Shown piece after piece: positions 1 through 64,000 of a stretch of 64,000 nucleotides of DNA. The notes beneath the pieces were generated by a model. That model saw nothing but the letters and a program-made list of their open reading frames with translations. It made no database searches and was not told where the DNA came from. The position numbers were made by a program, and so were the translations under genes. The first letter of the stretch is position 1; each line of letters starts with the position of its first letter. This DNA is from an uncultured Candidatus Saccharibacteria bacterium. GTDB lineage: Bacteria > Patescibacteriota > Dojkabacteria > CAZCSM01. Location of the stretch: contig CAZCSM010000002.1 in assembly GCA_964501355.1 (NCBI GenBank), forward strand, positions 5,884-69,883. Reading direction: 5' to 3'.

Positions 1-17
1 AGGATGGTACTGAGCAT

Positions 18-1364
18 ATGGTTCTTTCAATTCAGTTTTATGGTGACAAGTTGGCAGAATTTGGCTGGGTTGTGCCTGTTCCTACAGAACCGGAAGTTGA
101 GAAGGGAGATATTGCAATTTTTCGAGAACTTGGTGACATGACAGTTCCAAAGGAGAATCTGTTGGAAAAGCTGATGAGCGATGATAATTATTATGCTACC
201 CCCATGATGGATGGTGCGGGAGCAATGGAGGATTCCACCAATCAAAAAACAACGGTCGAAGTTATTGAAGAAAAACAGGTTGGAATTTTGGACGTTGCAA
301 CTCTTCGTGCAGAAAAGGTTCAGGATTTAATTGACTGGATGGATGAAAATGGGTATGTTTTTCCATCTACTGATGGTTTGGGAAATAGTGATTTAAAGAC
401 GAAGCAGGTTCTTCAGGATTATATTGATGAAGATTGGTATTTCATTTTAAGTAAGGTTAATCCGGAGTTTGTTGATGAAGAAGTTTCTTCGGAAACAATT
501 TATGATGAACCTTACTACGATGACTATTATTATTATCGACCAGAACAAAAAGTTGACCTTACGCCGCTTCGAATATCCTTCAAAACAACTGATATTGTTT
601 ACCCAATGAAGATTTCTGCGGGTGGTTTACGAAATCAGAGTGTTCTTCTATACGTTTTTGATAATCATAAACTTCGCGTTTCCAATTATGATTACGAACA
701 AAATTACGGATATAGAGAAGATGAGGATGATAACTCCAGATTTGTTACAGAATATTCAGAAAAGATTGATAAAAGTGATATCGACGATTTGACAAGTTCA
801 ATCGGGAAAGGTTCTTGGTTAGAGCCGGATTCTGATATGTATTTGACAAAACTCTATTGTTCAAGCCTTGCTTATACAGATATGGATGAAGATGTTTTGT
901 TCGAAGATGCAAAAGATAACAAAAGCGTTAATGCGGGAGAAATGACAGTATGGGAATGGATTCTCTTGCCAATCGTTTTCGTGGTCTATCTTCCATACAA
1001 TATTCTCAACGGATTCGAAGGTTTTATGGATTATACATATTGGGGTGGTGGGATTGTTTCTGCGATTGTATTAATTGGTTTTATGATCGCTTTAAGTGCG
1101 GCAATTGTCTTTGGTTTTGCTTGGGGAACGAAAAAGATGAAGACGGATCTTGCGAAGAAAATTCTCAAGGTATTATTATTTCCTGCTCTTTGGCTTCTTG
1201 GAATATTTGTTGCTCTTGTCGCCGTTATTCCCTTTGGATACATAATGGAGCTTGTAGGAGTTCGTTCTGATGTGATTATGATAGATGCGGTGATGTTAGA
1301 AGGATTGCTGTCGACGGGTTTAGTGTTGTTGGGATATAGGATAATTGGGAGGAAAAACCTTTAG
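18..1364 (+). CDS. hypothetical acidic protein with C-terminal multi-TM region; frame is open to the window edge so the true start may lie upstream
   Basis: 448-aa ORF; Asp/Glu/Tyr-rich N-terminal part, 3-4 hydrophobic helices in last ~150 aa; no catalytic motif recognised. Confidence 0.55.
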   Translation: MVLSIQFYGDKLAEFGWVVPVPTEPEVEKGDIAIFRELGDMTVPKENLLEKLMSDDNYYATPMMDGAGAMEDSTNQKTTVEVIEEKQVGILDVATLRAEKVQDLIDWMDENGYVFPSTDGLGNSDLKTKQVLQDYIDEDWYFILSKVNPEFVDEEVSSETIYDEPYYDDYYYYRPEQKVDLTPLRISFKTTDIVYPMKISAGGLRNQSVLLYVFDNHKLRVSNYDYEQNYGYREDEDDNSRFVTEYSEKIDKSDIDDLTSSIGKGSWLEPDSDMYLTKLYCSSLAYTDMDEDVLFEDAKDNKSVNAGEMTVWEWILLPIVFVVYLPYNILNGFEGFMDYTYWGGGIVSAIVLIGFMIALSAAIVFGFAWGTKKMKTDLAKKILKVLLFPALWLLGIFVALVAVIPFGYIMELVGVRSDVIMIDAVMLEGLLSTGLVLLGYRIIGRKNL

Positions 1365-1376
1365 GCTTTTTTAAAA

Positions 1377-1406
1377 TGTAGAGACGCAAAATTTTGCGTC
1401 TCTACA
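1377..1406. terminator. 30-nt perfect palindrome tgtagagacgcaaaa/ttttgcgtctctaca directly after stop of 18..1364; shares its 12-nt arm aatgtagagacg with palindrome at 56019-56046
   Basis: perfect inverted symmetry read directly; preceded by T/A run; position immediately 3' of a gene. Confidence 0.45.
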
Positions 1407-1540
1407 TATAACTAGTTGTATAAACCACTAGCGATAGCTAGTGTGTACGTTTGAAGCGTAGCATTTAGCGAACGTTAGTTTAGAATATAAGAATCGTTTG
1501 TGATAGGCGTTAAGTTTAGAAAAGAGAAAGATTAAGTTAT

Positions 1541-1705
1541 GTTACTTTTGAGACCAAAAGTAACCAAAAGTCTTGAACCAAATGAACTCCATCCAGTACC
1601 AAACCAAAAACAAATAGCAACCGGAATCATTTGGTTCAAACTCCAACGACTAACGACCGAATACAGATAACAAGGGGAATAATATTAAGTTAAGATGTAT
1701 GAATC
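1541..1705 (+). ncRNA. copy A of a repeated structured element family (unclassified; candidate cis-regulatory RNA or small mobile structured element)
   Basis: 5' hairpin gttacttttg-agac-caaaagtaac, long-range helix gaaccaaatga...tcatttggttc, invariant aaatagcaacc loop, conserved tail cgaatacagataacaagggga; five other copies in window. Confidence 0.5.
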
Positions 1706-1718
1706 AGGCGTAGCCTGC

Positions 1719-1749
1719 AAGATAAAAACCACCGGATTCTATCCGGTGG
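1719..1749 (-). terminator. rho-independent terminator of the minus-strand gene 1754..3172
   Basis: minus-strand reading gives stem accaccgga-tagaa-tccggtggt followed by TTTTTATCTT immediately after the stop codon. Confidence 0.7.
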
Positions 1750-1753
1750 TAAT

Positions 1754-3172
1754 TCATTTCTTTTTCAACATTCTTCTAACTAGTTTGAATGGTGCCGAGA
1801 AAAGGTTCTTTTTTAATAATAAAGAGAATAATCCTAGGATTATAATAATTCCTCCTCCAAGTGCAACTACAATGCCAATTACAATGTAAATCCAATTTTG
1901 ACTTAAGAAATCTTGAATTTGTTTAACTAAATCACTTTCGGTAATCACCGGCGCAGTGTATGTTATTGAGCCTTCTATTTTTCCGAACTCTCCATCTTCA
2001 TTTTTTGCATAAGCTTCAATCGTGTTTCTCCCTTCGATTAATTGAACCTCTTGTGCAAAATCTCCATTTTCATCAAATTCGACTTTTATTTCTTCGTCAT
2101 TTAACACAATAAAAACATCAGATGAAACATCAGAAACGGTTCCTTCAATTGTCAAAATGCCTGTTTCTAGATTTACGTAATCTTGAAAGTTATCTAGATT
2201 AGTCTTCAATGTCGGTTCCAATTTTACTTCAATCTTCTCGCCTTCATGTTCCTTAATAACTTCCGGTGTTAGTTCAACTTTCTTTTCACCGGTTTCCGTT
2301 TCAGTAATTTTGTAATCATCCGTTCCAAGGACTGCGCCATTAAGCGTAACGGCAGAATCTTCAGTATATTGATCTTCCGTATCGTAGAAAGTAACCTCGA
2401 CAGGAGCTTCCCAGATCGCCCAGAATTCCCAACTCATCCAGAAAAACATATATTCAAAACCAACATTATTATCCAAATTTTTCACCGCATTTTCGGCTGT
2501 ATCCGTTGACATATCTACATCTCCAAGAAATGTCATCATTGATAAATCCTGTCTATCAAGGGTGAAGTTACTTACGCTTGCTGGGTTCTCTATTTTACTT
2601 AAATCGGTCGTATTAGAACCTTCGAAGAAGAACCATTGATTTATTTCAATATCAATTATTGTAATGTCTACAACAATAATCGGCGCGGGCGTTGGTGAGG
2701 GTGTCGGAGTAGGTGTTGGTGTAGGAGTTGAAGTCGGCGTTGGTTCTGGTTCGGGTGTTGGTACAGGATCGGGGTATTCCTGTTTTTGATTAACCGTAAA
2801 CCAACCATCAGATTTGTCGTTTAAACTTCCTGTCCCCGTTTCGTAACCCGTTAAATCAATAACGTATTGAGTGTTTGTCGTATTTCCAACATCAACTTTC
2901 CAGGAGTAGGATCCAGTGTTTGGAGCTGTGAAAGCGACCCAATCAAGATGACCAGGTCCATGTGAGTAACCAATTGAAACTTTATCTATGTTTGGAGATG
3001 TTTTCCAAGTGATAGTCATCATGTCTCCTTCCGTATACACTTCTCCGCCATTTGGAGATGTTATTGTAACAAATCCATCAATCGCTGCGAAAGCCTTCTG
3101 GGCCGGTATTAGCACCAGCATGTTGTTTGCAATAATCAGCGCAACCAAGAACATTTTTAATAATTTCTTCAT
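1754..3172 (-). CDS. secreted/cell-surface protein with signal peptide, Pro-Thr-rich linker and C-terminal TM anchor plus Lys/Arg tail
   Basis: N-terminal MKKLLKMFLVALIIANNMLVLIPAQKAFA signal-like segment; PTPEPEPTPTSTPTPTPTPTPSPTPAP linker; C-terminal hydrophobic helix then KKNLF..RRMLKKK. Confidence 0.7.
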   Translation of the reverse strand: MKKLLKMFLVALIIANNMLVLIPAQKAFAAIDGFVTITSPNGGEVYTEGDMMTITWKTSPNIDKVSIGYSHGPGHLDWVAFTAPNTGSYSWKVDVGNTTNTQYVIDLTGYETGTGSLNDKSDGWFTVNQKQEYPDPVPTPEPEPTPTSTPTPTPTPTPSPTPAPIIVVDITIIDIEINQWFFFEGSNTTDLSKIENPASVSNFTLDRQDLSMMTFLGDVDMSTDTAENAVKNLDNNVGFEYMFFWMSWEFWAIWEAPVEVTFYDTEDQYTEDSAVTLNGAVLGTDDYKITETETGEKKVELTPEVIKEHEGEKIEVKLEPTLKTNLDNFQDYVNLETGILTIEGTVSDVSSDVFIVLNDEEIKVEFDENGDFAQEVQLIEGRNTIEAYAKNEDGEFGKIEGSITYTAPVITESDLVKQIQDFLSQNWIYIVIGIVVALGGGIIIILGLFSLLLKKNLFSAPFKLVRRMLKKK

Positions 3173-3307
3173 AACTCGTTAATGAAAAATATTGTACGGA
3201 TTATATAGAATCACTAAATACATTGCAATATCGGAGTTTTAACATCCATTTGCTTATCATCTATAATTTATTGTATATTGAATTAGAATATTCTATGTTG
3301 CGAAACA

Positions 3308-4576
3308 ATGAATCTAATTGATCTACAAAATTTCTTGATTGCCATTGCGGTTGGTGGGATTATCGGTTTGGAACGCGAGATTGGTAGAAGAGAAAAGAAA
3401 GATGCAATTAGTTTTGCCGGTCTTAGAACATTTATACTCGTTAGCTTCTTTGGTGCCCTTAGCTACTTTATGGGGGAAAAGCTAAATCAGCCGATACTTC
3501 CTGCCGTCGGTTTCGTGATTTTTTCATTACTAATAATAGTCTCCTATTACATTTCAGCGCAGAAAGGCTTTTGGGGAATTACCACAGAATTAACAGGACT
3601 TCTCACGTATCTTTTAGGCGTACTTGTAATGCAGGCAGATTATCAGGTCTATGCAGTAATCTTTGCTGTATTAATAACAATACTTCTCGCATTCAAGAAA
3701 TACGTTCGTCGATTTATTCAAAAGACAAAAACTAAAGAATGGTATGATACGATGAAGTTCGCATTCATAGCATTCGTCATTCTGCCCTTATTGCCAAATC
3801 AGGGTTTCGGACCTTATGAATTTTTCAATCCATATCAAACATGGTTGATGGTTGTTTTCGTTTCGGGTTTATCCTTCGCCGGTTACTTCGCAGTCAAATA
3901 TTTCGGCACGAGAATTGGTGTTAGCTTGTCCGGACTTCTTGGCGGAATAGCTTCGAGTACTGCGGTTACTACATCAATGTCTCATCGAAGCAAAGATGTT
4001 AAGGAAAAAGATTACAAGCCATTTGTAATCGCCACTGTTCTTGCTTGTAGCATCATGTTTGTTCGTGTAATTCTGGAAGCCGCAACAATTAATCAGGAAC
4101 TTGCACTGATCCTTCTTTTCCCAACGGCCATTATGTTTCTCGCAGGAATTGTTCCAATTCTACTTTGGTGGAGAAAGGGGAAAGAGAAAAGTGATAAAGA
4201 ATTAGACCTTCCAAGTCCTTTCCGGTTACAACCGGCGATTGCGTTTGCTGCAATTTATACATTTGTTCAACTTGTTGTTAATGTATTAGTTCATGAAGGT
4301 GTTGGTCAAACAGGAATAATTTTTACAAGTGTTATTGCAGGAATTACTGATGTTGATGCAATTACCCTTTCTCTTTCCCGCTTCGCACAAGAGGGTTCAA
4401 TTACAATGGACTCGGCTGTAAATGGAATTCTGGCGGCTCTGTTTACAAATACAATTGTTAAGGGCGGAATTGCATGGTTTTGGGGAGGAAAGGAATATAG
4501 AAAAAAAGTAGCGATGATTTTATTCGCGATATTACTGATAGGAATCTGCTCCATATTTATTTTAAGAGTTACTTGA
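3308..4576 (+). CDS. MgtC/SapB-family membrane protein with DUF4010-like C-terminal half
   Basis: N-terminus AIAVGGIIGLEREIGRREK matches MgtC family signature; ~10 predicted TM helices over 422 aa. Confidence 0.6.
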   Translation: MNLIDLQNFLIAIAVGGIIGLEREIGRREKKDAISFAGLRTFILVSFFGALSYFMGEKLNQPILPAVGFVIFSLLIIVSYYISAQKGFWGITTELTGLLTYLLGVLVMQADYQVYAVIFAVLITILLAFKKYVRRFIQKTKTKEWYDTMKFAFIAFVILPLLPNQGFGPYEFFNPYQTWLMVVFVSGLSFAGYFAVKYFGTRIGVSLSGLLGGIASSTAVTTSMSHRSKDVKEKDYKPFVIATVLACSIMFVRVILEAATINQELALILLFPTAIMFLAGIVPILLWWRKGKEKSDKELDLPSPFRLQPAIAFAAIYTFVQLVVNVLVHEGVGQTGIIFTSVIAGITDVDAITLSLSRFAQEGSITMDSAVNGILAALFTNTIVKGGIAWFWGGKEYRKKVAMILFAILLIGICSIFILRVT

Positions 4577-4592
4577 ACTGGGGAATTACACT

Positions 4593-5879
4593 ATGAAGGT
4601 ACTTTTTAATCCGATGGGTGGGTCTCTTGCACATACCGTAAGGTGTATAGCCGTTGCAGAAGAACTGAGAGATCGAAAGCATGAGGTTTTTTTTACAGCT
4701 CCGCGAGATCAGATTGCATTTATAAAAGATCAGGGTTTTGAAGTTGTCGGTGATTTTGAAGTTGTAAGCTTTACCGATCCTGAAGATCAATCCTTGAATT
4801 ATATGGAGTCGAATAAAGACAAGTTCGTTGAATGGTTTAAGACAGAAATTGCTGCTGTCGATATGATTAAACCAGATGTCGTCGTTACTGCGCCGGGATT
4901 TCTTGGTTCAACAATCTGGCATGCGAGAAAAATTCCCAATGTGGCTATTCTCGACTCTGTGTATACTTATAAATCAAAAGGAATTCTAGGACTTTCCTTA
5001 TCAGATGATAGTGTCAAGAGTGTTGTTTTAAGAAGATTAATACAACCGGTTTTTGAATCGAAATTCTATGAGTTGTACATTACTCAAGTATTGGATATTT
5101 ACAACCGGTTGGGTATTTCAACGGAAAATGTTAAAACCCGAAAGGATGTTCAATCCTTTACAAAAATTATTGTTCCCGGAGATTCACAACTTGAAGTCCT
5201 TAAAGATAATTTAGATCAGGATATTATTCATGTTGGTCCAATTTTTTGGAAGGGGTGGGAGGAAATGGAGACCCGTTTTACGGATGATTACATATTAAAT
5301 TTTAAAAAGAATAATTTCTTGGTAGGAGTATTCTTTGGTGGTAGCGTTCACGATAGAAATATCTATGAAAATGTCATAAATACGTTCAAGGATAACGCAG
5401 CAAACATGAAAGTTATAATTGGTTTTGGTCCCAATTACAAAAGATCCGATTTCCCTGCAGATAACGATAAGATTTTGTTCTCTAAATACCTACCCGGACT
5501 TCGAATCTCAAGGCATGCTGATCTCATTGTGAATACGGGAGCCCAGGGAGGAACTTCGCAGGCCCTTTATTATGGAAAGCCTGTTATCGCTTTCCCAACT
5601 AATATTGACCAGTCTTATTACGCGAATAGGCTTGAGGAGTTAAAACTGGGAATCAATGTTAATAAGGTTAAGCTTTCAGAATTCTCGAAGAGAGAGTCTT
5701 ATGCAAACGTGGATGATACAATTTCAGATAAGATTATTAACGCAATTAATAAAATCAGAAAGGATATTAAATATAAAGAGAGGGCGGTCTGTTTTTCAAA
5801 GTTTTTACAGAATACGTACCATGATCCCGTTCATGCTTCTGCAGATATAATTGAGGATATTGTTAGAAATGGTCTTTGA
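4593..5879 (+). CDS. GT1-family UDP-glycosyltransferase (MGT/OleD-like, GT-B fold)
   Basis: N-terminal NPMGGSLAHTVRCIAVAEELRDRKHEV and C-terminal GAQGGTSQALYYGKPVIAFP donor-binding motif typical of GT1. Confidence 0.7.
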   Translation: MKVLFNPMGGSLAHTVRCIAVAEELRDRKHEVFFTAPRDQIAFIKDQGFEVVGDFEVVSFTDPEDQSLNYMESNKDKFVEWFKTEIAAVDMIKPDVVVTAPGFLGSTIWHARKIPNVAILDSVYTYKSKGILGLSLSDDSVKSVVLRRLIQPVFESKFYELYITQVLDIYNRLGISTENVKTRKDVQSFTKIIVPGDSQLEVLKDNLDQDIIHVGPIFWKGWEEMETRFTDDYILNFKKNNFLVGVFFGGSVHDRNIYENVINTFKDNAANMKVIIGFGPNYKRSDFPADNDKILFSKYLPGLRISRHADLIVNTGAQGGTSQALYYGKPVIAFPTNIDQSYYANRLEELKLGINVNKVKLSEFSKRESYANVDDTISDKIINAINKIRKDIKYKERAVCFSKFLQNTYHDPVHASADIIEDIVRNGL

Positions 5880-8100
5880 GATCTTCTTTTTAGGAATAAT
5901 ATTAGCGTTTAACCTCGTCGTTATTTTTACCTTGCTTTTTGCTGAAACACAAAGGTTTAAGGAATCTCGTAAGTGGTTTGTTCTGCTAAATATATTTGTA
6001 GTTTTCTGGGTGTTATCCATTTTTATAACCGATATGTTTTACGATCTCACGATAGTAAGTCTGTGGGCGTCTAGAACTTCTTTTCTCTTCTCAATATTTA
6101 TAGCTTTTTTTCTTTATCGATTTGTTAAGAGTTATCAGAAAACGATTCTGCCTATCTGGGATTTTTGTGGAATATTATTTGAAATATTCAGTATAGTTTT
6201 TGGTGTTGCTTCACTGACGAAGTATAACATTTGGGGAGTTGTTGTGCTTGGTGAAAATAGTTTGAAGTCGGAAGTCGGATTTCTTTATCAATTTATTTCC
6301 TTATTTATTTCTATATATTTTGTTTTTTCAATTGCACTTTTCTTCAAGATTTACAAGGAAGAACGAAATCTTTCTCTCAAGACACAAATAGGCAATATCT
6401 TAATAGGGAGTACCTTGTCAATCTTCTCTTCCTTGGTAACAAATATTTTAATGCCGATGTTAGGTTTTCCTGAAATTCGATTTCTAGGTCCATTAGCATT
6501 AGGATTTTTTCTGTTCTTTACCTACTTCTCAATGCTTCGGGAACGATTCCTTGGGACGAAACAGATGCTCTACAACACCATTTATACATTTCTCTTCGCA
6601 CTGGTCCCATACGCAACCTTCCACATCATAGTATTCTTACAAAATATGATTTGGGGAAGTGTTTTTGAAACAGGTGCTTTGATAACAGGATTCTTTTATT
6701 CGTTAATTTTTTTATATGTTTTTAAGGCTGCGGGCAAATGGCTCAGTGTATTTGTAAAAGGATATGTTTTGAATTATCAATACGATCCTCTAGAGCAGCG
6801 AGATCGGTTTTTGGAAAAAACCAGAAACATTCTTGATATAAATGAATTGATTTCGGTTTTGAAAGAATTTGTAGATAATGTTGTTCGTCCGGTCAAAAGC
6901 TGGGTTGTTTTGAAGCCTCAATATCAAATAACGAATGAAGATTTAAAAAGTTCTGATTTCGGCTTTGGTAAAATCAATGGTTTGATAAAGGAATCTGAAT
7001 TGAAATTGCCATTGATTACTGATGAATTATTTGTAAAACACATTGAAGGAAAACACGAGTCTGAAGCTGATCCTAAATTTCAGCTTTGGAAGTTCTTGGA
7101 CATCAATAATATCCGAGCTGTATTATCTGTGAAAGATAAATCCCGTATTTATGGATATCTTGTGCTTGGTGAATTAAAGAGCGGTTCTGCGTATAGTGTT
7201 GAAATCGTAGAGCTCTTGGAGTTCTTGATTGACAATACGGCAATGGCAATTAACCGTGCACTTTTGTATCAAAAGGTAAAAAACTTTAATAAAATTCTCG
7301 TGGATGAAATCGAATCCGCTACAACACATCTTGCGGAAGCGAATGCTGAGCTTCGTAAGGTTGATGAAGCAAAGGACGATTTAATCTCAATTGCATCTCA
7401 TGAACTTCGAACACCTGCAACAATTGTAAAAGGTAAACTTCATTTGCTTAAAGGACGCGTTGCAAAATTAAAGGTTTGTGAGGGCTATGATCCCAAGATT
7501 GATAATGATATTGATGTTTGTCTATCTGCAATAGAAAGAGAGATTGAACAGGTAAACACTCTTCTTGAAGCTTCAAGGATTGGTAAGGACACGATGGTTT
7601 TGGACAAACAACTTTTTGATTTATATGATGTAGTTGAACAGGCAGTTGAAGATTTTGAAGGCATTGCAGCAGAGCAGGGACTTGAATTAACGATTGAGAA
7701 AACTGTGAAAGATTTACCTTTTGTGAATATTGATGTTCGACGTATCCGGGAAGTAATTGATAATCTAATCACCAATGCCATTAAGTATACAGAAGAAGGT
7801 TCAATAAAAGTTCGCGTATTTCAAAAAAATGCGAGAGAAATTAGTGTTAGCTTCACTGACACAGGAATCGGTGTTCCTAAAGAAAAGTTAGATCGACTAT
7901 TTACGAAGTTTTATCGTGTGAGGAACGATGAGGAAAATCGTTCTAAATTAGTAAAGCCGGGAGGAACTGGTCTTGGTCTCTTTGTTGCAAAGAACATTGT
8001 TGAAAAACATGGCGGAAGTATTTCCGTAAAGAGCGAAGAGGGGAAGGGATCCGTGTTTACTTTCTGTCTTCCTGTAAGCAGGAAGGATAATGTTGGGTAA
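5851..8100 (+). CDS. membrane sensor histidine kinase (multi-TM N-terminal sensor, HisKA, HATPase_c)
   Basis: ~8 TM helices in first 300 aa; H-box SIASHELRTP; G-boxes GGTGLGLFVAKNIVEKHGGSISVKS; overlaps upstream gene by 29 nt. Confidence 0.8.
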   Translation: MRILLEMVFEIFFLGIILAFNLVVIFTLLFAETQRFKESRKWFVLLNIFVVFWVLSIFITDMFYDLTIVSLWASRTSFLFSIFIAFFLYRFVKSYQKTILPIWDFCGILFEIFSIVFGVASLTKYNIWGVVVLGENSLKSEVGFLYQFISLFISIYFVFSIALFFKIYKEERNLSLKTQIGNILIGSTLSIFSSLVTNILMPMLGFPEIRFLGPLALGFFLFFTYFSMLRERFLGTKQMLYNTIYTFLFALVPYATFHIIVFLQNMIWGSVFETGALITGFFYSLIFLYVFKAAGKWLSVFVKGYVLNYQYDPLEQRDRFLEKTRNILDINELISVLKEFVDNVVRPVKSWVVLKPQYQITNEDLKSSDFGFGKINGLIKESELKLPLITDELFVKHIEGKHESEADPKFQLWKFLDINNIRAVLSVKDKSRIYGYLVLGELKSGSAYSVEIVELLEFLIDNTAMAINRALLYQKVKNFNKILVDEIESATTHLAEANAELRKVDEAKDDLISIASHELRTPATIVKGKLHLLKGRVAKLKVCEGYDPKIDNDIDVCLSAIEREIEQVNTLLEASRIGKDTMVLDKQLFDLYDVVEQAVEDFEGIAAEQGLELTIEKTVKDLPFVNIDVRRIREVIDNLITNAIKYTEEGSIKVRVFQKNAREISVSFTDTGIGVPKEKLDRLFTKFYRVRNDEENRSKLVKPGGTGLGLFVAKNIVEKHGGSISVKSEEGKGSVFTFCLPVSRKDNVG

Positions 8101-8136
8101 AATTGTGCAATAATAGTGTAAGATGGTTTTTGATAG

Positions 8137-8508
8137 ATGGTTAGTAACAAATCTCTAAAATTTGAAGATTTGGAAGTTTGGAAACTTTCTCAAACGTTAT
8201 TCCTAGAGCTGTCGGATATCTTTTATTTGAAATCTTTCCACAATTACTCTTTCCAAGATCAAATTATGAGAGCAGCAATTTCTATTAGTAATAATATTGC
8301 CGAAGGTTATGGACGTGGTGGGAAAAAGGAGCTTATCCGATTCTTGTTTATAGCCAAAGGTTCATGCGAGGAAGTTAAGAATATGATATATTTGGCGTTT
8401 TCTTTAAAATATATCTCGGAAGAACAGAAATTGGAATTTTTGCAGAAAACGACACAATTGAGCGTAAAGCTTAATAATTTTGTCAATTATTTAAAGAAAA
8501 AGGTCTGA
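8137..8508 (+). CDS. four-helix-bundle protein (TIGR02436 / 23S rRNA intervening-sequence protein family), copy 1 of 3
   Basis: 123 aa; motifs LEVWKLSQ..., ISISNNIAEGYGRGGKKELIRFLFIAKGSCEEVKNMIYLA shared with paralogs at 39080..39463 and 45574..45936. Confidence 0.75.
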   Translation: MVSNKSLKFEDLEVWKLSQTLFLELSDIFYLKSFHNYSFQDQIMRAAISISNNIAEGYGRGGKKELIRFLFIAKGSCEEVKNMIYLAFSLKYISEEQKLEFLQKTTQLSVKLNNFVNYLKKKV

Positions 8509-8580
8509 TATATTTTTCAACAGTCTTCTCTCAACATTACACAATGTTACACTATATTAAACCATTTTACACAACTTATT

Positions 8581-9591
8581 ATGAAAATATTAGTAACCGG
8601 AGGCGCAGGATATATCGGTTCGCATGCAGTTCTTGCACTTTTAGAAAAGGATTTTGATGTCGTTGTGTTCGACAGCTTGGAGAATGGACACAAGGAATCA
8701 TTGGATCGGATTGAAACGTACACGAAAAAGAAGGTCGATTTTGTAAAGGGTGATTTACGTAATGCTGACGACGTCGAAAAACTATTAAAAATTCACCATG
8801 ATATTGATGCGGTTTTACATTTCGCTGCGTTTATCGAGGTTGGTGAATCTGTGAAAGACCCCGGGAAATATTATAGGAATATTGTCTGCGGAAGTCTCAA
8901 CCTAATTAATGCTCTCATTAATCATAATATTAACAAGATTGTTTTCTCTTCCACCGCTGCTGTTTATGGCATGCCTAAACGGATTCCGATTTCCGAAGAA
9001 GATGAGAAATCACCTATAAATCCATATGGAACAGCTAAATTAACAGTTGAGAGAATGCTCGATGACTTCCACAAGTCACATGGACTAAACTCTATTCGAC
9101 TACGATATTTCAATGCTTGTGGAGCATCTCGGACTGTAAATATTGGAGAGGATCATCATCCGGAATCTCATGTAATTCCTTTGCTAATGCAATGTGCACT
9201 CGGTACCAGGGAGAAGTTTTACATTTTTGGAAATGGTTTTGATACTTCCGATGGAACTCAAATTCGAGATTATGTACACGTGGAAGATTTAGTTGATGCA
9301 CACATAAAGGCTTTGGAGCTAATGAATGTTAATTCCATCTGTGATTTCATTAATTTAGGTACGTCGAAAGGCTACAGCGTCCAAGAAGTTATTAATATAG
9401 CAAAAGAGGTTAGCGGAGTGGATTTTACTGTTGAATTGGGAGAATATCGAGAGGGTGATCCCGTTCGGCTTCTTGCTGACAATTCAAAGGCAAAGAAATT
9501 GCTAGATTGGGAGCCGAGAATTGGTTTAAGGGAGATTGTAGAATCGGCATGGAATTGGCATTTAAAAAATCCGAATGGTTACAAATCCTGA
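8581..9591 (+). CDS. galE: UDP-glucose 4-epimerase
   Basis: MKILVTGGAGYIGSH Rossmann start, YGTAK (YxxxK) catalytic motif, 336 aa, GalE-like throughout. Confidence 0.85.
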   Translation: MKILVTGGAGYIGSHAVLALLEKDFDVVVFDSLENGHKESLDRIETYTKKKVDFVKGDLRNADDVEKLLKIHHDIDAVLHFAAFIEVGESVKDPGKYYRNIVCGSLNLINALINHNINKIVFSSTAAVYGMPKRIPISEEDEKSPINPYGTAKLTVERMLDDFHKSHGLNSIRLRYFNACGASRTVNIGEDHHPESHVIPLLMQCALGTREKFYIFGNGFDTSDGTQIRDYVHVEDLVDAHIKALELMNVNSICDFINLGTSKGYSVQEVINIAKEVSGVDFTVELGEYREGDPVRLLADNSKAKKLLDWEPRIGLREIVESAWNWHLKNPNGYKS

Positions 9592-9653
9592 TAATTGTTA
9601 CTTTTATAAATAAATTCCGTTATATTGTTTACAGATAATTTATAAATAAAATC

Positions 9654-11171
9654 ATGAACGAGCCTACAATTATTGAAAAGTTAGAAAAGGAGCCAACTGA
9701 AGTTGTTGAAACTCCTGTTGATGTTAAGAAAGGAAAGACTGGTTTAGGATTATTGGTAATAGTAATTGCACTTGTTATTGTTTTCCCCTTGGCTGTTCTA
9801 GGATATCTTTTTGCAACCGGCCAACTTCATTTGGGTGATGGGACGAATGGGGAAGAGGATGTTGTAGAGGAGGAAGATTCTCAAGAAGAAACGCCATTAA
9901 CTGAATCGGCAAGTCATATGCTCATAGAACAAATGTTAAGCGACTTGGATATTGATGCAGAAGTTACACAAATAGAAATTGATTGGAGAACAGAAGATTC
10001 TGACATTACGATTTCTCTTGATAATGGATATAGCTTTGAAATAAAGGACAAAAAATATGAAAATGTTGAAGCAATAGTTGATTGGTTAACTAAAGAAGGT
10101 TTTTCTGATGATATGTTTAATGTAGCTGATGGACCTCAGGGTGGTAATTGGGGTTATTATAAGAATGATTTAGGATGCATAGTTAGTCATACGGATGTTA
10201 ACTTTATGGGTCCGAATGAAGATGGTACTTTTCCAGAATATGAAGAGAGTCGAACAATAATTGTCTCATGTGGGGAAGGTGTGGAGATTGTTGAAGATGA
10301 AGCTGTATCAGAGGAACTTTCCGGTGAATATATTGGAATTACAACTGATGTTTTAGATGGTTCGGAATATTATCAGTTCCAAAATGTGGATATGGTGAAT
10401 TCTCAATCTACGGTTTATTTGGTAAATAAGGATTCTGTTTCTTCTCTTAATTTGGATTTGGTTGAGGGAACGACATATACGATAACAGGAGAAAAGAACG
10501 AGCTTGAAGGTGGTGCAGCAGCAGGAACTACGTATGTTGAAGTGGTTGATGTGACATCAATTTTAGATGCGGGTGTTGCAGATTCTTATGTACATCAAGA
10601 TTCATCTTTAGTGTCGCGGGAGTATGAAGATATAGAATTTGACGTACCTGAAATTTATGAATTTGCTGACAGAGAAGATGATGCATGGCTGAGTTGTCGT
10701 GGAGGTGAATCTCAAAAGATGTTGCTAAGTGGACCTGCGCAATTACTGGAAGATAATCCTCAAATGAAACTTCCGTCAGATACGGATTCAGATTTCTATG
10801 AGGATTATTTTAAGGCTACGATTTGTTATTTTGACAATGAAGGTGATTTGAGTTTAGAAGATTTTATTAAATCTGAAGATAGATGGTGGAACGGCGTTGA
10901 AGATATCACGGTAGTTGATCCGAATCCCGGGGATAGGATTTACGAGAACAGTGAACCGGTAGATATAAATGGGTTTGAAACAGTTACTTTTGAAGGAATA
11001 TTATATTACGAGGGTTGGACACGGACTTCTTTTGTAAAAGATTTTGATACAGGTCGAATCTATATTTTTGATTTGGATGGAAATGGACCAGTTGGTGTTG
11101 ATAACGGCGTCACAGATACGGCTACAAATGTTTTTGATGAGATGGTGCAATCTATTACTAAGGTCAATTAA
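9654..11171 (+). CDS. hypothetical membrane-anchored acidic protein (single N-terminal TM, large extracytoplasmic domain)
   Basis: 505-aa ORF; TM helix LGLLVIVIALVIVFPLAVLGYLFA near N-terminus; very Asp/Glu rich; followed by terminator. Confidence 0.6.
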   Translation: MNEPTIIEKLEKEPTEVVETPVDVKKGKTGLGLLVIVIALVIVFPLAVLGYLFATGQLHLGDGTNGEEDVVEEEDSQEETPLTESASHMLIEQMLSDLDIDAEVTQIEIDWRTEDSDITISLDNGYSFEIKDKKYENVEAIVDWLTKEGFSDDMFNVADGPQGGNWGYYKNDLGCIVSHTDVNFMGPNEDGTFPEYEESRTIIVSCGEGVEIVEDEAVSEELSGEYIGITTDVLDGSEYYQFQNVDMVNSQSTVYLVNKDSVSSLNLDLVEGTTYTITGEKNELEGGAAAGTTYVEVVDVTSILDAGVADSYVHQDSSLVSREYEDIEFDVPEIYEFADREDDAWLSCRGGESQKMLLSGPAQLLEDNPQMKLPSDTDSDFYEDYFKATICYFDNEGDLSLEDFIKSEDRWWNGVEDITVVDPNPGDRIYENSEPVDINGFETVTFEGILYYEGWTRTSFVKDFDTGRIYIFDLDGNGPVGVDNGVTDTATNVFDEMVQSITKVN

Positions 11172-11207
11172 CTTGTAATGATTATGACTTACCAAAGTTA
11201 ATATAAA

Positions 11208-11244
11208 TACTTCTCTCGCTTGCAGGCGGGGGGAGTATTTTTTC
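11208..11244 (+). terminator. rho-independent terminator after 9654..11171
   Basis: stem tacttctctcgc / gcggggggagta (G-U wobbles) with loop ttgcag followed by TTTTTTC. Confidence 0.55.
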
Positions 11245-11338
11245 AATTATAACTAACTCTCCCTGATTTACCTTCGGTAAATCTTCCCTCTCTTTAACAA
11301 AAGAGAGGGGAAAAAGGAACTAATTTAGCATCATACAA

Positions 11339-12244
11339 ATGGAGATTACAAAAGCAATAATTACAGCAGGTGGCAGAGGGACTCGTTTTCTTCCCGCTGT
11401 AAAAGCATATCAGAAAGAAATGATTCCGGTGATGAATAAACCTCAGTTACAGTGGATTATTGAGGAAGCTGTGGAATCAGGGATTAAACAAATTGCTATT
11501 GTTAATAGAGAAGGTGTCGATACATTTTCTCGATATTGGGCAGATGATGATAAATTGATGAAATTTTTAGAGGAAACAGGAAAATCCTCACTGATGGATT
11601 CCCTTGTTGATCTTAAAAATAAAGTGGAAATTACTATGTTTGAGCAAAAGGAATCCGATCCATATGGAAACGGAACACCTTTTCTTTTAACAAAAGATTG
11701 GACAGATGGAGAACCTATTGCTGCAATGTGGGGCGATGATATTATGGTTCGGATGGATAAAACTAAACCAACTGTTCTTGTTCAAATGATGGAATATTTT
11801 GAAAGGTACAATCCTGCTGCCGTGATGTCTGTTTTCGAAGCTCCAATCGGATCTATCCCTAAGGGTGGTAGATATGAGTATTTTTCAGAAATGGAATCAG
11901 AAATTCCATATCATGCAAAGAGGGTAATCGAAAAGCCTTCAATAGAAGAAGCTCCCTCGCAATTTGAAAATTCATGTAGATTCATTTTGGGGCCGGAAGT
12001 ATTCATAGAGCTAGAGCAGCGAATTAAAGGTATGGGCGGAGAGATTTGGTTAGTAGACTCTGTTAATCGTCTTATGGAAAAGGGACTACTGGTTATTGCT
12101 CATCCGTGGGAAGGGTTCAAAGTGGTTCCCTGTGGAGATCCTATCCATTGGCTGCAAGGGAATCTTTTAGTTGCCCTTTACAGCGGCGAATTTGATAGTG
12201 AAAAGTCTGAATTGATTGAATTCATAAAGAATCTTCACCTGTAG
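11339..12244 (+). CDS. sugar-1-phosphate nucleotidyltransferase, GalU-like (UTP--glucose-1-phosphate uridylyltransferase family)
   Basis: N-terminal KAIITAGGRGTRFLPAVKAYQKEMIPVMNKPQLQWIIEEA closely parallels GalU GxGTRFLPATKxxPKEMLPxxDKP motif. Confidence 0.7.
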   Translation: MEITKAIITAGGRGTRFLPAVKAYQKEMIPVMNKPQLQWIIEEAVESGIKQIAIVNREGVDTFSRYWADDDKLMKFLEETGKSSLMDSLVDLKNKVEITMFEQKESDPYGNGTPFLLTKDWTDGEPIAAMWGDDIMVRMDKTKPTVLVQMMEYFERYNPAAVMSVFEAPIGSIPKGGRYEYFSEMESEIPYHAKRVIEKPSIEEAPSQFENSCRFILGPEVFIELEQRIKGMGGEIWLVDSVNRLMEKGLLVIAHPWEGFKVVPCGDPIHWLQGNLLVALYSGEFDSEKSELIEFIKNLHL

Positions 12245-12281
12245 TAACATGATTTTTTGAGCTTGATGTTGAATTGATTTT

Positions 12282-12524
12282 TTAAATTTCTGCAGATTTA
12301 CCAAGAAGTTGAAGCGCCTCTTCATGTAGAGTTGGATTTAGATGTTGATGAAGTTCATTTAGAAAACTAATTGATTGTTTCCGCAGGAGTATTTGTGCGC
12401 CCGAATCCTCATAATCAACTCCTCCATCTGGCGCTATCACGGATTTCGCAAGTTGCATTGCGAAGTCAACATAACACTGCGCATCAGTGCACTGGCAAAT
12501 TGCTTCAATTATTTCAGACTCCAT
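12282..12524 (-). CDS. small hypothetical protein (80 aa), uncertain
   Basis: ORF only; convergent with galU-like gene; no motif recognised. Confidence 0.25.
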   Translation of the reverse strand: MESEIIEAICQCTDAQCYVDFAMQLAKSVIAPDGGVDYEDSGAQILLRKQSISFLNELHQHLNPTLHEEALQLLGKSAEI

Positions 12525-12700
12525 CCTATTCAGAATTTCACCTAAATGTATTTCTTTAACAATATGTTAACAATATATTATTCCTTGGATACCTTGACAA
12601 GGGTCTTCTTTGTTTTTTCTCGTAGGCAGGAGAAATTTAATTGTTAATCCTTCCATCTTCATTTACAATGTATATATTAAGTTATGGTCTTCCATTGAAT

Positions 12701-13060
12701 ATGAATTCTAAGAAATCCTTAAGTGATACGAAAATAGTCGTTGACGGAAATGGTGTACATGTAGTCGAAGATTCTACGAAAAATAAAATACTACTAATTT
12801 CCATCGTTGTAATAATCTTCGTCGTTAGCATTGGATTGATCGCCTGGGTAGTAATAAAGGAAAACTATTACCGAGAAGAGGAAATTCAGGTCAAAAGATT
12901 TCCTGGCCAAGCTGAAGAATTCGTTGCACAGAACGACAAACAGGAGACTTTATTATTAGTTAAGGATGAAATTGACACAATAGAATCTGATATTGAAGAG
13001 TTTTATTCTTTGCTTAATGATAAAGATGCAAATGAATATGGGGTATTGTTAATTAAATAA
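12701..13060 (+). CDS. small single-pass membrane protein, hypothetical (start placed at internal ATG MNSKKSL)
   Basis: TM helix ILLISIVVIIFVVSIGLIAWVVI then acidic tail; ORF track start at 12641 is a non-ATG codon. Confidence 0.4.
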   Translation: MNSKKSLSDTKIVVDGNGVHVVEDSTKNKILLISIVVIIFVVSIGLIAWVVIKENYYREEEIQVKRFPGQAEEFVAQNDKQETLLLVKDEIDTIESDIEEFYSLLNDKDANEYGVLLIK

Positions 13061-13093
13061 TTTAAGGAATATTCTGTGGAGAATTTGGTCTTA

Positions 13094-13295
13094 TATTACT
13101 TTTGTAGCCTAGAATCCCATTTGTCATACTTCGCCAAGGCTTCGTATGACATTTTCCCTTAACAAGGGAAATCTAGTAACCAAAAGCTCTGGGGGGAATG
13201 AGTGTCCTCCAAGCACGAACTTTTTAGAAATAGCAACCGACATCATTCGCCCCAGACCCCAGGTTTGAACAATCGAATACAGATAACAAGGGGAA
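13094..13295 (+). ncRNA. copy B of repeated structured element family (expanded 5' region)
   Basis: contains gtaaccaaaag, long-range helix ggggggaatgagtg...catcattcgcccc, gaaatagcaaccgac, tail cgaatacagataacaaggggaaaa. Confidence 0.45.
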
Positions 13296-13343
13296 AACAC
13301 CGGGGTATGTGTCAGGAATTGTAACTGTTTAAGATAACTTAAT

Positions 13344-14006
13344 ATGACAATGTCTTTTTGGACGCCGAAAAAGAAATTCAGGGTAGTTTTGTGGATAGTT
13401 CAAATCCTGATAATATTTATTCTCTCCTGGATTATTTCCTCCAATTTTCTCTGGAGTGCTTCGGATGATTACAAGAGCGTTTCAGAAAAATATTTAGAAA
13501 CAAAAGAACAATATTCTCAATCAAACATTGCAGAAGAGAGGGAACAGCTTTTTTCTAATACCCTCGATTATGCCACTGCTTCGATAGATCAGATGCTCAA
13601 TCGTTGTTTGGAACTACAGAACTCGATCGAAAATTTCTCCTGGTTAGCGGACGAAGATCGGGCAACCGTTATTTCCCAGATAGATGAGGAGACTCAATAT
13701 TTAGAAAAACAGAGAAATCAAATTTTAACGGCTGCAGATGAAGATGAAGTTCAGGTGCTTTTCAAGCCCGTCTTTGAGAACTGGAAAAGTTTTAAATCAG
13801 ATCTCAGTTCCGTCTCTCGCGAAATCTTTTATTCGACGCTTTTGAAAAAGTGTGAAGGTTTTTCTGAGTTGGAAGATATGACTATTGTTGACTCAGATTT
13901 AGAACTTCGAAGGTATGCAGATTTTACCACCGCGTGTGAGGATTGGAAGGTAGAAGACGTTGACTTGTCGGATTCTCTACTTGAATGGATCAAGGTAATC
14001 GAGTAA
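13344..14006 (+). CDS. hypothetical protein with N-terminal TM helix
   Basis: 220-aa ORF downstream of element copy B; TM VVLWIVQILIIFILSWIISS; remainder charged/helical. Confidence 0.5.
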   Translation: MTMSFWTPKKKFRVVLWIVQILIIFILSWIISSNFLWSASDDYKSVSEKYLETKEQYSQSNIAEEREQLFSNTLDYATASIDQMLNRCLELQNSIENFSWLADEDRATVISQIDEETQYLEKQRNQILTAADEDEVQVLFKPVFENWKSFKSDLSSVSREIFYSTLLKKCEGFSELEDMTIVDSDLELRRYADFTTACEDWKVEDVDLSDSLLEWIKVIE

Positions 14007-14011
14007 GTATT

Positions 14012-15208
14012 TTAAACTATTCTCGCTCCATCATCCGGTTGGCAAAAATGTACGCTGTAGAGCTCTGATACATCAGGATGTTGTTTAGGATAGAGGTCTT
14101 TAATTCTTTCCACAATTTCCTCCCGATGGTCGGGATCTGTTATTCCAATACAAGAACCTCGGAATCCTGCACCGGAAAACCTTGCTCCGTAGACACCTTG
14201 CGTTTCTTTCAGGATATCAAATACTGTCTTTAAATGTGGACTTCCTGACTCATAATCATTTACGGAACTTTCTCCAGACTCCATAATTAGCTTTCCGAAG
14301 TTTTCAAGATCTCCGGTCTTCCAGGCTGCTACACCATCACGAACTCTTTGTACTTCTGTAAAAAAATGTTTAACTCTTCTGTCAATTGGATCAGGAAGTT
14401 CATCTTTATGAGCAAGCCAAACCTCTCTTGGAACCATTCTTAGTTTAGGTGTTTCCGGAACTTCCATATCCGCAAGCTCCATAAGTCTTCGTGCTCCTTC
14501 TCGACATTCGTAAACTCTGTTATTGTAGTCAGTTCCCGTTAGGGCTTTGCTTAATCCGGAATATACGACAACGACATCATATGGTTTCTTGAATCCACAC
14601 GGAATATTTTCAAATTCTTCGCTCCGACAATCCATGTATGTCAACTGATCCTTTTGACTTAATAAAATAATAGATTGATCAAGAATTCCATTTTTCAAAC
14701 CCAAATATTCATTTTCAATATATCTATCTAAATGAATATTTTCCTTTGCTGAAATATTTAAACCATTGCATTCTTCAATAGCTAATAGGCAGGCAACACC
14801 TGTTGCAGCAGATGAACTAAGTCCTCCAATTGGCATGTTCCCTTCGATTAACGCGTTCATTCCACGTTTCAAATTATGTTTTTGTTCTATTGCGAGGGCC
14901 GCACCCTTAACATAGTTTCCCCATTCCTTTCCGTTCATTGCCGGAATTTTATTTACGGAGAAGTCAACTGTGCCGGGGAAATTTAAACTGTCTATTATTA
15001 CCTTATCATCATCTCTTGGAACAAATGCAAGCAAGATGGATTTATCAATAGTCATTCCGGTTACAAGTCCCAGTTGGTGATCTACATGGGCTCCAAGAGG
15101 TGCAACTCTAAGTGGGGAAATAGCTACCTTTACATCTTTGAGGGAACAACCGACCTGATCTGATAATGATTTTTTTAATTTTTCGATTCTCTCCTCAATT
15201 GTTTCCAT
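14012..15208 (-). CDS. GHMP-family sugar kinase (galactokinase/fucokinase-like sugar-1-kinase)
   Basis: GHMP phosphate-binding motif PIGGLSSSAATGVACLLAI; N-terminal APLGAHVDHQLG resembles galactokinase GEHxDY substrate motif; 398 aa. Confidence 0.65.
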   Translation of the reverse strand: METIEERIEKLKKSLSDQVGCSLKDVKVAISPLRVAPLGAHVDHQLGLVTGMTIDKSILLAFVPRDDDKVIIDSLNFPGTVDFSVNKIPAMNGKEWGNYVKGAALAIEQKHNLKRGMNALIEGNMPIGGLSSSAATGVACLLAIEECNGLNISAKENIHLDRYIENEYLGLKNGILDQSIILLSQKDQLTYMDCRSEEFENIPCGFKKPYDVVVVYSGLSKALTGTDYNNRVYECREGARRLMELADMEVPETPKLRMVPREVWLAHKDELPDPIDRRVKHFFTEVQRVRDGVAAWKTGDLENFGKLIMESGESSVNDYESGSPHLKTVFDILKETQGVYGARFSGAGFRGSCIGITDPDHREEIVERIKDLYPKQHPDVSELYSVHFCQPDDGARIV

Positions 15209-15327
15209 TCTGAATTCTGAAAAATAGGTAAATTGATATTACCAGAATGTTCTATTTCGAACAAATTATGTGACGGTATTTGAGAAAATTCGTTGCATAG
15301 GGTACTTACTTAATTACTCTGCTTTCT

Positions 15328-16416
15328 ATGAAATTTGTTGTAATGGCAGGTGGTCTTGGTACAAAATTATGGCCCATAAGTACGGAAACTGAACCCAAAC
15401 AGTTTCTAAAAATTGTTGGAGAGAAAACCCTTTATCAGATGAATGTTGAAGGCCTACTCGAAAGATACTCTCCAGAAGACATATTTGTGTCCATTACGCC
15501 AGACTATGTTCATTTTATAGAGGAACAAACGCCACAAATTCCAAGAGAGAACTATATTGTAGAACCAATGTTCAGAGGAACGGGGCCAGCCTCCTGCTTT
15601 GCAATGTTAAAGGTTGCAGAACAATATCCAGATGAGGTCATAATGTTTTATGTTCAACCCGTTGTTGTTCGTGATCCTAACGAAAAATATCTGGATATGA
15701 TAGATGGGATGAATCGTCTTGTTGAGGAAACGGATCAATTAATAACGGGAATTAAATTCCCCGAATATATTGAAACAGGGAGTGATTTAATCGAACTTGG
15801 AGAGGAAATAGATAGATCTGACGAATTGAAATATTTCAAAGTAGAATCTTGGGTTGACGTCGTTAATAAGAGAATGTCTTATGAACAGGTCGAGAAGCTT
15901 GTTTCGACAAATAGATATGCTCTTCACTGTAATCATTATATGTGGAAACCGAACCCTTTTTTTAAGGCTGTAAAAGAATATCGATCAGATTGGTATGAAA
16001 TTCTGATGGATATGAAGTCAAAATTAGGAAAAGAAAATGAACAGGAGATTATCACAAAATTATATGCCCAGTTTTCTACTGATAGAATGGAAGTTATCAC
16101 TCAGCCATTATTTAATGCTAAAAAAGCAATGGTTGTCCTCCTTCCTTTTGAATGGACACATATCACAACTTGGGTTGACGTAGAGGAATATTATAAAGCG
16201 CATAATGTTAATTCTTCTATGGCGGATACGGTAGAAATTGATAGTGAGAATAATTTTGTTTTTACAAAAAACAAGAAACTCGTCACTTTGATAGGAATGA
16301 AAGATTTTGTTGTAATAGACAGTGGAAAAGCGTTACTAATTGCTCCCAAAAAAGAAATCAGTAAAGTTAAGGATCTAAATGATAAGGTCAATCAGTGTTA
16401 TAAGGAATATGTATAA
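15328..16416 (+). CDS. sugar-1-phosphate nucleotidyltransferase, ManC-like (mannose-1-phosphate guanylyltransferase family, no cupin domain)
   Basis: MKFVVMAGGLGTKLWPIS...PKQFL matches ManC/CpsB N-terminal signature; divergently paired with GHMP kinase. Confidence 0.6.
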   Translation: MKFVVMAGGLGTKLWPISTETEPKQFLKIVGEKTLYQMNVEGLLERYSPEDIFVSITPDYVHFIEEQTPQIPRENYIVEPMFRGTGPASCFAMLKVAEQYPDEVIMFYVQPVVVRDPNEKYLDMIDGMNRLVEETDQLITGIKFPEYIETGSDLIELGEEIDRSDELKYFKVESWVDVVNKRMSYEQVEKLVSTNRYALHCNHYMWKPNPFFKAVKEYRSDWYEILMDMKSKLGKENEQEIITKLYAQFSTDRMEVITQPLFNAKKAMVVLLPFEWTHITTWVDVEEYYKAHNVNSSMADTVEIDSENNFVFTKNKKLVTLIGMKDFVVIDSGKALLIAPKKEISKVKDLNDKVNQCYKEYV

Positions 16417-16480
16417 CTTCTATATTTGCTAAACTGGCGGAGAAAATATTCGCAAATATTTATTTTATCAAAAAATTTTC

Positions 16481-17494
16481 ATGGCAAAGCGAGCATTAAT
16501 TACAGGATTAACAGGTCAAGATGGTTCATACCTAGCAGAACTCTTACTTGAAAAAGGATATGAGGTCGGAGGAATCGTTCGAAGACTCAGCACCCCGAAT
16601 TATTGGAGAATTGAAGGCTTTTTCGAAAAACTCAAACTTTATGATGGTGATTTAACTGATCAGAATTCTTTGGATTGGGCTGTTCAGGATTTTCAACCTG
16701 ACGAAGTCTATAATCTTGCTGCACAGTCATTTGTAAAAACAAGTTGGCAGCAACCATTGGCTACTGGTGATGTAACGGGAATGGGTGTTGTTCGGATGCT
16801 TGAGGCGTTAAGAAAGTTTTCTCCAAAAGCTAAATTCTATCAGGCTTCTACAAGTGAAATGTTTGGTAATCATGGAGCTGATTGTACACTCAATGAAGAA
16901 TCGGGATTTTATCCGACAAGCCCATACGCCATTGCAAAATTATATGGACATTATTCTGCAATCAATTATCGCGATAGCTACGGAATGTTCACGAGTTGTG
17001 GAATTTTATTCAATCACGAATCACCACGACGAGGCGTTCTGTTCGTAACCAGAAAGATTACTGACGCGGTAGCGCGAATTAAACTAGGACTTGCTGATCA
17101 TATCTCACTAGGATCTCTTGATTCTACAAGAGATTGGGGATATGCAAAGGATTATGTGAAAGCAATGTGGTTGATGCTTCAGCAGGATACGCCCGATGAC
17201 TATGTCGTTGCGACGAACAGATCTATTTCTGTAGGAGAATTCGTGGAAGCCGCTTTCAAGGCAATTGGTGAAGATGATTGGAAGAAATATGTTAGAAAGG
17301 ATCCGAGGTTCTCTCGACCATCAGATTTGAAACATTTGCGAGGAGATTATTCAAAGGCAAAAAAGAAACTTGGTTGGGAGCCGGAAACTTCTCTTGAGGA
17401 GCTTGTCGAGATGATGGTGAAAAAAGATATTGAAAATCTTGAAAACATGCCGGAGTCGGAAAGGCGAATAAATAAGAGTGAGTTTATTATTTAA
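16481..17494 (+). CDS. gmd: GDP-mannose 4,6-dehydratase
   Basis: KRALITGLTGQDGSYLAELLLEKGYEV is the canonical Gmd N-terminus; 337 aa. Confidence 0.85.
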   Translation: MAKRALITGLTGQDGSYLAELLLEKGYEVGGIVRRLSTPNYWRIEGFFEKLKLYDGDLTDQNSLDWAVQDFQPDEVYNLAAQSFVKTSWQQPLATGDVTGMGVVRMLEALRKFSPKAKFYQASTSEMFGNHGADCTLNEESGFYPTSPYAIAKLYGHYSAINYRDSYGMFTSCGILFNHESPRRGVLFVTRKITDAVARIKLGLADHISLGSLDSTRDWGYAKDYVKAMWLMLQQDTPDDYVVATNRSISVGEFVEAAFKAIGEDDWKKYVRKDPRFSRPSDLKHLRGDYSKAKKKLGWEPETSLEELVEMMVKKDIENLENMPESERRINKSEFII

Positions 17495-17566
17495 TTATAT
17501 AAATCACTAGTGTAGCCGTTATTTACGAATTAAGCTTTGTGTTTATGTATGAAGGATTTTAGTTGT

Positions 17567-17726
17567 GTTACTTTTGGAAACAACGCCCACAAGGGGTGCA
17601 CGAAGTAACCAAAATTTTTGAAACAACAGAACGTCAACCAGGCACGACCATAAAACAGATTGCAACCGACATCTGTTGTTTCAAGCTTCAACGGGTAACC
17701 GACCGAATACAGGTAACGAAGGGAAG
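17567..17726 (+). ncRNA. copy C of repeated structured element family
   Basis: 5' hairpin gttactt...aagtaac, helix ttgaaacaacagaacgtc...gacatctgttgtttcaa, cagattgcaaccgac, tail cgaatacaggtaacgaagggaag. Confidence 0.45.
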
Positions 17727-17806
17727 GAGTTAATCTTAAGATGTATGAAGAATGTTTATAGGGTAGAGATAAAATTTATCCTATGATAGTTCACTTAATC
17801 TAAATC

Positions 17807-18694
17807 ATGAAGAAAAGAGTTTTGGTAACTGGTGCGAGCGGATTCGTCGGCCCGTATCTTGTTGCTGAATTAGAAAATTCAGGCTATGAGGTTTTTGGAA
17901 TGGATCGGTCCGCCGGTTCGGATTTTCAAGCGGATTTATTAGATCCGGATTCTTTGGATCAAGTTGTTAGAAAGACGGACCCTGACTATATCTGTCATCT
18001 TGCCGGTTTCAGCTCGGTGAAAGATAGTTTTGACAATCCCGAACTTTGTAAAAAGATTAACGTCGATGGGACGAGGAATTTATTATCTTCCGTCAAAAGG
18101 TTTTGTCCGAATGCTCGAGTGTTAATTATTACCTCAGCCCACGTTTACGGTGAGCCGGAGTACAATCCAATTGATGAACTTCACCCGCTGAATCCAAACA
18201 GCCCATATGCAGAAAGCCGTGTTGAGCAAGAAACGCTGGTATTAGACTCCGGTTTAGATGTCGTAATTTCCCGAAGTTTCAATCATACCGGGCCGGGACA
18301 GCAAAGGGGCTTTGTTTGTCCAGATTTCATCTATGAGGTGAAGGAACTTTTAGCCGGAAAATGCGAAGAAATTAAGGTTGGGAATTTATCTGCTGAACGG
18401 GATATAAGCGATGTGAGAGATGTTGTAAAAGCCTATCGTTTGCTTCTGGAAAAAGGCAAAACAGGTGAAATTTATAATGTTTGTTCAGGACGAGCTGTTT
18501 CAATTCAATCTATATTGGATTCGATTTTAAGTCTGGCTGAACTGGACGCATCCAAAGTCATTGTTGATCCCGAGAAATTTCGACCGGTAGATGTTCCCCT
18601 CATGTATGGCGATAATTCCAAAATTAAGAAATTGGGGTGGGAACCCGAGATTGGAATTGAGGAGACATTGGGAGATATGTGGGAGAAAAAGTAA
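17807..18694 (+). CDS. NAD-dependent epimerase/dehydratase, likely GDP-4-dehydro-6-deoxy-D-mannose reductase (Rmd-like)
   Basis: KRVLVTGASGFVGPYLVAEL Rossmann; ~295 aa short-chain fold; lies just downstream of gmd, as rmd does in GDP-D-rhamnose clusters. Confidence 0.55.
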   Translation: MKKRVLVTGASGFVGPYLVAELENSGYEVFGMDRSAGSDFQADLLDPDSLDQVVRKTDPDYICHLAGFSSVKDSFDNPELCKKINVDGTRNLLSSVKRFCPNARVLIITSAHVYGEPEYNPIDELHPLNPNSPYAESRVEQETLVLDSGLDVVISRSFNHTGPGQQRGFVCPDFIYEVKELLAGKCEEIKVGNLSAERDISDVRDVVKAYRLLLEKGKTGEIYNVCSGRAVSIQSILDSILSLAELDASKVIVDPEKFRPVDVPLMYGDNSKIKKLGWEPEIGIEETLGDMWEKK

Positions 18695-18736
18695 AAAGTA
18701 AAAAGGAAAAAGCAGATAAGCAGGAAAACAGGGATG

Positions 18737-18780
18737 CAGTAATACAGTAATACTGTAATACTGTAATACTGTAATACTGA
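18737..18780. repeat. tandem 8-nt microsatellite (taatactg x ~5)
   Basis: cagtaatacagtaatactgtaatactgtaatactgtaatactga read directly. Confidence 0.8.
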
Positions 18781-18825
18781 TTTATTTTTCATTGAGAATT
18801 GAAAATTGCGGAGAGTTTAGAGAAA

Positions 18826-19197
18826 CTATCTTGTGGCACAGTTGTTTACTGATGATTGTACGGACGATAAAGCCATTTTTAATTCATTAGTATCTGCTTT
18901 CAGCCCGTTCAAGTCCTTCCCTAGGTCTGCTACATCCATTTGTAATCTAGAGACATCTTTGCGAGATTCATTAGTATCTACTCTTAATCCAGCTACATCA
19001 CGTTTCAATTCCGTGCTGTCTGATTGTAATCCGCTTATGTCGGTTCTCAACCCACCTATTTCTCTTTTCAGTTCTGCCGTATCAGTTTTCAAGCCAGTAA
19101 GATCGTTTGCAATTGTAGCGATATTCTTGTTAATTTCATCAAAGTCTTGTTGAAGAGCCTTTTGTATTAAGATTGCGTCGTCTTTTGTAAGTGCCAT
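18826..19197 (-). CDS. small heptad-repeat coiled-coil protein (about eleven tandem 7-aa units, consensus x-x-G-L-K/R-x-D)
   Basis: LTGLKTD TAELKRE IGGLRTD ISGLQSD STELKRD VAGLRVD TNESRKD VSRLQMD VADLGKD LNGLKAD. Confidence 0.55.
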   Translation of the reverse strand: MALTKDDAILIQKALQQDFDEINKNIATIANDLTGLKTDTAELKREIGGLRTDISGLQSDSTELKRDVAGLRVDTNESRKDVSRLQMDVADLGKDLNGLKADTNELKMALSSVQSSVNNCATR

Positions 19198-19328
19198 TTT
19201 TTAGATTAATCTGAGTATGTTGTTAGTTTATGATTTCATGACTCATAAAGCAAGGAAAACTTTATCTTTGTGATTGGTAAGATTATCTCGCGTTAGTAAT
19301 TTCTGCTTATTTTGAGAAACTGGAAAAC

Positions 19329-21107
19329 ATGTGCGGTATTTTTGGTTACGTTGGTGAAGGAAATGCTTCTGCCCAAATATTAAAGGGTTTGAAAAGATTA
19401 GAATATCGTGGATATGATTCTTGGGGAGTGGCCGTTTTGGATAAGAAGGAAAATGAAATAGATGTTTTTAAACAGGTCGGACCGATTGGAGAGGTTGTGG
19501 ATGTGAAGTCTTTAGATGGTGCTAAAATCGGGATTGGCCATACAAGGTGGGCAACGCACGGAGGTGTAACAGATGTTAACGCTCATCCTCATTTTTCCAC
19601 TGACGAAAGCTTCGTTTTAGCACAAAATGGCATTGTTGAAAACTATCAAGAATTAAAATCAAAATTGGAAAAACTCGGATATAAGTTTCAGTCACAAACT
19701 GATACAGAAGTAATTGTTCGATTGGTTGAAGAAAAGCTTAAGAATACACCTGATTTGCGTCAAGCTATTCGTTTGGCATTTTTAGATTTGGAAGGCAGGA
19801 ATACAATAATCGTTTTATCAAAAGCTGATAACCAGCTAATTGCAGTGAGAAACGGATCTCCTCTTGTTGTGGGTGTAGGAAAGAATGAATTCTTTTTTGC
19901 ATCAGACACTTTATCATTTTCTGATAGAACAAATGATGTCATTTATATCAATGACAATCAAATGGTTGAGTATATTGATGGAAAAATAAAATTGTCGGAT
20001 GTAAAGAATGATAAAAATCTTAAATATAAAGTTGTGAAGTTGGATCATGGAGATGTTACTGTTGATAAGGAGGGTTTTAAACATTTTATGCACAAGGAGA
20101 TTTGCGAGCAATCATATACAATTAAAAATGCAGCAAGATATGATTTGGAAGAGATTCAAGAATTTGTAGATGTAATCAAATCGGCGGATAGAGTTTATAC
20201 AGTAGGTGCAGGAACTGCCAGTTATGCAGCAGGACAGATTGCTTATTTTCTTCGAACAGTTGCTGGTATAAATGCAACTGAACTTCGATCTTATGAACTT
20301 AGCGGGTATGAAAAATTGTTCAAACCAAATGATGTTTTAATAGCAGTTAGTCAAAGTGGAGAAACTGCAGACACTGTAGAGACAATTGAGATTGCGAAAA
20401 GCAAAGGTGTAAAAATAGCAAGCATTGTTAATATGCTTGGCTCAACGATAACACGACTTTCTGATTATCCATTTTTTCTCCGCTCGGGTCCTGAAATTAG
20501 TGTGGTTTCCACAAAAGCTTTTACAGCAATGTGCTCATGGGGAATTATGCTTGCTTATGCAGTTAAAGGTGATATTGAGAAAGGAAAGAAATCAATTAAC
20601 AAATTAGGGGTTGCTTTGGAAAAATATTTCAAAAAAAACGAAGATAGGGAAAATTGGGAAGAATTGGTTCAAAAAGTGAAAGGTGTTAATACGGCATTCA
20701 TTCTTGGAAAAGGACAGAATTTTTACATCGGATTGGAGGGGGCTTTGAAATTAAAAGAAACTGCATATAGACATGCGGAAGGCTTTGCTGCAGGAGAATT
20801 GAAACATGGAGTAATTGCATTAATAGAAAAGGGAACACCTGTTTTCGTGATTGTTTCAGAAGATGAACATAAGAATGATATTTTGAGTGCGGCCGCTGAA
20901 GTCAAAGCCAGGGGTGCATATTTGGTAGGTATTGCGAAAGAGGAGAATGAGTTGTTTGATTTTTGTATAAAAATTGAAGATGCTGGGATTGCGGATTCTA
21001 TAGCAAATATTATTCCATTTCATTTGCTGGCGTATCATTTGGCGGTTGAGCTGGGATATTCTCCTGATAAGCCAAGGAATTTGGCGAAGAGCGTGACGGT
21101 GAAATAG
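19329..21107 (+). CDS. glmS: glutamine--fructose-6-phosphate aminotransferase
   Basis: MCGIFGYVG N-terminal nucleophile Cys start, two SIS domains, 592 aa. Confidence 0.85.
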   Translation: MCGIFGYVGEGNASAQILKGLKRLEYRGYDSWGVAVLDKKENEIDVFKQVGPIGEVVDVKSLDGAKIGIGHTRWATHGGVTDVNAHPHFSTDESFVLAQNGIVENYQELKSKLEKLGYKFQSQTDTEVIVRLVEEKLKNTPDLRQAIRLAFLDLEGRNTIIVLSKADNQLIAVRNGSPLVVGVGKNEFFFASDTLSFSDRTNDVIYINDNQMVEYIDGKIKLSDVKNDKNLKYKVVKLDHGDVTVDKEGFKHFMHKEICEQSYTIKNAARYDLEEIQEFVDVIKSADRVYTVGAGTASYAAGQIAYFLRTVAGINATELRSYELSGYEKLFKPNDVLIAVSQSGETADTVETIEIAKSKGVKIASIVNMLGSTITRLSDYPFFLRSGPEISVVSTKAFTAMCSWGIMLAYAVKGDIEKGKKSINKLGVALEKYFKKNEDRENWEELVQKVKGVNTAFILGKGQNFYIGLEGALKLKETAYRHAEGFAAGELKHGVIALIEKGTPVFVIVSEDEHKNDILSAAAEVKARGAYLVGIAKEENELFDFCIKIEDAGIADSIANIIPFHLLAYHLAVELGYSPDKPRNLAKSVTVK

Positions 21108-21169
21108 TGTAGAGTTATTGAATTGCTGTAATAATTTATTCTATGTCATAATCAGTTGATTTGTTTAAT

Positions 21170-21390
21170 GTAAGTAAATTACAAATTACAAATAACAAAT
21201 AAATCTCAAATCACAAATTCAAAATACCAAACAATACACACTACTGTTATTAACAAGATTATTTAGATTCGTTCTTGATACTTCTACAACCTCAGTACAA
21301 GTTTTTGAATTTTGGTAATTTTTAGTGAGCTCATCAAACTATTGTAATTTGTTTGGAAATTGAAATTTGGAATTTGATGCTTAACCACAA
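21170..21390. repeat. AT-rich modular inverted repeat pair upstream of GT2 gene (modules caaat/ccaaacaat ... atttgtttggaaattgaaatttggaatttgatgctt), no ORF between the arms
   Basis: right arm 21345-21390 matches arms at 42055-42100 and 45960-46000; left arm is a degenerate reverse copy. Confidence 0.5.
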
Positions 21391-21504
21391 TTTGTCGAGT
21401 TTTTGATTTTTTGTTTTAATTCATGTGTCCAACCAGAACATAAGCTTTTTGGAAAAAGAATTCTAGTGTATTATGTAAGAGGTTTTACTTTGAGATAAAT
21501 TGTT

Positions 21505-22434
21505 TTGGACTTATCAATAATCATATTAAATTGGAATAATAAGGGGGTCATTTTTGACTGCCTTGGTTCTGTTTTTCGGGAAATTGAAAATCTCGATGCG
21601 GAAGTTATTGTTGTGGATAATGGTTCGACTGACGGAAGTTTAGAATTAATAAAAAAGAATTATCAAAAAGTTGTTTTAATTGAGAATAAAGAAAACTTTC
21701 TTTTCGCTAAAGGTAATAACCAAGGCGTTGGAAAAGCAAAGGGCAAGTGGATAATGACACTTGGTTCAGATACGATTATTCAGAAAGATGCGATTAAATT
21801 GCTTTTAGACAAAGCAAAAAGCCTGTGTCACCCTGAGCCTGTCGAAGGGTCTAGCGATAGCGTTCCTTTGTGCAAAACAATTCTTGCTCCACAACTTATT
21901 TCCAAATCCGGTTCTGTTTTACTTTCTTGTCGTAAAATTCCAACTTTTTGGAATATGGCGAAATATATGGTTTATTCTTTTTTCGTTCGTCATTTTGACA
22001 CAAAGAATGTTTTTTGGGGTGAATATCGTATGGTTGATTGGAATCATGATACAGAAAGATTCGTAGAACAACCCGAAGCTACTTGTTGGTTAGGCCAGAA
22101 ATCTTTTTTCGAATCAATCGGGGGTTTGTTTGACGAGGAATTTCCTCTTTACTTTAATGATGTAGAAACGGCGATTCGAGTAAAGAAAGCAGGTGGTAAA
22201 TTTCTTTTTTGTCCGGAAGCAAAAGTGGTTCATTTAGGTGGCCAGAGTACGAAGAATTGGAGTGAGAATAGATTGTGGTTGTTTAGAGAAGGATTATTGA
22301 GATTATATACTAAACATTATATTAAAATATGGTATGATTGGTTTGGATATTTTTTAATAAAATATGCAACGTGGGCTTGGGTTCAAGTTAAGAATATTAC
22401 AAAGTCGCAAAATACGACTTATGAAATCAAATAG
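21505..22434 (+). CDS. GT2-family glycosyltransferase (TTG start) carrying a probable in-frame repeat-derived insertion
   Basis: LSIIILNWNNKGV..VVDNGSTDGS GT2 N-terminus; segment SLCHPEPVEGSSDSVPLCKT encoded by hairpin-forming tgtcaccctgagcctgtcgaagggtc. Confidence 0.7.
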   Translation: MDLSIIILNWNNKGVIFDCLGSVFREIENLDAEVIVVDNGSTDGSLELIKKNYQKVVLIENKENFLFAKGNNQGVGKAKGKWIMTLGSDTIIQKDAIKLLLDKAKSLCHPEPVEGSSDSVPLCKTILAPQLISKSGSVLLSCRKIPTFWNMAKYMVYSFFVRHFDTKNVFWGEYRMVDWNHDTERFVEQPEATCWLGQKSFFESIGGLFDEEFPLYFNDVETAIRVKKAGGKFLFCPEAKVVHLGGQSTKNWSENRLWLFREGLLRLYTKHYIKIWYDWFGYFLIKYATWAWVQVKNITKSQNTTYEIK

Positions 22435-23143
22435 TAAGAAACAAAAATTTAATGAGGATGTAGTCGTCGTAATTCCCTGTTTTAATGAATCCGGGAAGAT
22501 TGGTGAAGTAATTAATAAAATAAAAAAAGAGGGTTTTTCTCGAATTGTTGTTGTGGATGATGGTAGTTTAGACAATACCTTCGAAGTTGCAAAAACCGCA
22601 GGTGCTATGGTTCTTAAACACTCGGTCAACAGAGGAAAAGGCGCAGCAACTCAAACCGGTCTGGATGCGGCGAAATTACTAAATCCTGATATTGTAGTAA
22701 CAATGGATGGTGATGATCAGCATGATACAAAAGACATTCAAAAAGTTGTTGATGAATTGATTTCAAAAAAAGTTGATTATGTCATTGGGAGTAGACTCTT
22801 GGATAAAAGCGGGATTACGTTTTCTCGTAGAGTTATGAATAAAATTGGAAACGTAGTTACGTTTATGTTTTACGGCGTTTGGGTTTCTGATTCTCAATCT
22901 GGTTTTCGTGCGTATAATAACAAAGCTTTGAAAGTGATTAACTCAACTTGCGATAGATATGAATTCGAATCAGACACTTTGGGGCAGCTTTATAAGGCAA
23001 AAATGACATTTTCTGAAATTCCTATTACGGTTCGCTACACAGAATATTCTTTGAATAGATACAAAGGTTTAAGCGTGCCAAGTCAAAACCTATTTAATGG
23101 TTTCAAGATGCTTTATAGAATGATAATTCGGGCAATTTTATAA
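22421..23143 (+). CDS. GT2-family glycosyltransferase, Dpm1/ArnC-like polyprenyl-phosphate sugar transferase
   Basis: VVVIPCFNESGKI...VVVDDGSLDNT...NRGKGAA motifs; start placed at ATG 22421 (MKSNSKK), overlapping upstream stop. Confidence 0.75.
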   Translation: MKSNSKKQKFNEDVVVVIPCFNESGKIGEVINKIKKEGFSRIVVVDDGSLDNTFEVAKTAGAMVLKHSVNRGKGAATQTGLDAAKLLNPDIVVTMDGDDQHDTKDIQKVVDELISKKVDYVIGSRLLDKSGITFSRRVMNKIGNVVTFMFYGVWVSDSQSGFRAYNNKALKVINSTCDRYEFESDTLGQLYKAKMTFSEIPITVRYTEYSLNRYKGLSVPSQNLFNGFKMLYRMIIRAIL

Positions 23144-23144
23144 T

Positions 23145-23495
23145 ATGAATGAATTCTTAACATATCAAATAATAATTTTTGGATTTTGTGCTTTACAAGC
23201 TCTCCGTAGTATTTGGAAATTAATTAAAGGGAAAATTGATTTTCGTGAATTATTGTTGGCGATAATAATTTGGAGTGGGTTTGCAACACTTGGTCTTTTT
23301 CCAAATCTTTCAACTGTGATTGGTAAATATTTAGGTTTTGAACTAGGTATTAACTTTCTGTTAGTTTCGGCTGTTTTGTTCTTATTATTCTCTACTTTCA
23401 GTCAAAGTTTAGAAAATGAAAAGACGAATAATACTGTTACGAAGCTAGTTAGACATTTGGCGATTGAGGAGTTTAGTCAAGGTTTAAAGAAATAA
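23145..23495 (+). CDS. small 3-4 TM membrane protein, DUF2304-like partner of Dpm1-like GT2
   Basis: 116 aa, hydrophobic helices; immediately follows the Dpm1-like GT2, as DUF2304 genes do. Confidence 0.45.
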   Translation: MNEFLTYQIIIFGFCALQALRSIWKLIKGKIDFRELLLAIIIWSGFATLGLFPNLSTVIGKYLGFELGINFLLVSAVLFLLFSTFSQSLENEKTNNTVTKLVRHLAIEEFSQGLKK

Positions 23496-23732
23496 TTTAG
23501 TTCATAATATAATGTGTGGTTATGGAATAGATTATAGTGATGTTGATTATACAGGCCCTTATGTTCCTTGGTCGGTTTTAATGGAACTTGCATTGAAAGA
23601 CCTTAATGTGTGTACGACGAATTTAGTCGTAGGTTTACCAAGAAATGATAAAGTTACTTTAGCTGCAATAGAAAATTCAGCTGACTGTGGCGTAACATGG
23701 TTTCCTGATTGCTAATTTATAAGTTTTCAAAA

Positions 23733-24674
23733 ATGATTGATTTAAAAAATAAAAAAATATTACTAACCGGTGGTTCAGGATTCTTGGGTTCATTTATTTT
23801 AGAAAAGCTTTTGGAGCGAGGATGTAAAGAGTCTGATATTACAATTCCGAGGAGTAAAGATTGTGATTTGCGTTTAATGGAGAATTGTAAGGAAAGTACC
23901 GAAGGACAAGATATTGTTATTCACCTTGCGGCAGATGTCGGTGGAATTGGTTATAACAGAGAAAATCCAGGATCTTTATTCTACAACAATTTGATGATGG
24001 GAACTCAGTTGATGGAGTCCGCGAGGCTATCTGGAGTAGAGAAATTCGTTGCAGTAGGAACAATTTGTGCTTATCCAAAATTTACACCAGTTCCATTTAA
24101 AGAAGAAGATTTATGGAATGGCTATCCCGAAGAAACAAATGCGCCTTACGGTTTAGCTAAGAAAATGCTTCTGGTTCAGTCTCAAGCATATCGACAGCAA
24201 TATGGATTTAATTCAATATTTTTGCTGCCTGTAAATTTGTACGGACCTAGAGACAATTTCAATCCGGAATCTTCCCATGTAATTCCTGCACTTATTAAGA
24301 AAGTTTATGATGCAAAAAAATCTAAATCCGATCATATAGAAGTTTGGGGGACAGGTAAGGCTTCAAGGGAATTTCTATATATTGAAGATGCGGCAGAAGG
24401 AATTGTTTTGGCAACTGAAATATATGACGGTAGTGAGCCGGCAAACTTGGGCGCCGGATTTGAAATAACAATCAAGGAGTTAATAGAATTAATTGTGGAC
24501 TTGATGGATTATAAGGGAAAAATAATTTGGGATGCATCAAAACCTGATGGACAGCCGAGACGATGTTTGGATGTTTCTAGAGCTGAGAAGTATTTCGATT
24601 TTAAGGCTAAAACAAAATTCAAAGAAGGTTTGAAAAAGGCAATTGGGTGGTATGAGAAGAATCCATATAAATAA
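23733..24674 (+). CDS. fcl: GDP-L-fucose synthase (GDP-4-keto-6-deoxy-D-mannose 3,5-epimerase/4-reductase)
   Basis: [27 protein letters not shown] and overall Fcl/WcaG-like sequence; start placed at ATG 23733 (MIDLKNKK). Confidence 0.8.
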
Positions 24675-24691
24675 ACTTGTAAATTTTAAAA

Positions 24692-25513
24692 ATGAAAATA
24701 TCAATAGTAACACCAACTTGGAATCAGAAAAATTTTATTGAAAGAACAATTGAAAGTATCATTAAGCAAAAAGGAGATTTTGAGCTTGAGTACATTATTA
24801 TGGATGGCGGATCTACCGATGGCACTGTTGAAATTCTCAAAAAATATGAGCAAATTTTAAAAGACAAAAAATATTCTCATATTACTTACATTTGGAAATC
24901 TGAGAAGGATAAGGGACAAAGTGATGCTATTAATAAAGGAATGAAAATGGTGACGGGTGATATTGCTGCATTTATGAATTCTGATGATACTTACACAGAA
25001 GATACTTTTGCAAAAATCGTAGATGTATTTGAAAATAATTCTTCCGTAAGGTGGGTGTTTGGGAAAGTCAGAATTATAAACGAAAATGATCTTGAAATAA
25101 GTAAAGCCATTACTTTATACAAAAACATTCTCTTGAATCTACATTCGGTTCCACTTTTGCTTGCAGAAAATTACATTTCCCAACCTGCAACTTTTTGGCG
25201 AAGGGAAGTTCTTGATGAAGTTGGTTTGTTTAATGAAGAAGAGCATTTGGTAATGGATTATGAGTATTGGCTTCGAATTGTAACGAAATATGGAGATGGA
25301 TATTTTCTGAACGATTATCTTGCAAACTTTAGATATTACGACACTTCAAAAAGTGGAAGTCGATTTAAGGAGCAATTTAGAGATGAGCTTCGTGTAGCGA
25401 GGAAATACGGTATGAATTATCCTCTCTCGATTCTGCTTCACGAGTTTAATAGAATAAAGATTATTACGGCGTATACGGTGATAAATTTCGCAAAAAGGCT
25501 GATTAAAAAATGA
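24692..25513 (+). CDS. GT2-family glycosyltransferase
   Basis: KISIVTPTWNQKNFIERTIESI..IIMDGGSTDGT N-terminal GT-A motifs. Confidence 0.75.
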   Translation: MKISIVTPTWNQKNFIERTIESIIKQKGDFELEYIIMDGGSTDGTVEILKKYEQILKDKKYSHITYIWKSEKDKGQSDAINKGMKMVTGDIAAFMNSDDTYTEDTFAKIVDVFENNSSVRWVFGKVRIINENDLEISKAITLYKNILLNLHSVPLLLAENYISQPATFWRREVLDEVGLFNEEEHLVMDYEYWLRIVTKYGDGYFLNDYLANFRYYDTSKSGSRFKEQFRDELRVARKYGMNYPLSILLHEFNRIKIITAYTVINFAKRLIKK

Positions 25514-26607
25514 AAATACTTTTGGACCACCAAATCTTTACATTCCAGGATTATGGGGGGATTTCTCGCATTTATACCGAGCTCTACAAGATTTTTGAAA
25601 AGCAACAAGATGTTGAAATAGAAATGCCTATCAAATATTCCAACAATTTTTACTTAGAAGAGCTGGAAGATTTTCAATATAAAAACTTTAAGAAAATTCC
25701 TCATCCGATTGCAAATAAACTTTTCATCAAAACAGTTAACGATTTGCAAACCTGCAGAAAGCTTTTGAGAAATGATTTTGACATATTCCAGCCGACTTAC
25801 TACGATCCGTATTTCCTAAAATTTTTAAAAAAACCTTTCGTACTTTCTGTTTATGATATGACACATGAAATATTTCCCGAAGGCGTTTCTTCTCTAGACA
25901 GAACTATTCCATGGAAAAGAAAACTGTTAAAAAAGGCTTCAAGGATAATTGCAATTTCAGAAAGTACGAAGAAAGATATTGTAGAAATGTACAATGTTGA
26001 AGAATCAAAAATAGACGTTGTTTACCTTGCAACTTCTTTGAAGCTTGATGCGAATTATAAAACAGCTCTTAATTTGCCGAATAAATACATACTTTTCGTT
26101 GGAAATAGAAAAGGCTATAAAAACTTTGAGTTTTTCGTAAAGAGTATCGCAGAAATATTAAAATCCACAAAAGACCTGAATTTGGTTTGTGCGGGTGGTG
26201 GTGGATTTACTGAAATTGAAAAAGAACTTTTGGAAACTTTAGGGATAGAAAATAAGGTTCAGCAAATCTTTTTTAAAGACGATAAAGAGCTTGCATATAT
26301 TTATAATCATGCATTATGCTTTGTTTTTCCATCTAGATACGAAGGTTTTGGAATTCCGATTTTAGAAGGTTTCGCTTGTGAGGCACCGGTTCTTGCTAGC
26401 AATACGAGTTCTTTGCCAGAAGTTGGTGGAGATGCTGCATTGTATTTTGATCCTGAAGACTCTGTATCTTTAGTTTCGGCACTGGATAAGGTAATATCAA
26501 ATGATTCTTTGCGACAAGGGTTAGTTAAGAAGGGGACGGAAAGCTTAAAGGCTTTCTCGTGGGAGAAGACTGCGAAAGGATATTTGGATGTTTATTCATT
26601 AATTTAG
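25510..26607 (+). CDS. GT4-family (group 1) glycosyltransferase
   Basis: C-terminal EGFGIPILEGFACEAPVLASNTSSLPEVGGDAALYF retaining-GT motif; 4-nt overlap with upstream gene. Confidence 0.75.
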   Translation: MKILLDHQIFTFQDYGGISRIYTELYKIFEKQQDVEIEMPIKYSNNFYLEELEDFQYKNFKKIPHPIANKLFIKTVNDLQTCRKLLRNDFDIFQPTYYDPYFLKFLKKPFVLSVYDMTHEIFPEGVSSLDRTIPWKRKLLKKASRIIAISESTKKDIVEMYNVEESKIDVVYLATSLKLDANYKTALNLPNKYILFVGNRKGYKNFEFFVKSIAEILKSTKDLNLVCAGGGGFTEIEKELLETLGIENKVQQIFFKDDKELAYIYNHALCFVFPSRYEGFGIPILEGFACEAPVLASNTSSLPEVGGDAALYFDPEDSVSLVSALDKVISNDSLRQGLVKKGTESLKAFSWEKTAKGYLDVYSLI

Positions 26608-26623
26608 TTTAATAGTTAGCTTT

Positions 26624-27334
26624 ATGAAAAATTATTTGCAACATTTACAGCAACAGGGTGATAATGATGTTAGCCTAACAAGAAAGATTGAATATATAAA
26701 GCATAATTTTGGTAAATATCTTACAGAACTAAATAAGAAATCATCAGTTCTCTCGATTGGTCCCGGAATTGGAGCTTTAGAAGAATACATGAATTCTCGA
26801 GGAGTTAGCAATATAGATCTTATTGATAATGACGAGAATGTGCTTAATTTCATAAAAACAAAGTTTAAGGTTAACAATGTTTTCAAAACAGAGAATATTG
26901 CGGAAATAAAAAACAAGTTACAAAAGTATGATGCTATATTTTTGATTCAAGTTTTTGAACATATTCCTCAGTCTCAATATAAGTCGTTTTTGTATACTTT
27001 GGTTGATTGTTTAAAGAGCAATGGAAAAATATTTATAGTTGTGCCTAATGGTGGGAATCCTCTAAATTTATTAGAACGATATCATGATTTGCAACATGTA
27101 AGTTCTTTTACGGAAGATTCTTTGAAAGAGTTGCCTGATTTCTGTGAGATAACAGACGTTAAAGTTGAGGTAAGAAGTTTTGACATACCTCCTTACTCAA
27201 TTGTAAACTTAGCTCGCATTTTTATGCAAAAACTGCTTCATTGGATGATAATTTCTCTACTAATAATTAACGGTGGTGTATATCAGAAAATAATGGCACC
27301 AAACATCACTTTAATTATAAAGAAAAAGAGATAA
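26624..27334 (+). CDS. class I SAM-dependent methyltransferase
   Basis: motif I VLSIGPGIGALEE, motif II DLIDNDE, post-II DAIFLIQVFEHIP. Confidence 0.65.
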   Translation: MKNYLQHLQQQGDNDVSLTRKIEYIKHNFGKYLTELNKKSSVLSIGPGIGALEEYMNSRGVSNIDLIDNDENVLNFIKTKFKVNNVFKTENIAEIKNKLQKYDAIFLIQVFEHIPQSQYKSFLYTLVDCLKSNGKIFIVVPNGGNPLNLLERYHDLQHVSSFTEDSLKELPDFCEITDVKVEVRSFDIPPYSIVNLARIFMQKLLHWMIISLLIINGGVYQKIMAPNITLIIKKKR

Positions 27335-27371
27335 TGTCTGTGAAGCAGATTAATACTTTTCATAAAATAAT

Positions 27372-28607
27372 TTGAAAATTCTCTTGTTTAAAATAAAGTT
27401 ATTTTTATTTAATCCATTTGTAATTTCAATTGGATTTACAGTGCTTGCAAATCTTATCCAGGTTTTTGCATTTATGGCACAGAAAAATTTGGATGATAGC
27501 AACTTTTCTCTTTTGAATTGGGGGATATATGTTTTTACAATTCTAAACATTCCCTCTGAGTCATTAATTAAATGGGTCACAATTGAGCTTGGTAAAATAG
27601 ATATTGAAAAAAGAACAGATTATCTTATCACTATTGCCCGTAAATCTTTTGTTCCATTTTATCTAATGTTTTCAATAATATTTGCGGGAATATCTTTGCA
27701 GAAAAATTCTGATTTTACAATTGTTTCGATTTGTTTAATTTCTGCATTAATTGCTTTTTGGTCAATTTTCCCAAGAGCATATCTGAATGTAAGGGAAAGA
27801 TACTTAGAAATGAATTTGGTACTATTAACCATACCTGTAATTAGATTAATATTTACAGTTTTTTTTATAGCCAATGGTAATGTGGTCTTATTATTCTGGG
27901 GGCTTGTATTGTCTTCTATCATTGGTACTCTTTTATCATATGTTTTCCTATTTAATGATTTAGGGTTAAATTTGAAATACTTATTTAATAGCTTATCGAA
28001 TCAAAACTCTTTTCAATTTACAAATAAGATTTTAAACATAGTAGGGAATGTATTTTTACAAATAGCTTTAAGTACTTTTTGGCTTGTTGACGGTTTGGTT
28101 TTAAAGAATTTTCTGGGTGATTATGATTATAGCGTTTACGTTTCGTATTCATATATTTATAAATTTCCGATGTTTGCTGCAATCGGTGTGGCGCCTGTGC
28201 TTTTGGGTAAATCTGTTTTATCTGAAGCAAATAGAATTGAATTAAAGAAAACTTTACGAAAAAGCATTTTGATAATTTTTGGTTTGTTTGGAAGTTTTCT
28301 TCTAATAGAAATATTATTTGAAGGGAGATTACTAGAACTTTTGGGTTATACTAGATATTTTAAACAGGGATTTAGTTTTATATTTGGATTGGCGTGGCTT
28401 GTCCAGACTTTAGTATACTTTGTATTTACATATTTGTTGAAGATAAAAGCTAATCGGAAAACTTATGTTGCAATATTTTTATACAGCTTGAGTTTCATAA
28501 TTGGTTTGTACGTTTTTCGTGATAGTATATTTAGTGTAATGTGGTTTGTTTTAGGACAGGGATTATTTTTCATAATTGTTAATTTTGCCTTGTTGTTAAA
28601 GAAATGA
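27372..28607 (+). CDS. polytopic membrane protein, candidate Wzx-like oligosaccharide flippase (start uncertain: TTG 27372 or ATG 27474)
   Basis: ~12 hydrophobic helices over 411 aa inside a glycan cluster; no catalytic motif. Confidence 0.4.
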   Translation: MKILLFKIKLFLFNPFVISIGFTVLANLIQVFAFMAQKNLDDSNFSLLNWGIYVFTILNIPSESLIKWVTIELGKIDIEKRTDYLITIARKSFVPFYLMFSIIFAGISLQKNSDFTIVSICLISALIAFWSIFPRAYLNVRERYLEMNLVLLTIPVIRLIFTVFFIANGNVVLLFWGLVLSSIIGTLLSYVFLFNDLGLNLKYLFNSLSNQNSFQFTNKILNIVGNVFLQIALSTFWLVDGLVLKNFLGDYDYSVYVSYSYIYKFPMFAAIGVAPVLLGKSVLSEANRIELKKTLRKSILIIFGLFGSFLLIEILFEGRLLELLGYTRYFKQGFSFIFGLAWLVQTLVYFVFTYLLKIKANRKTYVAIFLYSLSFIIGLYVFRDSIFSVMWFVLGQGLFFIIVNFALLLKK

Positions 28608-30334
28608 AGTTAATAAAACTTTTCATATTGTTTTGGGCTTACTTTATTATCGGAGCATGGGCGTTATCTGCTCTCGGTTATTTTTCAGTGTTGGGTTTCA
28701 GAATATTGATTGCCATATTTTTGGTTTGTATAGGTGTTTATATTATTAAATCAAAATTCCTATCTCAATCAAAAGTTTGTATTTTAAAAGCTAAGGCAAT
28801 ATACTTAACCTGCAAAAAAGATTTTTATGATTATCTTGCTTTCCTAGTCACAATATTCTGGTTCGTTTATTTCGCCTACTGTCTTTATAGAATAGTTCTT
28901 TTGCCTCCAGAAAACTGGGACAGTATGACATATCATTTAACGAAGATCGCGAATGCAAACCAGACAGGTACATTGTGGCATGATTCTACAATACCAGTAT
29001 CAAGAGTAAACGTTAGCCCGAGTAACTCCGAGATTTTCAATATGGTATTCTTTTCAATTTTGGGCAAAGATTTGATAGTAGAGATTCCACAGCTAATGGG
29101 GGCATTCTTCACCGTAATAGGTTTAGTATTTATCGTCGTTAGGCATTTCAAAGTCGATTGGCAAAAAGCTGTAATTGCATCATTATCTTTATTGACGATT
29201 CCTCTTTTTATATCTCAAAGTTACACTACTCAAAACGATCTTTTGTTTGTAGCGGTTTCGATAATTTCGATGTTATTTACTTTGGAATATTATAACTATA
29301 AATCTTTCTCTAATCTTTTATTTTGTATTATTTCAGTAAGTATTTTGGCGGGACTTAAATTAAGCGGTCTAATTGTAGCATTTCCTTGTTGCCTAATGGT
29401 TCTTCTGAGGTACATGGATTCCTTCAAAACTAATTGGAAGAATACCTCAAAATTAATAAAAGACGTTATTTTGGCATTGGTTATTTTTTTGACTTTAGCT
29501 TTGCTCAATTATATTATCGCAAAGATTTATTATGGTAAATTCACATATTTACCAAATGATTATAAAGCTATCTGGGGGATTGATACTTTTTTAGAGAATC
29601 TGAGACATTTTCATAGTTGGATATATGTTACAGGCGGAGAAGTTATCAGCCATGATACTGGTAGTATTGGTATGCTTGCCAAGGTAATGATCCCTTTGTT
29701 TCTCGTTGGCTTCATATTGGATTTCCTTAATTCAGAGAGAAGAAAAGGTGGGCGGATGATTATTTTCTTTGCACCAATATTCTTTACTCTTATATTTTTA
29801 TTTTCACATACTCCAGATCCTTGGGATTTAAGATTAGTTTTGTTGTTGCCGATAATCTGCGTTTATTTTGGAACTGTGTTTTTTATAAATCTTAAAAACA
29901 AGTTCATTGGTGGTTTCGTATTTTGTTACATTGTTATGTTTGTGTTTAATACCGTAACTGTTTTTTATAACGCAGATAAGCCTAAATTAATAATTTCCCT
30001 TGATAAATATCAATCCGGTTATGGGTTTTCAACCATTGGAGATGTTTTTGCTTATCGTCCAGACATCTCCATCTTCGAGAAAGACAATCTGTCTTCGGCA
30101 GACATCTTGTTTCTGGGCAGTGAGGATTCTTGGGTTTATCCATATTATAGATCTGATTGGAGAAATAAAATCGTTTTTACAGATGAAGATAATTTACCAC
30201 AAATGATTCAGAATCAAACTTATAAATATGTATTATTAGAGAGATCGAAAATAGATTTGGTTATTAATTATGTACCAAGTCATTATGTGGTGTTAGCAGA
30301 AGATAATTTCTTTAGAATTTATAAATTTTACTAA
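28604..30334 (+). CDS. GT-C-like polytopic membrane protein (ArnT/PMT/oligosaccharyltransferase-like architecture) candidate
   Basis: ~430-aa multi-TM N-terminal part with early loop LPPENWDSMTYHL (acidic-aromatic loop as in GT-C enzymes) and ~150-aa soluble C-terminal domain. Confidence 0.35.
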   Translation: MKLIKLFILFWAYFIIGAWALSALGYFSVLGFRILIAIFLVCIGVYIIKSKFLSQSKVCILKAKAIYLTCKKDFYDYLAFLVTIFWFVYFAYCLYRIVLLPPENWDSMTYHLTKIANANQTGTLWHDSTIPVSRVNVSPSNSEIFNMVFFSILGKDLIVEIPQLMGAFFTVIGLVFIVVRHFKVDWQKAVIASLSLLTIPLFISQSYTTQNDLLFVAVSIISMLFTLEYYNYKSFSNLLFCIISVSILAGLKLSGLIVAFPCCLMVLLRYMDSFKTNWKNTSKLIKDVILALVIFLTLALLNYIIAKIYYGKFTYLPNDYKAIWGIDTFLENLRHFHSWIYVTGGEVISHDTGSIGMLAKVMIPLFLVGFILDFLNSERRKGGRMIIFFAPIFFTLIFLFSHTPDPWDLRLVLLLPIICVYFGTVFFINLKNKFIGGFVFCYIVMFVFNTVTVFYNADKPKLIISLDKYQSGYGFSTIGDVFAYRPDISIFEKDNLSSADILFLGSEDSWVYPYYRSDWRNKIVFTDEDNLPQMIQNQTYKYVLLERSKIDLVINYVPSHYVVLAEDNFFRIYKFY

Positions 30335-30350
30335 TTTGGAATAGATTGCC

Positions 30351-31085
30351 ATGCAGAAATATTCACATAAGGGAGATCAAATATTAAAATCTTTAGATTC
30401 TGCCAATAACTTCACCAATTGGATGTACGAAGTTGTGTCAAAGAGATTGAAAGGTGATATCTTAGAGGTCGGAAGTGGATTTGGGACCTATTCTCAAAAG
30501 TTGGTTGCAGATAAAAGATTTGAAAACTCCAAATTTACTTTAAGCGATATCGACAGTGGATATGTTAAGTCTTTAAGGCACAAGTATAAGGATAATAAGA
30601 ATGTACAAGTAGTTGAATTGGATATTGAATCAAAAAAACAAAAATCAAATTTTGAAGAGAGTTATGATTCGATTTTCGCTTTAAATGTATTCGAGCATAT
30701 AGGAGATGATAATAATGCTTTAAGAAATGCTTACAGCTTACTTAAAAAAGACGGTTATTTGGTACTTATCTTGCCGAATTACAAATTCTTATTTAATACT
30801 TTAGATAAATCTGTAAATCATCACCGTCGTTACAACAAAAATGAAATTTTGGAAAAGTTGAAACAAACTAAGTTTAAACTGGTTGAATTATCTTACTTCA
30901 ACTCTGTTGGCGTAATAGGCTGGTTTTTAAATGGTAACATATTGAAAAAGGATGAGATAGATTCTAATACTGGGTTTCTGTTAAAGATATATGATGCAAT
31001 AATTCCATATTGGAAGTACATAGAAAGATTATTTATAAAGAAAATCTGTGGGTTGTCGCTATTCGTAGTTTTAAGAAAAGAGTAA
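30351..31085 (+). CDS. class I SAM-dependent methyltransferase
   Basis: ILEVGSGFGTYSQKL motif I, DSIFALNVFEHIGDD motif, 244 aa. Confidence 0.65.
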   Translation: MQKYSHKGDQILKSLDSANNFTNWMYEVVSKRLKGDILEVGSGFGTYSQKLVADKRFENSKFTLSDIDSGYVKSLRHKYKDNKNVQVVELDIESKKQKSNFEESYDSIFALNVFEHIGDDNNALRNAYSLLKKDGYLVLILPNYKFLFNTLDKSVNHHRRYNKNEILEKLKQTKFKLVELSYFNSVGVIGWFLNGNILKKDEIDSNTGFLLKIYDAIIPYWKYIERLFIKKICGLSLFVVLRKE

Positions 31086-31163
31086 TAACCATTAAGTGTA
31101 AAATCAAAAACGTATTTCTATCTATTTGCAATTAGAAAATCACTTTTTTATCTTTTAATAAAT

Positions 31164-31664
31164 ATGAAAACAGACAAGAAAATTGTTAAATATTCAGATC
31201 TTTCTAAACTTAAAGAGAAGTATAAAAAGCAAAAGAAAACTACAGTTTTCACTACGGGTTGTTATGATATTTTGCACCTTGGGCATGTGATTCATTTCAA
31301 TTATTGTAAATCCAAAGGTGATATCTTAATCGTGAGTGTAGGTAATGATAAAAATGTTCGTGAATTAAAAGGTCCTTCTCGACCAATTAATTCAGAGTCT
31401 TTTCGTGCTAGAATGATTGCGGCACTTGAGATTATAGATCATGTCGTCATCAGTGAGGAGATGGGGATTATGGATCATGACAAATCGGTTGAGCTTTTGA
31501 AACCAAATTTTTACGTTGTTCCGGGTACGGATGGTTATTTGGATGGGAAGAAGAAACTTGTTGAAAATAATGGGGGAAAACTGATAGCATGTAAAAGACT
31601 TCCTCCAGAGAATAAGAAGGGTGGAATTTCTACTACTATGATTGAGAAAGAATTGGGAAAATGA
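31164..31664 (+). CDS. cytidylyltransferase-like nucleotidyltransferase (TagD / RfaE domain II-like)
   Basis: TTGCYDILHLGHVIHFNYCKSKGDILIVSVGND carries the (H/T)xGH motif of the cytidylyltransferase superfamily; 166 aa. Confidence 0.65.
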   Translation: MKTDKKIVKYSDLSKLKEKYKKQKKTTVFTTGCYDILHLGHVIHFNYCKSKGDILIVSVGNDKNVRELKGPSRPINSESFRARMIAALEIIDHVVISEEMGIMDHDKSVELLKPNFYVVPGTDGYLDGKKKLVENNGGKLIACKRLPPENKKGGISTTMIEKELGK

Positions 31665-31689
31665 AAATAGATTTTATAATTAATTAAAA

Positions 31690-33399
31690 ATGCTCCGTAC
31701 AAGCCTTGTGTTGATATTGTTGTTTCTCATTCTTAATCTTATTGGGCTGTTATTTTCAAAATTATTTTTGAAAAAACTACGATCTTTTGATTACCCTGTT
31801 TTGGGCTTATCCTCTTTTTTCATTTTAAGTTCCAACCTTTTCCTGTTAGACGTTGATCATAGGATAACGATAATTTTATTATCGATTCTTTCTATGATTG
31901 CCATTAGGTATGTTAAAAAAGAAGATTTGTTTAAAATATTACTTAACTTGGTAATATTTCTATCTACAACTGTAGTTTTTCTTTCGACTTATTTATTTGT
32001 CTTTGGGTTTGATCGTAACATAACAGGCTATAACATATGCAATGATTCTGTAGTACATGCAACATTTTCTCGAAATCCTGAGGATAATTATTTAATAGAG
32101 GATAAGGTCGAAGGTCGCTATTATCCGAGAGCTGTTCATTCGGGGATAAATTTGATAAGCAATGTTGCACACGAAGATACGAGTAAACTTGTCATTCCAA
32201 TGGGGATATATTTTTATGCTTTTGCGGTTTTTCCTTTGATAAGAATCGTAGAATTATTTTTTGATTTGAAGAAAAGCAATTCTCGTTTCTTTGAGAACAA
32301 ATTATTTCTGTACGGAATACCAATAATTAGTTTAAGTACATATTATTCTCTGGCGATTGCATTCCATGGATTCTTGACTCAGGTTTCTTACTTATCCTTT
32401 GTGTTTCTAATTCCTTTCTATATTAATTACAGAAAATTGTATAAAAAGGATATTTTATTAATGCTTTTGGTTGTTGCCAGTATTATAAGTTATGGTCCTG
32501 CAGCTTCGATTATAATTTTCGCTGAATTTACAATTTCTTTTCTATATACTCTTTTTGGAAAAGTTAGGTTGGATATAAAGGTATTGGTTATGAAGTTGTT
32601 AGTTTATATTACGTTAGGTTTATTGTTTGCGGGAGTTAATTTAATAGATTTATTTCATGTTGCTTTAGCAATTGTGGAGCCAGGAGGGGAGGCGCAATCG
32701 TCTATTGGCAATCTTGTTGGGAAATTGGATTTAGACATCCTAACCGGTGTATGGGACGAATCTGATTATCGGATAGTAACTGTCAAGGATACCTTTGTTG
32801 GACAAGCATTTTTATTAATGAACTCATTGTTCTGGGTAGTGTTGGGCTCATTAATTTGTAGAATTAAAAAGCTTAAAAATAACAGGCCGTTAACGATTGT
32901 TATCTTTTCTTTAGTTTTTGCATATCTATTTATGGACTTCTATTCTGGGAATCCATATATGTTAAGTAAATTGCTAACTCCATTGACACCAGCTCTTTGT
33001 GTGCTTTTTCTTTTGGGAATAATTTATTTATGTAAAAATTGGATAGTCAAGTATTCTTTGCTATTAGTTTATTTGTTAGGATTTTTCTATTCGAATTATG
33101 TATTGATGTCGAATATTACGGTATTGCCATATGATTCTCTCTTTGAATTAGATGATCTTCGAACAAGGATTGAAAACTATGATTCTGTGTTATTTCATAC
33201 CAGTAATGATTGGGCTGTATATTATGTAGATAGTTCGGAGGTAGATATTAAGGGAATTCATTATTTTCAAGACACAAATTTTAAAGATATTGTTGATTAT
33301 GATTTAATAGTCTATGATACTGCTGATATTCCAGAAAATTCAATAAGTGGATGCTTGATAAAAGAAAGTTTCGGTAAATATATACTTTGTAAAAACTAA
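31690..33399 (+). CDS. large polytopic membrane protein, hypothetical (possible GT-C-like or polymerase-like)
   Basis: 569 aa, >12 hydrophobic helices with one ~60-aa loop; no motif recognised. Confidence 0.45.
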   Translation: MLRTSLVLILLFLILNLIGLLFSKLFLKKLRSFDYPVLGLSSFFILSSNLFLLDVDHRITIILLSILSMIAIRYVKKEDLFKILLNLVIFLSTTVVFLSTYLFVFGFDRNITGYNICNDSVVHATFSRNPEDNYLIEDKVEGRYYPRAVHSGINLISNVAHEDTSKLVIPMGIYFYAFAVFPLIRIVELFFDLKKSNSRFFENKLFLYGIPIISLSTYYSLAIAFHGFLTQVSYLSFVFLIPFYINYRKLYKKDILLMLLVVASIISYGPAASIIIFAEFTISFLYTLFGKVRLDIKVLVMKLLVYITLGLLFAGVNLIDLFHVALAIVEPGGEAQSSIGNLVGKLDLDILTGVWDESDYRIVTVKDTFVGQAFLLMNSLFWVVLGSLICRIKKLKNNRPLTIVIFSLVFAYLFMDFYSGNPYMLSKLLTPLTPALCVLFLLGIIYLCKNWIVKYSLLLVYLLGFFYSNYVLMSNITVLPYDSLFELDDLRTRIENYDSVLFHTSNDWAVYYVDSSEVDIKGIHYFQDTNFKDIVDYDLIVYDTADIPENSISGCLIKESFGKYILCKN

Positions 33400-33401
33400 T
33401 C

Positions 33402-35741
33402 ATGAAAATAGGATTTCTTTGTGAACGAATGCTTCTTGGTTTCGGTGTTGATCTTGTAATTCACAATCAAGCAGAGTTACTGGGTCAGATGGGTCATGAC
33501 GTTACAGTTTACACTTTGCGAACGGATGAAACTTTTAATAATAAATATTATCGAATCATCAAACTCAATTCCGGATTGCACCTCAATCCTCTCAAAACAG
33601 AGCTTGGAGTTGTAAAAAATACCGCTAGATTTCTTAACAATCAAGATGTCGATGTTTGGATATCTGAAACGTACCCATTCCATATATTGACATGGTTTTT
33701 GAAGAAACCCGTCTTCATAATAGAGTATGGCACAAGTTCAAGTGAAGGAATGAAGTTTAAGCAAAAGATAAATTTTTTCTATCAGAAATATGTTGATAGA
33801 TTATTATTCTTCCCTTTTTCAAAAAAGATAATAACAATTTCACAATATTTGAAAGATGCTCAGGTTCCTTTCTATTTACGACATAAGGCTATTCCTCAGC
33901 ATTTAGGAGTAGATCATTATATTAATGATTTCAAGGAAAGGAAAGGCAACTCATCTGCATTGAAAAAAGATTTAAAGTTGAACAAGGATGATTTCGTTTT
34001 GCTTTATGTAGGCAGATTGAGACATGAGGCTCAGCCGTATAAAGGTGTTGCTGATTTGATTGAAATATATCAGCAGGTTAAAAAGAAAAATTCAAAAGTA
34101 AAGCTGATAATGGCAGGTTATGGAGATGAAGAGGATAAAAAGAATTTGGAGAAAAAGGGAATAATTGCGTTACCTTGCGTTCCCAAAGAGGATCTAGAAG
34201 AATTATACGATTTGTGTGATTTATGTGTTTCTGCAACTAAGTGGGAGGGATTTAATCTTCCTATGTTTGAAGCACAGACATTCGGTAAAGTTCCGGTGAT
34301 TTATAATATCGGGCCTCATCCGGAACTGATGAATGATGGAGAACATGCTTTTCTTGTTAATGATCAGGATGAATTTATAGAAAAGGTTCTTTTGCTATCA
34401 AAGGATGAAAATTTGAAGAAGTCTATGGAGAAAAAGGCAATTGAACATTCTTCCAATTTTACATGGAAGAAAAATGTGGAGAAATTTGAAAAACTATTGA
34501 GGAAAGAGGTAAAGATAAAAAAGGAATATAAAAAAGATTGGGTTGATCTGATAACTCTTAACTATGATGGAAAATCAATAACGGAAGACTTGTTTAATTC
34601 TCTGAAGAAGAACAAATACAAAAATGTTAATTATGTAATGGTTGATAATGGATCTCATGATGGTTCCGCCGATTACATAGAAAAGAAATTCCATAATGTA
34701 AAAGTAATTCGTTCAAATAAGAACCTATTTTTTCCAAGAGGAAATAATCTTGCTATAAAACAAACGAACTCAGAATTTATAATGTTGGTTAACAATGACA
34801 TTATTGTCGAGCCGGATGCAATATCAAAAATGGTGAATAGAATGAAAAGTGATCCAATGATTGTAGCGGTTGCAAGTAAGATGTTGTCAATGAAAAATAA
34901 AAGAGTGATAGACTCTATTGGAACTGTGATGATGCCCGATGGTTCACCTTTTAATCGCGGAATTGGGCAGATTGATTTGGGACAATATGATAAAAGCGAA
35001 GATGTATTTGGTGCTTGTTTTGGCAGTGTTTTGCTGAGAAGGTCTTCGTATGAAAATGTAGTTGGTCCGATGGACAATGATTATTTCGGATATTTTGAAG
35101 ATGTAGATTGGTGTTTCCGTGCTAATATGTTGGGATATAAGATTGTCACTGAACCGGAAGCTATTGTTTATCACGCTCACAGTGCAACTTCCGCAAAGAG
35201 GAATTATGATTGGAAATTTTTCTTAATTCAGAGAAATTTTATCTGGACTATTCTCAAAAATTTTCAAAGAAATAAGGCTCTTCGAGGTGTAGTAAGAAGG
35301 TTGCTTGCATTATCAAGGGAGTTTGTTTTCTCCAAATCGCTTAGTAGGAAATGGGCAAGCTTGAAAGTTATTATGGCAACTATAATTTGTTCTCCGAAGT
35401 TTCTTGTAAAGAGATTAGATTTGCAAAGGAAAAGAATGGTCTCGGATGCTGAAATCTTCCGATTTTCTATTAACGAGTTTTCCTTCTTTGAACCAGTTAA
35501 ATATGAACCTATTTATTCTCTTGATAATTTAGAGAAGACTTTTGAAAGACTTGCTAATTTGAACAAAAAAGATATAAAGATTTATAAAGAAATCAGAAAT
35601 TTGAATCTGACAAAATCTGCTTCCGATGGACAGTGGGATAAAAAAGCAATTAAACTTTTGAAATCTTTGGAAAGTAGAATTGGTCGAGAAGACACAAAAA
35701 GATTTTTGGAATTTATTGTCGAGAAGAAGTCTTGGATATAA
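33402..35741 (+). CDS. two-domain glycosyltransferase: N-terminal GT4 (GT-B) fused to C-terminal GT2 (GT-A)
   Basis: EGFNLPMFEAQTFGKVPVIYN (GT4) in first half; ITLNYDGK..VMVDNGSHDGS..LVNNDIIVEPD (GT2 DxD) in second half; 779 aa. Confidence 0.7.
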   Translation: MKIGFLCERMLLGFGVDLVIHNQAELLGQMGHDVTVYTLRTDETFNNKYYRIIKLNSGLHLNPLKTELGVVKNTARFLNNQDVDVWISETYPFHILTWFLKKPVFIIEYGTSSSEGMKFKQKINFFYQKYVDRLLFFPFSKKIITISQYLKDAQVPFYLRHKAIPQHLGVDHYINDFKERKGNSSALKKDLKLNKDDFVLLYVGRLRHEAQPYKGVADLIEIYQQVKKKNSKVKLIMAGYGDEEDKKNLEKKGIIALPCVPKEDLEELYDLCDLCVSATKWEGFNLPMFEAQTFGKVPVIYNIGPHPELMNDGEHAFLVNDQDEFIEKVLLLSKDENLKKSMEKKAIEHSSNFTWKKNVEKFEKLLRKEVKIKKEYKKDWVDLITLNYDGKSITEDLFNSLKKNKYKNVNYVMVDNGSHDGSADYIEKKFHNVKVIRSNKNLFFPRGNNLAIKQTNSEFIMLVNNDIIVEPDAISKMVNRMKSDPMIVAVASKMLSMKNKRVIDSIGTVMMPDGSPFNRGIGQIDLGQYDKSEDVFGACFGSVLLRRSSYENVVGPMDNDYFGYFEDVDWCFRANMLGYKIVTEPEAIVYHAHSATSAKRNYDWKFFLIQRNFIWTILKNFQRNKALRGVVRRLLALSREFVFSKSLSRKWASLKVIMATIICSPKFLVKRLDLQRKRMVSDAEIFRFSINEFSFFEPVKYEPIYSLDNLEKTFERLANLNKKDIKIYKEIRNLNLTKSASDGQWDKKAIKLLKSLESRIGREDTKRFLEFIVEKKSWI

Positions 35742-36936
35742 GCTTCTTAACCTTGTTTTTTAGAGCGTTAACATTAAAGACTTTGTTCTCTAGAATTTCT
35801 ATTGTCTTTCTTTGATTATTAATTTCTCCGTCTAAGTGGGCAACGGCATTTTGGAAATTTTCAATATGCTGATTCTTTTCTTCTAGTTCTTTTTGAAAGT
35901 TTTCAATATGCTGATTTTTTTCTTTCAGTTCTTTTTGGAAGTTTTCAATATGCTGATTTTTTTCCTTCAGTTCTTTTTGGAAGTTTTCAATATGCTGATT
36001 TTTTTCACTCAGTTCTTTTTGGAAGTTTTCAATATGTTCATTCTTTTCATCTATTGTTTTTACAAGATCTGGTATTTGTGAGGTTTCTTTCTGTAGATTC
36101 TCTATATGTTTCTGTTTGGCTTCTGCTTCTTTCAAAAGCTTTTGAACTAGTTCTTCTTTCTCTTCGATTATCCTTGTTTGGTTTTCTACTAATTGGTGAA
36201 CCTCAAGCATTGGCTTTTTGTTTTGCGGAAGATCGCTAATTCCCTTTGTTTTTTCTGCAGAGATTTTGAATATGTATTGATATGCAATCGATTCCTTTTT
36301 AGTAATTAGATTAATGAACGCGGATGTTGTTTTTAATCCAAGCTTTTCAAGTTCTTCATTTAAGTACTTTGTTGGAAAATCGAAAGTTGTGTAATGTAGT
36401 TCATTAACAAACAGGTCTGCTTTTTTGATGAGATTACTGAATTTCTTTAAAGTGAAATATTGAAGATGTGTGTCATCAAGAATTCCTCTTTCTTCCGATT
36501 CGAAATCGCCTCTCAATAGTTCCAACCTGATTGATACGTGTGCAATGTTTGGAATAGACACAATTATGAATCCCTTCGGTTTTATGTATGATTTCAGTCT
36601 CTTCAGTAACTCCAGAGGATTCTTTAAATGTTCAAGCAAATCTGCGACTATAATATAGTCGAAACTATTTTTTTCGAACTCTTTTTCCCATATACTATCT
36701 TCAACATTCGCGATGACAACCTTCTTACACACCTTCTTTGCGATTTCCGCATCTTCCTTTGACAACTCTATTCCAGAGACTTGGCAGTTTTTTTGTTGAA
36801 TTAAATATTCCGCAAGGTAGCCGCTACTGCACCCTATATCAAGTATTTCGGCACCATCATCAATCATATTAACAATTTTGGTAAGCGAAACATTTTCATT
36901 TGAAACATCAACTTTTTGGTGGGAATATTTGCTCAT
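35713..36936 (-). CDS. SAM-dependent methyltransferase fused to a tandem-repeat coiled-coil tail; WbdD-like chain terminator/ruler candidate
   Basis: N-terminal ILDIGCSSGYLAEYL..IIVADLLEHL MT motifs; C-terminal ~150 aa of 15-aa repeats EKNQHIENFQKELKE x4-5; last gene of the wzm-wzt operon. Confidence 0.65.
   Translation of the reverse strand: MSKYSHQKVDVSNENVSLTKIVNMIDDGAEILDIGCSSGYLAEYLIQQKNCQVSGIELSKEDAEIAKKVCKKVVIANVEDSIWEKEFEKNSFDYIIVADLLEHLKNPLELLKRLKSYIKPKGFIIVSIPNIAHVSIRLELLRGDFESEERGILDDTHLQYFTLKKFSNLIKKADLFVNELHYTTFDFPTKYLNEELEKLGLKTTSAFINLITKKESIAYQYIFKISAEKTKGISDLPQNKKPMLEVHQLVENQTRIIEEKEELVQKLLKEAEAKQKHIENLQKETSQIPDLVKTIDEKNEHIENFQKELSEKNQHIENFQKELKEKNQHIENFQKELKEKNQHIENFQKELEEKNQHIENFQNAVAHLDGEINNQRKTIEILENKVFNVNALKNKVKKLISKTSSRQ
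35845..36048. repeat. tandem 45-nt repeat (about 4.5 copies) encoding the coiled-coil repeats of the WbdD-like gene
   Basis: plus-strand unit gttttcaatatgctgatttttttcyttcagttctttttggaa repeated head-to-tail. Confidence 0.85.
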
Positions 36937-37820
36937 TAATTTATTTTACAAATATCATATATTTCTTGGTGCATGGGGAAAAAGTCAAATTCATCATTAA
37001 TTTTATATTTATTAAACATGGATCTTCTCTTAAAGAATAATATTTTACAAGAAGGCTCAGATAATCCGGGATCTGCATTATTATTTATAATTCCTGTGCT
37101 TTTCGAATTCTTTCTTCCTGAACTCAATCCAATAATAACTAGATTCATTTCTACATGTAGGCCTCTTGTATAACCTTGGTCGAGTTTGATTAGAGTTTTA
37201 TTGTTTCGTTTTATAGATCTCGTAGATGATTCAGTATAATAGATTTCGTTTTCATAGACAAATACTGAATGTGGATGAAATATATTCACGATTTCTTTCC
37301 TTTGACCAACAATCTCAAATATGTATCCGTTTTTGGCAGAACTCCACCTCTCTCCTTTTTTGAGTCCGAATCCAGATATAAATAACTTATCTTTGTTTGA
37401 GTATAGAGAATTTAAGTGATGCGTATCATTTCTACCTTCTGAATCATTGGGCTTCCATAGAATTTCTGGTTTATCAAATTTTAGGTTCTTTTGATCATAA
37501 TTGTATTTTATTACGGAGTCATTTCCTGTGGATACAACGTAAAGATTATTGTCTTTTAATACAATAGAGTGTCCGTCGATTACTTCGGCAAGATCACTCT
37601 TTGCCAATACATCTGAGGTTTTTTTATCGATTATCACAATACCATTTGGTTGCGATTGGTAGAGAGCGAATATAAAGTTTTCATTTTGGGCGACTTCAGT
37701 AAATCCTGTGTTTGGAAAGTCTATGTTTATGCAGGATACTGAATGCTCTTCCGTATCTAAGATTGAAATATTTTTTTTGTTTCCATCTGTTTGATTACAA
37801 AAGGATATTGCTAATTTCAT
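36936..37820 (-). CDS. hypothetical protein, co-operonic with wzt and the WbdD-like gene
   Basis: 294-aa ORF, 3-nt gap to wzt and 1-nt overlap with downstream gene; no motif recognised. Confidence 0.55.
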   Translation of the reverse strand: MKLAISFCNQTDGNKKNISILDTEEHSVSCINIDFPNTGFTEVAQNENFIFALYQSQPNGIVIIDKKTSDVLAKSDLAEVIDGHSIVLKDNNLYVVSTGNDSVIKYNYDQKNLKFDKPEILWKPNDSEGRNDTHHLNSLYSNKDKLFISGFGLKKGERWSSAKNGYIFEIVGQRKEIVNIFHPHSVFVYENEIYYTESSTRSIKRNNKTLIKLDQGYTRGLHVEMNLVIIGLSSGRKNSKSTGIINNNADPGLSEPSCKILFFKRRSMFNKYKINDEFDFFPMHQEIYDICKIN

Positions 37821-37823
37821 AGT

Positions 37824-39014
37824 TTACCTCCATGTATGTGGTAATTGCAAAAGTCCGTTCTTTTTAGTGGTTGCCTTGAAATTAACAAACTCGTTAAATT
37901 CAGAGCTGTCATAAACCTCGTAGATGAGATTATTTTTTGGATCGCCTTTGAATATGCTTGCCTTATAATAAAAACTTCCTTTGTTGAAATAATTGGGATT
38001 AAAACTCAGCTTTATCTTATTCACACCTCTATTTATCTTTGGCGAGAATCCATCATAAAATGAATTATTTCCACAAATCCAAGCGTTTGTATTTTTATCA
38101 AATATAGCCAAACCCACGAATAAATCATTTTCTGGCTTTTCAACTTCTAAATTTATCTCGAAAGTTATGTTTTCCTCACTTGTGAAACTTCTTTTTTCTA
38201 GACGCTGTTTGGCATAAGTTTTTATCTCCTTGATGAAATGTAAATCTTTAACTGTAGAAGAATCATTCGAAAGTATAGGGTTGCCTTCATTTTGATAATG
38301 TGATACCACCTCTTCCGTCCCATTATCAATCCTCACCTTTCCTCCATCAATCCAAATAACCCTATCACAAAACTCTTTCACACTATCCATCCCATGGCTC
38401 ACAAACACCACAGTCTTTCCTTCTTTTTTAAAATTTCTAAACACATCAAAACATTTTTCCTGAAAACCAGCATCGCCGACTGCCAGTACTTCATCAACTA
38501 AATAAATATCAGCATCTGATTGAATGGCGATGGAGAAGGCGAGTCGTACTTGCATGCCTGAAGAATAATTCTTTACCGGCATATCGATGAAATCTCTCAC
38601 TTCTGCAAAATCTACAATTTCATCAAATTTCTTCTCTAAAAACTTCTTCGTCATTCCGAGAATTATCCCGTTAAGAAAAATGTTTTCTCTTCCCGATAAT
38701 TCAGGGTTGAATCCAACACCAAGCTCCAAGAATGGAGTCATTTGACCATTGATTTTTACACTTCCTTTATCCGGCTCGTAAATGCCTGCGAGTGTTTTTA
38801 AAAGTGTAGATTTTCCGCTACCGTTTCTTCCGATAATTCCCAAAAACTCTCCCTTTTTCACTTCGAAAGAAACATCGTTTAAAGCATTAAATTCTCGGTA
38901 CTTTGTTTTGTGAAAAGGGTTGAGAACGTAGTGTTTAATCTGCGTCTTCTGTTCAAAAGGGATTCGGAAGGTTTGGGATAAGTTATTTACTTTTATTGCA
39001 ATAGCATCGTTCAT
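37824..39014 (-). CDS. wzt: polysaccharide ABC exporter ATP-binding protein with ~150-aa C-terminal extra domain (CBM-like)
   Basis: Walker A GRNGSGKST, signature YSSGMQVRLAFS, Walker B IYLVDEVLAVGD; extension beyond the NBD to 396 aa. Confidence 0.75.
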   Translation of the reverse strand: MNDAIAIKVNNLSQTFRIPFEQKTQIKHYVLNPFHKTKYREFNALNDVSFEVKKGEFLGIIGRNGSGKSTLLKTLAGIYEPDKGSVKINGQMTPFLELGVGFNPELSGRENIFLNGIILGMTKKFLEKKFDEIVDFAEVRDFIDMPVKNYSSGMQVRLAFSIAIQSDADIYLVDEVLAVGDAGFQEKCFDVFRNFKKEGKTVVFVSHGMDSVKEFCDRVIWIDGGKVRIDNGTEEVVSHYQNEGNPILSNDSSTVKDLHFIKEIKTYAKQRLEKRSFTSEENITFEINLEVEKPENDLFVGLAIFDKNTNAWICGNNSFYDGFSPKINRGVNKIKLSFNPNYFNKGSFYYKASIFKGDPKNNLIYEVYDSSEFNEFVNFKATTKKNGLLQLPHTWR

Positions 39015-39079
39015 ATTTAAATTGGTTGGAGATTGTTAAAACATTGATAAAACATAGTTCAAACGTTGTTGAAACGTAG

Positions 39080-39463
39080 TTACAAATTTTTAGATAAATA
39101 TTTAATCAAGTTACTTATCTTCACTGATATGGTAACACAATTCTTTCGAAGTTCTTCTGATTTTGCAGAACCTATAAAGTTTTGATTCTCTGCAATATGC
39201 AACATGCTTCGCACTTCTCCGCAAGATCCTTTGGAAATGTATAAGAATCTTATAAGTTCTCTGTTGCTTTGTCTTTCGTAACCTTCAGCAATGTTATTGC
39301 TTATTGATAAAGTTGCTCTTAATATCTGATCTTTGAAATAGTAATCCCTAAATTTCTTATCTCCAAATATCTGAGATATGTCTATGAATAATTGTATTCC
39401 TAACTGCCAAATTTCTAAATCTTCAAAATTTGTTTTACTATGTTTGATCGATGTTTTATCCAT
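39080..39463 (-). CDS. four-helix-bundle protein (TIGR02436-like), copy 2 of 3, inserted between wzm and wzt
   Basis: LEIWQLGIQLF..ATLSISNNIAEGYERQSNRELIRFLYISKGSCGEVRSMLHIA; flanked by inverted repeats aaaacatagttcaaac / gtttgaaactatgtttt. Confidence 0.75.
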   Translation of the reverse strand: MDKTSIKHSKTNFEDLEIWQLGIQLFIDISQIFGDKKFRDYYFKDQILRATLSISNNIAEGYERQSNRELIRFLYISKGSCGEVRSMLHIAENQNFIGSAKSEELRKNCVTISVKISNLIKYLSKNL

Positions 39464-39543
39464 GTTTGAAACTATGTTTTATCTTTACAATGAAAGCGCT
39501 TCGCTAGATCCTTCGTTGCACTCTGGATGACACTGTTTGTTAT

Positions 39544-40338
39544 TTACAACCGTTCTGCAATCCCTTTGATATTTTTCTTAAAAAAATACAGACTGATGAA
39601 AAATGCCGGTAATATTATTGCCAGCATTATTAGGTTCGTTTTTACAAATTCTATCTTCCCATAAATCAGTGCCGATCTTGCGGAAAGAATGATTCTAGTT
39701 AATGGATTTAATGCAACAACGGTGCTTATTGTTCCGGTCAACATTTCAATCGGGTATATGATTGGTGTAAGGTAGAAAAACACTTGCAATACTAGTTCCC
39801 AAATCGGGGCAATATCTCTGAATCGGACATGTAAAATACTTATAATAAATCCGAAAGTTAATATTAGTATGTATTGGATGAAAATTAAAAAGATGAAATA
39901 TAAAAATGATTGGAATGTGACATCTGTTTTAAATACAATTGCGAATATTCCGAAAATACAGAGGTTTATTCCATAATTTATTATGGCAATTATTGTTGAA
40001 GATACCACCGCAATTTCCTTTGGAAAATTTACCTTCAGAATAATTCCGGCTTTTCCTAGAATTGAATGCATACCGTTAATTGTTCCTTCTGAGAAGAATT
40101 GAAATGTAATTGTTCCGAGTAATAGGTATAAAGGGTAATTTGAGATTGAGTCATTTCCACCGAAGAATTTAGAAAAAACAGTATACAGAATCAGAAACAT
40201 CATAAACGGACGGATAAGCACCCATGCAAATCCGAGAAATGAATTATTATATCTGATTTTGAAGTCTGTCTTTACAAGCTCGACCAGAAGGTCTTTAAGA
40301 TTTTCGTTGGATCGATTCATATGTATGTTCAAAGTCAT
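39544..40338 (-). CDS. wzm: polysaccharide ABC exporter permease (ABC-2 type)
   Basis: LVKTDFKIRYNNSFLGFAWVLIRPFMMFLILYTVFS matches the Wzm/TagG N-terminal signature; 6 TM helices; 264 aa. Confidence 0.75.
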   Translation of the reverse strand: MTLNIHMNRSNENLKDLLVELVKTDFKIRYNNSFLGFAWVLIRPFMMFLILYTVFSKFFGGNDSISNYPLYLLLGTITFQFFSEGTINGMHSILGKAGIILKVNFPKEIAVVSSTIIAIINYGINLCIFGIFAIVFKTDVTFQSFLYFIFLIFIQYILILTFGFIISILHVRFRDIAPIWELVLQVFFYLTPIIYPIEMLTGTISTVVALNPLTRIILSARSALIYGKIEFVKTNLIMLAIILPAFFISLYFFKKNIKGIAERL

Positions 40339-40339
40339 T

Positions 40340-40900
40340 TAAATGGAAGTCCCTTCTCCTTTTAGGAGAAGGTCAGGATGAGGTGATTGTGTTGTATTTA
40401 AACCTCACCCTATCCCTCTCCTATTAGGAGAGGGGACTAGAATACAATTTTGAAATAGCACGTCTTTATGATTGTATAACAAAAGGACTTCGTTTCAAAG
40501 TAGATTCAAAGTAGAGGCAGAATGAGGATGACTGGAACAAGAAATGGATCCCGTGTCGAAGCACGGGATGACGAAGTGAAATGACACCAGCTGTCATCGC
40601 GGGCGAAGACCCGCGATCTCGGAGTACATTGATTACTGACTTTTGTGAAAAACAGTAGTTTTATATTTAATCCGAGATCCCGCATCACACCCCGAGATTC
40701 GGGGCTGTGCGGGATGACATAATATCTTCTCCCCTGAAAAGGGGAGTGGTTGCGAAGCAACCGAGGGGTGTTACCGTACACCTTCCGCCACTAATAATCG
40801 GTTTATTATTCTTCGAGCGCAACGAAGTGGAGTCGAGAAGTTCTCGACTTCGCTCGAACAATAAACCATGTCTGATTCTCCACCAGTAGTGAGCTTGTCG
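40340..40900. repeat. palindrome-dense intergenic region: at least nine distinct short hairpin units of several families
   Basis: ccttctcct-ttt-aggagaagg; ccctctcct-att-aggagaggg; gatcccgtgtcg-aag-cacgggatgacg; tgaca-ccagc-tgtca; cgcggg-cgaaga-cccgcg; atcccgca..ccccga-gat-tcgggg..tgcgggat; ctcccct-gaaa-aggggag; ggttgc-gaa-gcaacc; ttattcttcgagcg..tcgagaa-g-ttctcga..cgctcgaacaataa. Confidence 0.8.
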
Positions 40901-40994
40901 AATTATGCGGAGAAGGACACTGTGCTATGCACTAGTTGCAAACGGTTGTTTATAGTACAATATTTCTATCTGAATTTTGGCTTAAAGATTTTTA

Positions 40995-41924
40995 ATGAAA
41001 AACTTTGATCTTTCGATTGTTATACTTACATATAATGTTCGCAATTTATTAAAGGAGTGTCTTCATTCTGTTTTTAATTCCGTCGATTTCGCGAAGCTTT
41101 CTGCTGAGGTATTCGTGGTTGATAATGGTAATGATGGAACGGATAAAATGATTGGAGAATTTTTCAATCGTTCGGTAAAGTATATCCCAAATTCTTCTGA
41201 ATCCGGATATGCGGCATCGAACAATCTTGCATTAAAACAAACTTCGGGGAAATATGTTCTTCTTCTTAACCCTGATACAAAACTTCAAAATGACACGCTG
41301 AAAGTTATTTACGATTACATGGAAGAAAATCCTGATGTCGGCGTTTCGACTGCAAAGGTCGAGCTTCCAGATGGAAAATTGGATGGTGCTTGTCACAGAT
41401 CTTTTCCCACACCATGGAATGCATTAACGAGATTTTCTCATTTGTCGAAAAAATATCCGACTAGTAAGATTTTCAATCAGTATAATTTGGGATATTTGGA
41501 TATTAATACCATACACGAAGTTGATTGTTGTACTGGAGCTTTTATGTTTATTCGACGAGAATCGATAGAAGGAGGTTCTCGCCATGCTGAAGTCGGCTGG
41601 CTTGATGAAGATTATTGGGCAAATGGAGAGGATATCGATTTTTGTTATAGAATTAAGCAAGCCGGTTGGAAGATTATGTTTGTCCCGACGACAAAGATCA
41701 TTCATTATAAGGGAGCAAGTAGCGGAACGCAGCTTTCAACACAAGAGATTTCAAGTGCGGATAAAATGACGAAAAGAAGATGGATTAACGCATTTCATGA
41801 TACGATGCCGATTTTTTATAAAAAACATTACACGAAGAAATATCCGTTTTTCGTGAGATGGATAGTACTTCTGGGCGTTGAGATAAAAAGACAAATTGCA
41901 CTTAAAAAACTATTAAATAACTAA
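40995..41924 (+). CDS. GT2-family glycosyltransferase
   Basis: DLSIVILTYNVRNLLKECL..VVDNGNDGT..LLNPDT GT-A motifs; 309 aa. Confidence 0.75.
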   Translation: MKNFDLSIVILTYNVRNLLKECLHSVFNSVDFAKLSAEVFVVDNGNDGTDKMIGEFFNRSVKYIPNSSESGYAASNNLALKQTSGKYVLLLNPDTKLQNDTLKVIYDYMEENPDVGVSTAKVELPDGKLDGACHRSFPTPWNALTRFSHLSKKYPTSKIFNQYNLGYLDINTIHEVDCCTGAFMFIRRESIEGGSRHAEVGWLDEDYWANGEDIDFCYRIKQAGWKIMFVPTTKIIHYKGASSGTQLSTQEISSADKMTKRRWINAFHDTMPIFYKKHYTKKYPFFVRWIVLLGVEIKRQIALKKLLNN

Positions 41925-41959
41925 TTATAATTTCAAAGTGATACTAGTTTTTTAAGAAA

Positions 41960-42145
41960 TTCCAAATTCTAAATTACAAATATCAAATAAATTACAATAT
42001 ATAAAATCTCAAAATAATTATTTGTAGGTTTTGTGATTTGGCGAATTAATGTTTGAGATTTGTTTGGAAATTAAGATTTTGGATTTGGTGCTTTAAGATA
42101 ATGATTCTTATACATGGATTCCGTGTCGAGCACGGAATGACGATT
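41960..42145. repeat. AT-rich modular inverted-repeat pair with ~35-nt spacer (no cargo) followed by one gatcccgtgtcg-type palindromic unit, immediately upstream of GT4 gene
   Basis: aaattccaaattctaaattacaaatatcaaata ... gagatttgtttggaaattaagattttggatttggtgcttt; then ggattccgtgtcgagcacggaatgacg at 42116-42142. Confidence 0.55.
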
Positions 42146-42164
42146 TACTTTACACATAAAATTG

Positions 42165-43394
42165 ATGCGTATTGGTATTGATGTTCGGATGATTTTTGAA
42201 TTTCCAACCGGTATTGGAAATTATCGTAAGAGTTTGATGGAAGCTCTCTTTGAGATTGATCATGAGAATGATTACATTTTAGTTGGGAACAGCAATCAGC
42301 GGTCAGCTTTCAGCGCACAGCTTGAGCAAGTGAATATTTCATTTGGAGAAATAAAATCTAAAGCTAATCATCCTCAGCAACATCTTCTCCTCAGAAGAGA
42401 ATTGCAAAAGCTTAATCTTGATGTCTTTTACACAACACCGTGGGGTGCGACTCTTGGTCTGCCATGCAAATACGTCCTGGAAATTCCTGATCTTATTTAT
42501 CACCATTATCCTCAGTTTGGCTCCTGGAAATCAAAACTTTATGAATTGTTTTTAGAGAAACCTATTGCACGAAATGCCGAGCATGTTGTAACAATTTCTG
42601 ATTTTGTTAAGACAGATATTCATAATTATCTCGGTGTCGATCTGGATGATATTTCGAATATGAAGGGGGATGTTTCTTCTGATTATCGTGTAATTGAAGA
42701 TGAGAAATTTATTAATAATGTTTTAGAGAAATATGGATTGGTGGACCCTAAATTTCGTCGGGGTAATGAAGGGGTGGATCCCGTGTCGGAGCACGGGATG
42801 ACGCCGTTCTTTGTATATCTTGGGAATCAGCGTCCGCATAAAAATTTGGTAAGTTTGTTAAAGGCGTTTGAGATTTTTAAAGACGGGGTTATTTCGTCAC
42901 CTCACCCTAGCCCTCTCCTAAGAGGAGAGGGGACAGATGTGAAGCTTGTCATTATTGGCGGTGTTGACGCAAGCGGGAGGGATGAGGATTCTTTGCGAAT
43001 TCAAAAACAACTTGGGGAAATGAAATATAAAGATGACGTTATGCTTTTGGGAAAGGTGTTTGATAATAATGAAGTTGCTGCAATTTTCAACCGCGCAATT
43101 GCTATGGTTCACCCATCAATGCATGAAGGGTTTGGTATGACTCCTCTTGAAGCAATGAGATGCGGTTGTCCAATTATTGCCTCAAATGTTACTGCTATGC
43201 CCGAGGTTGTAGGTGAAGCGGGTATTTTAATTGATCCTCTCGATCAAAATGCCATCGCAACGGCAATGTATGAACTTTTTACAAACCAGAAATTAAATAA
43301 AGATTTAAAGCAGAAATCTTTAACTCAATCTAAACTGTTTTCTTGGGAAAAAACTGCTAGAATATTGTTAGACGTATTTAGTAAATTGAAATGA
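42165..43394 (+). CDS. GT4-family glycosyltransferase carrying two in-frame palindromic-repeat insertions
   Basis: [23 protein letters not shown]4 motif; inserted peptides [11 protein letters not shown] (42776-42805) and [15 protein letters not shown] (42897-42935) are encoded by hairpins identical to intergenic repeat units. Confidence 0.7.
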
Positions 43395-43395
43395 G

Positions 43396-44652
43396 ATGCA
43401 GGGTTTCCAACTACAAGCCAGAAGTAAGATAGTTATTTCTGTACGGATATTAATTCAGATTGTATTTATTTTATACCTAATCTTCGCGAAGGAAGATTTT
43501 CAGAACCTTGCTGCTTTCTTAGTTGCAATCATCGCTGCGGAAGGCTACAAATTACTCGGTGCTGTAGCAATATCCCAAAATAGCAGATTCCGCGATTTGA
43601 TTGGTTTAGTAACCGGTGTACTAAACGGTATGATATTTATGATTACCTTGTATCTGACAGGCTTTGTTCAAACGGAATTGTGGATGTTCGCCTTACTTTC
43701 TGTCGCATTGACAGCTTTAGAATATGGTATTTATGGTGCCGTTGCAGAAAGTTTGGTTATGATGTCCCTTTATGTTGTAATTGGAGGAATAGAGAGTATG
43801 GACTATTCCATTTTGTTAATTCGTGCTTTTGTAACAATTCTTGTTTCTGCAATTTACGGTTATATTTCAAATCGTGAATTAGTCTTCGAGAAAAGATTTC
43901 AAGAACTGGAAAAGATGAGCAAACTTACAAAAGATCAGAAATCCAGGTTTATTGGTCTCATCTCACACAGTTTGCGGACTCCAATTACGACAATTCGCGG
44001 ATATGTTGATTTACTTGTTAATGAAAGAGCCGGAAAGCTTAAAAAGGAGCAAATGGAATTGGTGGAGAAATTAAAGGAAGAAACTAGCGAGCTTCAAGAT
44101 CTAACAGAAGACTTTCTTACTATCAGTACATTAGAGAAAGAACACATTCAGTTAGACTTCTCCGAATTCGACATATGTGGGCTTTGCAAGGAGGTTTATG
44201 AGGAAATGACACCTCGTGCAAAAGAGAAAGGTATTACCTTTAAATATGAAGACAAATCCTCTCAGTGTTCATATGAAGGTGAGAGATCCAAGCTTGAAAA
44301 TGCAATAAAGAATCTTATCGACAACGCAATCAAGTTCACGCCACAGGATGGTACGGTGACGTTATCTTTATATAATGATACGGATTATGTTTATATCGAT
44401 GTTCATGATACTGGAGTTGGAATCCCACAAAAGGAGCAAAAAGATCTTTTTGGAATGTTCTCAAGAGCAACAAACATTTTGAAATATGAGTATAAAGGTG
44501 TAGGATTAGGGCTATACATGTCTCGGCTTATTGTTGAGGCTCATGGAGGAAGAATAGAACTTGAATCAGAAGAGGGTGTTGGTAGTAAGTTTTCAATTAT
44601 TCTTCCAACCGGCAAATTAGGCAAAGTTATCAGGAAAATATCCGGAAAGTAA
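43396..44652 (+). CDS. membrane sensor histidine kinase
   Basis: 5-6 TM helices N-terminal; H-box LISHSLRTPITTIRGY; G-box GVGLGLYMSRLIVEAHGGRIELESEEGVGSKFSIILP. Confidence 0.8.
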   Translation: MQGFQLQARSKIVISVRILIQIVFILYLIFAKEDFQNLAAFLVAIIAAEGYKLLGAVAISQNSRFRDLIGLVTGVLNGMIFMITLYLTGFVQTELWMFALLSVALTALEYGIYGAVAESLVMMSLYVVIGGIESMDYSILLIRAFVTILVSAIYGYISNRELVFEKRFQELEKMSKLTKDQKSRFIGLISHSLRTPITTIRGYVDLLVNERAGKLKKEQMELVEKLKEETSELQDLTEDFLTISTLEKEHIQLDFSEFDICGLCKEVYEEMTPRAKEKGITFKYEDKSSQCSYEGERSKLENAIKNLIDNAIKFTPQDGTVTLSLYNDTDYVYIDVHDTGVGIPQKEQKDLFGMFSRATNILKYEYKGVGLGLYMSRLIVEAHGGRIELESEEGVGSKFSIILPTGKLGKVIRKISGK

Positions 44653-44670
44653 TATTTCTTTGTTAAAGAA

Positions 44671-45057
44671 ATGGCAAATAAATACAACAAAAAGATATTA
44701 ATAATTGAGGATGAGCCGAGTGTCCTTGAGATTTATGCTAGAGAACTTGAGCACGCTGGATTTGAGGTTGTTAAAGCTTTAGACTCTGATTCGGGGTACG
44801 ATCTAGCAAAAAGTGAGAATCCAGACTTAATACTTCTGGATATAATGATTCCCGGTAGTGGAGGTCTGGATCTTCTAAGAAGATTTAAAACGGAATCAAC
44901 AACAAAGGGAATTTTAGTTGCAATGCTTACGAATCTTGATTCGATATCTATGGTCAATGATTGTTATGAACTGGGCGCAGATGCATACTTTGTTAAGGCG
45001 GAATTTCTCCCATCTGAAATTACCAAAGAGGTTATCACAATGTTAGGTCTAAATTAG
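44671..45057 (+). CDS. single-domain response regulator (receiver only, CheY-like)
   Basis: KILIIEDE..DLILLDIMIPGSGGLDLL with conserved Asp pocket; 128 aa, no output domain. Confidence 0.75.
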   Translation: MANKYNKKILIIEDEPSVLEIYARELEHAGFEVVKALDSDSGYDLAKSENPDLILLDIMIPGSGGLDLLRRFKTESTTKGILVAMLTNLDSISMVNDCYELGADAYFVKAEFLPSEITKEVITMLGLN

Positions 45058-45086
45058 CAATATATTTATTATCATTAACTACAACA

Positions 45087-45473
45087 ATGGCAGAGAAAAT
45101 AAATAAGAAGATACTTATTATCGAAGATGAGGAGGCTGTCCTTGATGTATATTCGAAGGAATTAAAGTTTTCAGGTTTTGATGTAATCACTGCCCTTGAT
45201 TCGGATTCCGGTTATAAAAAAGTTCTTGAAGAAAATCCGGATATGATTCTTCTGGATATCATGCTTCCGGGGGCAAGCGGATTAGAACTTCTGAAACAGT
45301 TGAAGAATAACGAGAAAACGAAAGATATAATGGTAGTTATGCTTACGAACCTTGATGCATCGGCCGTTATTGACGAGGGATACAAACTGGGCGCTGAAGC
45401 ATATTTTATAAAAGCTGAATTCGTTCCATCCCAAATAACCGAAGAGATAAAATCATTGTTGGGTCTGTCATAG
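45087..45473 (+). CDS. single-domain response regulator (receiver only), paralog of 44671..45057
   Basis: KILIIEDEEAVLDVY..DMILLDIMLPGASGLELL; 128 aa. Confidence 0.75.
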   Translation: MAEKINKKILIIEDEEAVLDVYSKELKFSGFDVITALDSDSGYKKVLEENPDMILLDIMLPGASGLELLKQLKNNEKTKDIMVVMLTNLDASAVIDEGYKLGAEAYFIKAEFVPSQITEEIKSLLGLS

Positions 45474-45530
45474 TTTCTCTTAAATGCGTTAATTATATAA
45501 TAACTCTTTAAGAAATAAGGAGGCCTTGAT

Positions 45531-45570
45531 ATCAAATTCCAAATTCTAAATAACAATTTCCAAACAAATC
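45531..45570. repeat. left AT-rich modular arm flanking the four-helix-bundle gene (contains caatttccaaacaaat)
   Basis: reverse complement of module atttgtttggaaattg found in right arm at 45965-45980. Confidence 0.55.
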
Positions 45571-45573
45571 ACA

Positions 45574-45936
45574 ATGACCAAAATCTCAAATAACAAACAA
45601 TATGATTTAGAGGAAAGAACTTTAGAATATGGTAAGAGAATTGTTAGATTCTGCAAATCTTTATCAAAAGATAAAATAAATTCTAGACTTTGTGATCAAT
45701 GTTTGCGCTCTGGAACATCTATAGGAGCGAATTATAGAGAAGCAAATGAAACAGAAACAAAAAAGGACTTTTTGTTTAGGATGAGGATATCTCGAAAGGA
45801 AGCAAAAGAGACGATTTATTGGTTACAATTAATAACAGAAGCAAATCTAGAACTAGAAAATAAGATTAAACCTTTGTTAGAAGAAACTTCTGAACTTCTA
45901 AAAATAATTTCGAGTATAATCGAGAAGTGTAAATAG
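45574..45936 (+). CDS. four-helix-bundle protein (TIGR02436-like), copy 3 of 3, between inverted AT-rich arms
   Basis: 120 aa; GTSIGANYREANETETKKDFLFRMRISRKEAKETIYWLQLI parallels paralogs. Confidence 0.7.
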   Translation: MTKISNNKQYDLEERTLEYGKRIVRFCKSLSKDKINSRLCDQCLRSGTSIGANYREANETETKKDFLFRMRISRKEAKETIYWLQLITEANLELENKIKPLLEETSELLKIISSIIEKCK

Positions 45937-46000
45937 TTTAGAATTTTGAATTTGTTATTTGATATTTGTTTGGAAATTGAGATTTTGGATTTGGTGCTTT
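45937..46000. repeat. right AT-rich modular arm (tttagaattttgaatttgttatttgatatttgtttggaaattgagattttggatttggtgcttt)
   Basis: near-identical to 42055-42100 and 21345-21390. Confidence 0.6.
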
Positions 46001-46046
46001 TTATTAAGTTTTGTATTTTGTGAATTGTTAATAAGTTTAATGCTAT

Positions 46047-47201
46047 ATGAAAGATTATAAAGTCGCTCTCGTTCATGATGATCTTCTCCAGTACGGTGGA
46101 GCTGAGCGTGTGCTTGAAGTAATGCATGAGATTTGGCCGGATGCTCCAATTTACACCTCGCTATATGATAGAGAAGAGATGTTAAAAAGGGGCTGGAACG
46201 ATGATGGAATGGATATTCGGACTAGCAAGTATCAATGGTTACCGTGGAAGGCAAAATTCGGCAACAAGTTCTATCTCCCAATATTTCCACTCGCTTTTGA
46301 ATCATTTGATTTTTCAGAATACGATCTTGTGATTTCGTCATCAACAAGGTTTGCCCATGGCGTTATAACGCGACCCGAGACTTGTCATATTAGTTACTGT
46401 AACTCACCCGCAAGATTTCTCTGGATGTATCCTGATTATGAAAAGGGACATGGCGGGATTAAATCTTGGCAGAAGCTTCTTCTAGCGCCGATTCTTCATT
46501 GGCAAAGAATTTGGGATCAATTAGCTTCCCAACGGCCGGATTTTTTCTTTGGGAACTCATCTACGTCAGTTGCAAGAATTAATAAGTTTTTCAGACGTTC
46601 TGCAGAAATACTTTTTCCTCCAGCAGATGTTTCCAATTTTCTCCCAAAGCAAAAGGTTGAAAAGAAAAATTATTATGTCATTGTTGGAAGAATGGCAGGG
46701 CACAAAAGATATGATATTGCTGTTGAAGCCTTTAACAAACTTGGCTCTGATTATGAGCTTCGCTTAATCGGTTCCGGTGATAAGCTTGAAGAACTTAAAT
46801 CTATGGCAAAAGAGAATGTTAAATTCTTAGGTTTTGTTAGTAATGAAGAACGTGAAAAACAGGTCCAAGAAGCAAATGGGTTTCTTTACCCGCAGCTTGA
46901 AGATTTCGGGCTAACGGCTGTTGAAGCAAATGCTGCAGGAACACCGGTTGTTGCTTATGGAAAAGGTGGTGCTCTTGATACTATTGTTGATGGGAAGACT
47001 GGTGTTTATTTTTCTGAACAAACGTCCGATTCTTTGGTTGATGCTATTAAACGATTTGAGAAAATGGCTTTGAGTGCTGATGATTGTATAGAAAATGCAA
47101 AACGATTTGATAAGGAAATCTTCAAGTCGAAGATGAAGAAACGTGTAGAGGAAATGTTTACAGAGTATCGTGTTGATTATGGATCTAGGAAGAAATCATA
47201 G
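46047..47201 (+). CDS. GT4-family glycosyltransferase (paralog 1 of a tandem pair)
   Basis: KVALVHDDLLQYGGAERVLEVMHEIWPDAPIYTS...VAYGKGGALDTIVDGKTG; 384 aa. Confidence 0.7.
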   Translation: MKDYKVALVHDDLLQYGGAERVLEVMHEIWPDAPIYTSLYDREEMLKRGWNDDGMDIRTSKYQWLPWKAKFGNKFYLPIFPLAFESFDFSEYDLVISSSTRFAHGVITRPETCHISYCNSPARFLWMYPDYEKGHGGIKSWQKLLLAPILHWQRIWDQLASQRPDFFFGNSSTSVARINKFFRRSAEILFPPADVSNFLPKQKVEKKNYYVIVGRMAGHKRYDIAVEAFNKLGSDYELRLIGSGDKLEELKSMAKENVKFLGFVSNEEREKQVQEANGFLYPQLEDFGLTAVEANAAGTPVVAYGKGGALDTIVDGKTGVYFSEQTSDSLVDAIKRFEKMALSADDCIENAKRFDKEIFKSKMKKRVEEMFTEYRVDYGSRKKS

Positions 47202-47223
47202 TGTGTTCTAGAAAAATTGGTTA

Positions 47224-47362
47224 TGTTACTTTTGCAAACAAAAGTAACCAAAATTTCTGAAACAAACCAGTTCCGACAAATAGCAATCCGATACAATTAA
47301 CTACCGGAATGGCCCGTTTCAGACTTCATCGGTTAACAACCTAATACAAATAACAAGGGGAA
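47224..47362 (+). ncRNA. copy D of repeated structured element family; its 3' AAGGGG doubles as the ribosome-binding site of GT4 gene 47364
   Basis: gttacttttgcaaacaaaagtaacc hairpin, helix ctgaaac..ttccg / cggaa..gtttcag, caaatagcaatccgatac, tail ctaatacaaataacaaggggaaa-ATG. Confidence 0.5.
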
Positions 47363-47363
47363 A

Positions 47364-48503
47364 ATGGAATATGAAAAACAAAAATTGAAAGTTGCTCTTG
47401 TCCATGACTACCTCCAGTGGCACGGTGGTGCGGAGAAGGTTTTGGAGGCTTTGCATGAAATTTGGCCGGATGCTCCGGTTTATACTTCTGTTTATAATCC
47501 GGATACAATGCCGGATCTTTACAAGTCTTGGGATATCAGAACTTCCTTTATGCAAAAATTACCGTGGTGGAGCAAGTTTTTGAAACATTATTCCTTTCTT
47601 TATCCGATGGCTTTTGAGCAGTTCGACTTTTCAGAATACGACTTGGTCATTTCTTCATCTGCCGGATTTGCAAAGGGAATTATTACAAGACCAGAAACGA
47701 CTCATATTGCATATACTCATACTCCTCCTCGTTTCCAGTGGGGATATGCTACTGCAACGCGTGAAAAGCTAAACGGTTTTTACACAAACTGGATTTTGCC
47801 TCCGATTGATAATTACCTAAGGATTTGGGATCAATGTGCTGCAAAACGGGTTGATTATTTTGTATGTAATTCGAGAGAGGTACAAAAAAGAATTAAAAAG
47901 ATTTATAGACAGGATTCAACTGTAATAAATCCACCGGTCGAATTTGAACGATTTGCGGATCATGAATCGAAGAAGGAGAATTATTTTGTAACCATTGGCA
48001 GATTAGAAAGGTATAAGAATTTTGACTTATTAATAAAAGCTTTTAATAAACTTGGTCTTGATTACAAGTTAAAAATTATAGGTGGTGGAAGTGACGAAGC
48101 TTATCTTAGGTCGTTAGCACATTCAAATATCGAGTTTATGGGTCGCGCTTCTGACGATGATTTGACCAAGCTTTTGTGCAATGCAAAAGCTTTCATTTAC
48201 GCCGCAGAGGAAGATTTTGGAATTGTTATGGCGGAATCCTTAGCGGCTGGAACACCTATTGTTGCTTATGGAAAAGCGGGGGCGCTTGAAATTGTGGAAG
48301 AGAATAAAACAGGGGTGTTTTTCAAAGATCTTTCTGAAGAATCGATTGCTTCCGCGATTCATAATTTTGAAAAGATGGAATTTGATTTAGAGTATTGCAA
48401 AAAACAGGCCCAAAGATTTTCGAAGGAACGGTTTAAGAATGAAATAAAAAATTTTGTTTCAAAGTTGTTACAAAGTAGAAGCAAAGTAGATACAAATGTT
48501 TAG
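47364..48503 (+). CDS. GT4-family glycosyltransferase (paralog 2)
   Basis: KVALVHDYLQWHGGAEKVLEALHEIWPDAPVYTS...VAYGKAGALEIVEENKTG; 379 aa. Confidence 0.7.
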   Translation: MEYEKQKLKVALVHDYLQWHGGAEKVLEALHEIWPDAPVYTSVYNPDTMPDLYKSWDIRTSFMQKLPWWSKFLKHYSFLYPMAFEQFDFSEYDLVISSSAGFAKGIITRPETTHIAYTHTPPRFQWGYATATREKLNGFYTNWILPPIDNYLRIWDQCAAKRVDYFVCNSREVQKRIKKIYRQDSTVINPPVEFERFADHESKKENYFVTIGRLERYKNFDLLIKAFNKLGLDYKLKIIGGGSDEAYLRSLAHSNIEFMGRASDDDLTKLLCNAKAFIYAAEEDFGIVMAESLAAGTPIVAYGKAGALEIVEENKTGVFFKDLSEESIASAIHNFEKMEFDLEYCKKQAQRFSKERFKNEIKNFVSKLLQSRSKVDTNV

Positions 48504-48668
48504 AAGGTTTTTATGAGATAATTTCTAATTACTAATATCTAATTTCTGAACAAATTCAAAATATCAAATCCCAATCCTTGTTTAGATTAATTAGGTTAAT
48601 TAGGTCAATTAGAAATTTGGATCGAACTGTATGACGTTATATTATTAAAATAAACATAAATTACTTAC

Positions 48669-49292
48669 ATGAAGAATTCTGTAAAAAGATTAATGGATAT
48701 TGTTATTTCTCTCTGTGCACTGATTTTAGGGTTTCCTATTTATCTTATTACTGCAATTGCCATTAAGCTGGACTCAAAAGGTCCTGTTTTTTACTCTCAA
48801 GATCGAGTCGGGAGAAATGAGAAGAATTTCAAATTCTGGAAATTTCGATCAATGGTTGTTAATGCTGATGAAATCCTTTTCAAGAATAAGGAGATGTATG
48901 AAAAGATGAGATCCGGTTCACATAAGATTGCTGATGATCCACGAATTACAAAGGTAGGAAAGTTTATTAGAAGAACGTCTATCGATGAGTTGCCTCAATT
49001 TTGGAATATATTGAAAGGTGATATGAGCTTTGTCGGTCCTCGTGCATATAGACCGGATGAGATAAAAATTTATCGGGATGAAAAAAGAGAGGGCTATGAA
49101 TTGTTTCCAAAAGTATTTTCTGTAAAACCAGGACTTACTGGTATCTGGCAAGTGTCTGGGAGATCAACTCTTACATTCCTTCAACGTGTGCAAATGGACG
49201 CTGACTATGCAGAGAATTGGACTGTTCCCGGTGATGTAAAGATTATTATTCAGACACCAATTGCGGTTATTAAAGGTGAAGGTGCGTATTAA
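48669..49292 (+). CDS. initiating polyprenyl-phosphate sugar-phosphate transferase, small PglC/WbaP-C-terminal type
   Basis: single N-terminal TM, GPVFYSQDRVGRNEKNFKFWKFRSM, DELPQFWNILKGDMSFVGPRA motifs of PF02397 sugar transferases. Confidence 0.8.
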   Translation: MKNSVKRLMDIVISLCALILGFPIYLITAIAIKLDSKGPVFYSQDRVGRNEKNFKFWKFRSMVVNADEILFKNKEMYEKMRSGSHKIADDPRITKVGKFIRRTSIDELPQFWNILKGDMSFVGPRAYRPDEIKIYRDEKREGYELFPKVFSVKPGLTGIWQVSGRSTLTFLQRVQMDADYAENWTVPGDVKIIIQTPIAVIKGEGAY

Positions 49293-49511
49293 TAAGTAAT
49301 AGTTAAAAAGTAATAAGTAATAAGAGCGGCATTACAGTTACATGTTTGATTGTCAAAAGTCGGAATGTCTATAACGCCGAAAGGAAGATGCTTTGTTATT
49401 CCGGATATGTTGCATGACACTGTGTATAAAACTTCAGAAAATTACACTGTTAGCTGTTAGCTGAACTTTTTGTTATACTGAATCTTGATTTCGAATTGCC
49501 CTTACATTGTA

Positions 49512-51479
49512 ATGACTAAAATTGATATTAAAGTTGATACGAAAAGACATAGGAATGCACATAGGTTTGAAAAGAATGTCTTATCGAAGTTTCCTAAAAC
49601 TGTTAATGAAAAAAGGAAAAAGTTAATTAAAACTCTTTCAATTGTTTTTTCAGTATTCCTCATGTTATTAGCAGTAATAGGCGTTTGGGGCTATTACAAG
49701 CTTTATCTTCCTGCAATGAGACTTAAAGATCAGGCATATTCGATGCTTGATGAGGTTAACATTGCAAAGAATTACTTTGAGAGTCAAGATCTCGTAAGTT
49801 TGCAAAATCAAATTCCAATTGTTGAAACAGAGCTCGAAGAATTTATTTCTCAGTATGAATATTTTTCCTTTGCTGAAAAGCTGCCGATTGCAAAAGGCTA
49901 TTATGCAAATGGAACCAATCTTCTTGAAGCTGCCAGATTATCAATTCCTCTTGGCCAAAGTCTATTAACGGCTGCAACTCCTATCGCAGATGTCTTCGGT
50001 TATAAAACGACAGATGGTGAACAGGAAGAGGTCGCAGGGCAAGAGAAAATAGAAACGATTATTCGGAACCTCCCCGATATTTCCTCTGTTTTGGAAGAAT
50101 CTGACTCACAGGTGGATCAGATTCTAGACGCATTATCCAGAATTGATCCCAAGTATATCCCCGAGAAAGTCGGAGATATGGAAATTGGGAGCAAATTCGA
50201 GGAGATAGATTTTGTCTTAAAAGAGAGTAAAAATATTTTTGCAGATGTACAAGAAGTTCTTCAGCTTGTCCCAAGTTTAGCTGGCGCAGATGGGAAAAAG
50301 ACCTATCTCATTCTTTTTCAGAATGATATGGAAATACGTCCAACAGGTGGATTTATTACAGCTTTTGGTTATGCGGAAATTGAGAATGGCGTTTTGGGAG
50401 ATATTGTAAGTGAGGATATTTATAACTTGGATCGAAAAATTTATAGTTGGGAAAAGGCCCCAAAAGAAATTCAAGAATATCTAGGTGTGTATGAGTGGCA
50501 CATTCGAGATGTAAACATTCATGCGGATTTGGTTTCTGCTTCGCAGAAATTTGAAGAGATGTATGCAAATCAATATCGACCTAGAGATTTCGATGGGATT
50601 GTCTATTTGGATACGGGGTTTGTAGAATCATTGATTTCCGTTGTCGGGCCAATTGAGCTGAAAAAATATAATGAAACAATTACCGCAGAAAACGTTGTTC
50701 ATGAACTGGAAATATACTCCGAGAAGATATTAACCGGTGGCGCCGATCGGAAGCAGTTCATGGAAGATTTGATGGGAGAACTTATTTCTAGAGTAATTGA
50801 GGCTCGAAGTGAAGAGTGGGGCGGTTTAATTAGCGGCGTCTGGTCTTCTCTTGAAACAAAAAGTTTGCAGTTTTACTTTCATAATGAAGATGTACAGTCT
50901 CTTGCTTCAAAGTATGGATTTACCGGAGAAGTTAATGAAGATGTTGATGGCGATTTCCTCTATGTTGTTGAATCAAATATGGGAGGATTGAAATCCAATA
51001 TTTATGTCACAAGTGCAATGACACAAAATATTCAGATTGATGATGATGGTTCGGTTACAAAAACCGTAAAAATTAGATGGGAAAATCCCGAACCAAAAGA
51101 TTTTTGGCTTAATGGTCCATATCGAAATTGGGTGAGAGTCTATGTTCCTAAAGGCTCGGAGTTAATAGGGGACGGTGTTTGGACAAGGACTCCTAATGAG
51201 GATTGGAATGAAAAGGATTATGGGAAAACAATTTTTGAATCTTTTGTCACGGTTCCTGTTGCAACCGGATGTTCATATTATGATAAAGAAAAAAATTGTG
51301 AACCGGGTGTTGCAGAGATAGTGTTTACGTATAGACTACCGTTCACGGTTGATAAAAAGGAGCCGTATTCTCTATTTATTCAAAAACAGCCTGGGCGAGA
51401 CGATGAGCCACAAACGATCATTATTAATGATGAAACGTTTGAGGAAGTTTTGAATAGGGATTTGGAATTAATGTTGTAG
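49512..51479 (+). CDS. large membrane-anchored extracytoplasmic protein, hypothetical (adjacent to initiating transferase)
   Basis: N-terminal TM LSIVFSVFLMLLAVIGVWGYY then ~600-aa soluble domain; start placed at ATG 49512. Confidence 0.55.
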   Translation: MTKIDIKVDTKRHRNAHRFEKNVLSKFPKTVNEKRKKLIKTLSIVFSVFLMLLAVIGVWGYYKLYLPAMRLKDQAYSMLDEVNIAKNYFESQDLVSLQNQIPIVETELEEFISQYEYFSFAEKLPIAKGYYANGTNLLEAARLSIPLGQSLLTAATPIADVFGYKTTDGEQEEVAGQEKIETIIRNLPDISSVLEESDSQVDQILDALSRIDPKYIPEKVGDMEIGSKFEEIDFVLKESKNIFADVQEVLQLVPSLAGADGKKTYLILFQNDMEIRPTGGFITAFGYAEIENGVLGDIVSEDIYNLDRKIYSWEKAPKEIQEYLGVYEWHIRDVNIHADLVSASQKFEEMYANQYRPRDFDGIVYLDTGFVESLISVVGPIELKKYNETITAENVVHELEIYSEKILTGGADRKQFMEDLMGELISRVIEARSEEWGGLISGVWSSLETKSLQFYFHNEDVQSLASKYGFTGEVNEDVDGDFLYVVESNMGGLKSNIYVTSAMTQNIQIDDDGSVTKTVKIRWENPEPKDFWLNGPYRNWVRVYVPKGSELIGDGVWTRTPNEDWNEKDYGKTIFESFVTVPVATGCSYYDKEKNCEPGVAEIVFTYRLPFTVDKKEPYSLFIQKQPGRDDEPQTIIINDETFEEVLNRDLELML

Positions 51480-51697
51480 CAATGTGGTATCAATGTTGGA
51501 ACAATGTAGTACTTGTTAAGTCAAACGTCTATAAAGTCAAAAGTTAAACGTCTAAATTCAGATATTCTTCGAGCGAAGTCGAGAAGTTGTTGTCTTTCAT
51601 TCTGCCTTTGAAATTGTCGTTATTCGATAAACTCCTTGAAAAATTGGATGAACAGCACTAGTCTTTGAGCTTTTAGTTTTACCTTTTTACTTTTCTC

Positions 51698-52426
51698 ATG
51701 CTTTATAAGGACACAGGGATTATTATTAAGCAAGTTGAATATTCCGATTACGATCGGATTCTTACTATTCTTACCAAAAACCACGGGAAAATTTCTGCAA
51801 TTGCGAAAGGTGTCCGTCGGTTAACTAGTAGCAAATCTGCCTCGACAGATCTTTTTGTAAAGAGTAAATTTTCATTCGCCGAAGGTAGGAATCTTGATAT
51901 CGTAACAGAAACAATTGTTGAAGATGTTTATGAAAAATCGAAAGAATCATATGACCAGATTACAACACTTTTCTATCTTGCAAGAGTTATTGATCAACTT
52001 GTAGTTGAAGGCGATGGGATGCAATCGAAAGATATATTCCATCTTTTAGAGAAGACCCTCGATTTATTAAACAAAGCATTTACTACGAATGCTTCAATAG
52101 ATATTTTTGTCGCCGCCTTCGAATTACATCTACTGAGAGTTTTAGGACTTTTACCGAGTTTCTATAATTGCGTTGAATGTGGAAAAGAACTTCGAGAAAG
52201 TAAGTCCTTCATCTTTCGTCCAAGTACCGGAGGTATAATTTGTGACGCCTGTTCAAACCTGAGTGAAGGAAATCTGAACGTTGATGCAATCAAAACTTTA
52301 CGGTACCTGTCCGAGAGTTCAATCGAAAAGAGCGTCTTATTAAGTTGCGACCAGCCTGTTCTAAAAGCGGTGAATTTAGTTAATAAGGGAATGTTGGAGT
52401 ATTTTATGGATTTGAAACTGAACTAG
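51698..52426 (+). CDS. recO: DNA repair protein RecO
   Basis: N-terminal OB-fold segment GIIIKQVEYSDYDRILTILTKNHGKISAIAKGVRR and C-terminal CVECG...CDAC zinc motif; 242 aa. Confidence 0.7.
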   Translation: MLYKDTGIIIKQVEYSDYDRILTILTKNHGKISAIAKGVRRLTSSKSASTDLFVKSKFSFAEGRNLDIVTETIVEDVYEKSKESYDQITTLFYLARVIDQLVVEGDGMQSKDIFHLLEKTLDLLNKAFTTNASIDIFVAAFELHLLRVLGLLPSFYNCVECGKELRESKSFIFRPSTGGIICDACSNLSEGNLNVDAIKTLRYLSESSIEKSVLLSCDQPVLKAVNLVNKGMLEYFMDLKLN

Positions 52427-52499
52427 CGAACCATTATCTTCCAATTTTTGAGTTTTCTGTTTATACTGAAGTTTGTAATTAATTTTTCATCATAAATTT

Positions 52500-53261
52500 A
52501 TGGACATAGGAAAAGCGTTCGGGCAAATGTTTAAAGATCCAAAGTGGGTAAAGAAAATGCTATTCTATGGACTTTTTTGTTTCCTATGTGTGTTTCTCGT
52601 CGGAATTCCTTTTGTTGCAGGTTATACAATTTTGATTTTGAATAACTATATGCAAGGCAAGGATGAGCTTCCTGAATGGGAGGGTAATTGGGAGAATATC
52701 CTTATGACGGGACTCAAATTTATAGTTTTTGGAATAATCTTCGGAGTTGTTAGTTGGATAATTTCCTTCTTCTCTTCAGGCATTTTAAGTATTGTTGCCA
52801 GAATAATGACCGAGACCGATGGTTTGGAAATGATTGGTTTAATATTGACCTTTGTGCAAATGGGCGTCTCTTTCTTCATCAGTGCCGTTATTACCTTGGT
52901 TGGGAATATGGCACAGATTCGGTTCGCAAAGAACCTTAGCTTTTCAGACGTCTTTGACTTTGATTGGTACTTCTCCTTCTTTAAGAAGAGCTGGTCTAAT
53001 CTGATAGTTGTCTGGTTGTTATCAATTGTCACCGGAATAATATCTATGGCGGGTCTGTTTGCATTATGTGTGGGTGTTTTCTTTACAGCATTTTACGCAA
53101 TGGTGACAAATGCTGCACTTCTTGCTGAAGTAGCAAAGGCTGCAGGTGAAACTGCTACATCAAGTGACCCTGTTAAAGCGACTACAGAATCGGCTCCGAC
53201 TGCATTACCAGTTGCTCCAGCAAAGGTTACAGAAGAAGGACCGGTAAAGATGGTAAAGTAA
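52500..53261 (+). CDS. hypothetical multi-TM membrane protein with Ala/Thr/Pro-rich C-terminal tail
   Basis: 253-aa ORF, 5-6 hydrophobic helices. Confidence 0.5.
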   Translation: MDIGKAFGQMFKDPKWVKKMLFYGLFCFLCVFLVGIPFVAGYTILILNNYMQGKDELPEWEGNWENILMTGLKFIVFGIIFGVVSWIISFFSSGILSIVARIMTETDGLEMIGLILTFVQMGVSFFISAVITLVGNMAQIRFAKNLSFSDVFDFDWYFSFFKKSWSNLIVVWLLSIVTGIISMAGLFALCVGVFFTAFYAMVTNAALLAEVAKAAGETATSSDPVKATTESAPTALPVAPAKVTEEGPVKMVK

Positions 53262-53366
53262 ATTCATGTATGTAAAATTTAAAGGCACCTTTTGGGTGCC
53301 TTTTTCTTTGCAATATTTTAATAAGCGTATATTATTATTTTTATATAATATTTTATTAAGAAGTAA

Positions 53367-54047
53367 ATGGAGATTATGTTGCCGATTATCCTCACTACGA
53401 TCCCTCTTGTAATTATTGCGAGTACTGTAATTGGAGTTGTTACTCTGCTAAAAAGAAAGAAGGAAGGTCCCGTTAACTTGGATTTTAAATTAGTCTTCAG
53501 AGTTTATTATTACATAATAATGTTTGCTTCAGTGGTATCAATCGGAATTGGAGGAATGTTTACACTCAAAAGTCTTTTTACTAATGTCTGGGGGAAAGAA
53601 TTTAGTTATCGGAAAGAGTATGTCTCAGAAGAATATTATACAAAACCAGTTCTTGAGGATGAAGTTGTTCGTGAACCGGAATATGAATATGTAAAAGATG
53701 TCGAGAAAAAGGATTTAATTTCTGGATTGAGCTACTTACTAATTGCGACTCCGATATTACTTTTACACGTGTATGGTTTGTCTCAACTGGAAAAGAGCGA
53801 CGGTGTGAACTGGCAGATTAAGAAAGTATACCTGATTGTTTCTTTGGTTGTGTTCTCGATGGTCGGTGTTATCTCTCTTCCCGTTGGAATTTATCAGACT
53901 TTACAGTTCTTCATTACAGAGCAGGCGGATGATAATTGGACCTCAATCGTTCCAGGTGAGTATCTCGCAACTGCATGTTCATTTGTCCCAATCTGGGTAT
54001 ATTATTTGATGAAGTTTAATAAAGTTGTATTGAAAACCAAGGATTGA
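53367..54047 (+). CDS. hypothetical multi-TM membrane protein
   Basis: 226-aa ORF, 4-5 hydrophobic helices. Confidence 0.5.
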   Translation: MEIMLPIILTTIPLVIIASTVIGVVTLLKRKKEGPVNLDFKLVFRVYYYIIMFASVVSIGIGGMFTLKSLFTNVWGKEFSYRKEYVSEEYYTKPVLEDEVVREPEYEYVKDVEKKDLISGLSYLLIATPILLLHVYGLSQLEKSDGVNWQIKKVYLIVSLVVFSMVGVISLPVGIYQTLQFFITEQADDNWTSIVPGEYLATACSFVPIWVYYLMKFNKVVLKTKD

Positions 54048-54072
54048 TAAATTGTGGGTTTTGGGGTAAAAT
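54044..54072 (+). promoter_or_regulatory. sigma70-like promoter for the glyQS T-box leader (TTGATA-17 nt-TAAAAT)
   Basis: -35 ttgata 54044-54049, -10 taaaat 54067-54072, spacer 17 nt; read directly. Confidence 0.4.
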
Positions 54073-54077
54073 CTTTA

Positions 54078-54270
54078 TATAAGCGATCGGGGAATACTGT
54101 GAAAGCCCGAAATAAATTGGCAAATCGATGAGAATAAATCCTGTGCTGAGCATTGTCGAAGCATTAAAGTGTCCTTGTCGCTCGGGTTTTCTGAGTGGAG
54201 GGGAATAAAGGTGGAACCACCGTGAATTACGGTCCTTGTTTGATTATTTATCAAGCAGGGACCTTTTTTT
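54078..54270 (+). promoter_or_regulatory. T-box riboswitch leader, glycine-specific (minimal glyQS type): specifier candidate GGC-A, antiterminator with UGGAACC bulge, overlapping terminator
   Basis: aaGG-UGGAACC-ACCG-ugaauua-CGGU-CCuu at 54208-54237 reproduces the A1/7-nt bulge/A2 antiterminator; bulge UGGA complements tRNA-Gly UCCA; terminator ggtccttgtttga-ttattta-tcaagcagggacc + T7 at 54231-54270; aauuGGCAaau upstream. Confidence 0.6.
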
Positions 54271-54349
54271 ATTCTTTAAACGAAAGCTATTATTTACTTG
54301 TTCGATTCCGTGTATATTAATAACGTATAAATTTTATTTTGTTGGCTCT

Positions 54350-54490
54350 GTTACTTTTGCAAACAAAAGTAACCAAAATTTCTGGGACAACCCAGTTCCG
54401 ACAAATAGCAACCAAATACAGATAACTACCGGAATGGGATTGGCCCAGGCCCCAACGGCTAACAACCTGATACAAATAACATGGGGAAAT
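54350..54490 (+). ncRNA. copy E of repeated structured element family, lying between the T-box terminator and the glyQS start codon
   Basis: gttacttttgcaaacaaaagtaacc, helix ctgggacaacccagttccg / cggaatgggattggcccag, caaatagcaaccaaatac, tail ctgatacaaataacatggggaaa. Confidence 0.5.
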
Positions 54491-54632
54491 ATAAAACATA
54501 ATTAGCAGATATTAATGAAAGTTGTTTTTAATATACAATTTTATACATCCACTCAGCCTGCCGGCCGGACAGGCAGGGGTGGTGGTTGGGTTTACGTTTT
54601 AGCGATTTAATTCTATTTAAGTTAATTTTATT

Positions 54633-56012
54633 ATGAACAAAAGTGCATCGTTAGAGAAAATACAATCTTGGGCAAAAAGAAAAGGATTTGTGTTTCCATG
54701 TTCAGAAATCTATGGAGGGTTAGCAAATTCTTGGGATTATGGTCCATATGGAGCGCTACTTAAGAACAATATTCGAGATTCATGGTGGAGACGATTTGTC
54801 GAACAACGTGAAGATGTAGTTGGACTTGATTCCAGCATTATTCTTAATCCAAAAGTTTGGGAGGCTTCCGGACATGTCGCCAGTTTCAAGGAAGCTTTAA
54901 TTGATTGTAAAAAATGTCGAAATAGAACTGCTGCGGAAAAACTTATAGAATCTGCAACAGGTGAAATAATGGATGGAAAGAGTGTTGAGGAGTTGAATAC
55001 TTTTATTCAAGAAAAAGAGTTGAAGTGTCCAGTGTGCGGATCTTTTGATTGGACTGAGGCAAGAATGTTTAGCAACCTGTTTGAAACTAGCATCGGTATT
55101 GTTAAAGAATCTGAATCAAAAGTGTACCTTCGAGGAGAAACTGCTCAAGGTATTTTCGTTAACTTCAAGCCAGTTGTTGAATCAATGCGGGTTCGAGTTC
55201 CTTTCGGAATTGCACAGGTGGGGAAGGCCTTCAGGAATGAAATTACAAAAGGGCAGTTCACTTTCAGAACTCTTGAATTCGAACAAATGGAAATTGAATA
55301 TTTTATTCATCCTGAATCTGATTGGGAATCTATTTTCGAAAGCTGGATGAATGAACTAACTGATTGGTATGAATCAATTGGTATTAGCAAAGAAAACATG
55401 CGGCAGAGAGAGCATGGTGATGAAGAGCGTTCTTTCTATTCAAAGCGAACCGTTGATCTGGAATATGAATTTGATTTCGGGTGGAAGGAACTATATGGGC
55501 AAGCATACCGAACTGATTATGACCTATCAAAACATACTGAATTTTCCGGAAAAGACTTGTCTTATAGAGATCCTAAAACCGGTGAGAAATATATCCCACA
55601 TGTTGTTGAACCTTCAACAGGACTTTCTCGAGCTATGCTTTGTGTAATGTATGATGCATATACTGAAGAAGATTTGGGGGATGGAAAGATGCGAACTGTG
55701 ATGAAGTTTGCACCAAGTGTTGCGCCGATTAAGGTTGCTATTCTTCCTCTTCAAAAAGACGATAATCTTCGTGCAAAATCAAGAGAAATTTTTGATGAGT
55801 TGAAGAAATCGTTTGTAGTTGAATATGATGATTCAGGGAGCATTGGTAAAAGCTATAGAAGGCAGGATGAAATCGGAACTCCGTTATGCGTTACGGTGGA
55901 TTTTGATTCTTTGGAAGATGGAGCTGTAACGGTGAGAGATAGAGATACAATGGCACAGGAGAGAATTAAGATTGAGGAACTGGAGAGGTATATTGCAGAA
56001 AAGGTAAAATAG
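54633..56012 (+). CDS. glyQS: glycine--tRNA ligase, alpha2 homodimeric type
   Basis: KRKGFVFPCSEIYGGLANSWDYGPYGALLKNNIRDSWW and class II motifs; Cys-rich insertion CKKCRN..CPVCGS; 459 aa. Confidence 0.85.
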   Translation: MNKSASLEKIQSWAKRKGFVFPCSEIYGGLANSWDYGPYGALLKNNIRDSWWRRFVEQREDVVGLDSSIILNPKVWEASGHVASFKEALIDCKKCRNRTAAEKLIESATGEIMDGKSVEELNTFIQEKELKCPVCGSFDWTEARMFSNLFETSIGIVKESESKVYLRGETAQGIFVNFKPVVESMRVRVPFGIAQVGKAFRNEITKGQFTFRTLEFEQMEIEYFIHPESDWESIFESWMNELTDWYESIGISKENMRQREHGDEERSFYSKRTVDLEYEFDFGWKELYGQAYRTDYDLSKHTEFSGKDLSYRDPKTGEKYIPHVVEPSTGLSRAMLCVMYDAYTEEDLGDGKMRTVMKFAPSVAPIKVAILPLQKDDNLRAKSREIFDELKKSFVVEYDDSGSIGKSYRRQDEIGTPLCVTVDFDSLEDGAVTVRDRDTMAQERIKIEELERYIAEKVK

Positions 56013-56018
56013 CTTAAT

Positions 56019-56046
56019 GTAGAGACGTAGCATGCTACGTCTCTAC
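56019..56046. terminator. 28-nt perfect palindrome gtagagacgtagca/tgctacgtctctac after glyQS stop; shares the arm aatgtagagacg with 1375-1406
   Basis: read directly; no T-run, so the terminator role is tentative. Confidence 0.4.
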
Positions 56047-56144
56047 GAGCTGTCTGGTAACAAATATTATAGGTTTGACATACATTTATATCCATGATAT
56101 AAAGGATACAATCTTAAATCGAGTATTTAAGAGGTCAAACCTTT

Positions 56145-56180
56145 GCCGCGAACGATATTCAACGTTCGCGGCTTTATTTT
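56145..56180 (+). terminator. rho-independent terminator
   Basis: gccgcgaacg-atattcaa-cgttcgcggc followed by TTTATTTT. Confidence 0.6.
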
Positions 56181-56249
56181 CTTCCTTTGTGAATGTATTG
56201 AAATTTTTGGTTCAATGCACGGCTTGACTCGTATTTTCGACAGTGTTTA

Positions 56250-56420
56250 ACTAACAGTGACGGTATTCCTTCCTATAAAGGAAGGCGGTGCACTGAGCTT
56301 GTCGAATGTGTGCCGAATGAAATGAGGCGGAAGGTGTTTCCTTATTCACGACAGTTGAAAACACACCCCGATTCGCCAACCGCGAATCGCCCCTCTTTCT
56401 AGAGGGGAAACGAAGAGCCG
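56250..56420. repeat. second cluster of short palindromic hairpin units (ccttcc-tataaa-ggaagg; cgattcgc-caac-cgcgaatcg; cccctc-tttctag-agggg)
   Basis: read directly; same unit families as the 40340-40900 cluster. Confidence 0.6.
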
Positions 56421-56498
56421 GATAATGGTGATTTACTTACTTGTCAATCTCAGTCTTTACTGATAGCATCGAAGTATCGTTTAGAAATTATTGAAATA

Positions 56499-57029
56499 AT
56501 GCAAAATCATAAACAATTTCGAGGTGTAGATCTCAAAAGATTTGTTCGAAAAAATAAAACACAAAAAGATTTCGAGCTCGTTCTAATCCTACTCAATCTC
56601 TCCTATGCGACAAATGTCGCTGCAGTTTTCCGAACTGCAGATGCGTTCTCTGTGGATAAAATGTATTTAATTGGTTGTACTACAACACCTCCTTTCGGAA
56701 AAGCCATGGCATCCGTTTCTAGAGGAAAAGAAGGTTCTGTCTCTTGGGAATATTCTGAAACTTTTGAGAAGATTGCTGCGAAACTACACAAGGATAATTT
56801 CAAAATTTATGGGCTCGAGCTTGCAACCGATGCAAAGATTCTTTCGGATCTTAATTCGTCTGCGGGTTCAAAAATAGCTCTTGTCGTTGGTAATGAGGAA
56901 CACGGAATTCCGGACAAGCATTTGGCACTAATGGATGATGTCTTCTATATTCCGATGGGAGGGAAGGGGAAATCGCTTAATGTTTCTACAACTGCAGCGA
57001 TTGGGCTTTATCAAATTAGTCAAAATTAA
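56499..57029 (+). CDS. SpoU/TrmH-family RNA 2'-O-methyltransferase
   Basis: LILLNLSYATNVAAVFRTADAF and C-terminal LVVGNEEHGIPDKHLALMDDVFYIPMGGKGKSLNVSTTAAIGLY SPOUT knot motifs. Confidence 0.65.
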   Translation: MQNHKQFRGVDLKRFVRKNKTQKDFELVLILLNLSYATNVAAVFRTADAFSVDKMYLIGCTTTPPFGKAMASVSRGKEGSVSWEYSETFEKIAAKLHKDNFKIYGLELATDAKILSDLNSSAGSKIALVVGNEEHGIPDKHLALMDDVFYIPMGGKGKSLNVSTTAAIGLYQISQN

Positions 57030-57145
57030 AAAGGCAAAAGGAAAAAAGAAATAGTTTTCCGTAAAAGTATTTAAAGCATTTGGTTAGGAACGATAGATTC
57101 TCTATAAGAAAACTATTCACTACTTACTATTAACTATTCACTTTC

Positions 57146-58222
57146 CTACAATCTAATCTCTGCTTCAATAAATTCGTCTAACTTTCCATCTAGCACATCG
57201 TCTGGATTTGTTGATTCTACTTTTGTTCGCAAATCCTTTACCAATTTATACGGTTGAAGGATATAGTTTCGAATTTGGTTTCCCCATCCTGCCGTTTTAT
57301 ATTCTCCCTTTACTCGGGATAGTTCCGCTTCCTGTTTTTCTAATTCAATTTGTAATAACTTTCCCTTCAGCATTCGCATTGCATTCTCCCTGTTTTGTAA
57401 CTGACTTCTTTCACTTGAACAAGAAACTGCAATCCCTGTTGGAATGTGCTTTATTCGCACGGATGTCGAAACCTTATTTACATTTTGTCCTCCTTTGCCG
57501 CCTGAGCGAACTGCAGCAAATTCAATATCCTCATCTTTTATTTCAATATCTACGTCATCATCAACAATCGGAATTACCTCAACTCCGGCGAAAGATGTTT
57601 GTCTAAGACCTTGTGCATTAAATGGTGAAATGCGGACGAGTCTATGTGTTCCGTGCTCCTTCTTCAAATATCCGAAAGCATACCTTCCCTTTATCTCAAT
57701 TGTTACAGACGAATAACCAGTTTCTTGACCTCGAACTTCATCAACAATCTCTGCATCCCAATCTTGAATTTCAGCATATCGAAGATACATTCGAAGCAGC
57801 ATCGCGGTCCAATCCATCGCTTCGGTTCCTCCCTGACCTGCGTGAATTGTTAACACCGCATCGTATTTATCATACTTTCCGCCTAAGTATTTCTTTAATT
57901 CTAATTTATCTATTTCTTTATCGAGCTTTTCGACCTCGGCTACAATCTCTTGTTCCAAAGATTCGTCTCCAAGTTCACATAACTCAATAATATCGTTAAC
58001 TCTTTTCTCTACACTTTCCAAAGATTTGATTTCATTCTCAAGTCCACCGATTCGTTTCATTATCTTTTGTGCGTTTTCTTGATCATTCCAGAATCCTTCA
58101 TTCATAGATTTCATCTGCAAATCGCCGAATTCTGCCCTTAATCCATCAAGATCAATATATTCCAAAAGATTGGAAAAACGTTCTTTTACTTCTTCGATTT
58201 TACTATCAATAGGTGCTGACAT
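57146..58222 (-). CDS. prfB: peptide chain release factor 2 (no programmed frameshift; single continuous ORF)
   Basis: SPF tripeptide (RISPFNAQG), GGQ motif RSGGKGGQNVNK, 358 aa. Confidence 0.8.
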   Translation of the reverse strand: MSAPIDSKIEEVKERFSNLLEYIDLDGLRAEFGDLQMKSMNEGFWNDQENAQKIMKRIGGLENEIKSLESVEKRVNDIIELCELGDESLEQEIVAEVEKLDKEIDKLELKKYLGGKYDKYDAVLTIHAGQGGTEAMDWTAMLLRMYLRYAEIQDWDAEIVDEVRGQETGYSSVTIEIKGRYAFGYLKKEHGTHRLVRISPFNAQGLRQTSFAGVEVIPIVDDDVDIEIKDEDIEFAAVRSGGKGGQNVNKVSTSVRIKHIPTGIAVSCSSERSQLQNRENAMRMLKGKLLQIELEKQEAELSRVKGEYKTAGWGNQIRNYILQPYKLVKDLRTKVESTNPDDVLDGKLDEFIEAEIRL

Positions 58223-58224
58223 AG

Positions 58225-59226
58225 TTATTTATTTAATTTATGAAAGCCCAGTCCTGCCACCATAGCAGCGTTATCCATACACATTTTAATGTCCGGATAA
58301 CGAACGTCAAAGCCCATTTCGTCTCCCATTCGAACCATTTTCTCTCGTAATCTCGAGTTTGCGGCAACTCCGCCAGCTAGTGTTATCATCTCAACAGATT
58401 TTGAAGCAGCTGCTCTAAATGTCTTCTCAACAAGTACATCAACTACGGCCTCCTGAAAAGATGCTGCTATATCTGCTTTCCAATTATACATCAATTGATC
58501 TTGAATCTCTTCTGAAAGTGCTTCGTTATTCGGTTTACTCTTCTTCACCTCATACAAAACAGCCGTTTTAAGTCCAGAGAAACTGAAATCAAAATCGTCC
58601 CGATCAAGTAACGGACGCGGAAATTTGATAAATTCTGCATCTCCATCTTGTGCCATCTTATCGATTACCGGTCCACCTGGATATGGCAGATCAAGCAGTC
58701 TTGCGACCTTGTCATATGCTTCGCCTGCAGCATCATCGATAGTTGAACCAAGTACATCATATTCCGTTGGTGATTTGACGTAGAGAATACTTGTGTGTCC
58801 ACCAGAAACTAAAAGACAAATATGAGGGTAACTAATTTCTTCCATTCCTTCCTCAACTGGCATTAATGAGTTTGCATATACGTGTGCTTCCAAATGATTA
58901 ATTGGAATTGCTGGAATTCCCGCCGCAAGAGCCAGCGCTTTCGCATGAGAGATCCCGACTAAGAGTGCTGGCATAAGTCCCGGTTCTTTTGTATAAGCAA
59001 TCCCATCAATATCTTCCATCTTCAAATTCGCCTCGGTTAGAGCCTGTTCGATTACCGGAGTTAAAAGTTCTAAATGTTTTCTTGAAGCAAGTTCAGGGAT
59101 TACTCCTCCGTATTCTGCAAACAAGTCGGCCTGGCTTGCTACAACTGAAGACAGAATTTCCTTTCCGTCTTTCACGATTGAGGCGGCTGTTTCATCGCAA
59201 CTGGTTTCAATTCCTAAAATATTCAT
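58225..59226 (-). CDS. tsaD: tRNA N6-adenosine threonylcarbamoyltransferase
   Basis: MNILGIETSCDETAASIV start, HxxxH-like metal motif HLEAHVYAN, 333 aa Kae1/TsaD family. Confidence 0.85.
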   Translation of the reverse strand: MNILGIETSCDETAASIVKDGKEILSSVVASQADLFAEYGGVIPELASRKHLELLTPVIEQALTEANLKMEDIDGIAYTKEPGLMPALLVGISHAKALALAAGIPAIPINHLEAHVYANSLMPVEEGMEEISYPHICLLVSGGHTSILYVKSPTEYDVLGSTIDDAAGEAYDKVARLLDLPYPGGPVIDKMAQDGDAEFIKFPRPLLDRDDFDFSFSGLKTAVLYEVKKSKPNNEALSEEIQDQLMYNWKADIAASFQEAVVDVLVEKTFRAAASKSVEMITLAGGVAANSRLREKMVRMGDEMGFDVRYPDIKMCMDNAAMVAGLGFHKLNK

Positions 59227-59350
59227 AAAGCTTTGTAATTTGTAGTTATTTATGAGAAATTATAACAGAGGATTATCATAGTAGAAAGGAGATGTTGTTC
59301 TATATTGTGGTTCTAGATATAATCCGATTTAATATTTAATAAATTGTCAG

Positions 59351-60736
59351 ATGGATTCTCATAAAAAATTATTACTCGCTGGATTGTTTGTTATCTCTCT
59401 TGCCATGCCATCCATTCTCTTCGCACAAGGATATACAGATGAATACGGGTTCAAGCAGTCGTATTCTTCTATCCCGACAGAAGTTACGAAGGGAGAAAAC
59501 TTTACGGTAGTTTTGCATTTCGAAAATGTTCCTGACCCTACGGCTCAAAATCAAGGATATATTTTGCAAAATTGTATGATCCAGTCCGGTTTTGCTGACG
59601 GAAGAGATGCGGGAGAACCTGCGGTAGATTTTGTTAGCGGTTATGCTCAACTAGAAGATGGTTCGAAATATTCTTTTACCAAAACAGGAACGGCAACAAT
59701 GCCTGTTATTAGCTTCGATGTTAATGCAGGAGATGATGTTTGGATAAAGGAAGGTAAATCTGCTACAGCAAGTTTTGTACTTAGCACCAGCAAGAGTGTA
59801 ATTAAAGAGACTGATGAGATTTATTTGAATTTGAGCTGTGGGTATAAGGGTGATTTTACACAAATGGAACTTAGTCCTGGAGTTGCAGTAAATCCTCCAC
59901 ACATAAGTATCGTTCCACCTGTGGTTGTAGAACCAGAAATCGAAGATGTTATTACTGGTAATGATATGGACGAACATGGGTGCATTCCATCTGCGGGAAC
60001 GCAATGGTGTGAGAGTTTGCAGAAATGTTATAGAAGCTGGGAGGAGGATTGTCCTGTTGTTACTCCGACACCTGAACCTGAGGAAGATACTGTTTTAACA
60101 ATTGATTTAATTGAGCAGGTTCAGGATTCGTTAGAAATATACTTTGATGATAACTCTACATTAGATGCGGTTACAAATTTTAATATCACTGATGATGAGT
60201 TTGGAATAATTGCCTTTTCAAGTGTTTTGGATTTCAGTGAGGAAGGTGTTGTTGATGAATTAAATAATTTAAAAAATGCTGTTTTTATCGATGAAGGAAT
60301 AATAGATATTGATACAACAAAGGTTTCTGCTCTTGCTGATAAACCTGCTATGATAACTATGAATGGGTTAAGTTTTATAGAAACACCAAGAATTCTTGTT
60401 GATGGAAAAGAAGATGCCGAAGGAATTATTTCGAATATTCAATATGATTTAGAAACTGGAACGTTAACATTTGACGTTACACATTTTACTCGTTTTGAAG
60501 CAGTTGCATCTGAAGAGGAGTCTGTTAAGGTTGAAGATACAGTTATCGCTACAGATGATTCTGACGAACTAACACTTGACCAAGAACGACAAATTTTTAC
60601 AATAGCACTTTCAGTGGTTTTGGCAGTTACAGTTCCTGCCATGGTTTTGCTGAAGAAATGGTTTGTGAAAGAGAAGATGTCTGCAAAAGAATCTAAGAAA
60701 GAAGAAAAGGAAGAGATTCATGATATTACCGCATAG
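59351..60736 (+). CDS. secreted/cell-surface protein with signal peptide and C-terminal TM anchor plus Lys/Glu-rich tail
   Basis: MDSHKKLLLAGLFVISLAMPSILFA signal-like start; PVVTPTPEPEED linker; C-terminal IALSVVLAVTVPAMVLL then KKWFVKEKMSAKESKKEEKEE. Confidence 0.65.
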   Translation: MDSHKKLLLAGLFVISLAMPSILFAQGYTDEYGFKQSYSSIPTEVTKGENFTVVLHFENVPDPTAQNQGYILQNCMIQSGFADGRDAGEPAVDFVSGYAQLEDGSKYSFTKTGTATMPVISFDVNAGDDVWIKEGKSATASFVLSTSKSVIKETDEIYLNLSCGYKGDFTQMELSPGVAVNPPHISIVPPVVVEPEIEDVITGNDMDEHGCIPSAGTQWCESLQKCYRSWEEDCPVVTPTPEPEEDTVLTIDLIEQVQDSLEIYFDDNSTLDAVTNFNITDDEFGIIAFSSVLDFSEEGVVDELNNLKNAVFIDEGIIDIDTTKVSALADKPAMITMNGLSFIETPRILVDGKEDAEGIISNIQYDLETGTLTFDVTHFTRFEAVASEEESVKVEDTVIATDDSDELTLDQERQIFTIALSVVLAVTVPAMVLLKKWFVKEKMSAKESKKEEKEEIHDITA

Positions 60737-60751
60737 AAGTTTCAGTTGTAC

Positions 60752-60782
60752 AAAAGGGGCAGGCTGGAGGCCTGCCCCTTTT
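60752..60782. terminator. bidirectional rho-independent terminator between convergent genes
   Basis: aaaaggggcaggc-tggag-gcctgcccctttt: perfect 13-bp stem flanked by A-run and T-run. Confidence 0.75.
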
Positions 60783-60784
60783 GT

Positions 60785-61339
60785 TTAAAACTTCAAAATA
60801 TACTTCCTATATTCTTTATTATCATTTGTAAAATCGGAATCATATTTCAATCCCGCACGTTCCTGCACTCCATATGATTTTTCATTTCCTTTTCTCACTC
60901 TTGCCCAAACTGATTTGAAACCAGCATTTTTATCAACATCAATCATGGCTTTTACTGCATTTGTCATAATTCCCGGATAATCTTCACTTGCCCAGTATCC
61001 AATTTCCGCACCGTCACAATCATTTGATTTCGTATCAACAGCTGCAACTATTTCCCCTTCAGAATTTCGTACCAAAAATACAAAGTGGGTATTTTCGTCC
61101 CAACCCTTTTTCGCCCACTCGATAAAGCCTTTCGCCTTCTCAATCGGATAGGGTTTTCCTTCAAGCTTTTCTTTAAATAGGTAATCGTAAACAGCTTCTT
61201 CATTACAAATCTTTCTAATCTGTTCGTAATCGTTGTTTGTAATATTCATTTTATCAACTCGCCAAAGTTGACAAAGATCACCTGTTTTGAAATTTGTTAT
61301 TTCGATATATTTGAAGTCTGGATATTGTGGTGTGTTCAT
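60785..61339 (-). CDS. GNAT-like acetyltransferase candidate / hypothetical
   Basis: 184 aa; central HFVFLVRNSEGEIVAAV..GAEIGYWASEDYPGIMTNAV resembles GNAT beta-strand/CoA pocket region; weak. Confidence 0.4.
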   Translation of the reverse strand: MNTPQYPDFKYIEITNFKTGDLCQLWRVDKMNITNNDYEQIRKICNEEAVYDYLFKEKLEGKPYPIEKAKGFIEWAKKGWDENTHFVFLVRNSEGEIVAAVDTKSNDCDGAEIGYWASEDYPGIMTNAVKAMIDVDKNAGFKSVWARVRKGNEKSYGVQERAGLKYDSDFTNDNKEYRKYILKF

Positions 61340-61992
61340 CCTATCTTTGTTGTATTAATATATAGAGGTTTCAGCGCAATAATGTCGTCGAATAAATTAT
61401 TCTGAGCTCTGCCATCTGCAATTTGCGCGATGAATCTCGATAAGATTTGATCTCGTTCATCAGTCTTTGCTTGTCCTTGGAATGCTTCCAAAAGGGCATC
61501 TTTATTTGCTGTTGTACCTGTTCCGACAAAGACATAATTCTTGTCTTCTTGGGACAATTCATGAATTATCTCCACAATATCTTTACATCCTTGTTCATTA
61601 TCAAACTGATAATAAACACGGTTATTTCGTGCATCGATTAATGGAATAATTTTAAAATCAGTATCTGCATAATCTTCATCAATTACTTCTATTAAAGCTT
61701 CAAAGCTATTTATTCCAACAATTGGAATGTTTAATCCTTGTGCTAAACCTTTTGCGGTGGCAATGCCGACCCTTGTTCCTGTGTATGATCCCGGACCAGT
61801 TCCAACTGCGATAAGTTCAATCTCTTCGAGTTCAATCATTGCCTTTTCCAGCAAATCTTCAATTTCTGTTGTCAAAACTTCAGAGACACCTTTCAGCGTT
61901 GGCAACGGCTTTTCCCAGATTCTATCAAGTTCAGTATCAAGAATTGATAAATCTGCGGTTTCGCCTGAAGTTTCTAATGATAATATTTTCAT
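61336..61992 (-). CDS. tsaB: tRNA threonylcarbamoyladenosine biosynthesis protein TsaB (start placed at MKILSLETSG)
   Basis: MKILSLETSGETADLSIL YeaZ/TsaB N-terminus; ~218 aa from this start; 4-nt overlap with downstream gene. Confidence 0.75.
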   Translation of the reverse strand: MKILSLETSGETADLSILDTELDRIWEKPLPTLKGVSEVLTTEIEDLLEKAMIELEEIELIAVGTGPGSYTGTRVGIATAKGLAQGLNIPIVGINSFEALIEVIDEDYADTDFKIIPLIDARNNRVYYQFDNEQGCKDIVEIIHELSQEDKNYVFVGTGTTANKDALLEAFQGQAKTDERDQILSRFIAQIADGRAQNNLFDDIIALKPLYINTTKIG

Positions 61993-62003
61993 GTTTGATA
62001 ATT

Positions 62004-62543
62004 CTAAATCTGTTTTTCTCTTCCTTTGGACACAACTCGTCCGCCTTGCCATTGACCACGATATGCGGCAGTTTCTCCTTTAACTTCCATGAAGATAATG
62101 TGAGCATATCTAGCTCCCATCTCTATTTCAAATTCGCAAGGCCCTGCATTATAAATCCCAAAGTTCAAGATTCCTGAATAGCCGGGATCGATTTCTCCCG
62201 CTCGAAGCAAAACGCCGGATCTAAATAATGTTGTTCTTGGTTTTACAAATGCAATTAAATTATTGGGCATATTTACACTTTCAACTGTTTGCGTGAGGTA
62301 ATATTCACCTGGTTTAATAACAAACGTTCTTCTTTCCTCGGGATTGAATGATGCAACTTCTTCGATATCAACAGTTTCTCTTTCGTCAATTCCTAAAAAT
62401 GTTCGACCTTTTAGTTTGTATAATTTATCAAGTCTTAAATCAAAACCTGCGCCTTCAGGGGTTTCCAATTCTCGATCACAAAGGTTCTCCACAAGTTTAT
62501 TTTCCTTAACAAGTTTGTGAAGTTCAGATATTCCTAAAATCAT
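62004..62543 (-). CDS. dcd: dCTP deaminase / dUTPase-superfamily enzyme
   Basis: MILGISELHKLV.., FVKPRTTLFRSGVLLRAGEIDPGYSGILNFGIYNAGP resembles Dcd motifs; 179 aa. Confidence 0.65.
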   Translation of the reverse strand: MILGISELHKLVKENKLVENLCDRELETPEGAGFDLRLDKLYKLKGRTFLGIDERETVDIEEVASFNPEERRTFVIKPGEYYLTQTVESVNMPNNLIAFVKPRTTLFRSGVLLRAGEIDPGYSGILNFGIYNAGPCEFEIEMGARYAHIIFMEVKGETAAYRGQWQGGRVVSKGREKQI

Positions 62544-62553
62544 GATTTTAATC

Positions 62554-62991
62554 TTAATTTAAATTAGCTTCGGAAATTTCAATTTCCCGAATTTGGTCAT
62601 CGATATATGCAAACTTTATCCAGATTGCATTTTTCGGAACAATTTCTTCTGCTCGTTCCGGCCACTCTATTGCAACAATTGCTTCAGGATTTCCAATAAC
62701 ATCTTCTAAATCCATGCCATCTAAATCCTTAGCACTGTTCATTCTGTATAAATCCAGATGATAAAAATCCGGTGCATTTTCCCGTTCGTAAATTTTCATA
62801 ACAACGAAGGTTGGGCTTACGATTTGTTCTTCGATTCCAAGAGCTTTTGCGATCCCTTTTGTGAAGTGTGTTTTCCCGCCACCTAAGTCTCCGGTTAGAC
62901 AAACGACATCTCCGCCCTTTAATTTTTGCCCAAGCTTTTCTCCAAGCAGAATAGTCTCGTCTGCTGATTTTGTAATAAATGTTTCTACCAT
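62554..62991 (-). CDS. tsaE: tRNA threonylcarbamoyladenosine biosynthesis ATPase TsaE
   Basis: VVCLTGDLGGGKTHFTKGIAKALG P-loop and SPTFVVMKIYE motif of the YjeE/TsaE family; 145 aa. Confidence 0.8.
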   Translation of the reverse strand: MVETFITKSADETILLGEKLGQKLKGGDVVCLTGDLGGGKTHFTKGIAKALGIEEQIVSPTFVVMKIYERENAPDFYHLDLYRMNSAKDLDGMDLEDVIGNPEAIVAIEWPERAEEIVPKNAIWIKFAYIDDQIREIEISEANLN

Positions 62992-63227
62992 CTTTTCTCC
63001 CCCGGTTTTAATCTGTAGGTAATTTTGATAAATTCTTCATAGCCAAGCATCATCCCAAGTGCAGGATTTACAAGAGTCCACTTTGCAGTTCTTTTCATAC
63101 TTCGTTTCTTATATTTATGAGTGTTGGCGACCATATATCCCTGATTTGCCATTTCTCTGTTTGACTGATTAATTGCAAAGTTATCTGAAGATTTGAATTC
63201 TTTGACAATTTCGTTCGGCTTTATCAT
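62985..63227 (-). CDS. small basic hypothetical protein (80 aa)
   Basis: ORF tightly packed between tsaE and downstream membrane gene (overlaps both by a few nt). Confidence 0.4.
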   Translation of the reverse strand: MIKPNEIVKEFKSSDNFAINQSNREMANQGYMVANTHKYKKRSMKRTAKWTLVNPALGMMLGYEEFIKITYRLKPGEKRW

Positions 63228-63721
63228 TATTCCCCGTAATATTTTTCACCTGTAATAATTGCCCAACCTTTTCTTGCAAATCGGTGTTCTATTTCAGCAA
63301 TTACACCCGATTTGAACAAGATTCCCGCAGAAAAAAGAATTCCTATCGAATCAATTAGTACATCTACCAGACTTCCAACTCTCGTTGGAACAAGAGATTG
63401 GTGATATTCATCAAAAGCTGCATAAAGAATCGTTGCAAGTACGGCAATTGTTAACAAAAGGCCTTCTATCATTATCGATGCATCAAAATCTTTTCGTAAC
63501 TCAAATTGTCTAACCTTCGTTCTAACGGTCCAAAGTAGGGATCTGTATGTTAGAATGGTTTGTATTGCAAAGAAGAAAACATGTGCGGCTTTTCGTAAAA
63601 TCATATCCCATTGGTTTTCTACAATATGTAGATCCGGCTGTTCGGAAAGATAGAAAATGATTGCTGCCCATGCAATCGTGCTTGCCCAGTAGTAGACGAG
63701 ACTGATTGATCGTTTTGACAT
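63227..63721 (-). CDS. VanZ-like multi-TM membrane protein candidate (start placed at MSKRSISL)
   Basis: 4 hydrophobic helices, N-terminal WASTIAWAAIIFYLSEQP resembles VanZ-family start; ORF track start 63868 adds 49 non-homologous residues. Confidence 0.4.
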   Translation of the reverse strand: MSKRSISLVYYWASTIAWAAIIFYLSEQPDLHIVENQWDMILRKAAHVFFFAIQTILTYRSLLWTVRTKVRQFELRKDFDASIMIEGLLLTIAVLATILYAAFDEYHQSLVPTRVGSLVDVLIDSIGILFSAGILFKSGVIAEIEHRFARKGWAIITGEKYYGE

Positions 63722-63883
63722 TGTATTATCATTGGAAATTAAGTTAGTAATATTGTAGCAGAAATATGAAAGAGATGGGAGAGAAGAAAATATTGTATAA
63801 GTTGCGATACATGTTACGAATCGTAAATAGAGGACCTGCTTCAGAATAACGACAATTTTAGTAATCATACGAAAACAAAGTTC

Positions 63884-64000
63884 TTTCTCTCATACTTTTG
63901 AGACCAAAAGTATACAAAAGTCTTGGGGTGAATAAGTGCCCTTCGTACACGAACTAATTACAAATAGCAACCGGCATCATTCACCCCAAACCCCAGATTT
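63884..64000 (+). ncRNA. copy F of repeated structured element family, truncated by window end
   Basis: atacttttgagaccaaaagtat hairpin (compensatory A:T swap relative to copy A), helix cttggggtgaataagtg / catcattcaccccaa, caaatagcaaccggcatc. Confidence 0.45.

Follow-up and report, generated by a model that had tools for sequence, protein, structure and literature searches.

An apparently lineage-restricted family of ~150-nt structured intergenic elements with covarying helices in a Patescibacteria genome

Background

Several small interspersed repeats of bacteria are co-transcribed with their neighboring genes, such as BOX, RUP and SPRITE in Streptococcus pneumoniae, Correia in Neisseria, ERIC and REP/BIME, and the fate of the messages in which these repeats are embedded is influenced by their folding (PMC3049150, PMC2649163). 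The status of such a repeat as a MITE is defined by terminal inverted repeats together with target-site duplications (PMC3049150, PMC2649163). The small interspersed, co-transcribed repeats (BOX, RUP, SPRITE, Correia, ERIC and BIME) are the nearest known kind to the element described here, which was analysed in a 64-kb stretch of DNA, hereafter the window. Like them, the element measures 100-200 nt, is intergenic, occurs in many copies and has strong secondary structure. Like the boxA/B/C units it is modular, combining a core with an optional 3' module and optional insertions at the apex of its first hairpin, P1, and as with all these repeats its presence varies between relatives and it is expected to act on the messages that carry it. 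Unlike those repeats it has neither terminal inverted repeats, nor a target-site duplication, nor paired ends; its copies are strongly diverged (52-83% identity) with the helices kept by compensatory changes, its conserved sequence lies in unpaired loops and in the tail, all its copies were found in one orientation, and no related IS or transposase was seen.

The element also recalls cis-regulatory leaders to which a trans-acting factor binds, such as those of the T-box or RAT/PyrR type, in that a genome carries several of them ahead of various genes, with conserved single-stranded motifs set on variable covarying helices and in the orientation of the downstream gene. It contains neither the T-box sequence nor the specifier loop nor the terminator/antiterminator pair of T-box leaders, and it departs from both types in its variable spacing to the start codon, in a copy that no gene follows and in an occupancy that is not conserved among relatives. 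Like JUMPstart/ops and EAR it is found within and next to polysaccharide clusters and points the same way as their genes, but it has neither the ops octamer nor an Rfam match and is not limited to polysaccharide operons or to operon starts. The subterminal hairpins of IS200/IS605 and the attC sites of integrons are strand-specific folded single-stranded DNA substrates. The element resembles them in its uniform orientation, in varying in sequence with the structure kept, and in that it would depend on the strand that is folded. In contrast to IS200/IS605, no conserved target tetranucleotide is visible in its flanks, and in contrast to attC it is devoid of GTTRRRY-type core sites (R''/R'), both by our own reading; in contrast to either, there is no TnpA, TnpB or integrase nearby and individual gene cassettes are not marked off by the copies. 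To our knowledge, almost nothing is known of RNA-based regulation and small repeats in Patescibacteria (CPR), the group in which the GlyRS and GlmS sequences place the host, with Candidatus Dojkabacteria/WS6 as the best named relatives at ~57-67% identity.

Results and discussion

Detection of a six-copy family

The initial annotation had described a multi-copy element with covarying helices and had proposed to check it by a covariance model and an Rfam search. We built a covariance model from 8 copies, namely the six of the window plus two that belong to relatives. In a search of the 64-kb window it recovered exactly six places, with scores of 108-155 bits and E-values of 1e-26 to 1e-38, and besides these six copies it gave no match in the window with E < 0.008. 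All six are on the + strand and coincide with the copies, A to F, that had first been marked. The description of a multi-copy element with covarying helices is borne out by this count, along with 13 base pairs that changed on both sides. A search with the 20-nt tail pattern, allowing <=3 mismatches, returned 4 matches as against 0.00 expected from shuffles. The element is ~150 nt in length and the six copies align over ~150 nt, D and E being the closest pair (83% identical). By our own count the end of P1 and the tail motif are separated by 90-92 nt in 5 of 5 complete copies. The copies and their parts are as follows, in coordinates of the window:

1528..1682, + strand: core of copy A (154.9 bits; MFE z-score -4.15; no + strand gene downstream)
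1541-1564, + strand: P1 of copy A, GTTACTTTTG/CAAAAGTAAC with loop AGAC
1565-1572, + strand: invariant A4 linker of copy A
1573-1585 paired with 1627-1639, + strand: P2a of copy A
1588-1590 paired with 1623-1625, + strand: P2b of copy A
1591-1622 and 1640-1680, + strand: loop and tail, respectively, of copy A
1683..1775, + strand: 3' module of copy A
13081..13298, + strand: copy B (128.3 bits; ATG at 13344, 49 nt downstream)
~13104-13173: insertion of ~70 nt in the P1 loop of copy B, two perfect hairpins
17554..17728, + strand: copy C (131 bits; flanked by Gmd at 16481-17494 and an Rmd-like gene at 17807), with a 27-nt hairpin inserted in the P1 loop
17729..17795, + strand: 3' module of copy C (decayed relative to that at 1683-1775), ending 11 nt before ATG 17807
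47211..47365, + strand: copy D (151.4 bits; between two paralogous GT4 genes)
54337..54492, + strand: copy E (146.8 bits; downstream of the T-box terminator of glyQS and upstream of its ATG at 54633)
63879..64000, + strand: copy F (108.5 bits; 3' end cut by the end of the window, at model position 114 of 149)

Rfam 15 (4227 models, which include EAR, T-box, riboswitches, ribozymes and HEARO/OLE/ROOL) gave 0 matches at gathering thresholds over both strands of the whole window. Around copies A and E, relaxing the threshold to E <=10 produced chance-level scores of 10-26 bits, none of them meaningfully covering the element. The earlier supposition that the element is absent from described RNA families is thereby upheld for Rfam 15 on both strands. 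The copies form what looks like a lineage-restricted family of ~150-nt modules, which is new and absent from Rfam 15.

Some candidate assignments were tried and rejected. The element is not a classical MITE, being devoid of terminal inverted repeats and target-site duplications, and does not belong to the T-box family, as it has no T-box sequence (GGUGGNACC), no antiterminator/terminator pair and no Stem I. It is not a protein-coding repeat, since no frame is open in all copies (B and D have stops in 6 of 6 frames), and it is not an intrinsic terminator of the + strand, with no U-tract after P1 or P2.

Two helices maintained by compensatory changes

P1 is a 10-bp hairpin of the form GTTACTTTTG-N4-CAAAAGTAAC, with an invariant upper part and lower pairs that covary from T:A to A:T or C:G. 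The T:A to A:T swap between copies A and F that had been pointed out inside this hairpin is real (pair 7/90). Its apex accommodates insertions of 27 nt in copy C and 70 nt in copy B, and on its 3' side it is followed by an invariant AAAA. P2 is a long interrupted hairpin, comprising an outer helix (P2a), a small internal loop and an inner helix (P2b). P2a has 8-13 bp and varies in sequence between copies with the pairing kept; P2b has 3-5 bp, taking the forms TCC/GGA, GTC/GAC, TGTC/GACA, TGCC/GGCA, TTCCG/CGGAA or TTGC/GCAA. Read from the alignment, the complementary strand carries an invariant UUUU 2-4 nt after P2, which has a terminator-like appearance.

Across the 8 aligned sequences, 89.8% of the P1 and P2 cells are paired, as against 25.7-48.2% when the partners are slid by 1-3 columns, and half of the pairs in the two helices (13/26) show changes on both sides. 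The covariation score of 0.426 compares with at most 0.172 for slid partners and was reached by 0 of 500 shuffles, and there are 36 double-change cells compared with 13.0 in shuffles. On the + strand the MFE z-scores of the copies range from -3.3 to -4.2, and consensus folding with alifold likewise speaks for a structure under selection. Even the closest pair of copies, D and E, differs in three consecutive pairs of P2a (AAA/UUU versus GGG/CCC), and such compensated differences argue for selection on pairing in place, with the pairing maintained after duplication. Both helices are likewise kept in two diverged copies from related genomes, one of which (L022) has the double changes CCCACTTTTG/CAAAAGTGG, TTGAAAC/GTTTCAA and ATTGC/GCAAT, and the other (L024) the double change GACAC/GTGTC. 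The helices are kept by compensatory changes beyond the controls, which is what is generically asked of a structured RNA.

Besides P1 and P2, an exhaustive helix search recovered only a 4-bp alternative helix, in which the 5' strand of P2 pairs with the segment that follows this hairpin, and in this search no tertiary or pseudoknot pairing had support. Between the P2 5' strand and that segment there is partial covariation at pairs 103/171 and 104/170 (AU in 3-4, GC in 3 sequences). Neither the alternative helix nor a CYYC:GGGG helix predicted by alifold was distinguishable from controls with 8-10 sequences.

Loops, tail and subtypes

Of the four parts into which the element had originally been divided, the 5' hairpin and the covarying long-range helix stand, and to these P2b and the P1-loop insertions of B and C can be added. 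The supposedly invariant loop, on the other hand, does not hold: AAATAGCAACC varies, with AGATTGCAACC in copy C and ATAACTACC at the aligned position in D and E, in which the motif is shifted to the 5' side of a shorter loop. Two subtypes can accordingly be recognized. In one, made up of copies A, B, C and F together with that of L024, the loop measures ~35-41 nt and ends in AAATAGCAACC; in the other, made up of copies D and E together with that of L022, it measures 29 nt, with AAATAGCAAYC near the 5' side and ATAACTACC at the 3' side. In the subtype of copy D an A/C-rich motif occurs three times. The tail is ~40 nt long, A/C-rich and ends in AAGGGGA. The unpaired parts as a whole are A-rich and C-rich (C 24%, as against 14% in other intergenic DNA), and this richness in C runs counter to the local positive GC skew. 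A 13-nt motif, UAAC(R)ACCG(N)AAU, can by our own observation be read from the alignments 2-3 times in the P2 loop and the P2b shoulder and once in the tail.

Genomic context of the copies

The window consists mostly of a surface-polysaccharide gene cluster along with housekeeping genes. Copies B, C, D and E, as well as the copies in the relatives L022, L024, L020 and L032, lie between co-directional genes and have the same orientation as these. Copy A follows a - strand gene and lies between convergent genes. Copy D fills the 162-nt spacer between the GT4 paralogs, beginning 23 nt after the upstream stop codon, and copy E is 143 nt upstream of the glyQS ATG. Copy F is 16-24 nt from the start codon (63868) of a VanZ-family gene on the - strand, next to the start of a - strand operon. 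Several copies are directly 3' of terminators and several are inside operons rather than at their start. Upstream of copy E there is a separate unit, a T-box-like leader at 54047-54263 (26.7 bits, E 5e-4, where the gathering score is 93), with the terminator of the glyQS T-box leader at 54231-54263 and a promoter-like site of its own. The distance to the next start codon varies from 0 to ~190 nt. The proposal that the element lies upstream of unrelated + strand genes is therefore right as to the unrelated neighbors but fails for copy A, which has no + strand gene downstream. A single-ligand riboswitch had been judged improbable at the outset, and we concur, given the unrelated neighbors (a hypothetical gene, the Rmd-like gene, a GT4, glyQS and SpoU) and the variable start-codon distances.

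No consistent sigma-70-like promoter adjoins the copies on either strand, in the window or in the relatives. Beside the window copies the sole exception is a weak 9-of-12 match, TTAATA-16-TATATT, on the - strand upstream of E; a weak promoter-like site overlaps P1 in copy F. In L024 promoter-like sites occur at and just past the end of the copy, and this copy may lie outside the SpoU message. That the promoter scan works in the host genome is indicated by the genuine-looking promoters that it found for the T-box and for a nearby small RNA unit. No + strand terminator was flagged inside the core copies, where P1 is followed by CCAAAA and P2 by ACYYCA; since there is no U-tract after either hairpin on this strand, a role as a + strand terminator was rejected. 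The tail had been thought to supply the Shine-Dalgarno sequence of the GT4 gene at 47364. Its GGGG does end 3 nt before that ATG, but this role for AAGGGG is weak because almost none of the ~60 genes of the window has an SD-like sequence. The GC skew is positive throughout, which places the window within one replichore.

Distribution and site occupancy among relatives

The close relatives of the host are known from short metagenomic contigs, in which copies were found as follows:

L022 (79% GlyRS identity), 3555-3701: full diverged copy
L024 (75% GlyRS identity), 2377-2549: full diverged copy
L020 (89% GlyRS identity), 2518-2551: head of a copy
L032 (89% GlyRS identity), 1-49: tail of a copy, orthologous to copy C

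There was no copy in 8.8 kb of a relative with 84% GlyRS identity, in 11 kb of one with 65%, in 5.3 kb of a further contig with 89%, or in 14 kb of a Dojkabacteria genome with 67% GlmS identity. Short-read contigs of the relatives start or end inside the element, which we take to mean that these genomes, too, contain it as a repeat.

Comparison of orthologous sites in 4-6 related genomes revealed presence/absence polymorphism at 3 of 3 sites. The T-box/glyQS site is filled in the window and in L022 and empty in L019, L007, L024 and L023; relatives have the T-box terminator followed almost directly by glyQS, or else unrelated sequence. The glyQS/SpoU site is filled in L020 and L024 and empty in the window, L007 and L022, and a copy occupies the Gmd-Rmd site in both the window and L032 but not in L031, a 72% relative. 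This patchy occupancy implies that no single copy is indispensable. Copy E is 83% identical to copy D but only 62% identical to its counterpart at the same site in L022, which suggests that new copies arise by duplication within a genome or that copies homogenize.

In genome and metagenome collections the pattern AGTAACCAAAAN{85,97}ATACARRTAAC, which is too strict for diverged copies, returned chance matches only (4 and 9). A scan of viral contigs for the P1 palindrome returned only P1-like palindromes of <=25 bits, and plasmid and phage collections had no BLAST match. The family thus looks restricted to a narrow clade, with the proviso that so strict a pattern would miss diverged members.

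The working strand

The indicators of strand (energy, z-score, structure conservation index and wobble counts) contradict one another. The non-canonical cells of P1 and P2 on the + strand are 9 A·C or C·A and 1 U·G, the opposite of the excess of G·U over A·C expected of a + strand RNA. These A·C cells would be G·U pairs on the - strand, where the consensus fold has ~10 G·U pairs. With P1 and P2 imposed as a fixed structure, 4 of 7 copies gain stability on the - strand relative to the + strand, the reverse complement of every copy folds more stably than the + strand, and MFE z-scores are mixed across the strands, reaching -5.5 on the - strand. The structure conservation index, in turn, is 1.03 for the + strand and 0.88 for the - strand, and the A·C excess may be explained by positions that are simply unpaired in an A/C-rich element. 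We favor the + strand over the - strand as the working strand; a - strand RNA or a DNA-level element is possible. Given the co-orientation with genes and the want of an adjoining promoter at most copies, read-through on the + strand would be the simplest route of transcription.

A co-transcribed RNA module weighed against alternative explanations

We put a probability of about 0.45 on the element being a lineage-restricted RNA module, co-transcribed with + strand genes as a leader or intercistronic segment and having a putative trans-acting partner. The evidence for this reading is that the structure is under selection (89.8% paired cells, 13 double-changed pairs, z-scores of -3.3 to -4.2), that diverged copies in relatives keep both helices, that co-orientation is seen at all independent loci with genes on both sides, that the structure conservation index is higher on this strand, and that the unpaired parts are A/C-rich with no frame open across copies. 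Against it are the A·C excess, the more stable - strand folds and the UUUU after P2 on that strand, a copy (A) with no downstream + gene, the range of start-codon distances, the promoter-like sites at the end of the L024 copy, the patchy occupancy, and the lack of significance, with 8-10 sequences, of both the alternative helix and the CYYC:GGGG helix. If instead the - strand were transcribed, the RNA would begin with a conserved single-stranded 5' tail complement (UUCCCCUUGUUAUCUGUAUUCGG...) followed by the P2 hairpin and a UUUU terminator, and could serve as a small RNA antisense to those + strand messages in which the element also occurs, or just as a one-way terminator that blocks antisense transcription. 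A conserved 5' seed combined with a variable terminator stem is the usual pattern of small RNAs, and here the most conserved part, the tail, would be the 5' seed and the variable covarying helix the terminator stem. The 9-10 G·U pairs, as opposed to ~1 on the + strand, the more stable fold with z-scores to -5.5, the promoter-like TTAATA-16-TATATT upstream of E, and the placement of A after a - strand gene and of F just upstream of a - strand operon are all in line with such a transcript. However, the promoter-like match is found only at E, apart from the weak P1-overlapping site at F, and as D abuts the start codon of a + gene its promoter would lie in coding sequence. Moreover, a P2 loop of 29-41 nt is far above the size of terminator loops, the U-tract has only 4 U after a spacer of 2-4 nt, and P1, the best conserved hairpin, would sit after the terminator without a role. 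The lower structure conservation index (0.88 vs 1.03), loops that would be rich in G and U, a composition uncommon in functional RNAs, and the A·C excess that can also come from unpaired positions in an A/C-rich element count against it as well, and we regard a - strand transcript as rather improbable.

A different reading, which we hold to be unlikely though still worth some weight, takes the copies as a non-autonomous mobile DNA element whose hairpins form in single-stranded DNA during replication or transposition; the orientation would then reflect the replication strand and the copies would be selfish passengers. The initial annotation had itself allowed for a mobile structured small element, and of this the patchy occupancy of orthologous sites (T-box/glyQS, glyQS/SpoU and Gmd-Rmd) is in agreement, whereas terminal inverted repeats and target-site duplications are absent: local alignments of the left end of each copy to its reverse-complemented right end score 5-9 as against shuffle means of 6.2-8.6, and the 12-nt flanks of 7 copies have no common direct repeat. 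The closeness of E to D (83%) rather than to its same-site L022 counterpart (62%), the position of the window in one replichore, the lack of a promoter attached to the copies, the placement of several copies just after terminators and the breaking of relatives' contigs inside the element also fit with mobility. Yet the ORFs of the window that were scanned included no transposase, integrase or reverse transcriptase, and there is no similar DNA in plasmid or phage collections. The copies are old (52-83% identity), yet both helices are present in every full copy, where a selfish element should leave relics, and the variable P2 could not be recognized by sequence by a common transposase. A leader for processive antitermination as in EAR, LoaP or JUMPstart-ops, serving polysaccharide operons, had been favored at first, and it is true that 4 of 6 copies are in or beside the surface-polysaccharide cluster (glycosyltransferases, Gmd/Rmd, Wzm/Wzt, sugar transferase) and are co-oriented with its genes. 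But there is no exact ops octamer (GGCGGTAG) in the window, the 14 one-mismatch matches (10.3 expected in 64 kb) are all outside the copies, neither EAR nor any other Rfam model matches, and the window ORFs scanned against Pfam included no NusG-family member or paralog. Nor are the copies specific to polysaccharide genes: one separates the T-box terminator from glyQS, others precede SpoU in relatives and one is flanked by convergent genes, with several being operon-internal and their occupancy patchy. Membership in the known antitermination-leader families is largely refuted, and a leader of this kind can hardly be upheld. Several classes of self-cleaving ribozymes are found in high copy number and in an orientation shared with genes, and the element has both these properties. 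In a riboswitch or self-processing ribozyme, P1 and P2 would be the scaffold for a ligand pocket or active site made up of the conserved loop and tail nucleotides, and the variable, covarying helices with conserved loop, junction and tail nucleotides, together with the constant length by our own count, would suit this. The missing Rfam ribozyme or riboswitch match, the lack of any supported tertiary or pseudoknot pairing in the exhaustive helix search, the unrelated neighbors with no expression platform at a fixed distance from the start codon, and the rearrangement of the loop between two subtypes, which is hard to square with a fixed pocket, make such an RNA very improbable.

A proposed mode of action and its implications

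Should the element be a co-transcribed RNA module, its copies would be transcribed on the + strand with the neighboring genes, and P1 and P2 would be the framework on which the repeated A/C-rich single-stranded sites and the terminal G-tract are presented. A candidate trans-acting factor, most likely a protein, would bind the A/C-rich sites, and this binding, or a shift in the register of the helices, could alter the downstream message through its stability, its processing, or access to the tail and to the G-tract that directly precedes the next cistron. The module would act after transcription, and the family would spread by duplication to new intergenic sites with quick gain and loss. On a more speculative note, to which we give only an outside chance, the element might be a portable RNA device of this SD-poor CPR lineage, working as a two-register switch or self-processing insulator and copying itself into leaders and intercistronic gaps. 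Such a device would set the stability or translation of the next cistron via a dedicated RNA-binding factor, even downstream of a T-box, and would be a mobile regulatory module at the level of RNA and not a DNA transposon.

Six 150-nt copies per 64 kb represent a real investment for tiny genomes. The family unites the turnover of mobile repeats with the covariation of functional RNAs, which are usually separate. Action in cis as an RNA, through a dedicated partner, would make it a new regulatory module, and action at the level of DNA would make it a mobile element without the usual hallmarks; under either reading it is well suited as a lineage marker, being so narrowly distributed. Copy E, placed between a T-box terminator and the T-box-controlled gene, offers a natural test of an effect on expression.

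The optional 3' module and further sequence features

An extra 3' module of ~85 nt is common to copies A and C and the L032 copy. Its parts follow each other in the order TTAAGATGTATGAA, a small hairpin, AGATAAAA, a second hairpin (1728-1750 in A) and AGTTCATTT; the second hairpin in A has a perfect 10-bp stem and a terminator-like score on both strands. BLAST pairs the tail of copy A with the loop of copy E. A reading of the alignment further showed that the 3' strand of each helix recurs, nearly unchanged, just downstream of that helix (as CAAAAG for P1, as YYCAR for P2), and that the near-copy of P2 toggles between CUUC/CUCC and CCCC along with GAA versus GGG in the P2 5' strand.

The glyQS neighborhood

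In the window, glyQS is preceded by a T-box-like leader and followed by further structured intergenic segments:

54044-54263, T-box-like leader of glyQS
54044-54072, promoter-like site of this leader (TTGATA-17-TAAAAT)
54231-54263, terminator of this leader
54515-54610, small ORF between the element and glyQS
56062-56185, small conserved transcription unit immediately 3' of glyQS
56230-56440, G-rich stretch 5' of the SpoU-family methylase gene

The leader contains the T-box sequence AAAGGTGGAACCACC and has counterparts in five contigs of related genomes (L007, L019, L022, L023 and L024). The Rfam T-box model, whose gathering score is 93, gives this leader only 26.7 bits (E 5e-4), a wide shortfall that marks the T-box of this lineage as a divergent and short version. 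In L019 (1020-1165), from a relative with 89% GlyRS identity, the glyQS T-box bears an insertion of about 95 nt holding two hairpins, placed after the T-box sequence and before the T-box terminator.

Both genomes with a copy of the element, the structured intergenic repeat, between the T-box and glyQS also have a small ORF between that copy and glyQS, encoding 31 aa in the window and 29 aa in L022 (3688-3777), where its ATG lies immediately 3' of the element's tail. The two products share a weak common patch, F-[NS]-IQ-x-x-TS, and the ORF may represent either a leader peptide or a chance occurrence.

The unit immediately 3' of glyQS has counterparts in four relatives (L007:2940-3075, L020:2318-2500, L022:5372-5535 and L024:2140-2285), and combines a promoter (TTGACA-17-TATAAA), a hairpin with a covarying stem (TCTTAAAT/ATTTAAGA versus TCTTGCAA/TTGCAAGA) whose apex carries a variable insertion, the invariant sequence AAGAGGTCAAACCTTT, and a terminator that likewise covaries. 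An Rfam search with this unit returned no match, and we regard it as a candidate for a small RNA with a length of at least about 75 nt. The G-rich stretch, for which an Rfam search also gave no match, occupies the same place that holds a copy of the element in relatives and contains three clean hairpins, namely TTCCTTCC...GGAAGG, GATTCGC...GCGAATC and CCCCTC...GAGGGG.

Other repeats and compositional features

Further repeats, and a gene family associated with one of them, are distributed across the window:

35807-36100, tandem repeat (family D1) of six 42-nt units, in the - strand gene 35713-36936
21169-21412, 41957-42123, 45534-46029 and 48519-48620, second intergenic repeat family (D2 and D5)
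8137-8508 (+), 39080-39463 (-) and 45574-45936 (+), genes of the four-helix-bundle 23S_rRNA_IVP family

The 42-nt unit corresponds to 14 codons, and its host gene encodes a methyltransferase domain. Members of the second family are long AT-rich hairpins with arms AAATTCCAAATTCTAAATTACAAAT... and ...TTGAGATTTGTTTGGAAATT, and those of the copy at 45534-46029 flank the 23S rRNA intervening-sequence protein family gene at 45574-45936, an arrangement that resembles an intervening sequence bearing its own ORF. The three paralogues of this protein family lie within a single 64-kb window, in a polysaccharide gene cluster.

Almost none of the approximately 60 genes of the window has a Shine-Dalgarno-like sequence upstream, and their upstream regions are A/T-rich. 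The GC skew stays positive along the whole window apart from its final 8 kb, in which most genes lie on the - strand.

Follow-up and report, generated by a model that had tools for sequence, protein, structure and literature searches.

Chain terminators of exported glycans

WbdD of Escherichia coli O8/O9a and Klebsiella pneumoniae O3/O5 is encoded by a gene that adjoins wzm-wzt, and in this system the CBM of Wzt recognises the cap (PMC3482155, PMC5082667, PMC11231755). A kinase lies between the methyltransferase and the coil in the O9a/O3-type WbdD only and is absent from the O8/O5 type. Insertions into the WbdD coil raise the modal chain length and truncations lower it, as summarised from Hagelueken 2015 in PMC5082667. 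A marker set for coiled-coil terminators has been published, and the pairing of a terminator with a CBM-bearing Wzt is treated as diagnostic of terminal capping (PMC11231755). [quoted passage not shown]

Two further systems are relevant. The S-layer glycan of Geobacillus stearothermophilus NRS 2004/3a receives a 2-O-methyl cap from the N-terminal methyltransferase of WsaE, whose gene overlaps wzt (PMC2943079). WsaE is a precedent for an ABC-transporter-dependent glycan in a Gram-positive organism without an outer membrane, likened to the protein described here by architecture and genetics only (PMC2943079); it has two rhamnosyltransferase domains, and a repeat-built stalk is not described for it. 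The polysialate O-acetyltransferase NeuO likewise modifies a glycan and has heptads encoded by in-frame tandem repeats, whose natural differences in copy number adjust its activity by degrees (PMC3046976). A NeuO unit has 7 nt, as against 42 nt here, and it takes three to encode a heptad; copy number therefore also toggles NeuO expression between on and off. The repeats of NeuO lie at the N-terminus and adopt no coiled coil in the crystal structure, and the enzyme has no role in chain length.

The methyltransferase gene and its operon

The gene analysed here (35713..36936, minus strand; 407 aa) lies within a glycan island of roughly 24 kb in a 64-kb window, by which we mean the whole stretch of DNA under analysis. 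In our judgement its product is probably the methyltransferase that caps, and so terminates, the chains of a surface glycan exported by an ABC transporter in a CPR/Patescibacteria bacterium. An earlier note on this DNA had delimited the same ORF and placed it last in a wzm-wzt operon, and both statements hold. The minus-strand operon runs from wzm (39544..40338, minus strand; 264 aa; ABC-2 permease, ABC2_membrane 2.8e-16; galactan Wzm/RfbD model, 8.5e-21) through a 23S-rRNA-IVP gene (39080..39463, minus strand; four-helix bundle, Pfam 8.9e-29), wzt (37824..39014, minus strand; 396 aa; ABC-transporter ATPase, ABC_tran 1.7e-22) and a DUF4915 beta-propeller gene (36936..37820, minus strand; 294 aa; Pfam DUF4915 1.6e-12) to the methyltransferase. 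The genes named earlier, wzm, wzt and a hypothetical gene, are all present, but the 23S_rRNA_IVP ORF between wzm and wzt had been missed and the supposed hypothetical gene belongs to DUF4915/TIGR03032. The stop codon of the latter overlaps the methyltransferase start as TAATG, in agreement with the translational coupling already described, and only 3 nt separate the end of wzt from the start of the DUF4915 gene.

Wzt is 39% identical to E. coli O9 Wzt in its NBD and continues for about 150 aa into a putative CBM-type domain (residues ~245-396; 37827-38282, minus strand). The Wzt_C match in Wzt has an E value of 1.9e-6 and scores 28.4 bits, 2 below the Pfam gathering cutoff of 30.4. Query residues 27-330 align to full-length Aquifex aeolicus Wzt (8dku/7k2t), and a search of PDB sequences with the CBD region alone gave no match. 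Convergent with the methyltransferase gene, and overlapping its 3' end by 29 nt, is a gene for a two-module GT4 + GT2 glycosyltransferase (33402..35741, plus strand; 779 aa; Glycos_transf_1 1.2e-26, Glycos_transf_2 5.2e-19). Its likeness to the dual-module polymerase WbdA (PMC11231755) makes it a candidate polymerase. Two further methyltransferases are encoded in the cluster at 26624-27334 and 30351-31085.

The earlier assignment of a class I SAM methyltransferase to the N-terminal half was confirmed by Pfam Methyltransf_23 (3.3e-22) and MetW (2.8e-18) matches and by a Rossmann fold in the AF2 model (pLDDT 83). The domain comprises residues 1-226 (36259..36936, minus strand), and a linker of just 17 residues leads to the helical tail. 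The closest solved structure is BCE_1332 of Bacillus cereus ATCC 10987 (PDB 3cc8), and homology to it spans the full domain, including the region past the Rossmann core. BCE_1332 is a structural-genomics entry, a putative methyltransferase without assigned function; it has 230 aa and, unlike the present protein, no coiled-coil tail. Among the Pfam and NCBIfam matches of the 407-aa protein there was no kinase family.

Among named HMMs, MetW and UbiG match best, and homologs carry the labels 'MetW' or 'benzoquinol methylase' in the source records, as would be expected of a MetW- or UbiG-like enzyme acting on small molecules or proteins that lies in the glycan cluster by chance. Both identities were rejected, since the scores fall far under the equivalog cutoffs (68.9 bits against 189.5 for the methionine biosynthesis protein MetW, TIGR02081; 58.6 against 102.95 for UbiG). 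The linkage of the family to wzt and its frequent fusion to GT2 modules, described below, tie it to glycan assembly, and we regard a role outside glycan synthesis as strongly disfavoured and extremely improbable.

Comparison with WbdD

The protein had been called WbdD-like, which proved apt as a functional analogy and wrong as a statement of homology. The analogy is found in the operon context, the stalk that follows the methyltransferase and the extension of Wzt, and the locus agrees with the marker set of PMC11231755. Homology to WbdD was rejected: the BLASTP alignment with the E. coli HS (O9) protein was confined to 81 aa around the SAM motif, at 21% identity, and an hhalign comparison of the family profile with WbdD covered 78 columns only. 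WbdD has 708 aa as against 407 aa here. The kinase of the O9a/O3-type protein has no counterpart here, and a short basic segment takes the place of the WbdD tail region of about 100 aa that binds the membrane and WbdA. The stalk is built in part of near-identical 14-aa repeats, unlike that of WbdD, and the CPR host has no LPS. Our best reading is that the product would be a functional analogue of WbdD and not a relative, and that the gene belongs to a widespread class of coiled-coil terminators that work with the CBM of Wzt.

The repeat array and the stalk

Right behind the methyltransferase module, the AF2 model places two long helices, at residues 244-286 and 288-403 with a break near P290, which make up the predicted coiled-coil stalk (35728..36207, minus strand). 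A coiled coil of about 150 aa had been described; the AF2 monomer model and a heptad analysis give a helical stretch of about 160 aa in unbroken register. The 'a' positions carry I, L or V from 288 to 386 with no break, while F and K alternate at the 'd' positions across the repeat units, so that the core is not a textbook one. Because the AF2 model is of a monomer, we infer both the coiled coil and its oligomeric state. Fully extended, a stalk of this size could reach up to roughly 24 nm.

The tandem DNA repeat that had been noticed in this region is real. TRF reports it at 35849-36061 with a period of 42, 5.1 copies and a score of 310, and the second-best score in the whole window is 75. The array proper (35849..36048, minus strand; residues 297-362) holds about 4.7 copies of the 42-nt unit that encodes EKNQHIENFQKELK. 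Its period had been given as 45 nt or 15 aa, which is incorrect and came from counting in the E of the following unit; the true unit of 14 aa is two heptads, about 2.1 nm of coil. There are five units, and their description as perfect was overstated. Only units 1 and 2 encode the same protein sequence, 1 nt apart; unit 3 differs by 1 aa and unit 0 by 2 aa, and unit 4 diverges past residue 10. Units differ pairwise by 1-11 nt, or 1-5 nt between neighbours, and when the array is shifted against itself by one unit, the nucleotide identity is 0.887 and the longest exact run 41 nt. The stalk appears to be made in part of a recently expanded 14-residue unit.

The stalk ends in a basic segment (last 25 residues; 35716..35790, minus strand) with a net charge of +6, compared with -9 for the remaining tail. 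Among homologs the C-terminal net charge has a median of +6 and is at least +4 in 42 of 48. The hydrophobic moment is only moderate (0.40), and cyanobacterial homologs have a clearer C-terminal motif, FWKLRxxWF. The segment is a candidate anchor to the membrane or to a partner protein.

Related loci and their linkage to wzt

Related genes were found at 80 loci from CPR, cyanobacteria, Methylococcales, Actinobacteria, Firmicutes and an archaeon. A wzt gene lies within 8 kb at 62 of these and a wzm gene within 8 kb at 49, mostly immediately upstream on the same strand, and at many loci the Wzt alignment spans all 396 aa including the CBD. Many relatives are fused to C-terminal GT2 modules (L003, L006, L010, L022, P0246) and in this resemble the O7 ORF6 and O12 WbbB fusions. 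The tail of most family members is short, at about 75-90 aa.

The enzyme could also decorate the glycan without terminating it, O-methylating internal residues or a precursor. Its coil would then serve only to oligomerise it or to dock it to the glycosyltransferase complex, and chain length would be controlled by other means, for example by DUF4915, Wzt or enzyme stoichiometry. The cluster does encode several methyltransferases, the usual family tail would suffice for oligomerisation or anchoring and is short for a ruler, and methylation by WsaE in vitro is independent of chain length (PMC2943079). The tight and phylogenetically broad coupling is, however, to wzt specifically and not to glycosyltransferases in general, and the partner Wzt proteins bear a CBM-type domain, the pairing that is taken to indicate terminal capping (PMC11231755). 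Expansions of the stalk in particular lineages would also be hard to explain if its length were irrelevant. On balance we consider a purely decorating enzyme rather unlikely.

Variation in stalk length

Four relatives (P0246, P0002, P0003 and P0004) have methyltransferase domains that are 75-89% identical, on stalks of 31, 15, 11 and 1 HIxNLE-type 14-aa units, respectively, with all spacings multiples of 14. This range among close relatives supports, at the level of sequence, repeat-driven change of stalk length over evolutionary time. Near-perfect 14-aa arrays also occur in cyanobacterial homologs (about 11 units in L080, about 8 in L051, and further arrays in L035-L037), and a homolog from Peribacteria (L002) has four copies of a 46-aa unit. 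The loci L084 and L086 are syntenic, and their downstream DNA is 98.3% identical.

The earlier note had proposed slippage or recombination of the repeats as a built-in mechanism of length variation, and in its stronger form this change would be much faster. If slippage or recombination shifted the copy number of the 42-nt array appreciably within a population, glycans of different lengths would coexist. Neighbouring units, with their few differences and long exact runs, offer suitable substrates, and the unit is in frame and two heptads long, so every change in copy number would yield a functional stalk. Close relatives in the sister clade are many units apart, near-identical arrays arose independently in other lineages, and NeuO is a precedent for a glycan-modifying enzyme that depends on repeat number (PMC3046976). 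On the other hand, the short-unit repeats of classical phase variation mutate far more readily than an array of five 42-nt units, and substitutions already tell the units apart, so the array has not been homogenised recently. No second copy-number allele came to light: only one contig encodes the exact protein, which forms a single-member cluster, the best relative in the scan of genome contigs is 40% identical, and the scan of metagenome contigs (JGI metagenomes) returned only two relatives, 40% and 49% identical. A contingency locus of this kind seems to us improbable.

Two Logan contigs from SRR31966183/4 carry wzt and DUF4915 genes identical to those described here. One (L081) ends within the DUF4915 gene and the other (L082) at residue 176 of the methyltransferase, before the repeat, and they therefore say nothing on copy number. 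That assemblies of related runs break inside the methyltransferase gene would fit an array, or a unit number, mis-assembled from short reads; the array, at about 210 nt, exceeds typical short reads, and the source is metagenome-assembled, with P0001 known from a single 80,883-bp contig. Yet the ORF runs through the array in frame, the heptads keep their register on either side of it and the unit-specific substitutions permit unique placement. Arrays of the same kind are present in homologs from independent assemblies, complete genomes included, and an assembly artefact is in our view very unlikely.

Proposed role in glycan export

In the capping model that we favour, a polyprenol-linked glycan would grow on the cytoplasmic membrane face through the neighbouring glycosyltransferases, with the convergent GT4 + GT2 protein as the likeliest polymerase. 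An oligomeric coiled coil about 160 residues long would carry the methyltransferase head at its distal end and would be anchored through its basic C-terminus at the membrane or the polymerase. Chains that reach the head would be methylated at the non-reducing end, with the stalk acting as a ruler; this methylation would both halt extension and create the epitope needed by the C-terminal carbohydrate-binding domain of Wzt, and Wzm-Wzt would export the chain once that domain had read the methyl epitope. Gain or loss of a unit would preserve the reading frame and the coiled-coil register, and stalk length would therefore change in discrete steps over evolutionary time. As the host is a CPR bacterium, the product is not an LPS O antigen, and an S-layer or wall glycan is likelier. 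A literature search found neither biochemical work nor a glycan structure for any member of the methyltransferase family.

The 407-aa protein need not be the capping enzyme, because the cluster encodes two other methyltransferases, and the co-transcribed DUF4915 protein could itself be the terminator, or a partner that capping requires. The AF2 model of the DUF4915 protein is all-beta (pLDDT 92.4), a Foldseek search with it returned generic propellers only, and our literature search found no paper that mentions DUF4915 or TIGR03032. A DUF4915 gene also comes after wzt in L065, L089, L090 and L091.

A bolder extension of the capping model, which we offer as speculation and think doubtful as a whole, is that the ruler is a modular, fast-evolving array of 14-residue units whose gain or loss retunes the exported glycan in steps of about 2 nm. 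The arrays here and in cyanobacteria may then vary within populations, and DUF4915, which follows wzt in several phyla, could be a second, undescribed component of capping and quality control. If true, glycan length would have a natural 'dial' that works in frame. The evidence for the coiled-coil ruler model comes from a few enterobacterial proteins and from engineered insertions and deletions. The methyltransferase family adds natural allelic series, with near-identical heads on stalks of 1 to 31 units, and several of the arrays are found in culturable cyanobacteria and Firmicutes, in which glycan length measured against unit number would test the ruler without engineering. The strategy of a terminator paired with a Wzt CBM would also extend to the CPR/Patescibacteria, whose surface probably mediates attachment to host cells and whose surface glycans are, to our knowledge, essentially uncharacterised. 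For annotation, a tail of 14-aa periodicity after a 3cc8-like methyltransferase, next to wzt, may serve as a rule for recognising such proteins among those labelled 'MetW' or 'UbiG'.

Additional features of the operon

No Rfam families were found in the 64-kb window, and a scan for promoters and terminators gave a total for the region that was not above that of shuffled sequences. A promoter-like site upstream of wzm (40471..40498, minus strand; TTGAAA-16-TACAAT, 10 of 12 matches) is weak evidence for a start of transcription there. The 23S_rRNA_IVP ORF is flanked by inverted repeats at 39036-39069 and 39437-39470 that are 82% complementary.

A putative capping methyltransferase on a repeat-built stalk

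The protein encoded on the minus strand at 35713-36936 (407 aa) is best explained as a capping methyltransferase held on an oligomeric coiled coil and licensing Wzm-Wzt export, an account that we consider reasonably probable. The coiled coil would hold the methyltransferase at a distance from the membrane-bound polymerase. Chains that grow long enough to meet it would be methylated at the non-reducing end, and terminal methylation would both end extension and license export through the putative CBM of Wzt. Methylation is presumably specific for the chain end, and the stalk, the coiled-coil part C-terminal to the methyltransferase domain, would behave as a ruler.

A class I SAM methyltransferase domain occupies residues 1-226 (Pfam Methyltransf_23, 3.3e-22; MetW, 2.8e-18). 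The AlphaFold2 model (mean pLDDT 83 from a 29-sequence alignment) contains the corresponding Rossmann domain, in agreement with the N-terminal assignment of the earlier note. Membership in MetW or UbiG was rejected since the NCBIfam equivalog scores were far under their cutoffs. The model continues with a poorly ordered linker (227-243) and two helices (244-286 and 288-403). When the register of the coiled coil was checked, the heptad 'a' positions were found to be I, L or V without a break from residue 288 to 386, and the 'd' positions through the repeat units alternated between F and K. Charged residues make up 37% of the tail, with a net charge of +6 in the last 25 residues and -9 in the remainder. 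The stalk is probably oligomeric, and its basic end may serve as an anchor.

The repeat array

Tandem Repeats Finder reported a single array at 35849-36061 (period 42, 5.1 copies, 87% matches, score 310) and no further tandem repeat with a score above 75 in the rest of the 64-kb window. In register, the repeat unit is 14 aa or 42 nt, EKNQHIENFQKELK, and corresponds exactly to two heptads; the unit of 15 aa and 45 nt described earlier had included one residue too many, the first of the unit that follows. At 0.148 nm per residue, one unit would contribute approximately 2.1 nm of helix rise.

The five units span residues 297-366. The repeats had been called perfect, which is accurate for units 1 and 2 (the same protein sequence, 1 nt apart) but not for unit 3, with one residue different, unit 0, with two, or unit 4, which departs from the others beyond its tenth residue. 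Neighbouring units share exact runs of up to 41 nt, and a shift by one unit gives a nucleotide identity of 0.887. A degenerate copy, KHIENLQKE, lies upstream of the array at residues 276-284, four residues out of register and parted from it by a proline-containing segment. As part of the capping account, and with the same degree of confidence, we take the array to have expanded recently, making the stalk longer than the family norm.

The sequence of the protein is known from one contig only, with no identical sequence elsewhere. Related Logan contigs end ahead of the repeat and carry no copy-number information, and in JGI metagenomes the closest relative has 49% identity. A mis-assembled copy number is quite improbable in our estimate. 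The stronger claim that the array is a contingency locus varying within the population would extend the capping account and not exclude it, and we regard it as doubtful.

Operon structure and the accompanying Wzt and DUF4915 proteins

The methyltransferase gene is the last of a minus-strand operon that begins with wzm (39544-40338) and continues with a 23S_rRNA_IVP ORF (39080-39463), wzt (37824-39014, 396 aa) and a DUF4915/TIGR03032 gene (36936-37820). The order and the last position in the operon are as previously described; the IVP ORF is an addition, and the gene formerly called hypothetical is now assigned to DUF4915/TIGR03032. A 3-nt gap and then a TAATG overlap form the last two junctions, the latter being a start/stop overlap that fits the proposed translational coupling of the methyltransferase gene to the DUF4915 gene. 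A convergent gene encoding a 779-aa GT4+GT2 protein, which we infer to be the polymerase, shares 29 nt with the 3' end of the methyltransferase gene.

The NBD of Wzt is 39% identical to that of E. coli O9 Wzt, and its 150-aa extension matches Pfam Wzt_C at an E-value of 1.9e-6 with 28.4 bits, slightly under the cutoff of 30.4. The best PDB match was full-length Aquifex aeolicus Wzt (8dku/7k2t), and this alignment reaches residue 330, approximately 90 residues inside the putative carbohydrate-binding domain; searched by itself against the PDB, the extension gave zero matches.

The DUF4915 protein is confidently predicted by AlphaFold2 to be a beta-propeller (pLDDT 92.4) and has invariant residues H135, N137, H184, R219 and E286. 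Its gene also lies directly downstream of wzt in a cyanobacterial locus and in each of three further loci that were sampled (homologous loci L065, 7028-7936; L089, 6001-6879; L090, 6001-6882; L091, 6001-6900). An APS kinase gene is adjacent in two of these loci, together with a CysQ-like phosphatase gene in one, which hints at terminal sulfation. The family was not mentioned in the literature searched, and the protein may have a part of its own in modifying the chain end or in quality control.

Comparison with known coiled-coil terminators

The comparison used two proteins of E. coli HS (O9), WbdD (708 aa) and Wzt. BLASTP aligned the window protein with WbdD at 21% identity over 81 residues, around the SAM-binding motif, and hhalign of the family profile with WbdD covered 78 columns. 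The protein is therefore outside the WbdD family, and the likeness claimed in the earlier note is one of architecture and genetic context, not homology.

Among 80 homologous loci on genome contigs, wzt was found within 8 kb in 62 and wzm in 49, in most cases as direct upstream neighbours on the same strand. The loci belong to CPR, cyanobacteria, Methylococcales, Actinobacteria, Firmicutes and a methanogen, and many of the homologs carry fused GT2 modules at the C-terminus. A methyltransferase with no link to glycans is hardly credible beside this family-wide association.

A terminator placed distally on an extended coiled coil, with a CBM on Wzt, is a widespread and characteristic signature, and the catalytic modules vary from system to system (PMC11231755). 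The window locus, with its predicted coiled coil and a putative CBM on Wzt, matches this published signature (PMC11231755). In Gram-positives, WsaE, whose gene overlaps wzt, caps an S-layer glycan through its N-terminal methyltransferase (PMC2943079). The modal chain length moves when the WbdD coil is truncated or receives insertions (PMC5082667), and NeuO is a partial precedent for a glycan-modifying enzyme tuned by repeat number (PMC3046976). A methyltransferase that decorates the glycan without terminating its chains seems unlikely to us.

Stalk length across the family

An exhaustive homolog search returned 740 cluster representatives (E<=1e-30). A typical family member has 300-320 aa and a tail of 75-90 aa with a K/R-rich end; the median net charge of tail ends is +6, and 42 of 48 carry at least +4. 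Long tails are a minority and as a rule periodic. Near-perfect 14-aa arrays are present in cyanobacteria, including Scytonema hofmanni UTEX 2349 (locus L080, approximately 11 copies of SQLQETQIELERSQ), Leptolyngbya FACHB-321 (L051, approximately 8 units), Calothrix NIES-3974 (L036), Pleurocapsa CCALA 161 (L037) and locus L035. They are Q-rich, with 4 to approximately 11 units and nucleotide shift identities of 0.78-0.91, and after them comes a conserved aromatic-basic motif, FWKLRxxWFxxK, which is likely a membrane-binding helix. These cyanobacteria are culturable and suited to a test of the ruler idea. Other tails have units of 28 or 42 aa, and a Peribacteria homolog (L002) has four copies of a 46-aa unit. 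The stalk motif closest to that of the window protein (HIENFQ) is the HIxNLE of a sister clade, which is also the most telling clade for stalk length.

Four homologs from this sister clade, P0246, P0002, P0003 and P0004, have methyltransferase domains that are 75-89% identical and stalks of 31, 15, 11 and 1 units, respectively, with motif spacings that are multiples of 14 throughout. Stalk length is thus evolutionarily labile, changing in steps of whole two-heptad units. P0002 (L084) and P0003 (L086) are encoded at syntenic loci of sibling samples, where wzt and the methyltransferase gene are approximately 89% identical and the 5.4 kb downstream are 98.3% identical in DNA; this jump across the stalk suggests a recombination breakpoint there. 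P0246 (1484 aa) additionally carries a repeat domain and a GT2 module as fusions. P0003 lacks the basic C-terminal segment and ends directly ahead of the next GT4 gene.

The kind of system is already known and described as widespread; the window gene is a probable functional analogue that draws on another methyltransferase family, in a phylum whose glycans of this type are unstudied. In the literature searched, no description was found of rulers made of near-identical tandem two-heptad units, or of a natural allelic series of stalk length, and earlier descriptions are possible. A specialist would not be surprised by the system, yet with it the ruler model could be tested on natural variants.

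Host, glycan island and surrounding sequence

The closest named relatives of the glycyl-tRNA synthetase encoded in the window (57-61% identity) are exclusively Patescibacteria/CPR, including Dojkabacteria, Levybacteria, Moranbacteria and Gracilibacteria, and the loci with the closest relatives of the methyltransferase are also mostly CPR (Saccharimonadales, Peribacteria, Woykebacteria). With a CPR bacterium as host, an LPS O antigen is excluded as the product; the glycan is more likely wall-associated or S-layer-linked.

The operon lies inside a glycan island of approximately 24 kb (19329-43394) with genes for GlmS, four GT2 and two GT4 proteins, an epimerase, two further methyltransferases (26624-27334 and 30351-31085), a TagD-like cytidylyltransferase (31164-31664) and three large hydrophobic membrane proteins without a Pfam match (27372-28607, 28604-30334 and 31690-33399). 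GC content is 0.30-0.33 over 26-40 kb versus 0.36-0.39 elsewhere in the window.

The IVP ORF, predicted to encode a four-helix bundle, is flanked by imperfect inverted repeats of 34-42 nt (39036-39069 and 39437-39470, 82% complementary), an arrangement also seen in Logan contig L081. The repeats resemble an rRNA intervening-sequence stem, so the ORF may be a cassette inserted into the operon or a site of RNA processing within it. Between wzm and a divergent GT2 gene is a 656-nt intergenic region (40339-40994) without an Rfam match, with locally raised GC and a GC-rich hairpin at 40548-40569 on the minus strand; the ORFs within it (40506-40781 and 40707-40889) look spurious, and similar sequence (tcatccagagtgcaacgaaggatc) recurs just upstream of the IVP ORF. 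At 18739-18779, between ORFs 17807-18694 and 18826-19197, an intergenic tract holds 5.1 copies of the 8-nt unit GTAATACT with 96% matches.

Follow-up and report, generated by a model that had tools for sequence, protein, structure and literature searches.

The window analysed here, a stretch of 64,000 nucleotides from an uncultured Candidatus Saccharibacteria bacterium, carries on its minus strand a pair of transporter genes, wzm and wzt, which are separated by a small additional gene. The upstream member, wzm (39544..40338), encodes an ABC-2 permease (PF01061, E=3e-16), and the downstream member, wzt (37824..39014), encodes an ABC ATPase (PF00005, E=2e-22) whose match to the Wzt_C domain is weak (PF14524, 28.4 bits, under the cut-off of 30.4). 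The original prediction of a 127-aa gene between the two was borne out: the ORF occupies 39080..39463 on the minus strand and encodes a four-helix-bundle protein that matches both PF05635 (E=9e-29, 100.3 bits, cut-off 33.8) and TIGR02436 (101.4 bits, cut-off 24). It is the second of three such genes along the window and is here called copy 2; with the inverted repeat arms on both of its sides, it forms a cassette. By sequence inspection, a spacer on the minus strand (39484..39543) leads from the stop codon of wzm to the 5′ arm of copy 2, and it holds a GC-rich hairpin-type segment without relation to the arms. GC-rich hairpins resembling that of the spacer also fill positions 40340-40990.

The PF05635/TIGR02436 family became known in the early 1990s through ORF-bearing intervening sequences (IVS) of 23S rRNA, and to our knowledge it has no known function outside diversity-generating retroelements (DGRs). 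The AF2 model of the copy 2 protein, built as a monomer, has a pLDDT of 88 and comprises four helices (residues 13-33, 41-63, 67-93 and 99-125). In a Foldseek search with this model, 2GSC and 2RLD were the best matches (TM 0.77-0.90, rmsd 1.4-1.8 Å), followed by Avd (4DWL), and phmmer also connected the protein with 2GSC (E=1.5e-9). Both 2GSC and 2RLD contain five chains, and the solved relatives of the cassette protein are homopentamers; the proteins with solved structures come from Bacteroides thetaiotaomicron (BT_0352) and Xanthomonas campestris (XCC0516). Compared with its ortholog in the relative L018, the copy 2 ORF shows a dN/dS of ~0.05 at saturated dS, and values for the cassette proteins lie at ~0.05-0.11; as judged from these ratios, the proteins are under purifying selection. 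No match to the PADLOC anti-phage defence models was obtained at E<=0.01.

The arms of copy 2 proved to be more elaborate than first described. In gene orientation, the 5′ arm (39431..39483, minus strand) consists of tandem 11-nt units (…AAAACAT…; TRF periods 11 and 23) and covers the start codon and codons 1-7 of the ORF. The 3′ arm (39032..39079, minus strand; TRF period 11, 4.0 copies) reads on the gene strand as four tandem 11-mers, ACGTTTCAACA ACGTTTGAACT ATGTTTTATCA ATGTTTTAACA, and the ATG of wzt follows ~20 nt past its end. With about four 11-nt tandem units in each, the arms can be matched in several registers: one gives a perfect 14-nt inverted pair (39046-39059 / 39470-39483), another a 34-nt pair at 82% (39036-39069 / 39437-39470). 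The flanking inverted repeat (IR) score of copy 2 is 38, while 1000 dinucleotide shuffles gave a mean of 17.2 and a maximum of 29. In the minimum-energy RNA fold, the 5′ arm pairs with the 3′ arm and the AUG lies within the stem. The original prediction was therefore only partly confirmed: the gene, its position and the presence of flanking repeats stood, but the coordinates and form of the repeats did not. The two quoted segments, aaaacatagttcaaac (39049-39064) and gtttgaaactatgtttt (39464-39480), had been placed ~9 nt off, and they are not exact reverse complements, since they differ by a one-base indel. Furthermore, they are not simple 17-nt terminal repeats but parts of arrays, 30-60 nt in length, whose tandem units vary from copy to copy.

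Two paralogs had also been proposed to sit between inverted repeats, and both are true PF05635 genes flanked in this way. Copy 1 (8087..8577, plus strand; PF05635 E=4e-30) comprises a 5′ arm (8087-8136), an ORF of 123 aa (8137..8508) and a 3′ arm (8532-8577), with a histidine kinase and a GalE-like epimerase on either side; its protein scores 104.5 bits against PF05635 (cut-off 33.8) and 96.9 bits against TIGR02436 (cut-off 24). Copy 3 (45525..46008, plus strand; PF05635 E=8e-19) comprises a 5′ arm (45525-45597) that extends into the first 8 codons of the 120-aa ORF (45574..45936), and a 3′ arm (45937-46008), the corresponding protein scores being 68.3 bits (cut-off 33.8) and 88.1 bits (cut-off 24). 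Its inverted repeats measure 61 nt at 74% and 22 nt at 91%. The IR scores of copies 1 and 3 (38 and 45) were each reached in 0 of 1000 shuffles, and for flanking inverted repeats the three PF05635 genes take ranks 1, 2 and 3 among the 57 genes of the window. The minimum-energy folds of all three show a closing stem (z=-1.95, -4.38 and -2.50, with -4.38 for copy 3). Their neighbours, namely a histidine kinase, an epimerase, wzm/wzt, a response regulator and a GT1 glycosyltransferase, are functionally unrelated.

A six-frame HMM search of the window yielded no fourth or degraded copy of the family. Two ORF-less pairs of arms were found, neither assigned to a strand. The first (41955..42105) folds as a hairpin (z=-2.0), and both of its arms are homologous to those of copy 3, with 95% identity over 43 nt between 42052-42094 and 45958-46000, and 96% identity between 41957-41979 and the left arm of copy 3. 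In the second (21170..21385; fold z=-2.4), ~100 nt separate copy-3-type arms that are 89% identical over 36 nt to both arms of copy 3. Short tandem arrays are also present in other intergenic regions of this AT-rich genome.

A metagenome scan, with a three-sequence alignment of family members as the query, returned at least 600 candidates, at least 459 of which were confirmed relatives; the protein family is very large. The median IR score was 27.5 for 74 metagenome homologs and 16 for 217 control ORFs, with small control ORFs behaving like all controls. The control 95th percentile was exceeded by 64% of the homologs and not by the other 36% (p=1e-23), and the loci compared range from 27 to 63% GC. 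With few exceptions, the arms of the homologs are inverted arrays of repeats 7-11 nt in length, each arm measuring 30-60 nt, and the tandem periodicity of their flanks is 0.63 versus 0.50 in controls (p=2e-25), mostly with period 7. Arm sequences vary between elements, including copies in one genome, and the arm unit follows the ORF type, one cassette subfamily being the TAAAGTT group. In 26 of 75 loci the best partner of a 5′ arm was its own 3′ arm (~1 expected by chance), and the median score was 27 for own-arm pairing versus 15 for arms from different loci. Among non-syntenic pairs, arm similarity follows protein similarity (Mantel 0/300), and the homology of related copies stops within ~60 nt of the ORF. 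Comparisons of this kind show arms and ORF to behave as one evolutionary unit across differing genomic contexts. The idea of a discrete cassette flanked by repeats consequently stood up, with the same layout at both window paralogs and most of the 74 homologs, in unrelated contexts, and with ORF-less pairs in addition.

The setting of these genes is equally characteristic. In 60 of 66 cases the homolog and its upstream neighbour share one orientation, versus 81 of 117 control pairs, the median gap between the two is 58 nt (69 nt in control pairs), and promoter or terminator motifs in the cassette showed no excess over shuffles. The cassette gene is promoterless, has the orientation of the gene upstream and occupies a short intergenic gap. 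Signatures of 23S rRNA were absent from 80 homolog loci (all 80 by a crude motif check, and the 20 with the strongest repeats by Rfam). Rfam also gave no match anywhere in the window, and copy 2 does not lie in helix 25 or 45 of 23S rRNA. A location in rRNA seems to be exceptional for this family and not the rule. A scan of viral contigs with the copy 2 mini-gene gave no match, and in the literature we did not find the cassette described outside rRNA.

Related genomes reveal turnover at fixed sites. L018 carries an ortholog of copy 2 at the wzm-wzt junction and keeps ~80% of the sequence of the copy 2 3′ arm although dS is saturated. In L016, the same junction holds a different family member with 32% identity, while the flanking genes are 83-84% identical (wzm 84%) and the homology to the window breaks exactly at both ends of the gene. 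Decayed cassette remnants occupy the junction in L021 and L015, two contigs from one sample that, given a 28-nt overlap, probably represent one junction. A single arm is left in L020, and the L019/L020 gap spans 394 nt with an arm remnant. An array homologous to the copy 2 5′ arm still follows wzm in L021 and L020, where wzm is 66-68% identical. L014 lacks wzm, and in L105 a glycosyltransferase gene separates wzm from wzt. Thus, the junctions of relatives hold an ortholog, another member, remnants or no gene, but none of them, including those of L014, L105 and L019/L020, is a clean empty site. A scan of a genome collection with Wzt returned only distant relatives (<=48% identity), and it therefore supplied no close empty site. 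This variation among close relatives supports a discrete cassette over a member of the transporter operon. Elsewhere, a syntenic IscA-like site holds three ORF types, each with its own arm unit, and at the site of copy 1, L102 has an ortholog whose arms changed in concert, while L104 is unoccupied.

As far as sequence comparison can show, cassettes have over evolutionary time been gained, swapped for other family members at one site, and decayed, leaving ORF-less arm pairs behind. By the same comparison, the wzm-wzt cassette is an old, vertically inherited resident and no recent insertion, because its dN/dS of ~0.05 indicates purifying selection. The notion of a selfish or mobile cassette is supported in part: copy 2 is a discrete unit flanked by inverted repeats and not part of the transporter operon, but recent insertion is contradicted by the L018 ortholog with its saturated dS and by arm remnants where wzm is only 66-68% identical. 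No direct repeats that would mark target-site duplications adjoin the arms of copy-3-type elements, whose ends were set by alignment, or those of the top-scoring loci, and near-identical ORF-bearing copies at separate sites were not seen. Since a clean empty wzm-wzt site is missing as well, the case for movement is drawn entirely from these comparative patterns.

On balance, we favour, with some reserve, the reading that copy 2 exemplifies a compact, widespread cassette of palindromic form that is built like an ORF-bearing 23S rRNA IVS and lies between ordinary operon genes. The IVS-like architecture recurs at relatives in many unrelated microbes, which looks like the distribution of a widespread, semi-mobile cassette. 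Read-through transcription from the gene upstream would extend into such a cassette, and the arms in the transcript would pair into a long imperfect stem enclosing the ORF, in which the AUG of copy 2 is predicted to be buried. By analogy with 23S IVS, this stem may serve as a substrate for RNase III, so that the insert could be excised from the host RNA or insulated from it; this would explain how inserts are tolerated within rRNA and operons. Each ORF type comes with a particular arm unit, and for this reason the pentameric protein is likely to recognise the arms of its own cassette, much as the homologous Avd pentamer engages an RNA stem-loop. A sense-RNA helix under long-term selection should yield a bias of G:U over A:C mismatches. 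In 50 elements, mismatches between the arms showed no such bias (47 versus 48), and the complementarity may therefore be kept at the DNA level or by a protein-binding constraint on each arm. Periodicity of the mismatch positions, as regularly spaced flipped-out bases would produce, was not significant (p=0.26). The Coxiella IVS is excised without detectable S23p (PMC4990558), which argues against a general need for the protein in processing. Being ancient and conserved, the wzm-wzt cassette is as compatible with a resident gene that benefits its host as with a selfish element.

The same mismatch pattern also suits a mobile element that acts at the level of DNA, an account to which we give a real, if distinctly minor, chance. 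Here, the arms would be multi-site terminal inverted repeats like the ends of Tn7 or Mu, the protein would bind the DNA arms and recruit a recombinase from the host or in trans, the ORF-less pairs would be MITE-like non-autonomous derivatives, and RNA pairing would be incidental. Arms made of inverted tandem arrays of one unit that is specific to the ORF type, ORF-less arm pairs that are 89-96% identical to the copy 3 arms, and divergent members that replace each other at identical sites are all consistent with it. However, a DNA element is harder to reconcile with the lack of both target-site duplications and a common terminal consensus, with the failure to see identical ORF-bearing copies, and with long vertical residence under purifying selection, and a DNA transposon would not need the strong co-orientation with the upstream gene. 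Moreover, a recombinase adjoins none of the three copies, whose sole ORF encodes a helical bundle of 120-127 aa, and we know of no member of this four-helix-bundle fold with specific DNA binding or strand transfer catalysis. An ordinary, immobile small gene that is ancestral in its operons appears unlikely to us. Its arrays would act in cis, as operators, RNA autoregulation sites or processing sites that set the wzm:wzt stoichiometry, and relatives would differ by fast divergence and occasional loss. The ortholog at the junction with its saturated dS and low dN/dS would be expected from this, as would an arm sequence conserved between the window and L018, an array still recognisable where wzm identity has fallen to 66-68%, and co-oriented, tight packing within operons. 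Against it stand the 32% identical protein of L016 between flanking genes at 83-84%, with homology breaking at the gene ends, and three ORF types at one syntenic site. Related ORFs and arm units in many unrelated contexts, ORF-less arm copies dispersed in the window, and functionally unrelated host genes at the three copies speak against it as well.

That the genes encode Avd accessory proteins of DGRs is highly improbable, despite a fold and family common to Avd and a match of the L016 gene to the bAvd Pfam model. None of the three copies adjoins a reverse transcriptase or template and variable repeats, an RT-like YxDD ORF was not found in the window, and the equivalog model NF033474 is unmatched by the window copies, while the L016 gene reaches 40.5 bits against a cut-off of 80. 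For the window, DGR membership of the three copies is effectively refuted by the missing RT, repeats and NF033474 match. We give virtually no credence to the view that AT-rich intergenic DNA produced the inverted repeats as an artefact of chance or low complexity. The AT-rich genome and the short tandem arrays in its other intergenic regions would lend themselves to such an effect, but no shuffle among 1000 reaches the score of any copy, and the gene ranking, the separation of own from cross-locus arms, and the control ORFs across loci of 27-63% GC refute it too.

A bolder extension, which we consider doubtful, is that PF05635/TIGR02436 genes and their arms constitute a distinct and very widespread class of mobile elements. 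An Avd-like pentamer would grip its own arm units, as RNA or single-stranded DNA, and direct processing and copying or relocation, possibly via an RNA intermediate with a reverse transcriptase or host recombination in trans; the 23S IVS and the DGR Avd module would then be specialised offshoots. Returning to the cassette reading, if its architecture is general, the rRNA IVS would be the visible tip of a much larger cassette population in operons. The idea that the ORF serves the element, which PMC4990558 cites from Ralph and McClelland, would become testable, since each protein has a predicted cognate ligand, namely the repeats of its arms, and Avd bound to RNA sets a structural precedent. Annotators could then also spot the inserts, which split coupled pairs such as wzm-wzt, and the ORF-less palindromes that cassettes leave behind might pass for terminators or regulatory sites.

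Among known systems, MITEs and transposons with multi-site terminal inverted repeats (Tn7, Mu) share with the cassettes inverted ends of repeated units, dispersed ORF-less derivatives with homologous arms, and copies in unrelated contexts. Unlike them, the cassettes have no transposase, either within the element or adjoining the copies, and no target-site duplication; their arms differ among copies of one genome, and the copies are old and under purifying selection. Integron cassettes with attC resemble them as small, promoterless, co-oriented and tightly packed ORFs with an imperfect palindrome that is conserved in structure and variable in sequence between cassettes. However, the palindrome arms flank the ORF here, whereas attC is single and at the 3′ end, and the window cassettes have neither an integrase nor an array and always belong to the same protein family.

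ORF-bearing 23S rRNA IVS, in which the S23p ORF occupies the loop of a stem that RNase III excises, occur in Leptospira, Coxiella burnetii, Xanthomonas and Brucella and have long been considered selfish or horizontally moving. They have in common with the window cassettes the protein family PF05635/TIGR02436, a size of about 430-530 nt, inverted repeats that enclose the ORF and permit a long stem (predicted here), and short tandem repeats close upstream of the start codon. The Coxiella repeats are heptamers (GACAGAT) ahead of the S23p ATG (PMC4990558), and the predominant period 7 of the homolog flanks matches them. In contrast to IVS in helix 25 or 45, the cassettes lie between protein-coding operon genes. 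Their protein is under strong purifying selection, unlike the Coxiella ORF, which shows decay and is apparently unexpressed. Excision by RNase III is known for the Coxiella IVS (PMC4990558) and is proposed for the window cassettes by analogy. Avd (PDB 4DWL; DGR RNP 8UB7) differs in having a nearby reverse transcriptase, template repeat and variable repeat, and the cassette proteins do not match its equivalog model and share only ~10-14% identity with it in structural alignment. Nevertheless, Avd is a positively charged pentamer with a homologous four-helix-bundle fold. All five of its protomers take part in binding an RNA stem-loop, and in the DGR RNA a long-range duplex encloses the template (bioRxiv 10.1101/2023.10.23.563531). 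Avd therefore offers a precedent for a pentamer that grips structured RNA beside its own gene.

The gene between wzm and wzt (copy 2; 39080..39463, minus strand, 127 aa) matches both PF05635 (23S_rRNA_IVP, E=9e-29) and TIGR02436 (101 bits against a cut-off of 24), in agreement with the original prediction, which had placed a member of this family inside the pair. Upstream lies wzm, encoding an ABC-2 permease, on the same strand (39544..40338), and downstream wzt (37824..39014), encoding an ABC ATPase that matches Wzt_C weakly. The AlphaFold model of the protein (pLDDT 88) shows four helices, with residues 1–11 disordered at the N-terminus; its best structural neighbours are 2GSC and 2RLD, followed by Avd, the accessory protein of diversity-generating retroelements (DGRs).

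The two repeat strings originally quoted for the flanks of copy 2 are both present, about 9 nt away from where they had been placed (39049-39064 and 39464-39480), but they are not exact reverse complements of each other, differing by one inserted base. The tandem-array build of each arm gives the inverted repeat (IR) multiple registers, including a perfect 14-nt pair (39046-59/39470-83) and a 34-nt pair at 82% (39036-69/39437-70). The 3' arm, read on the gene strand, is ACGTTTCAACA ACGTTTGAACT ATGTTTTATCA ATGTTTTAACA, while the 5' arm is its inverse, with ...AAAACAT... units, and crosses the start codon into codon 7. The proposed paralogs, copy 1 (8137..8508) and copy 3 (45574..45936), are indeed PF05635/TIGR02436 genes with flanking IRs, the sequence being different for each. 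In copies 2 and 3, the disordered N-terminus is translated from arm repeats (39461-39430, codons 1–11, with pLDDT <50 for residues 1–11 of copy 2; 45574-45597, codons 1–8), and in the related locus L102 arm repeats (2584-2631) encode a 16-residue C-terminal extension. Portions of the protein termini are therefore by-products of the arms.

To score IRs, the 5' flank was aligned locally with the reverse-complemented 3' flank and the best alignment taken; each flank covered 90 nt on the outer and 40 nt on the inner side of the ORF end. The family genes reached 45, 38 and 38, ranking 1–3 among the 57 genes of the window (next-best 26, median 17.5), and none of 1000 dinucleotide shuffles matched the observed score for any copy. 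A six-frame HMM search of the window found no additional family copies.

The same architecture recurs among 80 metagenome loci whose homologs are 40–57% identical to copy 2 (GC 27–63%, intact ORFs of 100–150 aa in 71). The median IR score was 27.5 at the 74 loci with sufficient flank versus 16 for 217 control ORFs from the same loci, and 64% of the 74 lay above the 95th percentile of the controls (Mann-Whitney p=1e-23), among which small ORFs scored like the whole set. Arms have a median length of 30 nt (range 15–67) and a median complementarity of 87%, with the 5' arm ending a median of 12 nt upstream of the ATG and the 3' arm starting a median of 10 nt past the stop. Nearly without exception they are arrays of short units (for example TAAAGTT, AAAGATT, TAATGAC, GGAGCAG, AGGACTC, TGAGGCT and AAGTCGT); flank periodicity was 0.63 versus 0.50 in controls (p=2e-25), with strong arrays mostly of period 7. 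Conserved 23S motifs were found at 0 of the 80 loci, and in the 20 loci whose repeats were strongest, Rfam matched one tRNA and nothing else. About 5 of the 80 copies are pseudogenes. One contig carries a second PF05635 copy with an in-frame stop (L037, 606-980), about 1.5 kb upstream of the intact one, and interrupted copies also occur in L032, L049, L057 and L089.

The 5' arm found its best partner in its own 3' arm at 26 of 75 loci and ranked it in the top three at 38 (own-pair median 27, cross-pair 15). Among non-syntenic pairs, arm similarity increased with protein similarity (rho 0.22, reached by 0 of 300 Mantel permutations), and nucleotide homology between non-syntenic copies stopped at most ~60 nt past the ORF without exception. 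Taken together, these comparisons indicate that the unit recurring in different contexts is the ORF plus its own arms, that is, the cassette.

The wzm-wzt junction of relatives shows several states. L001 (Logan), with flanks identical to the window, carries the same cassette, and L018 (ENA; wzt 86%) carries an ortholog with 86% aa identity (dN 0.087, dS 1.66) and a ~80% conserved 3' arm. L016/L017 (Logan; wzm 84%, wzt 85%) instead hold another family member (117 aa, 32% identity) that has heptamer arms of its own; homology of L016 to the window is lost precisely at the wzm end and ~20–30 nt within wzt. In L021 and L015 (one sample, joined by a 28-nt overlap; wzm 68%), both window-type arms are present and enclose a 15-codon remnant of an L016-type gene and a copy-3-type arm, while in L019/L020 (Logan, JGI; wzm 66%) a 394-nt gap contains no gene but a still recognisable 5'-arm array. 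These states show that the wzm-wzt cassette is old and vertically inherited in the window lineage, and that over longer times cassettes are swapped, degraded and lost. In the Dojkabacteria-like L105 (2501-5768; wzm 50% identical), a glycosyltransferase gene separates wzm from wzt; thus, members of this group can have a split pair even where no cassette is present.

At the site of copy 1, an ortholog with 68% aa identity occurs in L102 (epimerase 86% identical); both its arms have altered in concert from the window unit TTGTGTAA to TTGAGCCA and still score 30 as an IR; in L104 (epimerase 61% identical) the cassette is absent from a 135-nt kinase-epimerase gap. An unrelated syntenic group, with the cassette between an IscA-like gene and the next gene, holds three ORF types of 39–53% mutual identity, each with a specific arm unit, between flanks 67–77% identical.

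Copy-3-type arms also occur without an ORF, as a hairpin at 41955-42105 (95–96% identical to the copy 3 arms) and an arm pair at 21170-21385 (89%); as noted for L015/L021, such an arm exists in another genome. No target-site duplication was found beside the aligned ends of these elements.

Short GC-rich hairpins cluster in intergenic regions of this AT-rich genome (40340-40990, 39490-39535, 13100-13260) and of relatives (L020 1790-2190, L021 3775-3800, L104 3395-3470), e.g., tcccttctcc...ggagaagg, atcccgtgtcgaagcacgggat and tcgcgggcgaagacccgcga, and look like a separate miniature palindromic repeat family. They apparently also lie in-frame within two glycosyltransferase genes (42783-42802 in ORF 42162..43394; ~21815-21870 in ORF 21505..22434), whose otherwise ordinary sequences are broken by hairpin-encoded peptides, one of 14 residues and the other CHPEPVEGSSDS; GTGTCGGAGCACGGGATGAC has 1 mismatch to the intergenic copy at 40553, where shuffles predict 0 matches. 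Intergenic tandem arrays without an adjoining PF05635 gene (18686-18779, 48519-48620, 49290-49324, 51463-51560, 57028-57142), with 7–11-nt units (AAAAAGT, GTAATACT x5, TAATTTC, TAATAAG x5, AATGTTGTAAC x4, AACTATT) and a local inverted pair at 48519-48620, may be left over from lost cassettes or reflect a general trait of intergenic DNA in this genome. A methyltransferase-domain protein of the same polysaccharide operon carries at its C-terminus a coiled-coil segment of repeated KNQHIENFQKEL, encoded by a tandem repeat (35849-36061 in ORF 35713..36936, minus strand; 42 nt, 5.1 copies, 87% matches).

Cassettes sit close to their neighbours (median gaps 58 and 69 nt) and share the orientation of the upstream gene in 60 of 66 cases, as do 81 of 117 control pairs. 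No excess of promoter or terminator motifs was found in them, which suggests expression by read-through. Their proteins are under purifying selection (dN/dS ~0.05–0.11). Minimum-energy RNA folds contain an arm-arm closing stem in all three window copies (z=-1.95, -4.38, -2.50), which in copy 2 includes the AUG. Arm complementarity is clearly maintained, since the arms persist where dS is saturated and alter together; the positions of arm mismatches show no significant periodicity, and the data do not demonstrate selection acting on the sense-RNA helix specifically.

The data show the architecture, generality and turnover of the cassette, and these are best explained by an IVS-type (23S rRNA intervening sequence) palindromic cassette resident in operons. 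Replacement of the cassette between conserved flanks speaks against a purely resident operon gene. The chief alternative is an element acting at the DNA level, with arms that serve as multi-site ends, favoured by the lack of G:U over A:C bias in arm mismatches (47 vs 48) and by the MITE-like ORF-less derivatives. For the IVS-type cassette, we infer the RNA processing, protein-arm recognition and means of movement: the arms would pair within the transcript of the host genes, and the encoded protein, presumably pentameric, probably recognises the repeats of its own arms.

Both steps have parallels in known systems. In the Coxiella 23S IVS, three or four GACAGAT heptamers immediately precede the start codon of its ORF, S23p, and RNase III excises the element (PMC4990558); this heptamer array before the ATG is the type of motif seen in the cassette arms. 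Avd, which is homologous to the cassette proteins, forms a pentamer in which all five protomers bind an 11-bp RNA stem-loop with flipped-out bases inserted between protomers, and a long-range duplex encloses the template in DGR RNA (bioRxiv 10.1101/2023.10.23.563531). Membership in a DGR was rejected, as no reverse transcriptase lies nearby and the proteins fall short of the Avd equivalog model; the defence-system models of PADLOC gave no matches. Full-text searches, with subscription journals mostly outside their coverage, turned up the literature on 23S IVS and on DGR/Avd, but nothing describing inverted tandem-repeat arms around PF05635 genes that lie elsewhere than in rRNA. An IVS-type element in such a location may be new.

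Follow-up and report, generated by a model that had tools for sequence, protein, structure and literature searches.

Two short hairpin repeats also present in intergenic DNA lie in frame within a GT4 glycosyltransferase gene of a Patescibacteria genome

Our results support that a GT4 glycosyltransferase gene contains two in-frame, lineage-specific insertions, both of repeats that are found free between genes as well. In the 64-kb stretch analysed as a whole (hereafter, the window), the first-pass annotation had reported two palindromic units within this gene, here termed A and B, together with near-identical free hairpins between genes. Both claims were borne out, as near-identical copies were located at 40546-40573, 42116-42142 and 40403-40437, with 0 matches in shuffled sequences; these free copies lie 0.6-2.5 kb upstream of the in-gene units, 0 being expected by chance. 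Each of the element classes involved, and the intragenic insertion of the CGTC class, is already known; the novelty lies in the host lineage, in a TMECO-like copy that is translated and in one gene family having been colonised repeatedly.

The host gene (42165-43394, plus strand) encodes a glycosyltransferase of GT-B fold and retaining type according to Pfam, AF2 and Foldseek. Its open reading frame starts at a TTG codon at 42162 (410 aa), and the ATG at 42165 yields the 409-aa product on record. Pfam identified Glycos_transf_1 at residues 212-385 (E=1e-30), with Glyco_transf_4 also present, and Foldseek searches with the AF2 model (mean pLDDT 86, pTM 0.85) retrieved the GT-B GT4 enzymes MshA, BshA, PimA and WaaG. 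All invariant residues of the family are retained in the alignment, including H321, E322, G323, F324, G325 and E330, and the gene displays the GT-B fold, the Glycos_transf_1 C-domain and the E-x7-E region of GT4 enzymes. It is located in a locus with the order ABC-2 permease, GT2, GT4, histidine kinase and response regulator. The window and a Logan assembly of run DRR835035 do not differ at any position from 41896 to 43490 (100% identity), and therefore the inserts are not an artefact of one assembler. As for the host, the best named homologs of the glycyl-tRNA synthetase encoded in the window (GlyRS, 54633-56012) all belong to Patescibacteria/CPR, with 57-61% identity.

As defined by alignment with homologs, insertion 1 occupies 42744-42797 on the plus strand (54 nt, 18 aa, residues 195-212, 59% GC) and insertion 2 occupies 42894-42932, also on the plus strand (39 nt, 13 aa, residues 245-257, 62% GC); the gene outside both inserts has 37% GC, and the window 35.7%. 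Both net lengths in the codon alignment, 54 and 39 nt, are multiples of three, the former being about twice that of hairpin unit A. Insertion 1 is placed between the last helix of the N-domain and the first beta-strand of the C-domain (216-220, FFVYL), and insertion 2 in a C-domain loop joining helix 229-245 to strand 261-265. Unit B had originally been assigned to the GT-B N-domain, which is wrong, since residues 245-257 fall in the C-terminal domain by the Pfam boundaries (212-385) and by the structure model. Structure prediction placed both inserts in loops of low confidence, residues 200-210 and 251-257 being the only segments of this otherwise confident model with pLDDT <50; both loops belong to the C-terminal Rossmann domain and are predicted to be disordered. 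Judging from Rossmann-fold topology, the inserts would be situated at the N-terminal ends of the strands, facing away from the nucleotide-sugar cleft and thus from the ligand-binding edge. Five of the six reading frames of unit A are free of stops; for the ORF copy of unit B only one of six is, precisely the frame in use, a pattern expected from survivorship under selection. The codon alignment reveals no target-site duplication and no clear target motif at the junctions. The 26 nt found 5' of unit A in insertion 1 display, on the minus strand, a CTTC tag, an AT start and a CCA tail, and were considered as a second, decayed CGTC unit; this assignment was not adopted because the arms fail to pair in register.

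The hairpin of unit A was confirmed in the gene as GGATCCCGTGTCGGAGCACGGGATGACG at 42776-42803, its end being corrected from 42805. Read on the minus strand with its flanks (42774-42803), it has the structure CGTC-ATCCCGTG-CTCCGA-CACGGGAT-CCAC, with an RNA folding energy of -20.8 kcal/mol (z = -3.3). The intergenic copy at 40544-40573 on the minus strand, CGTC-ATCCCGTG-CTTCGA-CACGGGAT-CCAT, shows 1 mismatch to the ORF unit over 40546-40573 (0 matches in 100 shuffles). A variant on the same strand at 42114-42142, CGTC-ATTCCGTG-CTCGA-CACGGAAT-CCAT, contains GGATTCCGTGTCGAGCACGGAATGACG at 42116-42142, 20 nt upstream of the GT4 start, and its stem change is compensatory (C-G to T-A). All three copies carry the CGTC tag on the minus strand and a CCA tail; their stems (ATCCCGTG/CACGGGAT and ATTCCGTG/CACGGAAT) are perfect, 8 bp long and start with AT, and their loops measure 6, 6 and 5 nt if only Watson-Crick pairs are considered, a ninth G-T/U pair reducing them to 4, 4 and 3 nt. 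Two further hairpins carry a TGTC tag. The window contains 5 perfect REP units and one head-to-head dimer of related units, all within 40.5-42.8 kb.

The tag, stem and tail are those of CGTC-tagged REPs, a superfamily defined by a terminal, unpaired tetranucleotide, CGTC (or TGTC/CCTC), an 8-9 bp stem whose first two bases are A and T, a loop of 4-5 nt with exceptions, and a three-base tail, mostly CCA (Di Nocera et al. 2013, PMC3733652). Such repeats form high-copy families, are often arranged as head-to-head dimers, and include the R. conorii elements RPE-4 and RPE-6 and the Neisseria dRS3/NTS repeats, where CGTC-4 corresponds to RPE-4 and CGTC-1 to RPE-6 plus dRS3; intragenic copies adding short peptides are most abundant in R. 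conorii, no dedicated transposase has been found, and the superfamily was reported from 5 phyla, mostly alpha-proteobacteria (PMC3733652). By sequence, unit A is a CGTC-tagged REP, differing from the published ones in its Patescibacteria/CPR host and in a loop of 5-6 rather than 4-5 nt (4 nt with the ninth G-T pair). Searching the literature for the letters of unit A yielded nothing but matches to unrelated primers, and a search on REPs and Patescibacteria found no paper on the subject. Further, we scanned 185,579 species genomes with the pattern GGATYCCGTG-N3-8-CACGGRATGAC and obtained at least 120 loci in many phyla, about 6 being expected by estimate; the matches listed include five Rickettsia genomes as well as Parcu-, Kerfeld-, Wolfe- and Gracilibacteria. 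Among these listed matches, the Y/R stem positions covary (discordant in 2 of 161), and 24% of the copies fall in open stretches of at least 150 codons, as against 77% of random positions, indicating that the pattern is mostly intergenic.

Unit A also matches the Ssn-related motif (SRM). SsnA is a site-specific GIY-YIG endonuclease acting on single-stranded DNA, whose gene is flanked by such motifs, and genomes with SRMs typically encode Ssn (GIY-YIG, cd10448) flanked by them (Chenal et al. 2025, PMC11893778). The SRM search string, HGTCWYN(0-2)YYVSBRHN(0-5)WNVSBRGN(0-2)RNCYNB, is matched exactly twice in the window, by two of the three unit A copies (42774-42803 and 40544-40573, both on the minus strand), 0.03 matches being expected, and the variant at 42114-42142 is one base short of a match. 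From this match to the published motif, unit A can be proposed as a putative Ssn target. Of the 9 small GIY-YIG genes present in foreign loci that carry this pattern of unit A, 8 lie within 250 nt of the hairpin, including one in a CPR genome (Kerfeldbacteria, L086, 2380-2664), a proximity that independently reproduces the published Ssn/NTS association. Unlike the NTS/Ssn system, however, the window contains no ssnA homolog detectable by tblastn (E<=1e-5) or by six-frame profile search, and one of its unit A copies lies within an ORF, whereas only 2% of N. meningitidis NTS copies are inside genes (PMC11893778). More generally, the 64 kb revealed no nuclease or transposase able to move the units. 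Pfam searches of 150 ORFs beside unit A copies and 150 beside unit B copies yielded no family in more than 3 of the 300, with no transposase among the 25 most frequent families; the only nuclease family listed was GIY-YIG, in 3 of 150, from the unit A set. Ssn is the only known partner of CGTC/SRM repeats, and might conceivably take part in spreading them. We also observed that a Thermodesulfobacteriota sequence, OZ245366 (L036, L049, L058, L121, L122), contains long tandem arrays in which SRM-type hairpins alternate, the periods being ~89 and ~112 nt, and that a small GIY-YIG gene (L049, 5324-5593) lies in an array gap, a BIME-like organisation of Ssn-related motifs.

Unit B has a different layout. 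The core CCCTCTCCTAAGAGGAGAGGGGA is found at 42911-42933 in the gene, the conserved unit extending 5' to CCTCACCCTA, and recurs at 40414-40436 and, inverted, at 40350-72, with 0 matches in shuffles. The complete ORF copy (42900-42934, minus strand), GTC-CCCTCTCC-TCTTA-GGAGAGGG-CTA-GGGTGAGG, is 91% identical to the copy at 40403-40437. The latter (plus strand) and the one at 40349-40383 (minus strand) constitute an inverted doublet at 40349-40437, which folds as one long hairpin (RNA fold -53.3 kcal/mol, z = -6.5). The three-domain layout is that of TMECO, a G/C-rich intrastrand triplex motif whose triplex formation was studied by CD or NMR (Holder et al. 2015, PMC4666352) and whose pattern, CCCTCNCCC-N3-6-GGGNGAGGG-N3-GGGNGAGGG, allows no more than one mismatched pair in the stem. 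As in TMECO, the domains of unit B are C-rich, G-rich and G-rich, the second loop has 3 nt (CTA vs TTA), an inverted pair occurs in intergenic DNA, as described for E. coli (PMC4666352), and the repeats are associated with variable loci. In contrast, the ORF copy, CCCTCTCCt-ctt-aGGAGAGGG-CTA-GGGTGAGGt, shows one substitution per 9-nt domain, the first two being compensatory; it is translated, whereas TMECO in E. coli K-12 is 'always intergenic'; and its host is a CPR bacterium, the motif having been reported from proteobacteria (PMC4666352). Unit B is thus a near-match to the TMECO-type motif and, by this likeness, a putative triplex former; elsewhere, the copies that this pattern of unit B retrieved are exact TMECO of type A. 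The extended pattern was detected in at least 120 metagenome contigs (32-71% GC among the matches listed) and in 94 IMG/VR viral contigs (L253-L335), mostly in intergenic positions. Within IMG/VR viral and proviral contigs, the unit B pattern is common (94 stretches) and the unit A pattern rare (3). The GGGGWSAS motif of TIRYT-associated repeats was considered for unit B and rejected, as only the ORF copy fits.

The insertions were then placed in the context of related proteins, for which 22 proteins, taken from the best 120 of 216 GT4 homologs, were aligned with the window protein. Both segments proved lineage-specific, as the annotation had anticipated: L004 and L005 (62% and 60% BLASTP identity) and P0007 are empty at both sites, and L004, L005 and L007 are orthologous loci in view of their shared gene order. 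Site 1 is empty in all 16 aligned homologs with ~45% identity, and site 2 holds short loops of variable length in them. No empty-site allele was found at >75% identity, the best match in the protein collection having 69% BLASTP identity, and consequently the recency of the insertions is judged from stem perfection only. At the same two loops, L002, L003 and L007 harbor other GC-rich hairpins, as many as three of them being consecutive at site 1, so that 4 of 7 orthologs have hairpins at exactly these positions with differing sequences; examples are TCCCCCTGACAAGGGGGA, CCCTCCTTTTGCAAAGGAGGG and a palindrome with a 28-bp stem from TGTCATCCTGAGC to GGGTGACA. The site-2 hairpin of L003 is a decayed copy of that of L002, as expected if no selection acts on the hairpin. 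In a neighbour-joining tree, the window protein, P0002 and P0003 constitute a clade (bootstrap 0.995), the placement of P0006 not being settled by the tree; together with site occupancy, this requires a minimum of one gain at each site along with turnover, or else multiple independent gains. Hairpin inserts are present in more distant homologs at a third site, in the N-domain, such as the peptide RRDAINRVST of P0009, encoded by GTAGAGACGCGATTAATCGCGTCTCTAC, and P0025 has a tandem structured insert of 40 aa. In addition, the product P0002 (L002, 41-157) bears a 39-aa N-terminal extension (..GRESPSPIRRG..) apparently translated from an upstream hairpin, and is probably an annotation artefact in that part; the window analogue of this hairpin is the unit A copy 20 nt 5' of the GT4 start.

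The comparison with Rickettsia-type elements made in the first-pass annotation applies in part. It is appropriate for unit A, a member of the CGTC-tagged superfamily alongside RPE-4 and RPE-6, but not for unit B, which is TMECO-like and is not an RPE relative. RPE-1 is reportedly ~100-150 bp long and encodes 30-50 aa. The present units share with it the in-frame colonisation of an ORF at predicted surface loops, leaving the gene intact; they differ in measuring 29-35 nt against 100-150 bp, in having no common sequence and in matching no RPE HMM. In this regard, NCBIfam models RPE1-5 gave no match at E<=10 for the insert peptide of the window or the whole GT4 protein, nor did the RPE/WPE domain HMMs or Pfam for the insert peptides. 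The unit A hairpin corresponds to both arms of an RPE-4-like element of R. asembonensis (L072, 4690-4830; arms GTCACCCCGTGG..CCACGGTATCC and GGATCCCGTGG..CCACGGGATGAC), a match covering only 21 specified bases since it was found with the unit A pattern; this element scores 23.6 and 20.2 bits on the RPE4 model, with a cutoff of 23.95. The hairpin singlets, inverted doublets and clusters in mosaic arrays also recall the GTAG REPs/REPINs (Nunvar 2010; Bertels & Rainey 2011), from which, with their RAYT, the present repeats differ in the tag and in the lack of an associated Y1 transposase in the window or among 150 neighbouring ORFs.

We consider it probable that these are selfish or semi-selfish repeats copied into GT4 and surviving where the protein tolerates them. 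Short GC-rich structured repeats would multiply within and between bacterial genomes; unit A (CGTC-REP/SRM) and unit B (TMECO-type) would have been copied into the GT4 coding sequence; and the surviving copies would be those invisible to selection, with a multiple-of-three length, stop-free in the used frame and adjoining the N-termini of the first two beta-strands in the C-terminal Rossmann domain, where they may add disordered loops of 18 and 13 residues with the catalytic residues intact. The identity of the repeats, their absence from orthologs, their loop location and, by sequence criteria, their family membership are direct findings; from here, the inserts would be selectively neutral and the copies would have arisen by a DNA-level copy mechanism. 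It is unlikely, in our opinion, that the hairpins are instead kept in GT4 because they are functional, either with unit A as an Ssn-type target in single-stranded DNA that limits or shapes the recombination of incoming DNA at the surface-polysaccharide locus, by analogy with the NTS repeats around surface-protein genes in Neisseria, or as an mRNA hairpin that slows translation at the N-/C-domain boundary. Different hairpins at the same two loops in 4 of 7 orthologs, the perfect stems of the window copies, the clustering of hairpins around the ABC-2/GT2/GT4 envelope locus and the modulation of N. meningitidis transformation by SsnA/NTS (PMC11893778) would agree with a function, against which stand the three orthologs without hairpins, the decayed L003 hairpin, the lack of an Ssn gene in the window, the low intragenic share of Neisseria NTS (2%), and the fact that tolerant loops alone give recurrence, site-2 length being variable across the whole family. 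The empty orthologs, the decaying copy and this length variability favour tolerance over function; nevertheless, the recurrent use of two loops hints at a functional role, as chance plus tolerance may not fully explain four of seven orthologs filled at the same places, and the absence of a mobilising gene in 64 kb and of target-site duplications also counts against tolerated repeats.

Regarding how copies were made, a doubtful though possible route is that they arose without a dedicated enzyme, by template switching where forks stall, by repair primed from a hairpin, or by short-patch gene conversion with the neighbouring intergenic copies as donors. Donor-like copies on the same strand within 2.5 kb, the lack of target-site duplications and the survey of 300 neighbour ORFs, with no family above 3 and GIY-YIG at 3 of 150, are consistent with this route, and nothing speaks directly against it; however, gene conversion needs flanking homology, which is absent between the GT4 loops and the intergenic sites, and the identity of the units across phyla argues for an active spreading mechanism. 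That the segments are ancestral loop sequence, that the gene is a pseudogene or that the region is misassembled is extremely improbable. The variable length of GT4 loops, and nothing beyond it, would suggest ancestry, which is refuted by the empty orthologs and runs counter to the near-identity of the DNA with intergenic repeats, while the intact ORF with every invariant residue and the second, identical assembly refute the other two.

The colonisation of genes by in-frame hairpin repeats is here extended from Rickettsia and a few proteobacteria to CPR/Patescibacteria, and a TMECO-like, putatively triplex-forming motif is found translated. Orthologous GT4 genes with empty, singly and multiply filled loops provide a natural series for asking whether the sites are chosen or merely tolerated. 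In metagenome annotation, such repeats also give rise to spurious N-terminal extensions and to spurious peptide segments that pass for 'lineage-specific' ones, and recognising SRM/TMECO copies helps to clean protein families and structure predictions. CPR bacteria depend on DNA uptake, and a broader idea, to which we assign a low probability, is that their structured repeats (SRM, triplex and the GTAGAGAC palindromes described below) are directed to, or selected at, loops of envelope-glycosylation genes. If so, the same few GT4 loops would be hit repeatedly by different repeat families as the repeats mark the locus for Ssn-type cutting or recombination, surface-polysaccharide genes would be diversified or protected, and the translated loops would be a by-product of a genome-dynamics system and not random junk.

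An intergenic 'landing pad' between the ABC-2 permease and GT2 genes (40339-40994) contains at least 8 different GC-rich hairpins. The head-to-head dimer mentioned above (40592-40720) pairs the unit TGTC-ATCGCGGG-..-CCCGCGAT-CTCGG with an inverted one, TGTC-ATCCCGCA-..-TGCGGGAT-CTCGG, both of them TGTC-tagged REPs, on either side of an AT-rich centre; its layout resembles RPE-4, and its fold has -58.3 kcal/mol (z = -7.5). Rfam gave no match in the whole window at the gathering threshold, and scanning 40300-43000 by E-value produced nothing beyond microRNA-like noise on the long hairpins. After the glyS stop, the window has the hairpin GTAGAGACGTAGCATGCTACGTCTCTAC, the 89% GlyRS relative has AGGGACAGGTTTGAAACCTGTCTCT and the 84% relative has none, indicating rapid hairpin turnover in the lineage. 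In a third repeat family, at 1376-1407 and 56019-56046, the base is conserved (GTAGAGAC..GTCTCTAC) and the apex varies but is a perfect palindrome (GCAAAATTTTGC, GTAGCATGCTAC); the family also occurs in L248 (~2685-2710) and L350 (~1600-1630), another apex occupies the same place after glyS in the 89% relative, and a copy is translated in frame in homolog P0009 (RRDAINRVST).

Other elements were identified in the window. Two PF05635 genes (23S rRNA IVS/four-helix-bundle; 45574-45936, plus strand, and 39080-39463, minus strand) are bracketed by inverted repeats, the regions concerned being 45536-46000 and 39050-39532. Between GT2 and GT4, at 41950-41975 and 42050-42098, the flanks of the first are found again with no gene inside, as in a solo or empty cassette, and PF05635 genes occupy other positions in the orthologous loci (L005, 4136-4498; L007, 6024-6386), which suggests that gene and flanks constitute a mobile cassette. 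Downstream of glyS, a conserved non-coding element (56060-56183) is kept in the 89% and 84% GlyRS relatives, the former with a 66-nt insertion in the apical part; it comprises a promoter-like ttgaca..tataaa, a long stem aggtttgac/gtcaaacct and a terminator-like gccgcgaacg..cgttcgcggc, and its only Rfam match is non-significant (trpB motif, E=0.8). Finally, a divergent T-box leader precedes glyS at 54047-54240 (26.7 bits, E=0.002), with a score far under the Rfam gathering score of 93, so that a default scan misses it; the spacer between leader and start is ~390 nt in the window and shorter in the relatives.
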